A DNA stretch of 64,000 nucleotides from Azolla caroliniana (Eukaryota; Plantae; Polypodiophyta). Below, piece after piece: positions 1 to 64,000 of the stretch. A program made the position numbers and the translations under genes. The DNA lies in the NCBI GenBank assembly GCA_043228905.1, contig JBHGNT010000015.1:17112001-17176000 (forward strand). The letters run 5' to 3'. The notes under the pieces were generated by a model that had not been told where the DNA came from, searched no databases, and worked only from the letters and a program-made list of their open reading frames with translations. Within the stretch, counting starts at the first letter, position 1, and every line of letters begins with the position of its first letter.

Positions 1-613
1 TCTCCAAACAATCTTGAAGAAGATCGTCAACAAGAACCGCACTGATTGGGATGACAAGCTCCAGAGTGCACTATGGGCTTATCGCACTACATTCAAAACG
101 AGCATTCAATCCACCCCCTTTCGGATGGCTTTTGGTCTCGAAGCCGTTATGCCCATCGAGTTCCAAGTTCCGAGTATCCGAGTTCAAGTTAAAACATGGC
201 TCCCCGAGGCCCAATCCAAACAATTGAGGCTAGAACAACTCCTCGAACTTGGCGAGGACCGAGTAGCGAGCATGGCCCAACTTGAACAACGCCAACGACA
301 ACGGAAAGCCTTTGTGGACCGACATCGGAAAGGATTGGAACAATAACTGACCATAGGCAAACCGGTCCTCGTTTTCCAGACGCGACTCGGTGCTATGCCA
401 GGAAAGTTATGATTTCGATGGACCGGCCCCTTTTGGATTATTGACGAGTTTAACGGCACGTTCCAGCTCGGCACCCCCGCCGGGGAAATTGTCAAAAGCT
501 GGGTGAATGGATTCCGACTGCGACCGTACCAGGGAAATACCCCAGCCAACCCTTTCGCCGAGTCTCACGGCACGGACAATGCCACGAAGGAGGCCACACG
601 TCCCCCTCGGTAA
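1..613 (+). pseudogene. Gypsy integrase C-terminus (Athila/Tat-like), with in-frame stops
   Basis: [31 protein letters not shown]; the frame continues past the stop at 344-346 into PGKL*FRWTGPF...VNGFRLRPY (GPY/F motif); no chromodomain. Confidence 0.9.
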
Positions 614-1143
614 GAACCCACCAACATTCCAAAGTAGACATTAGGTAGGATTAGGCATAATTTTAGCAATTAGTTAGTTCCACCTACACCACCTACCACA
701 TCACCCAAATCATGTCATGTTTAGAGGCACACATTAGTCACTTTCACATTAACTTAAGTATTTAAAGGCACATGCACAACATCCAAGGCAAAGCACTAAC
801 TCCCTAGGACACGTGGCCATAAGATCCTATTATGGCATCCACGCCCAAGAATCTCCAGGCTCCTCTTCATGCACAAAACCCTAGGCGTCCGCTAAAAAAT
901 AGTTACCCCAAGCCCACCCCACACACAGACGTTTTCTTGCACACCCAGCTTTCATCGCTCCTACGCTCTCAAGCATCCTCTCGCTCTCAGCGCTTTCATC
1001 GCTCCCACTGCTCTTGCTCACAAGCCCGCTCTTGTCCTCGTAGCCCCTCTGCCGCACCACAACCATCTCCTTCCCTTGCTCTGTCTCGGCTTGGTCGAAT
1101 TCTCCTTCCCGAATCTTCCACACAACAGAACCCCGAGTCCATT

Positions 1144-4100
1144 ATGCCTCTTGCAGCTTCACAGGAAACCTGCTCCCGGCTTCAGGAACGAGGATTGGGT
1201 GGTTATTTAAAGGTGATTGATGCCCCTACACACCTTGATGCCCAAGCGGTCGCACGCCGAATTCACCCGGACACAGTCACCAACAATATGATTTGTGTTG
1301 CCTTGGACCTGAAGCGAAGAGGTGATCATGAAGTCGAGATTCCCCCTTCCACGACCCTGAAGGAATACTTTGATGCGTATTCCATATCTGGTAAAGCCTA
1401 TCGCACCCACGGTGGATCCAACAAGGCATTCGGAGAACTCGCTCGCATCCTGATGGAGTACGCGTTCGTGCATACCAACCCTACAAGTATGCCACAGAGC
1501 AAAACGACGATCATTATCAGTGCCTACGAGGGAAACAAAATCGATTGGGGAATCATCACATGCGAAGGAATCCGTGCGGCGCTTGAATCCTTCCAAACCG
1601 GTAAGCGTTTGTTGCATGTGATCAATCACTTCCTTATAGTCCTCTACCCACCTCCTTCAGTTTCCCCTCGTCGCATCCTGACCTCTCCACCTCCACCAAG
1701 GAAACAACGAGAGAAGATGTTGGAGATAACTCAGGAAGAATGGGAAGACCCCTCGTCTTCTCCACCTCCCTCAGGTGCTCGGAACCCCGCTTCCACCTCG
1801 GCCCCACCCCCACCAAAAACACAAAAACAACAGGCGGTAACAACAACCCGTGTCGAATGGGATGAGGCTGAGGAGGCCATCCCCGAGGATGTCACCATAC
1901 GCCAGAGGCCACTAAGGACATCAATGACCTCTCCACAACCGAGCCCACGGCCCACAAGCCAGCAACCCTTGGCCATCCGGTAGCAAAAGAGGAAATAGGC
2001 CGAGGAGCCAACACCACCGGCCCCGGACGCACAGGATCAGCCGTAAAAAAGACGCCGCATCATTCAAGAGGCAACCACAGAAACCGAAGGTGACCAACGT
2101 CAGAAATCAAAAGAGGCCAGCCCCACCTCCATGGACATAGTACCAGCGGAGTCATGGCTCCAAGTCGGTACGATCGAGCATGGACAAACCACGTAGATAT
2201 CAGAGGAGGAAGTCCTCGGTTACAAAGATCTCCTCGCGGAGGCATACAAGTTCAGTGCACTACTTCGACTGGGCACAACTTACGAGTTAATGGATTTCCT
2301 CGTGCGCGCCCAAGTAGTTGCCGCCGCTCGTATGGCCGAGGAGCACGCCGAAACAAAGATGATTCAACGCGCTCTAACGGGTGAAATCGAACCTCACAAG
2401 GATTGAGCCTTATAGAAGATAGGATGGAAGAAGCAAGTACAAAATGCTTCACTCATGGAACTACCGGATCTGAACATGGCCTTAGTCGAGGCATATCGCA
2501 ATCTACACCACACTACTCGGGCAGCCAAGGACATGGCCCGACGTATCAAAACGGCGCATCAGCAAGCCAAACGGGCTACCGACCTATGGCAAGCCACCGA
2601 GGAGAAATTGGCGACATTCACACAACAACAACCGCCCTTAATCCTCCCTGCGCTGAGTGACGCTATCTCACCAGCCACTCTTCCGAACCCGAGCCCGAGT
2701 GTTGAAGGTACCGTCGCACACAAAGACGACACCGCCCACCCCAAGGTAGCCATGGTCGAGGCCAGCACAATGACGGACTCGATACAGACAAGTGAGTCAT
2801 CATCACGGGCAGATATCAGCCCTCACCCCCAAACCAACCAAGCCTCCACGCAAACGCCACCACCTCCGGTCGTCATGGAACGAGTGACACAGACAAACAA
2901 GGAGTCCTCGGCCCAAATCCAGCAAGCGACAACCCAGACAGGGCCTCCTCTTAGGGACTACCAAGAGGAGCTTCAGGCCCAGATCGCTCTGGTCGAGTTG
3001 GCAGAACAGAACCACAACAACATTCTTGGCTAGCAACGGGAACAAGCCGCGAGCCGCGAAGCGAACCTCAAGTGATTGTTTGTTGAAAGGTTGGTCGCGC
3101 TTGAAGCATGAGAACGAGAGGTGATGACCCTCCAGGTCTCTATCACTGAGGCTAAAGAACGTTTCATCAAAGAAACCGATTGGAATAGCCAACGGGAACA
3201 AGAGCTCTTCGCAGACAACCAGGAATTACGACGTCATCAAAGAGCCTTCCAGGACATGGCCAACGAACATATGCAAAAGTGGAGGATCTCGGAGGAGCAA
3301 TGAGCGAAAATTTCCGATGCATATCACCAATTGCAAACTGAGCATATCGCCGTCAAAGAACAACACCGGGACGCTTGGCGATAGGAAAGGGACGGAACTG
3401 TAGCTCAGCTCACCAACTGTTATGAGCAGACCATCGCGCTCATCACTGAAAAAGCAAAAGATAATCAAGCTACTTTAGCACTCTTCGCCCGCAAAAGCCA
3501 AGCAGAAGCTAAGGCCGCAAGGGAGGCACTGGAAGTTCACCGCGCGAGCATCGGCATGGACGATACCAAAATCAAGACCCTAATCCACAAGTATTGCCAA
3601 CAATTCACCACGAAGATCAAAGAAATGCTTGACCATGTCTGGCAGGGGTGGTCAGCCCAAGCCGCAGACCTACACATACTATGCGCGGATGCCGAGAACC
3701 GACGGAAGGAGGGCCGAGGGTTTTACAAGATGGATGACACCAGCATCCAGACCCTCCGTGAAGACTTAACGGAAGAATATCATACCTTGGCAATCTCCCA
3801 CACCACGGCCATTGAGCAACTCTTGGAGGAATTCAACGACGATCTAATGGTGTTTCGTTTAGAAGCCGAAGTGTACGAGGAGGAACGAATCGCTACTAGG
3901 AGACATAGAGCTCCCACAACCACTGAGCCAGGAACTGAGTCACTCCCCACGGCAACCCGACCGGAAGAACCTTCCCCTATCGACCCTCACATCCCACCAG
4001 AGCCAAAGACTATAACCCCGGCCCTATCTGAATCGGTCCCAACAGAAGAGGGCACACACGACGACACTGCCATCCCCAACTCGGCAACACAACCTCCATC

Positions 4101-4176
4101 ACCAACCCCACCTGCCGAGCAGCAAACCCAACCCCACACCCCCGAGGATATCCTCGGCATATTGGAAGAGGAATAA
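1144..4176 (+). pseudogene. Extra ~1010-codon ORF downstream of pol (globular N-terminal domain, Pro/Thr-rich linkers, coiled-coil-like C-terminal part)
   Basis: ORFs 832-1983, 2455-3033, 3121-3303 and 3556-4176 share one frame; I count 11 point stops and no frameshift; the N-terminal YEGNKIDWG motif resembles plant retroelement accessory ORFs; start codon uncertain (832 or 1144). Confidence 0.75.
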
Positions 4177-4273
4177 AACCAACCTATAAGCCCTCGCAGG
4201 AACGGGCAATTTTTGTAATTCGTGTTGTTTTGCCACATCCATGGGGAACCGTGGGTCTGACGGACAAAGTCTT

Positions 4274-4290
4274 GTCCCACGGGCGTGCCA
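4274..4290 (-). promoter_or_regulatory. tRNA-Arg-type primer-binding site in inverted orientation, at the expected PPT position
   Basis: + strand GTCCCACGGGCGTGCCA = minus TGGCACGCCCGTGGGAC, matching the Tat/Ogre-type tRNA-Arg PBS TGGCACGCCCAGTGGGAC with a 1-nt gap; lies 2 nt from a TG. Confidence 0.7.
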
Positions 4291-4292
4291 GG

Positions 4293-4788
4293 TGTTGTCC
4301 ATAGGCCAAAAATATAAATTAGTTAAATATAATACGCCAGTAGGTAAGGCGAATAGGTAAGGTAGAGTTAGGTAAACGCCGAGTTTCAAGCCTCACAGTC
4401 AGCCGACCACTCGGCTCTGTATGAAGAAAAAGTATATAAACTGAGGTCTGTGTACCTCGGCAGGAGAGATATCTAAAGCGTAGGTGAGGTCGTTTTATAG
4501 TTATAAGAGCTTGTAGGGTCACCGGCTGTGGGTCGTGTTTTTTGTAATCATCGATAACTGTTTGCAGGAATACATATCTAGTAGCTCTTGTTGTTTTCAT
4601 CTGTGTGCCGTCGTTTCTAAGGTCTCAACTACGTATACGACCTGGGCTCTATTCCGGGTATGCTCTCTGTTTTCTTCCCCTAACGGCGCCTCCGTGCACA
4701 AGTCTTCACGTTACACTTCTCTTGATACCGTTAGCTTGTAGGCATATCGAAGGTGTTTCCAACAGAACGGTTAACAGCCGCGTTGACA
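4293..4788 (+). repeat. Probable 3' LTR of the Athila/Tat-like element
   Basis: TGT...ACA termini, TATATAAA at ~4433, TGTAA/AATACA signals, pyrimidine-rich 3' half; the left boundary could also be 4273 or 4296. Confidence 0.65.
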
Positions 4789-6716
4789 AGCAACCGATTC
4801 TTCCTTTCGGCCACACCGTTTTGCTCCGGTGTGTATCTGCAGCTGAACTCTCTCCGAATTCCTGTTTGCTGCAGATAACCGTTGAATTGGCTGGAAAAAT
4901 ATTCTTTTCCGCCATATGACTGCAGGCACTTGATCTTCCTCTCCGATTCCCGTTCCACCATGCTTTGGAGGTTCCGGAAATAGTCGAAGACTTTGCTCTT
5001 CCGCTCAATGAGGTAGATCCATGTGTGCCGACTATAATCGTCGATGAAGGAGACGAAGTATCGACGCCCACCAAGACTCACGTTTTGTGCCGGTCCCCAT
5101 ACATCCGAATGAATAAGGTCGAGCTTGTTACAACTATGGTTTTGTTCGATGGGGAATGGAAGCCGATGTTGCTTCCCGAGTTGGCAGGTTTCACATACTT
5201 GGGCCTTCTGGCCACTAAACTTCGGCAAACCGAAAACAACTTGTTTCGTTTGCAAGTCTTGAAGCTGTCGGTAATTGACGTGGCTGATCCGCTTGTGCCA
5301 CAGGTCGATGTCCGATTCGACCTTCTGTCCTTTGGCGAACAAAGCGGTGCCGACGTCATTGGTGTCGAGGATGAACATCCTCCCATCTTTGCGCCCTTGC
5401 GCGATAATCTGGCCCTTTTCCTCGATGAAGCACCTGAGGTGCGTAAACTGCACCTGCATTCCCTGGTCGACGATCTGTCTGACCGACACCAGGTTCTTCG
5501 TGATAGTTGGAACGTGTAATACGTTCATCAGCTTCCCCCTCTGTCCGACGTGGCTCAGGGGAACTTCTCCGACATGCATGATTGGGTGAGGAGTGTCGTC
5601 TCCGGTTTCGACAACTCCCGGTTGTTCCGGTTTCTCCAAGAAGGAGAACCACTCTTTGTGGCTCGTCATGTGATTTGACACACCGGAATCAACGTACCAC
5701 ACTTCCTCCGATTTGGAAGTGGTCTTCTTCATCGAGTTTGCCTCGTGCTTCATCACCAAGGTTGGTCCCTTACCGGCCTTTCCGGTTTTGGATCCTCCCG
5801 ATCCTTTTGCGTAGTGCGAGTATTGCTGGTTCTCCCGACCGGTTCTCCCGGATCCGGATCTTTCCTAATCGGCGCGCTTCTTCCAGCACTCGCTTTCTCT
5901 ATGGCCCTTTTTACCACAGTACCAACATTCCATGGTGGATTTTTCTTGCCTGCTTCCGGCACCGCCTTGACTCCCCCTGGTTGTGGAGGTCCCGGAACTA
6001 CTGTCGGCACGGTCTCTGTGCCGATGGTCTTGCCCTTGCCGGCCGCCTCCATTGCGTGCCGACCCGCCTCGTCCACCACGCCCACGGGGATGATCTGCCT
6101 CCGTGTACAACATTCGGCAGTTGGTGGGTGCACTTGTTGACGCACCGGTGTGGTTCTCCTCTACAAGGAGCATCGACTGTAAGTCAAAAAAAGACAGCGT
6201 ATTCTCCCTCATGCAAATTGCCGTTCGGAAAGCTCCGAACTTGGACGCTAGCCCACCAAGGCACACTTGCACCATCTCGTCCTCCTCGACGTTTACATTG
6301 ACGGAGGCGAGTGAGTCACAAATTTCCTTGATTCGGGCCGTGTAATCGGCCACAGACAGACTTTTCTGTCGGACATTGTTGAGCTCCTGCCTGAGCTGCA
6401 GTTTCTTGGCCGTTGTGCTTGCGGCGAAAACCTTCTTCAGGTTTCCCCAAGCTTCTTTTGGCGTCTTCGCATCTCGGATATGGCTCAACAGCTGGTCTCT
6501 GACACTAGACGCAAAGCAGTACATCACTCTGCTTGCCGATTGTTCCCACACTGGGAAGTCCTTGTGTGCCGCATCAGGTGCTGTGTCGTTAGCTCCATCG
6601 ACATAGCTCCAGTACCCATGCCCAAGCAGGTACTAGTGCATCTTGTAAGACCAAGATGCGTAGTTGGTTCTGTCGAGCTTCTCCACCGGGAGCGAGCTAG
6701 CCATTCCTCTATCCAT
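4789..6716 (-). pseudogene. Copia gag-protease-integrase polyprotein with in-frame stops
   Basis: Zinc knuckle CWYCGKKGHRESEC, protease WYVDSGVSNHMT, LWHKRISH...CETCQLGK, HSDVWGP, YTPEQNGVAERKNR. Confidence 0.9.
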
Positions 6717-7229
6717 TTTGCTTTTCCTGTTCTTTACGAAAGTTTTCCTTTCAAGCTATGTCGGCTGTAGAGGTTCTCAACCCTCGCGCTGTGATACCAT
6801 GTAAAAACAAATAGCGTGCAGAAGTAATAAAAACAAAAAACAAAAAACAGAGAACAGGTTTAATTGAGAGCTTAACTGTACGCGGGAGAGACAGAGAGAG
6901 TGAGAAACAAGAATCTCTATTCAAAAATTATATCAACACTCTGTACATCGTATGTGTTCAGCGAACACTTTTATACAAGTCCATACGGACTGACAGAAGT
7001 ACGGTGTACTTCAATGCGCACTCGAGCGTCTGACACTAACTACGAGAGTAATAACTCCCTAGTAGTCTAGCTGCTACTAGGCTTCCGATTACTGATGGAT
7101 CCGGCTAACCGGCTCCCCAGCTCACCGGCTCTTTTGCTCACCAGGTGCTCACCGACTCACCGATCCGTCTCGCTCACCGGCTCAGGCTTATCCAGCCGAT
7201 CCGGCTCCAATTGAGCTTGCCGCTCAACA
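4789..7229 (-). mobile_element. Ty1/Copia element, 5' half (LTR 6800-7229, PBS-Met 6788-6799), interrupted in integrase by the Gypsy insertion
   Basis: Minus strand TGTTGAGCGG...TTTTACA followed by TGGTATCACAGC; gag-PR-INT order. Confidence 0.9.
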
Positions 7230-8387
7230 CAACTCAAATGAGCCTTTTGACTCTTGTGGGCCTTTGACTCTAAATAAAAAGAAATAAATAACAAAAACAT
7301 TCAAACACAAGCCATGTTCGAACATAATCAACATTGGGATGATGTGTTTAAATTTTGTCACACCCCTCACAAATACTGCATGCAAAAATAGTTGCACAGA
7401 GGGTAGAACATCTAGCCTCGCCCATCTATATAGAGGATGGTTGACACATGGAGGGGTGCCAAATATCAATCTCAACAACAACCTCGTATGCCGCACACCT
7501 CCTGAAGTCACAACCAATGAACCATCGACGTTGTTGTGTATACACGCGTGTGTATGCTACTTGAGTGGGACCATGTGGTTCTTGGACTAGGGATTCAAAA
7601 GGGAAGAGGAAGTTGAAGATTTGCTTTTGTCAACTTGGCGAGCCTCTTTTGTCGATCTTAGCTCATCGATCTCATCTCATCAACATCTCCCTCGTTGACC
7701 AAAGTCTTGTCACATGAGGCACGACGACACATGCAAGAAAATGACTCGTGCACGAAATGGAGATTAACACGTAACTAATAGCTAAACATATTAAGAACAA
7801 AAGTGATGGTTTAACAACAAATCTTTGAATAGATTAGGGCTTAAGAGCCACAATAAGGAATTACAATGGTAGTAGCTTCAAGTAAATCACAAGCTCAACA
7901 TAGGTAAGGACAATAAGAGGGGCAATATAGTGTACACTCTTGTAGCCCAACCAATGCTCTATGCAAACACCGAAGATGACACCATCCAAATTGAATAATC
8001 TCGTAGAAGGAGAGGAAGATGGTGTCAAGCAATGAGCACCGAGCGCAATTACATGAGCACTGAACAATGAACACCAAATGATCAAACACAAATCACCAAC
8101 AACTCAAACACACGAAATACCGAAAGAATGAACACCAAACACAAACACACGAACCTCCAACAATGAAGAACAAGGAACCACCAATGATGCAAACACAAAA
8201 GGAGGAGGCCTTGACCATCACTACCATGAGACAATTCAAGAACTCAAGGTGGTTCAAAAAAGAAATAGAGTTATGAATGACACAACAAATGAAAAATGGA
8301 CAAGTACAATCAATAATCACTAGCATCGATGCAACACTTTCTAAGAGGAAGTCGACTTACACCAACCTACAACAAACACTCACACTC

Positions 8388-8842
8388 TGTTACGGGCATG
8401 ACCATTTAATATCCCGTGGTGAGAATTTACCGTAGTATTCTATACATGTGGATAAGTGTGAGGGTTAAACGAGAGTGAAAAGAAGGGGAGGATTACTTTT
8501 AATCCTCGAGATTGAGACAACCCATTAGGTCAAGTGTGAACTTGCTTGGGGGCCTTGGGTATCGCTATAAATAAGAGGCCTAGCTACCCTCATTTGATCA
8601 TCTTTTGACTACATCGAGACTTTGCTCTTGTGGTGGGTCAACTCTTGTAGCGAGCGCGCCAGCACTAGGTACGACTCGATGCCACGACGGTGGTATGGGA
8701 CGCCGATCGAGGCTCGATTCCGTCTCGATCCCTTCGCTCGGGGGTGGTCGGGTGGATCAGCACCCTTCTTTCTCTTTCTCCTTTCTATCTATCATTTGTT
8801 TATCCTTATCTTAAGCTTACTTTAGTACTTAGATCTCTAATA
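8388..8842 (+). repeat. 5' LTR of the Met-primed chromovirus
   Basis: Direct repeat of 15227-15681; CTATAAATA box at ~8565; termini TG...TA. Confidence 0.95.
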
Positions 8843-10534
8843 TTTGGTATCAGATTTATGTACTAATGTTTCTTTGTTTTTCATTTGTCGTTTGATTGAT
8901 GGTGATCGATCGATGTGCGGTCGGCCTTGATCCAGACAACGATCAACAAAGAACTTCGATAACTCTTTCCAGAATTTTTTTTCTATTCTCTCTTCTCCCA
9001 TCTAATCATGTGTTTAGTTTATATGTCATTTTTTTTCATTAAGTCAATGATGTCGTAGTGGTCTTTAATTGATTATCTAAAACGTTTACATATGTGCACG
9101 AGGTCAATACCTCGTTTGACATATTAATAATATGTGATGAGCGTCGTATGCGTACGAGGTTAATACCTCAATTACGTATTACGTTCACGAACATATGTTA
9201 CGTTTGCGTATGAGTTTAATACCTTGATTTGTTGTAAACAATATGTGGTTGGTCTCGTATGCGTAAGAGGTCAATACCTCAATTGCGTATTACGATGATC
9301 TCTTATTTGTGGATGTTTCGTGTGCGTAGAGGTATATACCTCGATTACATATCTCGATCATATCATTTGTGGCTATTTAATATAACGATATGTTTAATAT
9401 AGGCATATGTGGTCACATATATACGTATTTGATCGTATATATGTGATAAGTAAACATATGTGTATATTCGTTATTACGTGATTATATCGAAAGTTGTCCT
9501 TGTCGGGAAAAGGATGTTGGTGGCCGTCCTCACATTTTTGTGAGAATGGCGTTGTCACCATTCCTTTTTCAACAATTTTTAATTGTTGATAACCCCGTTG
9601 ATGACCTCGATTTCGTTACGTAAAGAAACGCCAATAGCCATAATGATGTTGAGTACGTAGGGCTTGACCTACTTCAAGTGAGGTCGCTCCAATGACGCAC
9701 GTATCCAACATCCCTCCCTCGTTACATAGATACGATGCCACCATGAGCTCGTTCTTACGAGAGGCATTCGTAATGACGTGACCATGTGATGGCCCACGTG
9801 AGCCTACTACGAAACGAGGGCTCATTTGGCTTGACCATTAGGTTGCACTTTGGCGTATGCCATCGTAATTACGAGACTTGAGGTTAGGTAACGTACTGGT
9901 AACATAGTTTTGGTAAATGAGGGCGAAATAAGGACCCTTGACATATATGTTCTTTTAAAAAAAACATATATGATCAATTGCCTCGCATATCTCTTATACG
10001 CATCAAACATTAAGCATTCGAGAAGAGCAACTTACTTGGTTGGCTCAAGTGTTTAATGTATTTGTTCTCGAGGTCTCGAGTTCAAATATGACCAAGACCA
10101 TACAACATCCTTGATACATATGACTATAACACATGTTTAGACTTAAGGTCTAAGTGCACCTCGGGGTCCTCGTAATAGGACTTAAAGAGCCGAAACCACA
10201 TATGTGGGCACCGAAACATAGTTTATTGTTAACATTTTTTTCGTCTATAAACTATTCATGACGCGAACATACATGGTTGAGCCTCGAGGAGCCACCATGA
10301 AAAAATCGATATAGAGATCAGGGAAAGACATTTATTTGTCACCCCCATGGTTTTTAAAACACCTTTGTGTTACCATAGTAACCTGATCTTGAACCTCATC
10401 TCATACGTCTAGAGGGGTATTGACGTGAGATCATGATATCGATTAATGTTTGCCCATGATATGTTTACATCACGACATGATGTTATGACTATCTCTCTGA
10501 CCTTATCCTATTTCTTTTCCAGAAATAATCTTTA

Positions 10535-13500
10535 ATGGCTCAAATTAACGATCCGATGTCATCCGCTCAAGCGGAAGGAACTCAAGGGAATCCTCCTGGA
10601 CAAATGTCCACTGAGATGTATTTGGCACAAATAACCCAATACCTTAGTTTCACCGCTCAGCAGATGACCGAACTTCGGCAATCTCAAAGTGCTCTCGAGG
10701 CATGTGTCATTAGTCTACAACGTGAGACTAATAGAACTGATGAGCGACAAGGTGAACCATCATTTGTCGTTAAGCCATTTACGGGAGACAAAAAGGAAAG
10801 AACTGAAGAAGCAATCTGCACATGGCTGGGACAATGGGAGTCTCATTTTATCTGCACATGGCTGGGACGATGGGAGTCTCATTTTGAGCTCTATCCCACG
10901 CCAGATAGTATGAAGATTGCATATGTCGGCCGAGAACTCGGGGGTAAGGCTGCCGCCTGGTGGCGTGGGCTCCGTACTATGGGGAAATTGCCCGATACCT
11001 GGACAGATTTTGTCACAGTTTTTAAGGGCCAATTTCTGCAACCTCCCTCTCGAACCGAGGCAGCACAAGCTTTAATGAACCTCTCTAGCAGGAAATTTTC
11101 CTCGCTAGAAGACTATGTTCACCATGCTAGAACCCAAATCCAAAAATCGGGTCTAGAAGGGGACAATTGGTTGATAGCTTGTTTTGTCAATGGCATCCCC
11201 AATTCGGACTATCACTGGATAGTGCACGATAAGGATCCAAAATCCTTCGAAGAGGCCGTTGAAATAGTTCTTCGCTATCAACGCACTTCGAAGAAGGACC
11301 ATAACAAACCCAACGAAGCGCCCGGGACTAAGCAGTCGCAATTTGTTGGGAAACGCAAGACACCCAACGAATTCCTGGATCGCGATTGTAAGCGACAACA
11401 TCCTTTTTGTGTATTCTGCAAAAAGAAGGGTCATACAAAAGATCAATGTCGAAAGCTCCAACGGAAAGAGCACGACAACAAAGCTAAAGCTGCAGACCAT
11501 AAAGGTCAGATTCCTAATGTCCTTCAGGTTTATACACATCATTTAAGTAATTGTCAATGTTCTTTCCCTCACTATGTATTGGGTCCCAATGATTTACTAC
11601 GTGCAAACGGGTATATCAATGGATCTCCCATACAATTTTTATTTGATTCGGGAAGCTCACACAATTTTGTGAATGATCGTTTGGTTCAGATATGGGGAAT
11701 CCAACCCACCGTAAGTGATCACACCTACACGATGCACTTGGCTGATGGAAGAGTACAATACATCAACGGGGCGATTCATTCATTAGGAATTTCTATTGAT
11801 ACTTATATAGAGGAAGTAGACTTCCATGAAATGAATCTTTGTACCACCGATGTAATACTGGGTTATCCCTAGTTTTATAATAAAAACTCTTCTTTATTTA
11901 TTGATTGGGTTCGTCATTCCATTTCTTTTGTACTGAACGATTGTACGCATTTTATTCAATGTGTAAAAAAACAATCCCTCTGGATTGTTTCCTCGTGTCC
12001 ATCAATATCCGAGTTGTCTTGTTCTACATTATTTTATTGTGTACTTGATCCGGACATTCACATTTACAATATCGATAATGTCCCGGTTCAATTAACATAT
12101 TTTGAACAACAACAACTTGATGAAATCTTAAATGATTTTCATGATGTTTTTCCAAGTGAACTACCTGATGGGTTACCTCCTAAACGTAATATAGACCATC
12201 GTATAGATATTGTACCTGGTGTTGCACCAATAAGTATACCTCTGTATCGCTTAAGTCGATCCGAAGAAGATGAGGTATCTAAGAAACTCAAGGACTATTT
12301 ACGAATGGGTTATATACGTTATAGTAAATCTCCATGGGGTGCACCAGTTCTCTTGGTTAAAAAGAAAGAGGGCACATGGCGTATGTGTATTAATTACCGA
12401 CTCTTGAATAAAGTGACGATCAAGAATTCGTACCCATTGACCCGGGCTGACGATCTAATTGACCGTCTCCAAGGAGCTCGGTATTTTACGAAACTTGATC
12501 TCCGTACTGGCTACCATCAAATACGAATAAGTGAGGATGATGTTCCTAAAACGGCATTTCGTACGCGCTATGGCCATTACGAGTTTTTGGTTATGCCTTT
12601 TGGTTCGACCAATGCTCCGGCTACTTTTCAACAAGAAATGAATGACATTTTCCGAGAACAACTTGGAAAATTTGTCGTTATTTTCTTGGATGATATTTTA
12701 GTTTATAGCCGTACATTACAAGAACATGCTAGACATGTCCGCTTTGTTTTACAAACATTGCGTGACAAACAGTTTTATGCAAAGATCTCAAAATGTGAGT
12801 TCTTCAAGAAATCAATTACTTATCTAGGACATCTCATAACCGAATGAGGAGTTGAAATTGATCCTTCTCGCATTGAGAAAATCAAGCTTTGGCCCACTCT
12901 TCGGAATATTCGAGAAGTTCGATCATTCCTTGGTTTTGTCGGGTTTTTGCGAAAGTCTCTTTGTAATTACTCCCAATTGACGACGCTGTTTACTGATCTT
13001 TTAAAAGGTCAAACGCGTAAGTCTACAAAACCTATTGTGTGGAATGCTACACTAGACCTCGCCTTTAAGGAACTCAAGGACCTGGTTTGCAAGGCTCCTT
13101 CACTTCTTTTACCTGATCCTTCAAAACCTTTTGAGGTTGAAACCGATGCAAGCAATTATGCTATAGGTGCTGTCTTGTATTAAGATGGTAAACCAATAAC
13201 ATTCGAGAGTAAGAAACTTGATTCTGCTCAATGTCGGTATACTGTTCAAGAAAAGGAATTATTTGCAGTTATACATGCGCTCAAAACATGGCGCCATTAT
13301 CTTTATGGAAATCGCTTTGTGGTAACTACGGACCACGAGTCCTTGAAATGTTTTTGTGACCAACAAGACCTGAAAGGTCGTAAGGCACGATGGGCTGATC
13401 TCATCCAGGACTTTGATTTTTCCATACGATATCGTAAAGGTTCCATGAACACTATCGCTGATGCACTAAGTCGCATCCGTGAAGTTAACATGCTTAGCTT

Positions 13501-15240
13501 CACTGAAATAACATCAGATCTTTATGATCACCTTCGAGGAAAGTATCTTGATGACAGTTATTTTGCAAAATACTGGGCAAGAGTTGAGTCTGGAACAGAC
13601 ACCACCACATCCTCGAAGGAATACTTCCACATTGCTAACGGTTTGCTCTACCGTAATGGGAAGGTTTGTGTTCCAGATTTACCCGAGGTCAAAAAGAGGA
13701 TTCTTTTTGAATTCCATGATGCACCCTTAGCAGGGCACCCTGGAATACATCGTACACTCGTTCTCATCTCCACTCAATTTTATTGGCCTAAGATGCGTCC
13801 TGACATACATAGCTATGTGACTAAATGTCACCAGTGTCAGGTTAACAAAGCCGAGCGACTTAAAGCCGCAGGACTTTTACATCCCTTGGATATTCCCAAT
13901 AATAAGTGGGAAAGTATATCCATGGATTTTATTGTTAGCCTTCCTCGCACCCAAAAAGGTCATGATGCCATCTGGGTTGTCGTTGATCGACTAACTAAAA
14001 TGGCCAAATTTATTGCTACTAAAACCACGGTAATAGCTCCTGAATTGGCTTACCAATTCGTTGATGAATTGTTTCGTTTTTATGGGTTACCGATGGATAT
14101 CGTGAGTGATCGAGATCCAAAGTTTACTAGTGACTTCTGGACGCAAGTATTTAAGAAGTTAGAAACTACGTTGAGCATGAGCTCCACGGATCATCCTCAA
14201 TCCGATGGACAGACAGAACGAGTAAATCAAATTATTGAGGACATGCTTCGAGCATACGTTGGTGCAAAACCAACAAAATGGGAACGTTATCTCCCAATTT
14301 TGGAGTTTGCTTATAACAGCTCCAAGCATACGTCGACGGGATATAGTCCTTTTATGTTGATGTATGGTTTTCAGCCACGAGCCCCGATTGATGTTAATAT
14401 ACATCATGATGAGTTGCAAAGTACGCAAAACTTTCTTCGGGATATGCAAGATATGTTGCATATTGCACGAGATAATATAAAAACAGCTCAAGATAGAGCG
14501 CGTTTTTATGCCGATCATCATAGGCAACCTTGTGTATTCAACCCTAGACAGAAGGTATCAAGCATACGTCGACGGGATATAGTCCTTTTATGTTGATGTA
14601 TGGTTTTCAGCCACGAGCCCCGATTGATGTTAATATACATCATGATGAGTTGCAAAGTACGCAAAACTTTCTTCGGGATATGCAAGATATGTTGCATATT
14701 GCACGAGATAATATAAAAACAGCTCAAGATAGAGCGCGTTTTTATGCCGATCATCATAGGCAACCTTGTGTATTCAACCCTGGACAGAAGGTATTTTTAC
14801 GTGTACCTCACAATTCTAAGACATTGTCTACGGGTAAGCGCGCTAAGTTAGCCCCACGGTTTTGTGGACCTTTTACAGTCCTCAAACGCATTGGGTCATC
14901 AGCCTATCGTCTCGCTCTTCCCAATGGTGTCGGAATTCATCCAGTCTTTCATGTGAGTCGTCTAAAAGAACTTCTAGGTTCTGGCGACAATACAATTACA
15001 ACTGAAACTCTGGTTACTTCTGAAGAATTATCTTCTAAACCACATGTACCAGAAAGAATTCTTGATGTTAAAACAAAAAAATTACGTACTAAAGAAATCC
15101 GAGAATTTAAAATAAAATGGATGGATAAATCAATAAAAGATGCCACATGGGAACGCGAAAATACTCTCAGAACTAATTTCCCTAACTTTCCATTGCAAGA
15201 GTGCAATGTTTTAAAGAGGGGGAGTATGTTACGGGCATGA
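10535..15240 (+). pseudogene. gag-pol polyprotein (Gag, CCHC, PR, RT, RNase H, INT, chromodomain), disrupted
   Basis: CVFCKKKGHTKDQC; LFDSGSSHNF; DLRTGYHQ and FLDDIL; ETDASNYAIGAVL; HPQSDGQTER; CGPF; PERILD...IKW...ATWE; several stops and a 236-bp duplication. Confidence 0.95.
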
Positions 15241-15681
15241 CCATTTAATATCCCGTGGTGAGAATTTACCGTAGTATTCTATACACGTGGATAAGTGTGA
15301 GGGTTAAACGAGAGTGTAAAGAAGGGGAGGATTACTTTTAATCCTCGGGATTGAGACAACCCATTAGGTCAAGTGTGAACTTGCCTGGGGGCCTTGGGTA
15401 TTGCTATAAATAAGAGGCCTAGCTACCCTCATTTGATCATCTTTTGACTACATCGAGACTCTGCTCTTGTGGTGGGTCAACTCTTGTAGCGAGCGCGCCA
15501 ACACCAGGTACGACTCGACGCCACGGCGGTGGTATGGGACGCCGATCGAGGCTCAAGTCCGTCTCGATCCCTTCGCTCGGGGGTGGTCGGGTGGATCGAC
15601 ACCCTTCTTTCTCTTTCTCCTTTCTATCTATCATTTGTTTATCCTTATCTTAAGCTTACTTTAGTACTTAGATCTCTAATA
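15227..15681 (+). repeat. 3' LTR of the Met-primed chromovirus
   Basis: Direct repeat of 8388-8842, preceded by the PPT and followed by TSD CACTC. Confidence 0.95.
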
Positions 15682-16185
15682 CACTCCATGAATCAACAAT
15701 GCAAGATAAAAAAGAGCGACCCTCAACTCACCATGGGCTAGAGTCAAACCACCCATCAAGCACAAGTAGTGGCAACCCTCATAGTAGACAAATGAAAGAA
15801 CCACCACATCAAGGAGTTCAAGATAACCAATAGATGACAAACCCATGCTCAAAACCATCTCCCAATATTGAGGTCTCTATCGCCCTACAATCTATTCAAA
15901 CTCTAGCCTCCTTGATAGAATGGGAAGAACAACCAAACACAGGCGTGAGACACCCAACAAATAACTCTGGTGCTTGACAACAAGATAGGCATTTGGTTCC
16001 AAAAATCTTGTTGACAAGCACTCTGGTGCTTGACAAGAACGAATACGTAACAAGTGAAAACATAAGATGCCCAACTTGCCATGGCTATCACACAGGAAAT
16101 GAATGCCTACACCTACACCAACAAAGACCCCAAATTGGAAATGGTGCAAAGAATTTGTCATTCATCAACCAAAAAACTTCATGTC

Positions 16186-16875
16186 TGTTGAGCGAACAAG
16201 GTCAACTTGATCCGGATCGGTTTTTGGAACAAAGAACTAGATTAGTATTTGGAATGAAGAGTCGGATCGGATTATAACCTATAGGCCGTTAGAGGCCTAC
16301 GATCCTAGCCTAGTACATAGGCATATTTTTAGGAGCCAGTGTCAGTTGCTCTATACGAGCATTGAAGTACCTCTGTCAGTCCTTTAAGGACTTGTATAAA
16401 AGTGCTCACTGAGCACATTGTATGTATAGAGTATTGAATTAATTTTGAATTAGAGTTTATTGTTCTGTTGTCTTTGTCTCTCCCGCGTAATGTGTATTTT
16501 CAAGCTTCCATTAAACCTTCGTTTTGTTTTCTATTGCTATCTGGCTGAGCCAGTTGTGTACACGCTTCCGCACCATAACTTTTACATGGTATCAAAGCGC
16601 GACGGTTAGAACATCCTCTGTTGCCGACAAGAGCTTTCGACACAAACCAAGATCTAACACTTGGTAAGAACAGACAAGGAAAGAAATGGAAAGAGGAATG
16701 GCTAGCTCGCTTCTGACGAAGAAGCTCGATAGAAGCAACTACGCATATTGGTCTTACAAGATGCACCAGTACCTACTCGGACATGGATATTGGAGTTATG
16801 TCGATGGAGCTAATGATGCAACACCAGATGCGACACACAGGGACTTTCCGGCTTGGGAACAAGTGGCAATTAGGT
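16186..16875 (+). mobile_element. Copia 5' LTR (16186-16586), PBS-Met and gag start (16686), related to the element at 4789-7229
   Basis: TGTTGAGCG...TTTTACA-TGGTATCAAAGC; MERGMASSLLTKKLDRSNYAYWSYKMHQYLLGHGYW matches the gag starting at 6716. Confidence 0.9.
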
Positions 16876-19800
16876 TGTTGGCATAAAAGGTCGACTCCTT
16901 CCAATTTGTATCCTAGTGTGAACTCATCCAAAGAGTTAGGGCTTAGGATATAAAAAATAACCTAACAGTGTAAAAGAGAGAGAGAACTTCTTGACCATCT
17001 AGGATAGCGAACTCTATGTGTGAGAGAGAAAGAACGTAATATATCAAAGCTTCGAACTTCTCCATTCTCTGTTTATTCTCTTGCCTTCCTTCTGTGTTGT
17101 TTGTTTGACACTACGATAGATCCTCACACATACATTTCTGCACATATTTGATCTTCAACTGGTATTAGAGCGATCTGCAGCTCGGCGGCAACATACAACA
17201 GAAAAAGCTGAAAGGAAAAAGACTAGGTCAGTAAAATCTCACTTTCAAAGAAGAACATGGCTTCAACATCCAGAACAAGAGTTGAAATCAGAAAATTCGA
17301 TGGCAAAAACTTTGACCTATGGAATGAGATGATGTAGGACGTGTTGATCATCAGAAGACAAGTCGAAGCCATTCGACACAATCAAAAACCTGCCTCGATG
17401 ACAATCGAAGAGTGGAGATCTACAGATGAAATCGCACGCTCCACCATCCGAATGCATCTAGCCGAAAACATCTACTTCAGCATGGCAAAAGAGACAACAT
17501 CATTCACATTGTGGGAGAAGCTACAAGCCGTGTACGAGAAAAAGTTCTCATCTTCAAAACTGATTTTGATCAAACAATTGTTCAACATGAAGATGAGAAA
17601 GACCGATCCGGCTACCTCCCACATCAACACCTTCCGTTGGGTGTTGTAATAACTCTCCTCACAAGGGATCAACTTCGAAGAAGAAGTCAAAGCTCTTGCC
17701 CTCCTATTGATCTTGCTAACGAGTTGGGAGGTATTCTGCACGAAGTATGCCAATAGCCAACCAATCTTAAATCAGGATGAGACGATCGGCCCAATCCTCA
17801 CCAAGGAGATTCGGCGAAAATCGATGGGACTCACCATCGACGAATTGGTAGAAGCCCACCACTCGATTGAGTCAATCAAGAGAACAAGTCGATAGAACCG
17901 GTCGACACCATAGTCGATCGAAAACGAGGGGAGATCGACAACGGTCGAAGTCGAGAACGGGTCGATCAGGCGAATTCTACACACATTGCAGAAAAGTTGG
18001 CCACAATGTCTCCGACTGTTGGTCGATCAAGAGGAAAGAGAGTGGTCGGTGATCCGAACAGAATTGAGGACGACCCAACTCAGACCACTCTCTAGTTGGC
18101 AACCAAATCAACGTTGTCGACACCCGATCAAGAGAAATTCTCTCCTTAGAGGACTCAATGATCGGAGAAGTCCTCTACAGTGCACAAGATGCACACACGT
18201 GGCTACTGGAGGCCGGTGCAACATTCCACGTGACCCCAAACAATGAATGGTTTTCAAACTAGGCAATGTCGGCGCCAACGACACAATTTGACTAGGCAAT
18301 GGGCAGGAGTGCAGAATAGCAGGAGTTGGAGAAGTACCAATTCAATTGTCAAATGGCAACACAATAATCTTGCACCAAGTTCGACACATACCCGATCTGA
18401 AAAGGAGTTTGGTTTCCATTGGCATGCTAGCCGAAGACGGGTACCGAACGACTCTAAGTGAATCGGTATGGATGATCAACCGGGGAAATCTCCGAATTGG
18501 GAGTGGACACAAGTACAACAACATGTACCCATTGATGGCGATCAATCCAAAAGGGGTAGCAAATGTAGCCAAAAAGACCGACCCAAACCTATGGCATGGC
18601 CGACTCGGTCATATGTCTCAAGCTCAACTCGATCGAATGATGGCGGTAGGCTACATCCCAAAACTTCAAGCAAAGATGAACTTCTGCGCACATTGTTGAT
18701 ACGGGAAACAGACCCAATGTCCGCACTCTCTCTACTACGAAATGGTACGACAACCCCTAGAGCTCGTGCACACAGATATATGTGGGCCCATGGAGAGCAA
18801 TCACTAGGAGGCTCCCGATACTTCATCACATTTGTAGATGACTGTACACGGAAGGTTTGGGCCAACTCGATAAGGTCCAAAGACGAAGTGCTCGAGGTCT
18901 TCACTCGGTGGATATTTGAAGTGGAGAACTGGTCGGGACACAGAGTGAAGACACTCCGATCCGACAACGGAGGAGAATATACCTTCAGAGCCTTCAAACA
19001 GTACCTGTCCGACAAAGGGATCCGACATCAAAAGACCGTTCCTTACACACCCATGCAAAATGGAGTGGCAGAACGAATCAATTGAACGATCTAGGAGAGA
19101 GTGACAACAATGCTCCAACAAGCTGGACTAAAGTTGGAGTTATGGGCCGAGGCATTGCAGACGGCGGTATACTTGGTAAATCTATCACCGTCAAAAGCAA
19201 TCAAGCTAGAAGTGCCACATGCACTATGGTCAGGCAAACATCCGACCTACGATAGGCTCCGTATATTTGGTGCGAAGCCTATGCATTCATCCGTAGGGAG
19301 AAAAGGACCAAGTTGGCACCCCATGCGACGAAGTGCATATTTCTCGGTTATGGAACCGATGGGGACTTCGGCTACAGGCTATGGGACCCAGAGAACGGGA
19401 AACTGATCCGGAGCAGTGACGTAGTTCTCAATGAAGACTCTATCTTCTCTCAGCAGAACCAATAGAACCTAGTTGGTAAAAAGGTCTCATTCGAAGACGA
19501 CAAAACTGTTGTAGAAGGACCGTCCCACTGCGCTGATGCAGAGGCTCGACAAACAATCGAACTCGAGCAAGCTGACAACACACCAGCTAACTCCGAATCG
19601 GAAACATGTCCAATAGTCGAACTCAAAGACAAAGTCATCAAAGACAAAGCTGATTCGACAAGAGTCAAACAAGGCAAAGTCAACAAGATGTGATTTGGAA
19701 ACAGACTCGAGTTGACAAAGACCATAGGAGAGGACAAAATGACACCGCCGAAATCCCAAGATGGGGGTGAGTTACCCAAGAGGACTCCTGACTCAAGTAA

Positions 19801-20015
19801 CACTGATCGAACAACAGAGCAGATCAAAGAATCTGAACTGATCAATACGACACTCATGAGATCTGGACGAAATCGAAGGTCAACAGAGTTTTATCAACCA
19901 GGCCTCGACTACGTCAACTACACCGATGTAGGCAAACCTAGCACATACAACGAAGCTATAGCTGCACCAGATGCCATCACATGGCTGCAAGCCATGAAAT
20001 CTGAGATGGACTTGA
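16876..20015 (+). mobile_element. Nested Copia (Tnt1/Tork-like): LTR 16876-17157, PBS 17160-17171, degenerate gag-PR-INT to the start of RT (17257-20015)
   Basis: TGGTATTAGAGC; KFDGKNFDLW; LWHGRLGH; TLRSDNGGEY; YTPMQNGVAER; WLQAMKSEMD. Confidence 0.9.
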
Positions 20016-20240
20016 TGTTGAGAATTGATCAACCACAACTGGTTTCTTATATGCATTCAGGTGCACAGAATACTCAGTAGACAATACACAAACAGAAAAA
20101 CGAAAAATGCAGAAAACGAGATACAGGGACGCAAGATTTACCGTGGAAACCCAAATCAAGAAAAACCACGTGGAGTCCACAAACTCCAAAACAGATCACT
20201 ATCGTCTTTGTCAACAAATGGCTGTAGAGTTACACTCTAA

Positions 20241-20292
<52 letters not shown>

Positions 20293-20428
20293 CTTGCTAT
20301 ATCATCGAGGCAACTACTTTTCCACACTACATAAAGTTTGCCCTAGTTGTATATATACTCATACAACTTTATGGCAATTTACATACATCGCCCACATGGA
20401 GCACATTTCGACTATTTACAAATATAGT
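20016..20428 (-). repeat. Truncated Copia-type LTR containing (CA)n at ~20243-20288
   Basis: CGTGGAAACCC...AAAAACCACG and CTATTTACAAA motifs shared with the solo LTR at 60454-61211. Confidence 0.7.
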
Positions 20429-23323
20429 CTCCCGAATTGTTATATCCTCGATTTTGATTTCGGCCTCAGCCAAGTTACACATAAACTTGGCTTTTACTCG
20501 CCAACCATGTTGAGTATCAATTGGCCATCTACCTTTGTTGTAAAAATCAGCACTCATTATATTTATTTCAGAACCATGATCAATAAGTGCCATGACCGGG
20601 TCTGGAACATTTCCAATCTTCACATGATGCTTAGTAGTGGCTCTAGCCCAACATTTATGGGAGTAGTGGCTTCTTGCATTTGTTGAACTTATCATTGAGG
20701 TTGATGCATGTTGAGGGTCAACAATGATATTGTTTGACTCGTTGCTCACCACTTCATATGCCACCTTCGGATTTGTTTCTTTAACCTGCTCATTTACTTG
20801 CTTCTTTCTTTGCACAATATCAATTATTTCATCATGAAATTCCTTTTTTGCAATACCTAACACTTCTCTTAGTGTAAATTCTACTCGACAGTCTAGTATT
20901 CTTGTTTCTAAAATTTTCTTTAAATCTGTATCCGTTTCAATATCAGACATTAATTTGAAAGAAGGACCAGATTTACCTTTTTCAACTTCTGTGTCCATCT
21001 CTTTTCTTTTGCTTTCTCTTGTTTCATGCTTTTTTGTTGAGTCAATCTCATCATCCGACCTTTTCCTTTTTTCTTCCACTATCACCTCATGCTCTTCATG
21101 TTCTGCCATCTAAGCATAGACTGTCATAGCATCTACTAGAACATTCCATTTAGTGTTTTTCCTTATAGAAACTCCGGCAACACGAAGGTCTTCCATCATC
21201 AGCTTTTGCTTTTGTGCTGAACTTACAACCTTCTCCCAAAATGATGATTGGCATGGTGTGTCATCGAGACGCATTCCTGCCATTGTCGAGTAGTACACTA
21301 TAGAAGCCTTCTTTGCTTCAGCTTCTTCAAACTTAACCTTGACACCACCATCATCAAAGTTCTTTGTAAGTGGACTCCTAGTTTTAGTTAAGTAAATATT
21401 ACCATTTTTCCAATACACCAAGTCTCGATTTTCCATGCCTTTATATTCTTCACAACCACGTAATCGATGTTTGAGACTATCGCACCACATGAATCGAGGT
21501 CGAAATGGTTCCCTTGACCTTGAAGTCTGACCATTCTCAAGCTTTGCCACTTTAATTGTTAGATCTTTCATACTTTGAACTAAATCATCAAGCAAAGACT
21601 CACTCTTAGTTCCGGTCGTTTCTCGTGGTTGATGCACCATTTCGTGTGATGGTTCTCGACTAAGTCTTTGAACTTGGATGTTTTGCTCAAACCGATTCGT
21701 GATTCCCACATGTGGTATTTGTAGCATTGCACCATTCCTTTGCATTCTTTTCATAAATTTATTACAAGCATTTGTTACCTCATTCCAATATGCAATTATA
21801 CCATCTTCAGTTTTTGGTACCTCTAGCATAACTTCCAACTCTTTTCTATACCTCTTGTCAATTGCCTACAAAAATAATGCAACCTTTTGCCAAGACAAAG
21901 AAATTCTTTCTTCTGGCTTTAAGTGTCCATACAATGTATCAAACTCCTTTTTTGTGTCAGCCACAAATAATCCTTTATCTTCTTTTACGAACCATTCATG
22001 GAATGAACGCATACTAACTCGAGAGAAATCTTCACGAGCATATTTAGACACAAGTGCGTCTTTGAATGCATCCCAATCCAAACTATACAATGTTTGTATT
22101 TCACGAATTCTATCTCTTAATTCCATGTCCACTAATTTATAAAAGTTTGCTATCATATTGACATCATTCACACTAGACATTTCCATTTCATCATAATATA
22201 TATTCACATACTTTGAAATATTTGTGCCATCAAACACACCAATCTTCTCTCAGATTTCTCGTAAGGCATGAAATAATTTATCTTGATTCAAATTTTCAAT
22301 AAACAACCTTACTAGATCCATTGTGCTTGTACTTGCCATCTTGATTACTCTTCAATGTCGATTGTCTCTACTACGTCCCCATTTCACGTCGGGTTCACCA
22401 AATTATGTCGTGTCGTGGCTCACCCAGACGCGTACGGTTGTGTAGATAGAAGATAATGTGAAAGTGAGGAAGGAATCACGGGGATTATGGATGGAAGGGA
22501 CGAAAGAGTAGAGATGGAGTAAATAGAGATCAACAAGATATGACAAGATATGATATAGAATGATATTTGACGGAATAAAAGAAATTTATAATTATTTGAT
22601 GAAAAGAGTTACAAAAATGGTTGCGAGCCTCATCGAACCTTCTCTTTCCTGATAACAATCGCTCTTCTCACAGGGTAATCACTCTTCTCTTTCCTGTCTC
22701 ACAGGGTAATCGCTCTTCTCTTTCTTGATAACAATCTTCACTTCAATATTTCGATATAAAAAACCGCCGCCCTTTCGTTGTGAGTTGAGCACCACAACCG
22801 CCAAGCTAGCTCTTCTCTTGTTTTTTCTTCTTCTCTTGATCTTTCTATCTTATGATATCTCTTATGTAATATAATTCTATTTGATTCTCTTGATATATCA
22901 TACAATATAGTTCTTGGATACATTATCAATTCAAATAATATAACATAGAGAGACATACAAATCATGGATATTGGGTAAATGGTAAGGTTTGAGACTTGTA
23001 AGGTAGAATCTACAATACTATATATGGTTTCATACAATATTATGTCAAATAAAACAACACATATAGTTTTTTATATATTACAAGAAGTATAGGGTAAATG
23101 GTAAGGTTTGAGAGTCGTAAGGTGGGGTTTATTAGTTTAAGTCATGTCTTGTCCATGTAATATGATATATATATATTTTATTTGCCTCTACATATAATGT
23201 TTAATATTATCATAGTGTGTCGTTAATATTATCTTTATAAAACATTATCAAAATTTAATTTATTTTAGTTACATATTTATCTTATTGTAGACTTTTAATG
23301 TGAAGCTTTCCTACTTTATGACA
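20429..23323 (-). mobile_element. tRNA-Trp-primed Gypsy, 5' part: LTR 22406-23323, PBS 22384-22400, degenerate gag-protease ~22340-20429
   Basis: Minus PBS TGGTGAACCCGACGTGA; FDGTNISKY; WCDSLKHRLRGC; ALIDHGSEINIM; homologous to 55793-57912. Confidence 0.9.
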
Positions 23324-24817
23324 ATGCGTGCATGCTACTACTCAAGTGGGACCAGAGGGGTCTTGGATCAAGGAGTACAAAGGGAAGAGGAAGTAGAAGA
23401 TTCACACTTGTCAAATTAGGTTGGTTGACCTTTGGGTCGTCGGGCAAAGCTTTTGCTCGTCCCGCGTTGGCTAGTCGAGCTTTCATACTTCGACCATTGA
23501 ATGTCAAGCTTTCGCTCGTCGAACAAGCTTAGGGTTTCAAATGCGATTAGTGTGGCGACTTGTTTGACTATTAGCATGTGATTAAGGGATTATACACAAG
23601 ATTAAGAAAAAAATGTGAGGAGAATGTATACAGAATTTCCTACAAAATGAGGGATTACAACTATTAAGGGCAAACTACCATGATTTCAATGGTTTTTTAC
23701 AAATTGATCAACTAGTCCGACACAAAACGACAATGAAACCAACACAAGGTGGGGGGGAACTAGATAGTATACAGTGAAGGCGAATCTAGTGGGCTTCAAG
23801 CTCGAATACCTCCAATGGCTATGTTGCTACGAATCAAAGTAGCTCTTGTGCCACTACAACCTCCCTTGAATGATCGGCGTGCAAGTTAGCACGTCCTTAT
23901 CCCGAAACTGCCGAGCGCGTAGCATTCTCCATCGTGGAGGAGACAACCCAAACCTCCGAGTAGATGACAACCGAAATGTTGAAGAAGTTGTCGTAGAAGA
24001 AACCCTATCCATAACCATAACTCTCAAGTAAGAAGCAAAAAACCCCCCCACAAACCTAAAGCTCACACGAAAGAAGAACCCAAGACATTGTCAAGAAACA
24101 AAGAACCCTAAAACCTTTCTGACTAAGACAATGATGGGGAAAGAAGGAGCAACCGAAACACTAAATGCCAAACCCTAATGGTGTCCTCTCCACTCCCACT
24201 CCCAAAATAGCAACCCCCAAACCCTAGAAATAATGAAGGAGAATATGAACCCCCAAAACCTTCATTGTGCTCTCTCAACCTAAAAAATGGGCGATCACAA
24301 ACCCTACAAATGAAGAAGAAGAAGAAGACGAGAACAAAACCTAGTGTTCCCCTTCAATAACCAAAATTGTGACCACAAACCCTAGAAATGAAGGAGAAGA
24401 AAAAAACAAAACCTAGTGGTCCCCTTCAACAACGAAAATGACAACTCAAAATAAGCCCTCTTCTCCCCCTTTTATAGAGGAAAAGAGGCGCTTATTTTCG
24501 GAATTTTTGTATTTATTATTCCCTTGTCTCAATTTTAAAAGCAAAGAGAATAAAATACCCCTTTACTCACATTTATTTATAATTATTCCTTTTCATATAT
24601 ACATACATATCTTTTGTAATGTCCGTGGAACCTCACTTTTTCATGTTTTCCTCCTTTGGTTATGCCACATCACGATAACAGGTAGGAAAACCGAATCAAC
24701 AATCAAATTTATTGCCCAATTCCTTGGTAATTTGATTTTTGTGAGATCCCCTACTCCTCATTTCCTACTCCATGCAACTACAAACCCTCAAAAGAAGGGG
24801 TGCTTAGAGAGATGACA
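23324..24817 (-). repeat. Long LTR of the Trp-primed Gypsy family lacking its terminal ~15 bp
   Basis: GTGGGACC...GGTCTTGGA motif near 23347; minus-strand CTATAAAAAG at ~24470; ends ...GATGACA. Confidence 0.6.
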
Positions 24818-26275
24818 TGCTTCATCGACACATATCTTGACACTTCACTGATTGTTGACAACTTTCAATGTGAAATTTATGAATTTGCAAAATAGAGGAC
24901 AATAGATTTTCCTATTAGCAATAGTAGGGCCACAAATTCCTTTCATTTAATATGATACATGTTGCTCTCAATTTTCTTCAATATGATAAAAATCAATTTG
25001 GTATTGGAGAGAAGAAGTTATTGAAAGAGATTATGAAAAAGTTGCAAGTCATGGACTATTCTATCTAAGAATTTGATCTACATTGATTTATTAATGTTTC
25101 TTTAAATGTCAAATATTTGGCATTTACAGCAATATTCAAGGACTCAACTACCTACAGGTGCGAAGAAATGCAATATAGAAAGAACTACTAAGCATGTCCA
25201 TAAAACAAAAGAATGTTCATGTTTCAAGCTTGGCACAAATGAGCTATGTATAAGAAGACTTTGCTAAAAGCTTAAGGATTGCCCTGAACATTCTCCCCAG
25301 AGTATTGGGTTGATCCTTAACACTTCTTGAAGCGCATCAAAAAGTTATGGATCAACAAGCTTACATGCATGATTCACATCTGACATTTGATAATGATTCT
25401 TATGAGCATTTAATTTAACAAAAAAGTAGTCATATAGTTTACATCTTAACTTGGTGTTGTGCATCCTTCAACATTAAATCACTCGGTGCAGATGCAATGC
25501 AGATGCAATCCAGCGTGTCTTATAATAATCTAGCTTATGTTCAAGCCTTCTATGGCTAGGACATTCACTCAACACTAAACCATAAGATTATATGAAAGAG
25601 TAGTTATACAAAAAAGATTATTGGTGATCTTTAAACTTGGGAAATTTTGACCAGGTAACTCTATTGGACTCTTAAACCCCAAAATACAAGTTGACAGTTG
25701 ATTTTTAGATATGCGGCTGTAAGAACGGGTCCACATCAATAGGTTTTTGAAACGTGTTTTTGGAAGAGCAAAGCTTGAGTTGTATCTAGCATATGGTTAT
25801 TTTTCCATTCAGCCATCTAATTTTATTGAGCAGTATTCACTCATGATCACTGATGAATTACACATTCTCTTTAGAAATATTGGCTCCATATGTGATTAAA
25901 TTAATATATTGTATTATCTTATTTTTCATATGATCAGCTACCAACTTGTATTTTGGGGTTTAAGAATCCAATAGAGTTACTATCATGATATGGCAAGACT
26001 CGAACCCATGACCTTAGGTTATATGGGTTGAGCTCTTGACCATTAGATCATCTATTGTAATACATAGTATATTATTTTCATTTATATTTTATTATAGGAA
26101 ATTAGTGTATATTCCAGATTTCTCTGGAACATTCTAGAAGCTTCAGGATTACTCCTGAAAACACTATAAAAGAGGGCACTAGGCATTATGTTGAACCAAA
26201 TTGGTTCAACGCCAGTCTTAAGCCTTTTAGCCACCATTGTATATTCTCTTCATATAATACATATCTTTCTTATCA

Positions 26276-26317
<42 letters not shown>

Positions 26318-26424
26318 TGTCTCGCTCACTTCTTCCTTCTCTCGAAGAAGTTCCACACCTCTCATAGTACTAATCCTTCGTTTAGTACTAATTCCTTCTC
26401 TGTCTCAGTACTGTTCATGACAGT

Positions 26425-26436
26425 TTGAACCAATTT
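26425..26436 (+). promoter_or_regulatory. Self-priming PBS
   Basis: TTGAACCAATTT is the exact reverse complement of AAATTGGTTCAA at 26198-26209, ~33 nt after TATAAAA (26165). Confidence 0.85.
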
Positions 26437-26496
26437 TCCCTACCTTTTGTCTCTCTCATTTCCTACTAATCTTTTATTCCTCTTTTCTTTCATTCC

Positions 26497-29400
26497 ATGG
26501 CCACTGTTAGCGCTGAAGAATATCAATCTGTTTTCTCGGAATTTCAATGCTTGAAGGAGAAGTTCCATGCTTTGGAACAAGAAAACCAACGGTTGTTGGG
26601 TGATCTTCAGCAAATCTCCTTAGAAAAGCAGCAACGCAACAACAACATGGGGAACTTGCGTTACGCGTGCAACAACTCGAAGCAACCATCGTTGCGATGC
26701 AACAACAAGGGCCCGGAACACAAGGGATTCATAAAGAACCCAAGATTGGCCTTCCCACGAAGTTCGATGGAACATGATCGCAGTTTAGAGGGTTCCTTAA
26801 CCAGGTACGATTAGTTATTCAAATGCATCCTTCCCGATATCCCACCGATGCATCACGAGTGGGTTTAGTAGGCACTTTGTAAAGTGGCTCAGCGTTGTCA
26901 TGGTTCGCTCCACTATTAGAAAAGGAATCTCCATTACTCAACAATTTTGAAGAGTTTCTAGGTGAGTTTAAAGCATGTTTCGGAGATACTGACAGCATCG
27001 GGACCGCAATCAACAAAATCCGGCGATTACGTCAAGGTGACCGTCCAGCCTCCGCATACGCTGCAAATTTTCGCCTACTCACCACCGATATCCCTTGGGA
27101 TGATCAAGCGTTGATGGAGCAATTCCGTTATGGTTTACGCAACGACGTCAAGGATTTACTATTGACCTTCCCCGAAGAGACAAAGTCCTTAACAGAAGCA
27201 ATCAGTCGCGCGGTGAGATGTGACAACCGCCTCTTTGAGCGACGTTCGGAACGACAGCTACAGATGCCGAGGACAAGATTAGAGCCCACCTACGCCTCAG
27301 TGGTAGCAAGACCTTTTCCGAGGGAGTCATATAATGCGCCTCCAGCGAATACTCCAACTCCGATGGAGATTGACACTACACGTCGTCGAGGGCCATTATC
27401 CGAAGAAGAAAAGCAACGACGCCGTACAAATCGACTATGTCTTTACTGCGGTGGACGAGGACATATCGCAATAAATTTCCCCCATAGGCCAAGAAGACAG
27501 GTAAACCAAATAGTCGCTAGTTCTAATTGTACTAAATCTGAGCCTATTTCAGTAGGGATATCTGATAGTCCTAATAGTACTAATATCCCAGATCTAGCAA
27601 ACAAATTTGATGTCCTTAGTCAGTTAGAAGAAGAGTTAAACGACTAAGTCCAACCAAACGGCAGCCCTAGATCTGTGCAACCCATTAGTGGTTCCATTCC
27701 CTCTAAGCAAGTTAGTGATGTGTTCGTAGCCCAAGTAATAGTTAGTACTAAAAGTACCCCTCCAGTACATGTCCTAGCACTCCTAGATTCCGGAGCTAAC
27801 TCTTGCTTTATGGATAAGAAATTTGCTCAAACTCATAAGATATCCCTAAGAAAACTCCAGTGTCCAACCTCTGTAGTAGTCATTGATGGACGTCCCACTG
27901 CTTCCGGAAATATCATAGAAGAGTTAGAGCCCATTAATATTGTCCTAGATAACTTAGCATGTGTAGTATCATTTAATATTATTAGTATCCCAGAACATCC
28001 TATAGTTTTAGGATTACCGTGGTTCGAGTTACATAACCTAGACATAGATTGGAGAACAAGAGAAATCCGGTGTCGACAAACCCAAGGGTCAACTCAGAAG
28101 ATGGCAACCATTTCGCTACGTCAATTGCGTAAAGAAGGGCGCAAGGAGGAAATGTTCCTCTTTGCAATATCAGTAAACCCCTCCAGCACCACTAAAGAAG
28201 AATCCACCGCTCAACTTCCCGAGAAGTATCGCCATTACGCCGATGTGTTCGATAAAGTACAAGCCAACACACTTCCTCATCATCGACCGTACGATTGCCC
28301 CATCGATTTACAACTGGGAAAAGAGCCGCCATGGGGACCGATCTACAATTTGTCACCAACCGAGCTGGAAGTCCTTCGGGCCTATATAGAGGAGAATTTG
28401 GAAAATGGTTTCATTCGGCATTCGAAATCTCCAGCCGGCGCGCCCATTTTCTTCGTAAAAAAAAAAGATGGATCGCTTCGTCTCGTTGTAGATTACCGTG
28501 GCTTGAATAAGGTTACAATCAGGAATAGGTATGCTCTTCCCCTTATCTCAAGTCTTTTAGAACGGATCAATGGTGCCAGGTTCTTCATGAAGATCGACTT
28601 ACGGGGAGCATATAACCTCGTACGGATCCGACCAGGAGACGAATGGAAGACCGCGTTTCGCACCAGATATGGGCACTTCGAGTATAGGGTCATGCCGTTC
28701 GGCCTCACTAATGCGCCGACAGTCTTCCAGCACATGGCTAATGATATATTCCGAGATCTATTGGATGATTGTTTGATCATCTATTTGGATGATCTACTGG
28801 TTTATTCAAAGACCCAAGAAGAACATGATTCTCATGTACTATTAGTACTAAAACGACTTCGAGAACATGGTCTGTATGCAAAGCTGGAAAAATGTAGTTT
28901 CGGGTGCAACCAAGTGGAATTTCTCAGCTACATCATTTCGTTAGAAGGCATCTCCATGGACCCAGCTAAGGTCAAAACAGTGGTAGAATGGCAGACTCCG
29001 CGTTCGGTGCGGGATGTGCAATGCTTCTTAGGCTTTGCCAATTTTTACCGGAAGTTCATACAAGATTACTCAAAGATCGTTCTACCTCTCACACAACTTA
29101 CCAGGAAGGGACAACCGTTCATCTGGTCTGAAGAAACGGACATGGCTTTCGAGAGTCTTAAAAAGGCATTTACATCGGCTCCAATTCTAGCTCATGTCGA
29201 TCCGGAAAAACCATTCATTATCGAAGCTGACGCATCGGATTTTGCATTGGGGAGCATTCTGTCACAACAGGGGAATGATGAGAGGCTACATCCTGTGGCT
29301 TTTCACTCACGCAAGTTTGACGCCGCCGAAATCAACTACGAAATTCATGATAAGGAGCTATTGGCAATAGTGGATTCTTTTATGCAATGGAGGCATTTTC

Positions 29401-31214
29401 TGGAGGGATCCTCTCATCCAGTCACCGTATTTAGTGACCACAAGAATCTTGCCTACTTTCAGGATGCTTGTGTATTGAATTGACGTCAAGCTCAGTGGGC
29501 CCACTTCCTCACGCGTTTCGACTTCAAAATTACATATCGTCCGGGGAGGCACCAAGGGAAGGCAGATGCATTATCACGGCATTCGTATCTAGCACCCCGT
29601 CTCGGTGAGCCAGCTTTCGATAACCAAAAACAAGTCATCTTGGGACCGACACGATTACAAGCAACACAGATCTTTGACATGCCTATGGATTCCCGCGTTA
29701 TTGATACCATACGTGAAGACTTGAAGACAGATGCGTTCGCCCAAGCTATACTAGCACAAATTGATCCCTCTCGAGCGTCGTGTTCACAGTCGCAACCACC
29801 AGGTACGGACTATCAGCAATTCAAATACCATGATGGATTACTCTTCTTTAAAGAACTTTTGTATGTTCCTAATGGTTCTTGCCGCCTTTGAGTAGTACAA
29901 AACTGTCATGACACATATACAGCTGGGCATTTTGGTAGTACTAAAACATTACATTTAGTACAACGAACATTCTGGTGGCCCTGTATGCGACAATTTGTCG
30001 AGGATTTTGTTCGGACTTGTGATACATATTGCAGAGCGAAAATGCCAAGGCATCATCCATATGGTTTATTAGAACCATTACTAATTCCAAGCAAGCCGTG
30101 GCAATCCATTGCTCTAGACTTCATCACAGATCTTCCAGTCTCTAAGGGGTTCAATGCGATTCTAGCGGTGGTCGATCGATATACGAAGATGGCTCATTTC
30201 TTGCCATGTACTAAGGAGATTTCCAGTGAAGACACTGCCGAAATTGTCATGCGTGAAGTATGTCGGCATCATGAACTTCCCGATAGTATCATCAGCGACC
30301 GTGGACCCCAGTTCGTGTCAAAATTCTGGAAGCACCTTTTTAACATGCTCAATGTCACTTGGAACCTCTCCTTCGGCTACCACCCACAAACCGACGGCCA
30401 AGCTGAACGAACAAATCAAATGTTGGAGCAGTATCTGCGGTGCTTTCTTAGCTATCATCAAGATGACTGGGCAGATATTCTCCACTTCGCCGAATTTGCC
30501 TATAACAACTCTATCCACGCATCCACTAAAGTTACGCCATTTTATGCTTATACGGGATGTCACCCCCGGTGGAGTGTACTTGAAACCCCAGAGGTGTCCA
30601 CAAATCCGTGCGCGGAGGATCGTTTGGAGCAGTTACGCAAGATACAAGCGGATTTATCTACTCATCTCCAACAAGCTCAACAAACACACAAGGTCTACGC
30701 GGATCGTCATCGACTTCCATCCAGTTTTAATATTGAAGATCGGGTGTGGCTGCTACGACGACACATCAAGACTACTCGTCCATGTGAGAAGTTAGATTAT
30801 CGGCGATTAGGTCCTTTCCGTATTATTCGACAGATTAATGATGTTGCTTTTCGTCTCGATCTACCTCCTCAACTTCGGATACATCCGGTGTTTCATAGTT
30901 CTCTCCTCGAACCCTACCACGAGAGCACCATCCCAGGACGTCTTATCCAACCTCCACCCCCGATCGAGCTTGAAGATGGGCCGGAGTACGAGGTTGCCGC
31001 CATCCTTGATTCCAAGATTGTTCGCAACAAGCTCTACTATCTAGTCGATTGGCTAGGCTATAGCCACAACGAACGTACTTGGGAACCGATTGAGTATGTG
31101 ACCAATGCTCGTGCTCTTCTTGAAGACTTCCATCGTCAATATCCACACAAACCAGGTCCTCAATCCAAGACGACTCGTGACACTCGTCGTTTTAAAGGGG
31201 GGATAGTGTCATGA
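26497..31214 (+). pseudogene. gag-pol polyprotein (PEG10/sushi-like Gag, PR, RT, RNase H, INT, group I chromodomain), disrupted
   Basis: PMEID...LCLYCGGRGH; LLDSGANSCF; IYLDDLL; EADASDFALG; HPQTDGQAER; YEVAAILD...YLVDWLGY...TWEP; one gag frameshift and several stops. Confidence 0.95.
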
Positions 31215-31759
31215 TATGGCAAGACTCGAACCCATGACCTTAGGTTATATGGGTCGAGCTCTTGACCATTAGATCATCTATTGTAATACGTAGGATATTA
31301 TTTTCATTTACATTTTATTATAGGAAATTAGTGTATATTCCGGATTTCTCTGGAACATTCTAGAAGCTTCAGGATTACTCCTAAAAACACTATAAAAGAG
31401 GGCACTAGGCATTATGTTGAACCAAATTGGTTCAACGCCAGTCTTAAGCCTTTTAGCCACCATTGTATATTCTCTTCATATAATACATATCTTTCTTATC
31501 ATCACTCTCTCTCTCTCTCTCTCTCTCTCTCGATCTCTCTCTTTCTCTCTGTCTCGCTCACTTCTTCCTTCTCTCGAAGAAGTTCCACACCTCTCATAGT
31601 ACTAATCCTTCGTTTAGTACTAATTCCTTCTCTATCTCAGTACTGTTCATGACAGTTACCTGGCCAAATTTTTTGCAAGTTTAAAGATCACCAATAATCT
31701 TTTTCTTAGAATCTTTGGACGGGTGCTCTAATCATGTTCATAGTATAAATCAATGGAAG

Positions 31760-31946
31760 CGAAACCCTAGAACTATGAAGTTTGTATTTATTGGCTACTA
31801 CTCATTCGTAAAGCAAGCTATAGATGTTATTACCCTCAAACTAAGTGTTAAGAATTAGGTAAGTAATTAAGTATGGGTTAATTAGTTCCTAATTATGTGA
31901 TTAAGTTAAGCGGAAGATTATGTGATGTGTGTGTATGTGTGTGAGA

Positions 31947-31998
<52 letters not shown>

Positions 31999-32350
31999 TG
32001 AACAACACAAGATGGGGGATGAGTAAGTATATTAAATTAGCTTCAACATCATCAAATACAAAAATACCTTCAATGAGGTATATATAGGTTTCATGTGCAA
32101 GGGTGCAAATGTGCTAGGAGAATATAGGTACAACATGTAAGTCCTATATTAAATGAGCATGGAGTGGTGGATCTACAATGTATCCCACTCGAGTACAAAA
32201 TCCTATTTAAGGCTTTATGGTCAACACACTAACTAGATTCTATCTAGGTAACTACTAAGTTACATATGTTGACTTACTAACGAAACTAAGTTGAGCTTGA
32301 TCTCTCAACACTAAGAAACACTTCACCGTAAAAATTGTTTATTGAGTTTG
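31760..32350 (+). pseudogene. Highly decayed Copia integrase C-terminal fragment hosting a solo LTR
   Basis: AAGTTTGTATTTATTGGCTAC (KFVFIGY) followed by a YRCYYP-like stretch. Confidence 0.45.
31846..32310 (-). repeat. Copia-type solo LTR with (GA)n
   Basis: TGTTAAG...CTCAACA flanked by TSD CTAAG; similar layout to the LTR at 48684-48977. Confidence 0.9.
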
Positions 32351-32431
32351 AATCATACTTTTGCTGTTTCTAATCTTCACAATCTATGTGTATTTTTTGA
32401 AGTTGTATCAAGTTATCTAAACTATTGTCTT

Positions 32432-32504
32432 TTCCATTATCGGGAGTTCAACCCGGGTCTCTCGGGTGAGAGCCGAGTATCCTAACCAACTAATCTACAA
32501 TGGA
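32432..32504 (-). pseudogene. tRNA-Glu(CTC) pseudogene
   Basis: Minus TCCATTGTAGATTAGTTGGTTAGGATACTCGGCTCTCACCCGAGAGACCCGGGTTGAACTCCCGATAATGGAA; anticodon arm intact, T-loop mutated (TTGAACT), no oligo-T terminator. Confidence 0.85.
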
Positions 32505-32649
32505 TCAGATCTAGTGCACTCTCTAATATTACAAGCATTCACTAGAAATAAATAATATTTATATATTGCGCAAGCATAAACGAACAACTGGGGATTATTC
32601 TAACACTCTCTCGTTTTCAAGATTTTTGGCATATTCTTGACTTTTGTAA

Positions 32650-33830
32650 TGTATTTGTATACTCTCTGTAACGCAAATATCTCTATAGGTTACCCACCTA
32701 TTTCCAAGAGCATAACTTGATAGGGGGTGGTAGATTTAACTCACAATTGTCTCCTTAAAAACATCTTTTGAATCTTCTAAATCTCATTCCATGCATTAAG
32801 AGAGATAGTGCCTCCCCACACTTCTACTCCATAAAGCAAAAGTTGCATTACCATGGCATTAAATAACTTTAGTTTCAATTCCCATCCATGAGTATTGCTT
32901 TGGTTGCATTTATTTTCCAACATATAATAACTCTTCCAACCAGCTTGAAGTCTAGACTCAAAGCATACACTCCATTTACTTGTGGCAAATACATCGATAC
33001 CAAGATACTTAAAGCTTTGTACAAATTATACATGTTCTCACTTACATGTAAGAATAGGGTATTGGTGAGGTTGGATGGTTTGCACTACCATCATTTTTAT
33101 TTTATCCACATTTACATGTAGTCCACTATTTTTTGCAAAATGTTTCTAATGCTCTAAGTAAACTTTACATGCCATCAACATCAAATGAAAAGATAACCAT
33201 GTCATCCTCATATAAGAGCATTAAGATAATTTGTTGCATAAGTTTTGGGGCATTAGAATCCTTCTTCTCTTGCAACCCTATTCACCACTTTTTCCAATTT
33301 ATCAATGCATAAACCAAATAGTGTAGGTGATAATGGACATCCTTGCTTAACCCCCATGGTACTTAAAAAGTATTCGGAGAAACTATCCTCAATAGTTGGC
33401 ATCTAACTTGCTCATATAATCGTGCAATAGCAACTTGATACTCTTTTAGCATGGCAATTTCCACCATTCTATTCCAAAGCTTACTTCGTGGTACTCTGTC
33501 AAATGTTTTTTTAAATCAACAATGCAATAATAGAGTGTCTTTCCTTGTAGTCGACTTTCTTTCGTAATTACTCTTAATGTAGCAAGATGATCTACCGTGG
33601 AGTGTTTTGGTCTAAACCCTACTTGCCCAAGTGCCGTTTGTTTTGAGTTTTAGCCCATGCACTTACCTTCTGCTCCATGATAGTGTTATATACTTTAGCA
33701 ATAGTTGAGCTCACCATGATTGTAGGATAATTTGATACTTGATTATTATCTCCTGCTTAAAAAAGTGGCTTAATCCAATTTATGAGCCAATCATTCGGCA
33801 AACCTTGTTTAATAGCATGATCTATGATGG
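32650..33830 (-). mobile_element. Decayed LINE reverse transcriptase (RTE-like)
   Basis: Minus-strand motifs QVGFRPKHSTVDHL, FDRVPRSKLW, GVKQGCPLSPTLFG, LLYEDD, YLGI; many disruptions; ends approximate. Confidence 0.8.
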
Positions 33831-34722
33831 TCATGATCCAACGATAAGCACTTGGCATTGTCGATTTTTTAAGAGCTCACTTGTAATGAGAGTTTGGTTA
33901 GTTGCTTTCCCATTATTCATCTTTTTTGTTCCCTTACTAACATATTCGAGACCAATGCAGGTATTACAAGGTGTTTCAATGTTCTCAACCATAGGAGCCA
34001 CTCCCTCATGCATATATAGGGATTGTACATATTCTAGCATCTCTTCATTTGTAAATTCACCTTTGACATCTTCCTTCCTACCTTTGAGGTGTCTCCATGC
34101 TTGGCTTTATTGGAGCTTAAACAACCTTGAGAGAGAGGTGGTGATGGTATCTTCTTGGGAAGCTACACATTTGTCAATAATTGAGGATGATATAGGGAGA
34201 ACATGGCTTGAGGTGAGATTTGGTCCAAGTTTAATTTGTCATGTTTCTTGGGGGGCAACCATTGGGCCATAGGCATTGAACATCAACACACTTGACACGT
34301 TCTCAATAATTCGCCTCCAGAACGCGCCATGACAAGTTTTGACCAAATGTGACTCAAATGTAGATTATATAGTTTGATTAATATGATATATTGATTACAT
34401 TACTTAATTAATTTTCTTGCTATTGATTTCTTAGTAGCCAACGTAAGCAACATGCAACATACAATAGGTCTCTTATGCCTATAAGTATTATGATTCATCA
34501 ACTTTAATTTTGGAACTAAAAAGGTCAAAGAGCATACATGTTAACAATTTTGGCCTAAAAATGTGGATTATTTTTTGTTGCCAAAAACATATTCTTCATT
34601 AGTATAAATTGTACCTACATGACAAAATGATTAGACTGACAACCTTATAAAGGTTGTAGCCATGATAGATCAATAAAAACTACAAAGGCTCACAGTATAA
34701 AACTACAAAGAACGGTGAACAC

Positions 34723-35040
34723 CTACAAGAATCTTCTTTCCATCTCATGTGACCATTGGTTTAAACATTGAACTGTAATGAGAACATTGCAGGAGACTAT
34801 CTTTCGAATTGGAAACATATCAAACAATTCATGTACTTTCTCTAAGACTCCACACTTAGCATATAGATCAAGCCATGCATTGCCAACAACATGGTTTCTC
34901 TTCAGTCTGCCCATCTCCTCAATCTTTACATGCATTTCTCTGCCCTTTTCTATTGGTCAAATGCTAGTAGTAGCTTTTATAGTACCTACAAATGTGATAG
35001 AAGGTTAAACTTGGTTTCGAATTGGAACCATATCTTGTAA
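34723..35040 (-). pseudogene. PLS-class pentatricopeptide repeat gene fragment
   Basis: ITFVG...IEKGREMH...VVGNAWLDLYAKCGVLEKVHELFDMFPIRKIVSCNVLI, typical PLS-PPR motifs, with stops. Confidence 0.8.
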
Positions 35041-36611
35041 TGAGATTGCGGGAGAAAAAAAAAATGTGGATTTTAAATTCACTTCTAGCAAACAAAATAG
35101 TTAAATTTTGTATCATTGTGGAGGCCCTAGATAGATAATATCTTTGGTTTTTTTCATCTTTGAACCTTTTTCCCTATTTTATTTTGTTTACAAATAGTTC
35201 GTTCATTTCATTAAAACAATTATGTGCTCAAGAATGAAATAGATAATTTATAACAATATTTCTACATATACATAATACCCATTTTATCTTTAACTTGTGA
35301 TCATAGATAGTTATGTCATGAATTCAACTTATACAATCAACAACTTATAATAGGGTCTTAAAATGTCATCAAGTCAAGCATATTACAATCAATATAGCCA
35401 TTGAATTGCATACAATAATTTTCCACTTACGAGAATTTAAAAAAACTTTAACAATATTGTACGACAATTTATCATAATTTAAACAACCCATGATGTTCAT
35501 ATTCCGTATTCACCAAGATTAAACTAAGCCATTCTCAAGTATTATTGATTCTACCATATATTCAACAGTCAAAAGTTTCATATCATCGAGTAATTGTCAC
35601 CAACAATGTCGCATACCTTGATCGTGTTTTTTAGCATGTTCTTCCTGTTCATATATTGATTGATTGGAATCTCTCATATAACAATATCTTGGTATTAAAC
35701 CTTCTTTATTCGTCCACCTACATGAGGGATTAGTAATTGTGTCATTTTCAACTAACCACTCACCAACACACCCAAATCACCTTAAAAGTGTTTGTGAGTT
35801 TCTTTCGAGTGATATCCACAATCAATTGGCACCAAATTATCTTTCTAAACCAACATGCCAACCTTTAGACTTGTCATTGTCTCCACTAGACAATTTAAAC
35901 ATGGAAACTCTTCAACATCATTGTTGTGGAACTTACATGACATAAATGTTCATGGATGCATTTACACATACACAATCAGTCAATATTAACCAATATATGT
36001 AATGTTGTAAACAATGCCTTATTTTAAGTATGGGTGGCTTAATGGCGTCACTAGGAGTTCTATTTGTGCCCACCAGTAGTTCAGAGAATCTCAAGCAATA
36101 TGCATACCTTTTTATTACATTGCAACATGTGATATATGTCCTCTGCTTTATTGTAATAAAGTGGCATCTTTCAAATCCAATGAATGTGACATGTTGTCTA
36201 AGACTTACCATTCTCATGTATTAAATCATCCCAAGGCTCAATAAATTATTTAGTTTAATCGTGTGTGTGTTTGGGAAAAGATGTATTTCAGGTAATGTTT
36301 GTGTCAAATCATCTAATATTGCAACCTTTTAAATAGAACGACATAATAAGTAGAAAATGCATGACCTCTCCGTCTTGTATCCTGCAATGGATACAAACAC
36401 AACCAACATGATAAAGCAAACTATGTTATAGAAAACAAATGTTTCTAAACTTGTTCATCGTTTACATACACCTTAAGATGTACACATGGCATCATTTTTT
36501 ATTTTTGCATGACTTTTTGGAAATTGCAATAAAATAATACAAGTGCCACTACCTTTCTTTTTGCACAAAAAAAATAAGTTCTCTTTCTAATACCTATAGA
36601 ATGGTTTAAGA

Positions 36612-37502
36612 CATAGTATGTAAAGTTCGTGTTCGTCTACTATATCATTCATTTTCCTACATTGGAAAACGAACACGAATGATATTTAAAAATTCGTGTG
36701 TTTTTAAAAAAAAAAAATTTGATTTTTAAAATTTTTTCCCCTCTTTTTCCCCCTTTTCCTCTTCACATCAACGCTACGCTTTGCTCTCCCCCCCCTTTTC
36801 CCCCTTTTCCTTCAATGACCTGTTGTTGGAACGATCTGTTGCTTGCATCGTACACCTTCTCACGACCATTACTTTCTGCATACCAACGATATTTAGGTAT
36901 GTTAATGGTTAATAATAGGATTTAAAGTTGTTGAATGTTTAGGTCATAGTATGTACTCTATGTACAAATTTTTTTGCAATTTTTCACTAATTTTTGTAGT
37001 TTTTTTTGTAATTTTTGTAATTTTTTTATAATTTTTGTAATTTCTATAAATTCTTTTTAATTTCTGTAACTGTTTTGTATTTATGTGATTTCTGTAATTT
37101 CTGTAATTTTGTTGTAATTTTGTTGTAATTTCTGTAATTTCTGTATAATTTCTGTAAATTTGTTGTAATTTCATTGTAATTGCAGTCATTTTTGTAAATG
37201 TTTTGTAATTTCTGTAATTTCTATACAATTTCTGTAATTTCTGTAATTGTTTTGTAATTTTCTGTAATTTTGTTATAATTTCTATAATTTCTATAATTTC
37301 TATAATTTCTATAATTTCTGTAATTTCTTCATAATTTCTGTAATTTTTAAAGTTTTTTTAACTTGAAAAAATATTTACCTTATAGTAAATAATTTAACCA
37401 AAAGTATGGTATTTATCATTCTTCGAGGGTGTTTACCCTTCTCGAATGATTGAATCATTCTCGAACACGAATGCACGAATGGTACGCATGGTTCATACTA
37501 TG
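36612..37502. mobile_element. Non-autonomous hAT-type DNA transposon (MITE)
   Basis: TIR CATAGTATG/CATACTATG, 8-bp TSD GTTTAAGA (36604-36611, 37503-37510), subterminal TTCGTGTTCG/CGAACACGAA motifs. Confidence 0.85.
36975..37350. repeat. Degenerate 9-bp minisatellite (TTTCTGTAA)n inside the MITE
   Basis: Many direct copies of TTTCTGTAA/TTTCTATAA. Confidence 0.9.
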
Positions 37503-38479
37503 GTTTAAGATATCCTTAGTGAGAATATGTGACAAGAAACTTGTTTGTGATTAAATAAATTATTTGACCTATAAAAGGTGGAGCTAGATATTGTATTCAA
37601 AGCTTTTGAATGACAAATATTGCATACTCTTGCATTTTCAGCCGGATTTTAGATATTGCATAAAATTACGACCTTGCGTATTTTGACTACGAACATCAAG
37701 GTTATAAAGCTCATGCATAAATGCATGTAGTCTCCATATCCCTTTGTGCATACATATGTGTTCAATTGTATATATGTATAGATGCATCGCACATATAGTG
37801 AAACTAATTGAAATTTGCACCATGAAAAGCAATGGTTCAAGTGCGAAGAATCGTGGAAGTGATTTTGTTTTCTATGTTTATTGTTACTTTAAAAGTAGTT
37901 TGTTCACAGTATTATCATGAAAAGCTTAATAAAATCCAAACCCTAAAGAACTTTGGTTGGCTAGAAACAAATATTTTTCAATTTGAAGTTCATAGTACAT
38001 ACTTGACATACCTTCCTTGTATTTGATGAACCTTGTCTTCAAAGATTTGATATGTGTCATGATAGAGTTTCTAATTCTGAATTCTTAGAATTCAAATTTA
38101 AGAACACGAGTTTGTAGCAATAGATAAAAAGCTTATCATAAGAGATAGATATATATTTGTTTAATCTCTACCGTGGAGACCAATTGCAATAAATGGGACA
38201 AGGCCTAGCCAAAGGCAAGGATTGAATTTTGGTTCTATCAAATTTATGACTTTGATCCTACAATGCAAACCACAAAGCCAACATACTGAGAGAAAGGTAA
38301 CCTTAAATCGCAATATACTTTTATAGGTTTACTCTATTTTTTGGGTCTTATTTTTTGTTTATGTGTGCTTAGGCTGTTAGAATTCCAAAAGAGAATATAC
38401 TCCATTAGTTAAAATATACATGAACACGATCCCTTTCTCAAGTAGGCCGTGCCAAGATTATCCTAGCCTACATACGAGA

Positions 38480-39085
38480 TCTCACTTATTTATCTTACAC
38501 TTTTACATATGACTCAAGCCATCCTTTTAGATACATCACCTACCTTCACTATCCCACTTGCCATGTCTTTCACGCCCCTCGTTCAACTAATGGGAGGGGG
38601 AAACAACCATCTAGGTACATCATACTTCCATAGTATATCCATTCCATTTGCTGCGGCCATCGGTGTCGTACACCATCTTTTTCGAAAGTTTAGCCTCATT
38701 AGGTCTGCAGCATCATTAGTACCATTAATCCGCTCATATTGAGCTCTTAGTGTAGTTATGAGTGTGTGCCAAATTAGCTTAATCGATTCAGCTGGAGGGC
38801 GTTTGTGTGCGGAAAATACCCTGGTACACCTTGTTGTCCATATATGCCATATAGTAATGGGGGCAAGCAACATCCAAAGATCTTCAAGTTTTTGATTCTG
38901 TACACAAGTTGTAGGTACCCCGTTGTCAGTGATCAGCCGAACAATGCCATTCTCCCCTCTGTACTTAGCATTGCATGTGTTATCGTATGTCACCACATCA
39001 ACGTCAAGACACATCCAACAAGCATGTCCCCAGTTGAGGGTGAACGAACTAGAGGCATGGCAAAGCAAACGAAGTGTGTGTTTAG
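38480..39085 (-). mobile_element. 5'-truncated L1-type LINE, ORF2 C-terminus (ORF 38583-39068)
   Basis: LWMLLAPITIWHIWTTRCTRVFS (W-x-IW-x-x-R pattern) ... WLFPPP. Confidence 0.65.
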
Positions 39086-41326
39086 CTAGTTAGAATTGTC
39101 GGGGTTTTTTTTTGCCCACTAACTAATATGGTCATTATGTTTTAGTGCCACTCACCATGACATGTATATAAAAGTTCTTAATGTATCCCTACCACAACGA
39201 TAGTTTCTCCCGACACCATTCAATGAAACTTTACCGTATTCCTTGTAAAAATACAACTTTAGAGTTCTTAGAGTAACATATGATATTAATGTAAAGTTGG
39301 TGGTTATTTTACACATTCCCCACCAACAAGAAATGTGATTATAGTTACAAAATATTTAGATCATATGTCTAAGGATGAGATTGAGATCCTTAAATCGAAT
39401 GTACATGATCTATACCAACATGGGTTATGTATGAGTTCATGTCACTCTCCTTGAATTCCATTTTGTCCTGCTAGTCTTTATGTCATGTTTTTTATTGGCA
39501 TTTTTTAATTCACTGATGCACCGTTGGTAGGTATGATAATACCCTTAAAATATTTCATCACAATGGTGCAGTTGAATGTAGTCTTTTATTAAGAAATGAA
39601 ATAAAAATATAATTTCCTTGGGTTTGTAATACTTAATTTGACATTCATATCAAGAAGGGAAGTTGATGTCATTTGATATCGCAATAGTCTAGAAATTCAT
39701 TGTTTGTATAAAGCTATATTAGCATTTTTCTAATGAATATGTGTCTTGTGTCTAGGAAACCAATGTACACAAAAAACACTATGATGAATATGGTCAAAAA
39801 TGCAAAAAAAACAATAGTTCATATTTATCGATAGTTTCTAGTAAGGTTTTGTAAGTTCAACAATGACATTCAACTCTAGGAATCCTCAAAAGATCTTGCC
39901 AATGATATGTTGAAGGAAGGTGAAGATGGGTCCCTTATTGTAGAGGGACAAAGAACAAATGAGCAAATGGAACCTTTTTCCCCATTACATCTTTCTAAGT
40001 AAAACCCCTCTTTTTAGATTGAGAGAGCTTAGAGGTGAGAACATTATGTGGAATTTATATTGTGGATATATACTATAAATACTATTCGGATGGAAGGTGT
40101 TAAACCTATGGTTAGCCGGTGTTTAATCTCGTACAATATTAGGAAATTATGATAGAAAGAATGATGTCTGAGGATAAAAAAAGACATGAACCCTTTCATT
40201 GGACACTTCCACTAAGGGCAAGTTGAGTCAATTCCTTGTCTTCTTCGTACCTTCCTGGAATTACTAAAGCGTGGCTTGCTGGTTAGGGGCTTTTGCATCC
40301 TCTTCCAACAATTGATGGCATTGTTACAACAATTTGGTGATTTTATTTCGGAACCATCTTGAGGTGGCAATTCAAGTCTCAAATATATTGAGCTTGGATA
40401 TGTAACTCATCAAAAGTGGTTGAAACAATCCCTATGGATCAAGTGATTTGTTGAAGCAATGTTCTTTCTTCAAGCTTTCATAACTTTTATCGTTGTTTAC
40501 TTGGTACAAACTTCAATACATTCTTAGTTGTTTTGCACATTAGAGTGGAGTCGAAAATTTCCTAGTGAATCTCAATTTTCACAAATGATTGAACTATAAA
40601 ATTAATTTTCAAATAATGTTGTGCTTTTGTTATGAGAATTTATTTCCCCAATTGCAACACTCTTGTGAACTTGTAGAGGGTTAGGGTATTAGCTAAGGAA
40701 AAGGCAAGTCTAATGATAATCATGGTTGGTTGAAAGTTGGAACTTTGGTAACATGCTTTGTTCTTTTGACAAGTTTCCTAATATCTTTTCTCATGGGCAA
40801 AGTTCAAAATCATGATTTGCCATGTCGGAAAGATGTGTTAGTAAGTGTTTTCCCTAGAAAAGATGTCATGTTGGTGGTTAAAGGGAGGCTTATACTATAC
40901 TAATAAGAAAATAATGTTAAACTACACATTATTTGTTCAGATTTTTAAGAATTATGCAAGCTAAGATAAAGGAAGTAAAAGGTTATGTATGTGAGGATTG
41001 TTTCTAAATATAATCTACCAAGGCCTGCGCACAAGCTTAGATCGTTGAGTGAACTACAAAAAGTCGAAGACATTGGATTGCCTAGACATGGTGAAAGTGG
41101 GTATCCTAGAAAACAATTTGGTTTTTGTCCAAGACATTATTTGCATTTGCATTTGCATAAACAATGTTGCACATGAAGGTTGTCAAATTAGTGCATTAAT
41201 GTAAATAGAGAGAAGCAATTGGTGTGTTGACAATTGAGGCTGTTTGGAGATATATAAGAGGGCATGAGGACAATTTATGAGTACATTGGATTTGACCTAA
41301 GAGATGTGACTATGAAAGAATCACAA

Positions 41327-41332
<6 letters not shown>

Positions 41333-41370
<38 letters not shown>
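41333..41370. repeat. (CT)n microsatellite
   Basis: Perfect dinucleotide run. Confidence 0.9.
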
Positions 41371-41372
<2 letters not shown>

Positions 41373-41729
41373 CCTCATTGTAGGGAGGTAGGGGGCTCAT
41401 GACTCCATCCCACAACAAAGAATATGGGATTGGATAAATTTGTCAATTATTCCTAATTTCCCTATAGTTTTTTTTTGTTAGAAAAAGGTACTTCCAATTA
41501 GTTAGCTAGAGTATCTTTACAGCCCAATATGTACACTAGAAATGTAATCATAGAAATTCCACAATTCTATCTACCACATCACCCCTGTTTTTGTTTATCA
41601 TCCTGTCACCTGCAAAATTTTAGAAAAATACCTTGTACCTTCCTAGTTGGGCTACCAAGGTGGATATAACCATTTTGGCATGGTGTAACATCCCTTTGGC
41701 ACGCCATCTACATAGTAAGTTGCTTGTTT

Positions 41730-42261
41730 TTCTTATTTGTTTATACTACTTTAGTATTTTTATCTTTGGCTCGCCCGAAGGCTACAACTCACACAAAGTC
41801 ATGTTTTATTAGTAGTACATAGTCCATCAAGGGTTGTACCGAATGGTACGAGTGAGATACATGCACAGGATGACCTCTAGGATATGATGAGACTCGCACC
41901 ACGTTCCATCATGCAACTTGTAGACAGGCTACATTTTACCTTCTTCATCGTCGAAACCGCCACCATCTTCGTCGTCGTCACTTACGGGCACAAACGGCCC
42001 TTCACTGTCACCATTTTTGTGTCGTCGCCACTATCTTCGTCGTCGTCACTTACGGGCACAAACCACCCTTCACTGTCACCATTTGCATCGTTGCCACTAT
42101 CTTCGTCGTCGTCACTTACGGGCACAAACCGCCCTTCATTGTCACCATTTTGCATCGTTGCCACTATCTTCGTCGTCGTCACATTACGGGCACAAACCGC
42201 CCTTTTTAGGTCCACATGTATGTTGGTGCGGGGAGACTCGAACCTCCAACCTAGCGGTAGG
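41730..42261 (-). mobile_element. tRNA-derived SINE, slightly 5'-truncated, with internal ~64-bp tandem repeats
   Basis: 16-bp TSD AGTAAGTTGCTTGTTT (41714-41729, 42262-42277); minus 5' end has B box GGTTCGAGTCT then CCCCGCACCA; AATAAA and A-rich 3' tail. Confidence 0.8.
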
Positions 42262-42451
42262 AGTAAGTTGCTTGTTTAATATTGAGTTTACCACAATCAA
42301 ATAGGTTTTTGATTGTCATAGTGGAGGCTTCTTGATTGGTTGAAGTGTATGATTATTACATCCAAGATTGTAGTTAGACAACCCTATACTTTGGCAACCA
42401 TTTTGTAGTTAGACAACCATTTTGGCGTGGTGTAACATCCCTTTGGCATGC

Positions 42452-44003
42452 TGTCGTGATGTGGCGTGCTCGAGGGTGGGAAAAACCGGCGAAAGGGGGG
42501 TCAAAAATGTGCATGTGCAATGTGTGTGCACACAAAAGCGATTAATTGTGCATATGCAAAATAAAAAGGAAAAGAAAGGGTGAAAAGGAGGTATAGAAGC
42601 TCGTGCAAAAAGTAAGAGAGAGGAGAGATAAAAGGTAGAGGGGAGACAGGCTATAAATTTATAGAGATAGAATTATATATTGTATAAGAGAGGGTTAGTG
42701 GGTTAGTGGATAGTCACATTGATTATTAGCTAGAGGTGCATGGTTTGAATCTAGTCTTATTGTGCAGCTTGATTTAAGGAATTTTATTCCTTTTTCATTG
42801 AAGACAAATTTGGTGACCCCCCCTTCTTTTTTTCCTATAAAAGGAGGTCGAGGGGGGCTCATTGAGGAGGACGTTTTGGGAGGAGGAGACTATCGCCAAT
42901 TTTCCTTCGAAGCTCTTCATTTCCTTATTCACCACTTCTCTTCATCTCATACCCCTTTATCCCTCCATCGCCACGTGCTCGTCTTCTTCGCGTCGGCACT
43001 CGAAGTGCTCGTGAGCCAAGCTTTGTTGGTTCGACGTTGCTCTGCCCCGTTCGTTGTTGCGAGCCCGTGTGCTCGCCGTTCGGGTGTTCGTGGTTCGTTG
43101 GGATTGGCATTTTGGTGGTGCTCGTGTGTTCATCTTCGCTATGTTCGAATTTGCTTTTGTCTCTAAGGGCATTTAATATTTATGTTTTGATTGAGCTTGT
43201 GGTTAACTATAAGTTGCCATTGTAAACAAAACCCTATTTTATAAAGGGTCCTCTTGCGTTGGAATCGAACACGTATTTATCTCTTTGGTCGATATCATTC
43301 ATGTTTCTTTCTCTCCTTTCTTTATTCGTGTCTTCCTTGTACGTTCGACCATCTTGTGACGAGGGGACCGTTCGGGCTTGCCCATGCACCTCTCCTCCTC
43401 ATAAAGGTGTACGAGCATTTTGTGCGTGTGTTTGTGTCTTCCTCGTACGTTCGACGTCTTGTGACGAGGGAGCGTTCGGGCGTGCCCATGCACCTCTCCT
43501 CCTCATAAAGACATACGGACATTCATGTTTGTGTTATCGTCCCCTTGTGTGTTCATGTTGCCTGCTCATCTTGTTTGTACCCGTTTGGTCACTTGGCTCA
43601 TGCGGTGACCTCAGAAGGTCGACGAGTTGTGATCAACGAGAGCCATCGGCCTCACAAAACAAAGGGCAACGAGACCTTGCTTGGGAAGGGGTCGGGAAGT
43701 AGTATTGACGTAAAGCAAACCTCGGGTCTCCTCTATCCCTTGAGTACTCCCTAGTCCAAGTCCCTCGTGGTCCCGCCCAAGTAACACACGTGCGCGAAAC
43801 TTCGCGACATAAATTGGTAGTCGTGATCAACGAGAGCCGCCGGCCTCACAAAACAAAGGGCAAGGAGACCTTGCTCGGGAAGGGGTCGGGAAGTAGTATT
43901 GTCGTAAAGCAAACCTCGGGTCTTCTCTATCCCTTGAGTACTCCCTAGTCCAAGACCCCCGTGGTTCCGCCCAAGTAACACACGTGCGCGAAACTTCGCG
44001 ACA
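42452..44003 (+). repeat. Solo LTR of the Trp-primed Gypsy family with a duplicated U5 end
   Basis: TGTCGTGA...TCGCGACA, CTATAAAAG at ~42836, flanks ATGC/ACGC within a host repeat that reads GGCACGCCATC. Confidence 0.85.
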
Positions 44004-44345
44004 ACGCCATCTACATAGTAAGTTGCTTGTTTAATATTGAGTTTACCACAATCAAATAGGTTTTTGATTGTCATAGTGGAGGCTTCTTGATTGGTTGAAA
44101 GGTTATGATTATTGCATCCAAGATTGTAGTTAGACAACCCTATACTTTGACCTAGACACTAAAACAAAAGTAACTTCAATTTGAACAACATAAAAGCACC
44201 CAAGGTACCAAAATTAAGGGCGTTTTTCCTTCTTTTTTGTTGATTCTGCCAAACTTAGGGTCTTTCTTCCTTCTTCTTTGTTTGTTATTTTGTGTTTGTG
44301 TGGTATTAGAACTTTTGGACTAAAAGTCCTATGTCGACCGACCAT

Positions 44346-45122
44346 TGTCGCGGATATCCACGTGTACGTGTCGGATATGGCGGGACCGCCATGGCCTTGA
44401 ACTAAGGAGACAAAAGGAGGGATAGTGAGACAAGCTTGGAGTAACTAACCATCTCGATTCCCAGATCTCTTGGTTGAGCGCACGGTTCACAAAACCTGTA
44501 TTCAATCTGGCACAATCGTCGGATTTCAGAAACGGAGCACATGGGCTCTCAAACACGATGATCGAACGCAACACGGAGGCGAAGAACGACACCACCGAGA
44601 GACAGAAGTAGAGAAAAGATGTAGACCCAACACCGGACGAGAGGTGGTTACAACAATGTCAAGAATGGATTAACAACAGAGAAAAATACAACCGAACTCA
44701 ACCAACGCCACAACTTTGAGCTCCGCACGTGCACACACACAAAACCAATGAGCCTCTAGTCGGGAGCACACGGGCTTCCAAGTTCCTACGCGAGCAGAGG
44801 CCTCACCCTCGCTACCCGAACCTGCAAAGAACAAAAACTGACAACACTTCTCCCTCCAAAACGATGGAACCCCGAAAACAGACTCCCTCCTTTAATTTTA
44901 TAGCTCAAGGAGTGGGAGGATCGATGTTACATCAGGTTGTTAAGATAGCCATTTTAGTCAAAGATCCTCCCAATGATTCTTTGCCATCACCCACCTTTAT
45001 TCCCCTCTATCCGCGCGATCATAAAGTACCTATTAAATACTCTTGTTTAGTACTTGTTGTTACATTTTATATACATTTGTATACAAGACTCCTTTTTGTG
45101 TGCACACGCCCGTTCCCACGCA
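44346..45122 (-). repeat. Further LTR of the Trp-primed Gypsy family
   Basis: Starts TGTCGCGG...CACGTG; GCGGGACC motif; TTTTATAGCTCAAGGAG matches ~59022; no clear TSD, right end uncertain. Confidence 0.55.
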
Positions 45123-48100
45123 GTCGGCAAGCTTTTCTCCCTGTTACTGGAATCCTCCACAACACTATTGTATCTCTAGTGTGTACTCCCTCTTGGAGTT
45201 AGGGCTAAGCCCACTCATGTATAAATAGGAGGTACTTCCTCCTTGTACAGATAATGCAGAACCATATAACATTTCTCTTTGCCAAAATAGTCTTTCTGTA
45301 TTCTCTATGTATAACTAATTGTAGGAACAAGAAGACAACAACCTCACACTTACTTTATGTTTGCTTGCTTCATATCAACAAGATCTTCACACTTGCTCCC
45401 TCATAGTCGACCAATAGACTACACACAATAGTCAACCCGACACCTCAAGTGTCATCAATTGGTATCAGAGCGATCTTGGAACTAGTAGTGTCGGTATAAG
45501 AAGAGGTAGAAAATTGAAAGGAAAGGACCAGGCCAAACATAGACCTCTAGAAGAACAATGGCCTCAACATTTGGTACAAGTTGTGAGATCAGAAAGTTCG
45601 ATGACAAAAAATTTGCCTTATGAAAGGAGATGATGCAGGATATACTGATCATTAGACGACAAATCAAAGCTATCAGGCACAACAACCAACCATCAACAAT
45701 GGCAACCATAGAATGGCAGTCACTTGACGAGACTGCAAGATCGACAATCAGAATGCATTTGGTCGAAAACCTCTGCTTCAACATGGCTAAAGAGATGACA
45801 ACGTTCACCCTATGGGAGAAGCTTCAAATGATATATGAAAAGATATCGAACTTGTCAAAACTTATCTTGATTTGGAAACTATTAAATATGAAGATGAGGG
45901 AGACAGAGTCGGAAACCTTCCATATCAATACCTTCAATTGGGTGTTGACCGAACTCTCCGCGCAAGACTTGAACTTTGACGAAGAGGTCAAAGCACTTGT
46001 ACTCCTTTTGAGCTTCCCAACAAGTTGGGAAGACTTCTATACAATTGTCATCAATAGCTCGTCGAAGCTAACACTGGACGAAGGGAATGGGGCGGTGATG
46101 TCCAAAGAGCTTCGAGGAAAGTCGATGGGACTCATCATCAATGACAATGCCGAAGCACATTTCTTCGGGGGAACAGCTCAAAGGACTAGTTGCAATCAGA
46201 GCAGGCCAAGAAGGTGAAACGACTGATTAAGGTCAAAGTTGAGAAGTGGAATGCCAAACGCCTACTGCACACATTGTAGAAAGGCCGACCATAATGTTGC
46301 TAACTACTAGTCACTGAACAAAAAGGACATAAGCCGAAGATTCGAGCGGAATGCAAACTCTTCCAACTCGAATCAATCATCAGCCGACAACCATATTCAT
46401 GTTGCCGAATCCTAGTTAGGAGAAGTCCTTCCATTAGAAGGCGTGTCGACTGGGAGAGATCCTATTTAGTGCACAAGATGCACAAACATGGTTGCTCAAT
46501 TCGGGCGTCACCTTCCATGTGATCCACCCACAAAGAATGGTTTTTGAACTATTCGATCAACGTTGGCTCGGTCCGACTTGGCTATATGCAGGAGTGCCTA
46601 ATCGCTAGAATAGGCAAAATACCCATTTGGTAGGCGAATGGAAATATGATCACCCTACACCAAGTGCAACACGTACCCGATCTAAAGAGGAGTATTATCT
46701 ACATCAGCATGTTGGCCGAAGATGGGTACAAGAAGACACTAAGTGAGTCTTCATGGAAAATTTGAAAAGGAAATATGCACATTGGTCATGGTGTGAAGTA
46801 CAATAACTTGTATTCACTCGCAATGATTAGTTAACGGGGATCACTAAATGTAGCTAAAATGTCGACATCGTCGTTATGGCATGGCCGACTCGGCCATATG
46901 TCACAAACTAGGCTCAAAATACTTTCAGTACTTGGCTACATCCCGAAGCTTAGACATGACGATTCTGACTTCTTCAAGCACTGTCAATACGGGAAACAAA
47001 CCTAAAGTCCGCACTCTACGCACTACGAGACTGTATGACAACCCTCAGAGCTAATTCACAATGACATCTGTGGGCCGATGCCCAAGAGATCTCTAGGCGA
47101 CGCACAATACTTCGTCACGTTCATGGATGATTGTACATGCAAAGTTTGGGCGTATTCAATTAATTCCAAAGACGAAACACTCGAGACATTCGCTCGGTGG
47201 ATAACCGAAGTCGAAAATCGATCCGTCCATAAGGTGAAGAATTTCTAATCGAACTACGGAGGCAAATACATATCCAGAGCCTTCGAGAAGTACACTGTCT
47301 AAAAGAGGGATCCGACATCAACGAATCATTCCCTACACCCTGATGCACAATGATGTAGACGAACTGATGAACCGAACAATCCAAGAGAGAGTGGAGGCAA
47401 TTCTCCAACACATAGGACTCAACTCAGAATTTTGGGCAAAGGCGGTGCAAACGACTGTTTATTTTATTAATTTCTCACCATCAAAGGCCATCAAGCTTCA
47501 AGTGCCACAGGCACTATGGTCGGGTATGCAACTGAGCTATGAACGACTTCACATATTTGGGTGCGAATCATATGCCCACATACCAAGGGAGAATCAAACA
47601 AAGTTGGCCCCCCATTCGAGAATATGCATCTTTCTCGGCTATAGGACAAATGGGAATTTCTACTTTCGGCTATGGGATCCAGAGCACAAGAATTTGATTC
47701 GAAGTAGCGACGTAGTCTTCAATGAAGACTCAATTACCTCAGTTCAAACACAGTCCCGAATCGGCAAGAGAATGAGTTTCAATGAGTCGGAGGCCGACAT
47801 GCTGAATGTCGAACCCGAATCGGCTAGCAAGTTGACCAACCGATTCGAACGAGAGCTTACATAGAGAAAACTCTGAATAATATGCCGACTGATTGGTTTG
47901 AACCTGCAATGACACAAAAGAGTTGGCCGAATACTCCTGCAATATGGGTAGATCCGACACAAACGCAAGGAAATTGCAATAGTAGATCCCTCACAAGATC
48001 TCTAACTAGGAGTTACACAATGCTGACCGGACATGCATACCAGTTGAAGAAACTAAATCGATCATTTCGGCACTAAGGAGATATGGACATAGGTGAACCG

Positions 48101-51100
48101 TGTGCTTACGAAGAAGCTATTGATATGCCATATGCCAAAACATGGCGCAAAGCCATGCAATCCAAAATTGACTCTATTAAGGAAAACAACACATGGGAGC
48201 CGGTTCCACAACCAGCTGGCAAACATCTGCTGCCATGCAAGTGGGTTTTCAAATACAAAAATGTATTTGGTTCAAACCAACCCAAATACAAAGTTGGGCT
48301 CATTGCATGACGCAATAGAGCTGAAATCGGGGAATTGAAGCAAAAACTTCATGAGAAATTGTCGATGAAGGAACTCAAAGAAGCCCAACATATTTTGGGC
48401 ATGAGGATAGAGAGAGATAGGTCAAAGAAAATCCTATGGCTCTCACAATCCAAGTACATTCAAAAGGTGTTGAAGAAGTTTAACATGGACAAGTCGAAAC
48501 CCACACCAACTCCGCCCCCGACATCGATTCAACTATCATATAGAGAATCTCCCTCATAGATGTCCAGATAGAGCAAATGGGAAAGGTCCACTACGCATCA
48601 GCAGTAGGAAGTCTCATGTACTCGATGGTATCCACCTGACCTGACCTTGCATATGTCATAGGCACTACCAATCGGTATATGTTTGTTAAGAAAATGAGGA
48701 GCAAGAGTGGCTAAGATGCAACGAGAGGACTGTGTGTGTGTGTGTATGCATGTAAGGCAAGAGAGAGAGAGAGAGAGAGAGAGCTTAAGACAGAGATAAA
48801 AGACTGTATATTACATTAATCAAAATACTTCCAATAGTAACTAAGTTACAAGGGGTTGGTTTAAATACCAACTAAGCTAGGGTAAGTGTCCTTTCTACTA
48901 TTTACAAAACTAGCCTAGTATGTCCATGAGCTAGTGTGAAACCAATTACTATGGGAAGTTGAGTTTGACTCTCAACACGCCCCTTCGAACACAACTTCCA
49001 TCTGTTGAAAAGTTGTTTCGGTTCGGTCTTCGGAATCCGGCTTCTGACGTTCGTAGTCCTCGAGCTGGATTGTTCAGCTTCGTGCTCGGTTCGATTAACT
49101 GCGTGTTGCGTACTAGATCAATTGCGTACAGTGCGTATGTCGCATGCAATACTCCCCCTTAAGCTCGGCAATGTGGATGTCGTGAGACCAAGGTCCGATG
49201 CGAATTGCCCGAGCTTGTCGACTCCTAAGGCCTTCGTAAAACTATCACAATCTGGAGGTGCGTACCGATATGTTGTAGATTGATTTCTCCGGCCTATACG
49301 CCCTCGTGGATGAAGTGGTAGTGCACTTCGATATGCTTAGTACGAGCCTGAAATACAAGGTTCCACACCAAGTAGATGTTGCTCATGTTGTCGCAGTATA
49401 GGCGAATCAGATCTTTGATAGGTACGCCTAGATCCTTCCGTATGCGCTTGAGCCATACGGCTTCGCATGCGGCGATTGCCGCGCCCTTGTATTCAGCTTC
49501 CGTGCTCAACAGTGCGACTGTCGGCTGCTTCTTACTGCTCCAGGAGATTGCTTCGCTGCCGAGGGAGAAGACGAATCCGGATGTGGATTGTCTATCCGCT
49601 TTTAGCCTGCCCAGTCTGCGTTTGTGTGTCCTTCGAGTCAAATGGTCATATTTGACTTATACATAATGTTGTAATCCATCGTAGTATTGACATACCAGAG
49701 TATCCTCTTAGCGCAATCAAGATGAGGGTTTCGCGGATTCTGCATGAATTGGCTAAGTAGGCCGACCGAATAACTGAGATCGGGTCGCGTAATGGTAAGA
49801 TAGATTAAATTGCCGATCAGTTGACAATACTTAGTTGGCTCGCACTCGGTTGTGCCGGAATCAACATCAATCTTGAGATTACGATTGAGAGGGGTAGACA
49901 CAGGTTTGCACTCGGTCATTCTGAACTTGTACAAAAGGTTGAGAAAGTAGTGCCGTTGAGAAATCATTATTCCGACTGGTGTCTGAATTACTTCAATGCC
50001 AAGGAAGTAATGGAGCTTGTGCAGGTCTTTCATCTCGAATTTGCCGGAAAGAAGTGATTTGACCTTGTTAATCTCGGAGAGATTCTTTCCTCCAATGACC
50101 AAATCATCCATGTAAAGGATGATGATAATCGGGCTATTCGACTCATTTCAGATGTATAGAGAAGTATCAGATTTTGACATTCGAAATCCGATCTGATGAA
50201 GATACTGTGTGATCTTCGAGTCCCCCCACACACGTGGTGCTTGTTTGAGGCTATAGAGAGGCTTCTTGAGTCGGCACATAACATTCGGATGATTGCGCGA
50301 TTCAAATACGGGTGGTTGAATCATATATACTCCGCCTCTTCCAATTTGCCTTGAAGAAAGGTGTTCTTGACGTCCATCTGGTGGAGGTGCTGCCGTGATT
50401 GCAATTACGGTCCGCACAGTTGTCATCTTTGCCGCCGGGGCAAAGGTCTCTTCGTAGTCTACGTCGTGCATTTGCACGTCTCCTTTCGCAACGAGCTATG
50501 CTTTAAAGAGATTTACGGAGCTGTCGGCATTGTGTTTCACTCTGTAAATCCACCTGCAGCCAATGGATTTCTTGTTCGGCGTGTGAGGAACGAGATCCCA
50601 TGTCTCGTTTTTGCATAGGGCTTGCATTTCTTCATTCATTGCATCGACCCATCACGGATCCTTTACGGCTTCGGAAAGCGTCTCCGGCTCCCATACTGAC
50701 GCTACCTTCATCATGAAGGCGTAATGGTACGCCATATAATCGTTGTAGCCGAATCGGCTTACAGGGTTCTTTTCACGGGTGGATCGGCGAAGCTTCTCGT
50801 TTGCGGATGCTAAGGCTTTCTTCGTTCCATATGTCCGGATGATTGGGATGTCCAGGCCTTCGAACTCACTGTTAACGGAGTGAGTTGACGCGTTGTCAAT
50901 TAGATCTTTGTATTCGGACATCTTGGCTTCCCTTTGTCGAGTTTCGGACTCGGTCGAAATGTGCTTTGGTCACTCGGGGGCTCCCGTGGTTCACTAAGCT
51001 ATGTCGTAATCGGGCTTTCTTCAAACATGCGCGTGAGCCAATCTTCGTCTTCTATCTCCATTTCGGCGGATTCCGGGTCGAGCGGAGTCAGATTCGAAGT

Positions 51101-51890
51101 TGTTTCTGGTGTGTACCAGGATGCGTACTTGTCGAAAACGACATCTCGAATTACGCGAGATTTTCGGGTAGATGGGTTGTAGCATTTGTACCCCTTCTGT
51201 TTGAGTGAGTATCCTACGAGGATACATTTCTCCGACTTCGGGTCGAGCTTTTGTCACGTATCGTCGGGAATATGTATGTAAGTGATTGCGCCAAAAATGC
51301 GGACATGTGATAAGTCCAGCTTCTTTCCAATGAACTTCTCGTGAGGAGTTACATCATGTACTCCCGAGGTTGTGCACCTATTCATGAGGTATACAATCGT
51401 GTTCACCGCTTTTTCCCAGTACGATTTCGATAGGTTCTTCTAATTCATCATAGCCTGAGCGAGTTCTACTATGTGTCGGTTTTTACACTCAGCTACGTCG
51501 TTCTGCTGAGGTGTGTGATGGCATGGGAATTCTCATCGAATTCCTTCCTTTCAGAGATATGTCGTAAACTCATCCGAAAAGTATTCTTTGCCTCCATCCG
51601 ATCGAAGGCAGCGTATGTGCCGACCCGTAGTTTTTACGACTTCGGCCTTGAACCTCATCGGATCAACCAAGTCAAAGAGCAAATCAAGCCAATCGAGTTG
51701 AAGAGCTAAATGAGATGACCAAGCCGACCAGGCCGAAGAGTCATCAACAAACTATAGGAATAGACAGACAACAACCTCACGCTTACTCTATGTTTGCTTG
51801 GTTGACATCAACAAGATCTTCACACTTGCTTCAGCTTAGTCGACTAAAAAACTACACACAATAGTCGACCAAACACCTCAACTGTCATTA
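45123..51890 (+). mobile_element. Degenerate Copia (Tnt1/Tork-like): partial 5' LTR to 45457, PBS 45460-45471, gag-pol 45558-48683, partial 3' LTR ~51655-51890
   Basis: TGGTATCAGAGC; homologous to 17257-20015; LLPCKWVFK; internal RT deletion near 48310; the LTR tail CAACCTCAC...TGTCAT recurs at ~45340 and ~51772. Confidence 0.85.
48684..51650 (-). mobile_element. Nested Copia, 3' half: 3' LTR 48684-48977, RNase H, RT, partial integrase
   Basis: [55 protein letters not shown]; purine tracts at ~48978-48986 and ~49152-49162. Confidence 0.9.
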
Positions 51891-52475
51891 GGAACTAGGA
51901 TTGGAGCTTCTCCATGCTTCTTCTCCTTCATCTTATACTTCATAAACTTTGGGTTGGTGCATGTATTTGTATATTATTCAAGAAGAAATGCATGGGCAAT
52001 CTCAAAACCACGACCTTCTTCAGTAAGAATATTTGTTGTTGGCAGTGGACACACAACAAACATTTTGAAACACAATCTCGGCATGGCCATGAGCAATATC
52101 ATCATAACCAAATACAATTAATAGTCTAACTATTTGAGCACCGGGAGCATCTTTTGTCACCAAGATCACGGATTCTTGCTTATGTAGCGTGAATGTTCAA
52201 TTAGTCTTACCCTATTTATAGTGAACGCTTTGAAAAGGGATTTTGCTTCAGAAAGAAGATGCAATCATATTCAATATAACATGATAGGAGGTTGCAAAGC
52301 ATCGACAAATCATATGTGCCCCATCGACTTTCATCTCATTGAATTCTTCATTAGCTCGTATTACACATTCTTAATCAAAGTTTTTCGTAATTACATAGTT
52401 TATAACCACCTTTGTCCAGTTTTTTCTTGTATTGGATTAATCTTCTCAATTTATACATCAATCATTGTGTTATAT

Positions 52476-52714
52476 TGTTGAGAGGACCACCTCCACCAGA
52501 TCAGTATTTGGAACCAGGAGCCAGATCGAAGAGCCAGATCGTAATCCGAATCGGGCTGTAACTGGTAGGCCGTTAGAGGCCTACGACCCTAGCCTACTAC
52601 GTAGGCATATTTTTGGGAGTCTATGTCTGATGCTATGTACGAGCATTAAAGTACTTTAATGCTCATACACTTCTATAAATAGTGTTGTAAAGCTCAGTTG
52701 TATGTACAAAGTCT
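52476..52714 (+). repeat. Truncated Copia LTR (family of 16186-16586)
   Basis: TGTTGAG start; TAGGCCGTTAGAGGCCTACGA.CCTAGCCTA shared with ~16281. Confidence 0.8.
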
Positions 52715-55700
52715 TTAAATTGGGTTCTGGTTGGAGAAAACCGGTCCGGGTTCCGGTTCCTCGTCCATCGGTTCGTCCTCCGTTTCGGACTGTTCGTCGT
52801 CGCTGTCCGGGCCTCTTAGATCTGGTTCGCCGTCGTGGCGCTTCTTGAACGCTTTGATCTGCTTCCCTGCTACCGGTATTGCCATCCTCGTACCGTCGAG
52901 TTCCGCCAGGTGATACGTCCCGTTGTCATTGGCGCTCGTTACCACGTAAGGCCCGAACCACCACTTTGCAAACTTCCATATTGCCCGGTGCTGGTTGTCG
53001 AGGCTATTGTCGTAGACTAGCACCCAGTCGCCTTCCTCGATTTTCTTTGGTCAGAACCGGTGCGTTCGGTCGAACCGGGCTTTGTTCCTCATCCTCGCCG
53101 TCCGAAGTCTCTCCGCCGCTCGTTCCACGTCCTGTGGCCTCCGCTCGAGCTGCCGTATACGCGCCGCTAGCAGTTCTTCCCGGCTCATCTCGTCTCTCCA
53201 GTCCACTGTCGCCCAAGAGGAGATCGTCCGTTCCATCGGCATGATCGGCTTCTGTCCGAACATGAGCTCTGACGGCATGAACCCGGTTACCGAACTGTGC
53301 GTTGTCCGGTCCGCCCACAAGGCATAAGGTAACAGTCGTGGCCAGTTCCCGACCTGGCCCCCGCACGCCTGGACTAGCGCTTTGACGATCCGTCCGTGTC
53401 CGCGCTCCACCTTCCCGTTCGCCTCCGGATTGTACGCTATGGTGAGCGAGAGCTTGACCCCTAACCGGTCGAATAGCTCCTCGGCCTCTTCGGAGTCCAA
53501 CTCCCCGCAGTTAGCCACGATCTTCCCGACGCACCCGTACCGGCATATCACGTCCTCGATTAGGAACCGACACACGGCCGCGGTCGTTTTGTTCTGCAGG
53601 GCTCGGCCTTCCACCTGGTTCGTTAGGTCCTCCCGGGCCAACACCAGATATCGCATCTGCCCTACGCCCATCGGCATTGTCACCAAATCTACCATCCATT
53701 TGAAGTCGATGGCCGGAGGGTATGTAGGGTGAAGCTCGTCCCGATGTCTGACTATGGAGTGTATCTGACAGCTCTCACAAGTTGTCACGAACCGATGCAC
53801 GTCCCGGTACAGTCCCGGCCACCAGTACTTCCCCTTTAGTTTCTCGAACGTGGCCCACGTCCCACAGTGTCCAGCCCAGGGGCTGTCGTGGTAGGCCTTC
53901 AGCAACTCCTCCTGTTCCTCCTCCATCGCCACTACTCGGAGCGGGATGTCATTTCTCTTCTTCAGGTGCTTCCACAAGTATCCATCCCGGAGAAAGAATC
54001 GGTACGCTTTCTTCCGGATCCGGTTGGCCTCGTCCTTTGTCCATGACGCGTCCGGCGTCATCGTCCTTAAGAATCCCCCAATCTGCAGCCACTCCCCGTC
54101 GTACTTGCTCTCGTTGAAATCGTTAAGCGCCGGAGTGCTCCCCCCCTCGATTGTTACGTAAGCCGCCTCAAAGAAGTCCACGGCGACTTCCTCGTCCTCC
54201 GAAACCATGCCGCCCTCGTCGTCAAATCGCGCCCTCGAAAGCATGTCGGCCATGGCATTGTCTTTCCTGGAAATGTGTCGTATTTCCGGATCCAGGGACT
54301 TGATGTACGCTATCCACCTGAGCATTGCTAGGTCCGGGGTTGCGCATCCGGAAACCATGCCGAGAATCAACAGGCAGTCTGTCTCGATAATCACCTCTGT
54401 CCCGACCATATAGTCTTTATCGGCCTTCACCGCCGAAACGATACCCCAGAGTTCGCGTTTAACCTGGGCATATCCTCGTTGTCACTCGTTGAGGACCTTC
54501 GCGCCGAACCGGATTGGGAACCGAATGCCGTCCTCATCTTCTTGGTTGACGACCCATCCGATCCCGGTCGGACTTGTATCTACCATTATGTAGATGGGAG
54601 TGCCTTTCTCGTAGACAACCTTCCGGAGTGCCGGAGCTGCAGCAAGAGCCTCCTTCATCTTTCGGACCGACTCCATATGCTCGTCTCACCACTCAAATTT
54701 TTGCCCCTCCTTGTGCCAGGGTACACATCCGCACTAGGCCGAGAGGAGTCCACATCGTCGTAATGTCTCTGCTCTCCACGGCTAGTTGGAACTGATCGTA
54801 CCCCGAGTACAGATCACCGACCGAGTAGATCGACCTTCTGGCAAAGGCCTCCGCGAACTCGTCTATCGTTGGTTCGTTTCCTGCGTTCCGAATGGTCACT
54901 CTGTTGACCGGTTGCAGGTCTTGAATGAAGCGCAACGTCCCGTTCTTCTTCGGTACGGTAAACCACCGGTTCGAGTACGGGGCACTCGACGGTTCGAGGA
55001 TGCCCATATCGACTTTCTGCCTCAACAGCTCCATCAGCTCCGGGATGTGAACTCTCGGTACCGGAATTGGTTTGAGATTCCACGGCACATGCGGTACCGT
55101 GAATATCACCATCGGCTTCACGACTGTTGGGTCTACGCACCCGATCTCTTCCGGTGAGAATGCGAAGGCTTTCCCGTGCCTTCTGAGCATTCTCCGAAAC
55201 CGGTCTTCCTCCGCCGGCAGTAGGAACCCGGCCCCACCGATTTTGAGCTCCCGTAGCGTTCTGTCGGTGAAGGTGTGTCCTATGCAGGCCGGATCTCGTA
55301 AACTGGGGTCCGACACGACCACCTTGATTCACAACTCGCTGCCCTCTGGTAAGGGTGCCACGACTGGCCTTACCTTCCGGTCCACAGTCTTGTACTTCGT
55401 GTTAACCCGGGCCGTCCGATCCGGCTCAAGCCTTCGACTGAAGTCCGCGATGACTTCGTACATCTCTTCTGAACAAACTGGTATCGTCCGGTCCTCTTTA
55501 AGGCCCTCTCCGACCACCTCTCGCAGTATTCCCAAGGTATCATCGAAGGAGACCGCCTCCACGGCTCCGTTGATTTCCTCGCTGGGCCCGAGAACTCCGC
55601 ACGCCCGAAGTCGCTCTTCCGCCCTTGTCTTTTCTCGGCCAACGACGCCAACTATCGTACACCCTCTATTGTCGGAGAAACAAAACTTCCTACTTATGGT

Positions 55701-55802
55701 ACAAGGTTTCTTCGGTTTTGCCTCTATCGTACATTTGTGGGGTTTTCCCGGAGTGTCCGGACTATCGCGGCCCCACGCCTTGACAGCCCTCTCTAAAAAT
55801 CC
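52715..55802 (-). pseudogene. RT-RNase H-integrase ORF2 of copy A (-1 frame relative to ORF1)
   Basis: YSNRWFTVPKKNG, GDLYSGYDQF, VDTSPTGIG, HDSPWAGH...CESCQ, YNPEANGKVERGH, WFGPY; RT core deleted near 54705. Confidence 0.9.
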
Positions 55803-57885
55803 TCTCGATTCTCGCCACCGAGGGACTCGCAGTTTCGCTCGTGGTTCGGTCGCACCGTCAGGAACTGGACCGAATGACGCCCGTCCTGACTCTTGACCCT
55901 CGCGTAAGCCGACCCGTTGTCCAGCACCTTGGTCTCCATCCGCGCTGCCGTAATGTACGGTTCTCCCAGTATGACCGGGTGCGAGGACGTCTCCTGCACA
56001 AAGAAGTGTTGGTCTATCTCGACGTCGCCGATCTTAACTCGCACGTTTGGGCAGGCCCCGTGTAGTTCCTCGGTGGCGCGCGTCGCCACCCGTATCTTCC
56101 ACCCGTGCTTGGTGTTGACTGGCCATTTCCCCTTCTTGTAGAAGTCCATGGACATCAGGTTTATTTCCGAACCGTGGTTCACCAGCGCCACCACCGGTTC
56201 CTGAACATCTCCGATCTTCACCAAGGTTTCCGTGGTCGCTCGGGCCCAGTGTGGCCTCGAATAGTGGCTCTCCGCCCACTCGTCTTCCAGCACCATGTCC
56301 TCTATGTGCGTCGTTCGCACCTCCACCGGCCTTTCCGGTTCTGTCTCCGTCGACGGCCTCTTCCTCTTCACCAAGTCTACGATGGAGTCGTGGAACTCCT
56401 TCTTGGCGATTCCGAGCACCTCCTGCAACGACAGTTCCACCTTGCTGTCGAGGATCCGTTCTTCCAGGACCTTTCGTAGGTCCGTGGTCCTTTCGATCTC
56501 TGTGCCAAACTGGTATCCGCCCTTCTTCTGGTTATCCCGGGCACTGGGCTCACCGGCCTCGTTCCGTCTCGGCCCGAATCGGGTTTCGTATCTCTGTGAG
56601 GGTCTAGCCCCTCCGGTTTTACCTACCCATTTGTCTTCAACCAAAGCCTCGTAGTTCTGGCAACCTGCTTCGACGAAACCCGTCTTCTCTTCGACCGGGT
56701 CACTCCACCCGGTTACCTCCTGGACCCGCTTCTCCGCTTCTCCGCGCGGTCCGCCTCGTCTTTCCTTAGTCGGGCACCGGCGAGGCCTTCCAGCATCGTC
56801 GGCTAGAACCCGGCTTTGCTCTCCTTCCGGGCCTCGCTGCCTCCGACCCCAATACCGGCTGACGCCGAGTAGTGGACGGTCTCCGCGTGCCGGGCCGCCG
56901 CCTCTTCCATCAGCCTTTTCATTCCTCCTCGCCCGTCATTTCGGTTCAGGGCCCTCCGGGTATCGCTGGCGTGCACCCGACCTTCCCACAGGTACACTAC
57001 CCGGCTTCTCAAAGCCTCCGCAAAGTCCCCGCAGTCTTTCCGGATGTGGCCGACCTCGTCGCACCACATCCACCTATTTCCTGCTGGAGGCCGTCGGTCA
57101 CGAGCCTGTTCACCGCCTTCCCTCCGAGCCTGGGCGATCTGGAGATTCTTTACCGCCCGTGTCAACTCCTCCAAAGCTGTTCCCCCAGACGAGCCTCTGA
57201 CCACGCCGGTCTCTTCCCTTCGCGCCTGTGGTATCGGTTCGAGCTTCCTTGCTGCGACAGGACCCGCCCCTGTATCAGCCCACTCCCACCGTTTGTCAAA
57301 ACGGCCGCAGACTCTTTTTACCGCGGCCCAGTCGGCCGTCAGCCCGTCTTCGGTTTCTAGTAAGGAGCCCACTTGCTCCCGATCCCGTGCGTCAACCGAT
57401 TTGACAAACAGTAGGACACGACTTGTGTCCAGAACGGTCCAATCGAGCGCCGAAAGGCGCGCAAAGCGTTCCTCAAACTCCCGGAGGAGTACCGACGCAT
57501 TTCTTCCTTTGTTGGGGGACTCCACCCACTCCATGAAGCCCCGCTTCGAAAGTCGAAGCGCGTCATCCAGCCCGTATTTCTCCAGGAGCCGTCCTTCGAA
57601 CTCCTCCCAAGTCCGGCTCTCCGCCCGGACCTCGAGCACCTCCGCATGGATGCCCGGCATCGCCACTCGAGGAAATCCGGCAAGACGCCTCTCTTCCGGA
57701 ATATCCCTCATCAACATCTCCGCCCGGTAGGACGCCAAATAACTCGTGGCATCCTTTCCACTGAACCGGCCGATCGTACCGACGATCGCCTCAATAGCTC
57801 TGTCAAGGGCGTCGGTACCCTCGCGCGTGCTCACTATCCGGTCCACGGCCGAAGCCATGGCCTCTGCAAGATCCGACCCCCTCAT
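55793..57885 (-). pseudogene. Gag-protease ORF1 of copy A
   Basis: FSGKDATSYL; WCDEVGHIRKDC; ALVNHGSEINLM (catalytic D mutated to N); ILGEPY; ends REDF*; disrupted near 56650-56800. Confidence 0.88.
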
Positions 57886-58577
57886 CTTCTGCTCCTCTAC
57901 TGCCTTGTTCACGTCGGGTTCACCAAAGATGTTGCGTTACTACGCGCGTGCGTGGAGAAACGAGGCGGGACAACCGGGGTCTTGAACCAAAGAGCAAGTG
58001 ATAGAAGGGGAAAGAGAAAGATAGAGACTCTCGGTTACGTATGAGCAAAGAAACACAGGGACACGGCCCTGTCAACGCAGAAGACACGAATGGACACAGA
58101 GACAGAGAGACACGAATGTTTGTATATTAATGAATGACAAATAAACAATAGAGCACGCGAGCGGTTACAACCGAACAGGCCGGCGAACACATGTCGATGC
58201 CTGCTCGTCTGCGCACGAAAGGGGATAGGATGGAGGTGCTGCTGGAAGCACACGGGCGTTCCTCGAAGCAACGCGAGCCTCCCGAAAACTTGCAAAGAAG
58301 AGCGATGGAGAACGAACAGAGGAGAAGCGTTCGGTTTCGGTCCGACAGCACTTCGTCCTCCTCAATAATAATCATCCCCCCCACATCTCCCTCTCTTTTA
58401 TCACTTCAAGAAGGGAGCCATTTCCCTCATTAACTTCCTACCTACTGAATCTAACTACCTAGGATATTCCTTTGTACCTAATTCTCTATTATATACATTA
58501 AAGGGCGCGCACGCGTGAAGAGCTCGTTCACGCGCGCTATGCACCGATTGCGCTAAGGGACGGTTTTCTTCACGACA

Positions 58578-61500
58578 GCGTGCGTGGAGAACAAGGCGGG
58601 ACCACTGGGGTCTTGGACCGAGGAATAGGTGAGAAAAAGGGAGAGAGAGACACGCGCTCACACACGTATAGACAAAGAAGCGCACGGGAACGCGGCCCAA
58701 CAACACAGGAGACACGAGTTGAGCAGGAGATAGAGTATAAGAACGCTAGCGTGTGTATATAAATATATGTATGCAGATGACTCGAATGGTTACAGCCGAT
58801 CAGGTCAGCGAGATGGATGTCGACGCCTGATCACCCACGCACACGGGGGAGCAGGATGGAGATTCTGCCGGAAGCACACGGGCGTTCCACGGAGCAGAAT
58901 CAGCCTCTCGAGAACCTACGCAAAAGAAAGCTATGGAGAATGATAGAGAAGAAGAGCTCGGTCCCAGTCCGACAACACTTCTTCCCCTCTAGCGCCCCCT
59001 TTCTCTCCCCGTCTCCCTCTCTTTTATAGCTCAAGGAGGGAGGCCATTGACCCGTTTACATCACATTAATTCTCTATCCTTTCGGATAGAGATACTCCTC
59101 GATTCTCCCTATAGAATATTGCTACCTAGGATTAGACTTTTGTGCCTACCTATCTACTATACAACAAGGGGCGTGCCCACGTGTAAGGGCCGGTTCACAC
59201 ACGCTATACACGGTTTGCGCCTGGGGATGGTTTTCTTCACGACATCTGCGCCCACCTAACCACGCATCCACCGGTATGCGCCAAAATTGGGTTCCTACTG
59301 GAGAAAACCTTGCTTTTATTCCTCGTTTACCGGTTCGTCCTCCGTCTCGGGCTGCTCGTCGTTGCTGTCCATGCCCCCTAGCTCCGGCTCACCGTCGTGT
59401 CATTTCTTGAACGCTTTGATCCTCTTCCCCGCTACCGGTATCGCCATTCTCGTACCGTCGAGCTCCGCGAGATGGTACGTTCCATTGTCGTTGGCGCCTG
59501 TTACTACGTAAGGCCCGAACCACCTCCTCGCAAACTTCCATGTGGCCCTGTGCTAATTGTCGAGGCTGCTGTCGCAGACTAGCACCCAGTCGCCTTCCTC
59601 GATCTTCCTTGGCCGGAGCCGGTGTGTTCGGTCGAACCCGAAGTTTCTCCGCGGCTCGCTCTACGTCCTCCGGCCTCCGCTCGAGCTGTCGAATCCGCGC
59701 CGCCAACAGTTCCTCCCGGCTCATCTCATCCCTCCAGTCCACCGTGGCCCACGAGGAGATCGTTCGCTCTGTTGGCATGATCGGCTTCTGTCCGAACATA
59801 AGCTCTGCCGGCATGAACCCGGTTACCGAACTGTGCGTAGTCCGATCCGCCCACAAGGCATAAGGTAGCAGCTGTGGCTAGATCCCGACTTGGCCTCCGC
59901 ACGCCCGTACTAGCGCTTTGACAATCAGCCCGTGTCCGCGCTCTACCTTCCCGTTCGCCTCCGGATTGTACGTTGTGGTGAGCGAAAGTTTGACTCCTAG
60001 CCGGTCGAACAGCTCTTCAGCCTCTTCTGCGTCCAACTCACCACGGTCAGCCACGATCTTCCCTACGCACCCGTATCGACATACCACGCCCTCAATCAAA
60101 AACCGGCACACGGCTGTAGTCGTCTTGTTCTGCAGGGCCCGGCCTTCAACCTGGTTCGTTAGATCCTCCCGAGCCAGCACCAAATACCGCATCTGTCCTA
60201 CCCCCATTGGCATCGTCACCAAATCCACCATCCACTTGAAGTGGACGGTCGGAGGGTAGGTCGGGTGAAGCTCGTCCCGGTGTCAGATCATGGAGTGCAC
60301 CTGACAGCTTTCGCAAGTCGTCACAAACCGATGCACGTCCCGGTATAGTCCCAGCCACCGGTACTTCCCCTTTAGCTTTTCGAACGTGGCCCACGTTCCA
60401 CGGTGTCCAGCCCAAGGACTATCGTGGTACGCCGCCAGCAAATCCTCCTGTTCTGATGGGAACTCAAGGCTCCTTATGCGCAACGCTCGGCCACAACCGA
60501 GCTTAGAATGATACACAGAAAACAGGAAATAGAACATGACACAAAGAAGAGGAAGATACACAGGAGGTTTACGTGGAAAACCCCAAACTAGGGGAAAAAC
60601 CACGGCAGCCCACAGGCTGCAAACTGTCACTATGTAAGAATGTACAAAACAGTGAGTTCACGGAGGCAACGACCTCGGACTCACGATCTTCGCCACAGGC
60701 GGCGGTTACAACAGAGGCAGCGACCTCTTTCTCTCTCTCTCTCTGTATAACGTTACGTACTCTCTCTTCTTCTTGCACCGACAAGAAAATGACAACAACT
60801 ACAACTAATACTAAAAGTTTGCCCTAAGTCATATTTATACTAATATGACTTTTCGGCTATTTACAAACATAGCCTCGATGGACTCTCAGAAACATATTTA
60901 TGAATATGTCTCTTCATCTGGTTCATATCGGGTCTGCACCATCCGGCTCTCCGTAGCCGGGTACTCCTCATCCGGTTCATACCGGGTCTGTATCATCCGG
61001 CTCTCCGTAGCCGGGTACTCCTCATCCGGTTCATACCGGGTCTGCACCATCCGGCTCTCCGTAGCCAGGTACTCCTCATCCGGTTCATACCGGGTCTGTA
61101 TCATCCGGCTCTCCGTAGCCGAGTACTCCTCTTCCGATTTCGGCCTCGACCGAGATTGTTCGTTGGCACTGTTCTTCTCCCTTCCCATCCGGAGGGACCT
61201 GTCTCCCAACATGTTCCTCCTTCTTCGCCACCACTCGGAGCAGGATGCCGTTCCTCTTCTTCGCGTGCTTCCATATGTACCTGTCCCGGAGAAAGAATCG
61301 GTACACTTTCTTCCCAATCCGGTTGGCCTCATCCTTTGTCCATGCCGCGTCCGGTGTCATTGTTTTCAGGAACCCGCCGATCTGTAGCCACTCCCCGTTG
61401 TACTTGCTCTCGTCGAAATCGTTAAGCGTTGAAGTGCATTCCCTGCCGGTTGTTACGTAAGCCGCCTTGAAGAAGTCCACGCCGACTTCCTCGTCCTCCG

Positions 61501-64000
61501 AAACCATGCCGCCCTCGTTTTCGAACCTCGCCCTTGAAAGCATGTCGGCCATGGCATTATCTTTCCCGGAAATGTGTCGTATTTCCGGATTCAAGGACTT
61601 GATGTATGCTATCCACCTGAGCATTGCCAGGTCCGGCGTCGTGCATCCGGAAACCATGCCAAGAATTGGTAGGCAGTCCGTCCCGATAATTACCTTTGTC
61701 CCGATCAGGTAGTCTTTATCGGCCTTTACTGCCGAAACGACACCCCAGAGCTCACATTTAACCTGGGCGTATCCTCGCTGTCGCTCGCTAAGGACCTTCG
61801 CGCCGAACCAGATCGGGAAACGCATGCAGTCCTCGTCCTCTTGGTTGACGACCCATCCGATCCCAGTCGGACTCGTGTCTACCGTTACGTAAATTGGAGT
61901 GTCCTTTCCGTAGACAGCCTTTCGGAGTGCCGGAGCTGCGGCAAGTGCTTCCTTCATCTTTCGGACAGACTCCGTATGCTCGTCTCTCCACTCGAATTTT
62001 CACCCCTTTTTCAGCAACCCGTATAACGGCTCCGCGACGTGGGCGTAATACGGGATCCATATGTGGTAGAACGCGCATGCTCCCAAGAACTTCCGAACCT
62101 CCGTGACCGAGCTACAGTCGTGCTTCATCGCGGAGATGGCTTCTACCTTAGCCGGAGACGGTTTCCGGCCGTACGACCCGCATAGGTGTCCGACGACCAT
62201 GATCTCTGATTGCCCGAAGGCCGATTTTTCCCCGGAGAAGGTGAGCCTCGCGCCCTCTAACCTCTGCAACACCTTCTCGCAGTCATCGATGTGCGTCGCC
62301 ACGAATTTCCGGCACCCATCCGGTCCGATCGTCTCATCCTTTTCCTCCACAGGGCATCCCTTGATTGGGACGTCGTCCAAAAACGGCATGGTGATGTCCA
62401 GGATACAATCCCTCAGCACCTTGTTCATTGCGTTCACCATGTGAGCCACCGAGTTCGTCCCTCCTTGCGGTAGGGTAGACATCCGTACTAGGCCGAGAGG
62501 AGTTCGCATTGTCGTGATGTCTCTGCTCTCTATGGCTAGCTGAAACTGATCGTATCCCGAATAGAGATCACCGACCGAGTAAATCGACCTTCTGGCGAAG
62601 GCCTCCGCGAACTCGTCTATTGTCAGTCCGATTCCTGCATTTCGAATGGTCACCTTGTTGACTGGTTGCAGGTCTTGAATAAAGCGCAGCGTGCCGTTCT
62701 TCTTTGGCACGGTAAACCACCGATTCGAGTATGGGGCACTCGACGGTTCGAGGATGCCCATCTCGACCTTCCGCTTTAATAGCTCCATCAGCTTCGGGAT
62801 GTGAGCTCTGGGTACTGGAATCGGTTTGAGACTCCACGGCACATGCGGTACAGTGAATATCACCATCGGTTCCACAACTATCGGGTCTACGCACCCAATC
62901 TCCTCCGGTGAGAATGCGAAAGCCTTCCCGTGCCTTCCGAGCATTCCCCGAAACCGGTCCTCTTCCGCCAGCAGTAGGAAGCCGCCCCCACCGATTTTGA
63001 GCTCTCGTAGCGTTATGTTGGTGAACGTGTGTCCTATGCGGGCCGGATTTCGTAAACTCGGGTCCGACGCAACCCCCTTTATTCGCAACTCGCTGCCCTC
63101 CGGCAAGGGAGCCGCGACTGGCCTCACCTTCCGGTCCACAATCTTGTACCTCGTGTCCACCCAGGCCGTCCGATCCGACTCGAGCCCTCTACTGAAGTTC
63201 GCGATGACTTTGTACATCCTTTTTGAACATACCGGAATCGTCCGGTCCTCTTTAAGGACTCCTCCGACTACCTTTCGCAGCTCCCCCAAGGTATCGTCGA
63301 AAGAGACTGCCTCCACGGCTCCGTTGATTTCCTCTCTAGGGCCGAGGATACCACATGCCTCAGGCCATCCGATCCGACTCAAGCCCTCTACTGAAGTTCG
63401 CGATGACTTCGTACATCCTTTCTGAACATACCGGAATCGTCTGGTCCTCTTTAAGGACTCCTCCGACTACCTTTCGCAGCTCCCCCAAGGTATCGTCGAA
63501 AGAGACTGCCTCCACGGCTCCGTTGATTTCCTCTCTAGGGCCGAGGATACCACATGCCCGAAGTCGCTCCTCCACCCTTTTCTTCTTCAGGCCAACGATG
63601 TCGCCTATCGTACACCCTCCGTTGTCAAAGAACCAAAATTTCCTACTTATAGTACAGGTCTTCTTCGCTATCGTACAGTTGTGGGGTTTTCCCGGAGTGT
63701 CCGGACTATCGCAGCCCCACGCCTTGATAGCCCTCTCTAAAAATCCTCTCGGCTTTCGCCCCCGAGGATCTCGCGGTTCCGCTCATGGTTCGGTCTCACC
63801 GTTAGGAACTGGACCGAGTGACGCCCATCCTGGCTCTTGACCCTTGCATAGGCCGAGCCGTTGTCCAGCACCTTGGTCTCGATCCGTGCTGTCGTGATGT
63901 ACGGTTCTCCTAGTATAACCGGATGTGAGGACGTCTCCTGCACGAAGAAGTGCTGGTCAATCTCGACATCGCCGATCTTTACTCGTACATTCGGGCAGGC
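58578..64000 (-). mobile_element. tRNA-Trp-family Gypsy, copy B: 3' LTR 58578-59244, INT, RH, RT, PR end; runs off the window
   Basis: Closely similar to copy A; MPFLDDVPIKG RT motif; G-rich tract before the LTR; interrupted by a solo LTR and a 199-bp duplication. Confidence 0.93.
60454..61211 (-). repeat. Copia-type solo LTR with about four 60-bp tandem repeats (~60905-61135)
   Basis: TGATGGGA...TCCCAACA flanked by TSD TGTTC; the integrase sequence resumes on both sides. Confidence 0.92.

What the first reader, a model, noticed from the sequence alone, without database searches (positions are those of the whole stretch)
4240..4300. tRNA 3'-end copy (inverted PBS) in place of the polypurine tract: possible dual tRNA priming
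Seen: integrase and the extra ORF run on +, and the LTR looks + oriented, yet no purine tract precedes it. Instead GTCCCACGGGCGTGCCA lies 2 nt before TG, with PBS-like spacing. Known: this matches the 3' end, including CCA, of the tRNA-Arg used by Tat/Ogre elements, and plus-strand synthesis is normally primed from a PPT. Inference: either a tRNA anneals to minus-strand cDNA to prime the plus strand, or the coding region is inverted relative to the LTR/PBS. Both would be non-canonical replication. Caveats: the LTR left edge is not confirmed by a second copy, and a TATA-like string also exists on the minus strand (~4495).
Basis: partly seen in the sequence, partly recalled or inferred. Interest (0 to 1): 0.8.

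Follow-up and report, generated by a model that had tools for sequence, protein, structure and literature searches.

The report
tRNA-end copy replaces polypurine tract
A group of plant jumping-gene families has no purine tract where the second DNA strand normally starts and carries there a conserved copy of the end of an arginine tRNA split by a small hairpin, so a host tRNA likely starts the second strand as well as the first, a route I found in no paper searched.

Summary
Confirmed and extended. The 17-mer at 4274-4290 lies 2 nt before a 484-bp LTR (4293-4776) of a decayed Ty3/gypsy element nested in a Copia. It is part of a longer copy of the tRNA-Arg(UCU) 3' arm (positions 49-76, lacking C66), split after A58 by a 13-nt hairpin whose pairs covary. 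The junction recurs in 110 of 124 collection matches (about 24 LTR groups) and in runs under four organism labels. In 101 of 102 testable matches no purine run over 8 nt precedes the LTR. Siblings show LTR, sense PBS, sense gag-pol, extra ORF, tRNA copy, LTR, so inverted coding region and one-off chimera are rejected. In 8 loci the same site precedes an LTR followed by a different PBS, which argues against PBS/anti-PBS pairing. Best reading (0.6, inferred): tRNA-Arg anneals to minus-strand DNA and primes the plus strand. Main rival (0.27): the element's own tRNA-like RNA piece primes. No priming was observed. Not Tat/Ogre: no archaeal RNase H. The scan reported this before in at least eight other pieces of this genome. 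Ten literature searches found no description.

The parts
2..613 (+). C-terminal part of a Ty3/gypsy integrase, 2 in-frame stops; element continues beyond the window start
   Evidence: translation; 84-89% to the integrase tails of L059 and L004; stops counted
1144..4176 (+). Extra 3' forward ORF of about 1010 codons, 11 in-frame stops; open in siblings (1163-1179 codons stop to stop in L004, L058, L066); function not identified
   Evidence: no Pfam family above cut-off
4251..4260 (+). Copy of tRNA-Arg(UCU) positions 49-58 (T arm), 8 of 10 identical here
4261..4273 (+). 13-nt insert between tRNA positions 58 and 59, holding a 4-bp hairpin with a 3-nt loop
   Evidence: 20 of 112 cells changed on both sides, 96.4% paired
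4274..4290 (+). Copy of tRNA-Arg(UCU) 59-65 and 67-76 including CCA (C66 absent); reads as a primer binding site on the minus strand
4291..4292 (+). 2-nt spacer before the LTR
   Evidence: 2 nt in 99 and 4 nt in 11 of 110 related junctions
4293..4776 (+). 3' LTR, 484 bp, TGTT...AACA
4777..7230 (-). Copia element (gag, protease, integrase start) into whose integrase the element inserted; 4777-4781 is the expected target-site duplication, whose partner lies outside the window; right end approximate

Best explanation
This is the 3' end of a Ty3/gypsy retrotransposon whose lineage has a tRNA-Arg(UCU) 3'-arm copy where the polypurine tract belongs, and a host tRNA likely anneals to that site on the new minus-strand DNA and primes the plus strand. 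Shown: architecture, conservation, absence of a purine tract, hairpin covariation, and independence from the element's own PBS. Inferred steps: (1) a tRNA at the sense PBS starts the minus strand as usual; (2) RNase H clears the RNA off the minus strand at the 3' site; (3) tRNA-Arg(UCU) pairs through 67-76, then 59-65 with C66 bulged, then 49-58 with the hairpin looped out at A58; (4) RT extends CCA through the 2-nt spacer into U3; (5) RNase H removes the tRNA and integrase trims the spacer.
For: Site and spacing mirror a PBS and recur in 110 of 124 matches, about 24 LTR groups among 81 matches with enough LTR, and in runs under four organism labels. No purine run over 8 nt in 101 of 102. tRNA identity extends to 49-58, outside the search pattern (98 of 102 versus 31 of 1598 controls), whereas the inserted hairpin changes sequence freely while keeping its pairs. 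The hairpin interrupts the match just after A58, a position that as m1A58 cannot base-pair (PMC13191261, passages; the modification is assumed for this tRNA). Split pairing with the acceptor stem and T arm is how Ty1 and Ty3 bind their minus-strand primer (PMC5371799, section 2.1). Predicted duplex of tRNA 49-76 with the minus-strand site is -43 to -52 kcal/mol in 10 of 10 tested, against -28 to -39 at the PBS (RNA parameters, no unfolding cost). The site is unchanged in 8 loci whose LTR is followed by a different PBS.
Against: No priming intermediate was seen; only contigs were available. The same sequence folds on the element's own RNA into a T-arm-like hairpin with a CCA tail, which fits the rival as well. 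The 17-mer was the search pattern, so its invariance in the loci is circular and compensatory change in the outer stem could not be seen. The constant lack of C66 weakens tRNA pairing and is unexplained. No complete tRNA copy (with C66) before an LTR start, the expected trace of a tRNA primer, was listed. The 77 locus names I saw point to one series of assemblies for the plant-type loci, so these are not independent hosts. Motif-LTR-PBS contigs may be joined through the shared LTR by the assembler.
Confidence: 0.6

Rival explanations
1. The element's own RNA is the primer: the tRNA-like hairpin with its CCA tail survives RNase H, is cut at or near CCA, and primes the plus strand as a PPT would.
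For: The stretch folds as a hairpin followed by the tail in several families. T54 (62 of 65 distinct variants) and A58 (55 of 65) are kept, as in a T-loop. It needs no second tRNA, and loss of C66 costs nothing.
Against: Outer-stem pairs 49-50 are broken in 11 and 8 of 28 rows. No local partner for an acceptor stem: best duplexes in the 300 nt upstream are no better than shuffles (-12.6 versus -13.7 kcal/mol, 46 loci). Predicted folds differ among families. Identity to the host tRNA is kept where only structure should matter.
Confidence: 0.27
2. The site pairs with the element's own PBS (circularisation, dimerisation or self-priming), or the tRNA still attached to the minus strand is moved to it, as the hepadnavirus primer moves from DR1 to DR2.
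For: In this family PBS and site are complementary over 10-11 nt.
Against: Eight loci in three LTR groups keep the same site while the LTR is followed by a different PBS that pairs poorly with it. Likeness to tRNA 49-65 has no counterpart in the PBS. PBS pairing alone leaves the plus strand without a primer.
Confidence: 0.07
3. Coding region inverted relative to LTR/PBS, or a one-off chimera of two elements.
For: Read on the minus strand the junction looks like an LTR end plus PBS. One locus (L075) has an antisense hit to the extra ORF upstream.
Against: 41 of 45 matches with protein hits have the extra ORF upstream on the same strand. The other LTR end carries a sense PBS followed by sense gag. 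The junction is in hundreds of contigs.
Confidence: 0.02
4. The tRNA piece serves another purpose (Pol III B box as in Helenus, packaging signal, small-RNA target) and the plus strand starts from an unseen internal purine tract.
For: Positions 53-61 of a tRNA are the B box (recalled); Helenus carries tRNA-derived promoters (PMC10886601, passages).
Against: T55 is C in 25 of 65 variants and the insert breaks the box. An LTR's left edge is set by the plus-strand start, and the fixed 2-nt spacing ties CCA to that edge. Helenus keeps a PPT and has the tRNA piece inside the LTR.
Confidence: 0.04

Closest known systems
Ty3 of Saccharomyces cerevisiae (PMC5371799; passages and section 2.1 read)
   Same: gag-PR-RT-RH-INT order; tRNA primer bound through a split site that uses acceptor stem and T arm
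   Different: Ty3's second PBS part is in the same sense as the PBS and helps the minus strand; its plus strand starts from a PPT. Here the tRNA site is on the opposite strand and no PPT is present.
Plant non-chromovirus Ty3/gypsy, OTA clade: Athila, Tat/Ogre/Retand (PMC6317226; passages and supplementary file 3 read)
   Same: No chromodomain; long extra ORF 3' of pol; tRNA-Arg PBS as in Ogre and TatIII; RT-RH 37-44% identical to angiosperm relatives
   Different: No archaeal RNase H, so not Tat. PBS is Arg, while Athila uses Asp, Asn or Ala. Nearest named proteins are from Riccia, Marchantia and Adiantum (48-52%). The survey says most elements have a polypurine tract and, in the passages read, reports no inverted PBS.
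Hepadnavirus plus-strand primer translocation to DR2 (PMC3039676; passages read)
   Same: Plus strand starts from an RNA annealed to a dedicated site on minus-strand DNA rather than from a PPT left in place
   Different: The primer there is the 5' remnant of the viral RNA, not a host tRNA; no LTRs and no integrase.
Helenus TRIMs (PMC10886601; abstract and passages read)
   Same: LTR retroelements with tRNA-derived sequence
   Different: There the piece is inside the LTR, holds Pol III boxes, is stated not to prime, and a PPT is present.

Membership tests
Ty3/gypsy LTR retrotransposon | gag-PR-RT-RH-INT order | tested here: met
   L059 open frame: gag 36-126, zinc knuckle, RT 853-1012, RH 1074-1203, H2C2, rve 1384-1482; protease found by Pfam only in L051, below cut-off; L059 is 71% identical to window 1-2594
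Ty3/gypsy LTR retrotransposon | LTRs with TG...CA ends | tested here: met
   4293-4776; same ends in siblings. The paired 5' LTR of this copy is outside the window.
Ty3/gypsy LTR retrotransposon | PBS behind the 5' LTR | tested here: met
   13-nt complement of tRNA-Arg(UCU) after a 5-nt spacer in L004, L017, L023, L033; loose end in run X3
Ty3/gypsy LTR retrotransposon | Polypurine tract before the 3' LTR (usual, not diagnostic) | tested here: not met
   longest purine run 3-8 nt in 101 of 102; the exception is a GA microsatellite
Ty3/gypsy LTR retrotransposon | Target-site duplication | not testable with these tools
   no genome held; left end lies outside the window
OTA/Tat (TatI-III, Ogre, Retand) | Archaeal RNase H domain in the polyprotein | tested here: not met
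   no such Pfam hit at E 0.05 in L059; RH-to-integrase linker only about 110 aa; L059 lacks the gag N-terminus, which L023 supplies without such a hit
OTA/Tat (Ogre, TatIII) | tRNA-Arg PBS | tested here: met
   PMC6317226 supplementary file 3
OTA/Athila | Clusters with Athila by RT-RH-INT phylogeny | tested here: inconclusive
   quick tree of 46 rows: L059 lies in a 19-row group with Riccia, Marchantia and Adiantum proteins (SH-aLRT 95), beside an angiosperm plus pine group; no REXdb-labelled references were used and the careful search did not finish
OTA/Athila | PBS for tRNA-Asp, Asn or Ala | tested here: not met
   PBS matches tRNA-Arg(UCU) in this family
Chromovirus | Chromodomain at the integrase C-terminus | tested here: not met
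   none in L059 or L004, while found in two other window elements
Phygy / Selgy | Short elements without extra ORF; tRNA-Trp or tRNA-Ala PBS; 4-bp TSD | tested here: not met
   3-kb extra ORF and Arg PBS; TSD not tested
Helenus (TRIMp3) | tRNA-derived sequence inside the LTR, PPT present, non-autonomous | tested here: not met
   tRNA piece lies outside the LTR, no PPT, autonomous siblings

The most novel reading that the evidence does not exclude
A lineage of LTR retrotransposons in seed-free plants has replaced PPT priming altogether and starts both DNA strands from host tRNAs, in some families two different tRNAs, using a dedicated split tRNA site that exists only on the minus-strand DNA.
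Probability: 0.55. Interest if true: 0.9.

Novelty: new variant of a known kind. Interest (0 to 1): 0.8.

Why it matters
PPT priming of the plus strand is described as shared by retroviruses and LTR retrotransposons (PMC5371799, PMC13191261, PMC10886601; passages). A multi-family lineage that lacks the PPT and keeps a structured tRNA end at that exact place implies another plus-strand primer under either leading model. It gives a short, testable substrate for how RT and RNase H choose primers and set the LTR edge. It also suggests that annotation tools that require a PPT would miss or misorient such elements (inference).

Tried and rejected
No genome was held, so this copy's 5' LTR and TSD were not seen. 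Self-comparison found no second LTR copy in the window. Protein-based locus searches in viral contigs and genome contigs found no relatives. Pattern scans there gave 0, 1 and 2 matches; the three were chance hits without element proteins. 14 of 124 matches lacked the LTR start and were left out. No RNA holder listed. Folding 4180-4310 as a whole is not better than shuffles (z -0.51). Variants within 4281-4290 were only G-to-A (4281, 4285), which would suit pairing on the minus strand, but both lie in CpG and the table omitted variants seen, so I do not count it. I first read L048 as the same 3' site on a very distant pol lineage; one search showed that pol to be a nested element with its own LTR and G-rich tract, so that claim is withdrawn. 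The tRNA for the second PBS type was not identified: no such gene in the 107 loci scanned, and PMC4724089 (one passage) discusses the same 10-mer as R or W. The atlas look-up of the extra ORF gave no result. Literature searches found no report of this arrangement; the library lacks most subscription papers and I did not search Repbase or GyDB.

Full report
Observation. The window is plant DNA dense in retrotransposons. Positions 2-613 encode a Ty3/gypsy integrase tail and 1144-4176 a decayed extra ORF, both on +. GTCCCACGGGCGTGCCA (4274-4290), GG and TGTTG follow. The motif is single in the window at up to 2 edits. No genome was held, so I used sequencing-run contigs and collection scans.

LTR edges. 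Laid on 4120-4860, contigs of the flanking Copia family leave before 4777, and LTR contigs end at 4776. Sibling LTRs align over 1-484 and end in TAACA. Contigs entering at 4292-4293 bring long, mutually unlike flanks (8 in X2, 16 and 7 in X13; agreement 0.41-0.49), as expected of 5' and solo LTRs. The LTR is 4293-4776 and sits in the integrase gene of a minus-strand Copia.

Not a one-off. 110 continue into an LTR-like start, with a 2-nt spacer in 99 and 4 nt in 11; 14 were left out. The 81 with 150 nt of LTR fall into 24 single-linkage groups. The junction is also held by runs under four organism labels from three studies (335, 414, 2 and 606 contigs laid). The plant-type loci whose names I saw share one assembly series, so host breadth rests mainly.

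Orientation. Of 45 matches with a protein hit, 41 have the extra ORF upstream on the same strand, 1 has it antisense, and 3 have other hits only. L059 runs gag-pol (1701 aa, open), extra ORF, motif, LTR on one strand and is 71% identical to window 1-2594. In L004, L017, L023 and L033 the same LTR is followed by a 5-nt spacer and a sense PBS of 13 nt; in L023 a 740-aa gag frame follows and overlaps L059 at 85% over 2.2 kb. The element is therefore LTR, PBS, gag-pol, extra ORF, tRNA copy, LTR. The inverted-coding and chimera readings fail. These contigs may be joined through the LTR by the assembler, but each junction stands on its own.

No PPT. The longest purine run in the 60 nt before the LTR is 3-8 nt in 101 of 102 matches and 6 in the window; two chromoviruses in the window have 12- and 10-nt tracts.

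What the site is. L002 holds a 76-nt tRNA-Arg(UCU) with CCA. Numbered back from its 3' end, the site is tRNA 49-58, an insert, 59-65, and 67-76 with C66 absent. The 49-58 part was not in my pattern, yet 98 of 102 matches share at least 7 of 10 bases with it, against 31 of 1598 control windows. The insert is 13 nt in 77 of 102. In the window plus 27 loci that I picked to span the families, its four pairs are 96.4% standard with 20 double changes; 0 of 500 shuffles reach this and slid controls pair 18-66%. Relatedness can inflate the shuffle test, but all four stem combinations occur.

A discriminating result. In 8 loci from three LTR groups (L009, L021, L048, L051; L041, L068; L012, L061) the LTR after the same site is followed by a different PBS; L051 goes on into a sense gag-pol. 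In 14 loci the PBS is of the window family's type. The 3' site is thus kept as a tRNA-Arg(UCU) copy whatever the element's own PBS, which argues against PBS/anti-PBS pairing and against reuse of the same primer. The second tRNA was not identified.

Mechanism. The left edge of an LTR is set by the plus-strand primer (established; PMC5371799 and PMC13191261, passages), so something must prime two bases before TG. I favour a tRNA-Arg annealed to the minus-strand DNA (0.6): tRNA sequence is kept where the insert shows structure alone allows drift, the break falls after A58, and split acceptor plus T-arm binding is known for Ty1 and Ty3. The element's own RNA also folds into a T-arm-like hairpin with a CCA tail, so a PPT-like RNA remnant remains a real rival (0.27). 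Against my reading: the invariant 17-mer was the search pattern, loss of C66 is unexplained, and no full tRNA copy before an LTR start was listed. Sequence alone does not separate the two.

Classification. Non-chromovirus Ty3/gypsy without archaeal RNase H, so not Tat/Ogre despite the Arg PBS. Nearest named proteins come from liverworts and a fern at 48-52%. A quick tree of 46 chosen rows groups it with these, beside angiosperm and pine relatives; no REXdb labels were used. 'Seed-free plant' is an inference from these neighbours.

Novelty. Ten searches found no description. Papers seen: PMC6317226 (passages, supplement search, supplementary file 3; its element table, Additional file 1, was not among the text I saw and could bear on PBS types), PMC5371799 (passages, section 2.1), PMC13191261, PMC10886601, PMC3039676, PMC3286476, PMC4724089 (passages). 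The scan had reported the same arrangement in at least eight other pieces of this genome. I saw those notes before analysing the loci; they shifted my prior and are not counted as evidence.

Verdict. Real, conserved across many families, and apparently undescribed in the literature searched; mechanism inferred. Interest 0.8; new variant of a known kind.

Noticed in passing
L002:843-1266: A whole mature tRNA-Arg(UCU) with CCA, antisense, joined directly to the 3' part of this family's extra ORF; likely a fossil of full read-through of the minus-strand primer followed by a template jump, though an assembly join is not excluded.
   Followed up: partly
L004, L017, L023, L033 behind the LTR: PBS spacer is 5 nt in this family and about 7 nt in the L009 group, but 2 nt in others; in L004, L023 and L033 a short hairpin and a 5-nt complement of the tRNA T loop follow the PBS.
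   Followed up: partly
L006, L011, L039, L052: Small elements of about 2.3-2.5 kb with no pol hit carry both the PBS and the 3' tRNA site; L006 and L039 look like tandem units.
   Followed up: partly
window 52757-63967 (-); L048:1-3750: Two nested or duplicated copies of a very divergent Ty3/gypsy lineage with DUF4100 gag, about 26% identical to L059 in RT-RH-INT and 60-65% to Riccia proteins; in L048 such an element has its own G-rich tract.
   Followed up: partly
window 8388-15526 and 25978-31657 (+): Two chromoviruses with paired LTRs (97%) and ordinary purine tracts; used as controls.
   Followed up: partly
window 32432-32504 (-): tRNA-Glu(CTC) gene.
   Followed up: no
window 16367-16869 (+): Second Copia 5' end, 73% like the one at 6533-7002 and in opposite orientation.
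   Followed up: no
L032:1062-1137 and 2756-2828: Two tRNA-Lys genes downstream of an LTR of this lineage.
   Followed up: no
window 36979-37370: AT-rich tandem array of 9-11-nt units.
   Followed up: no
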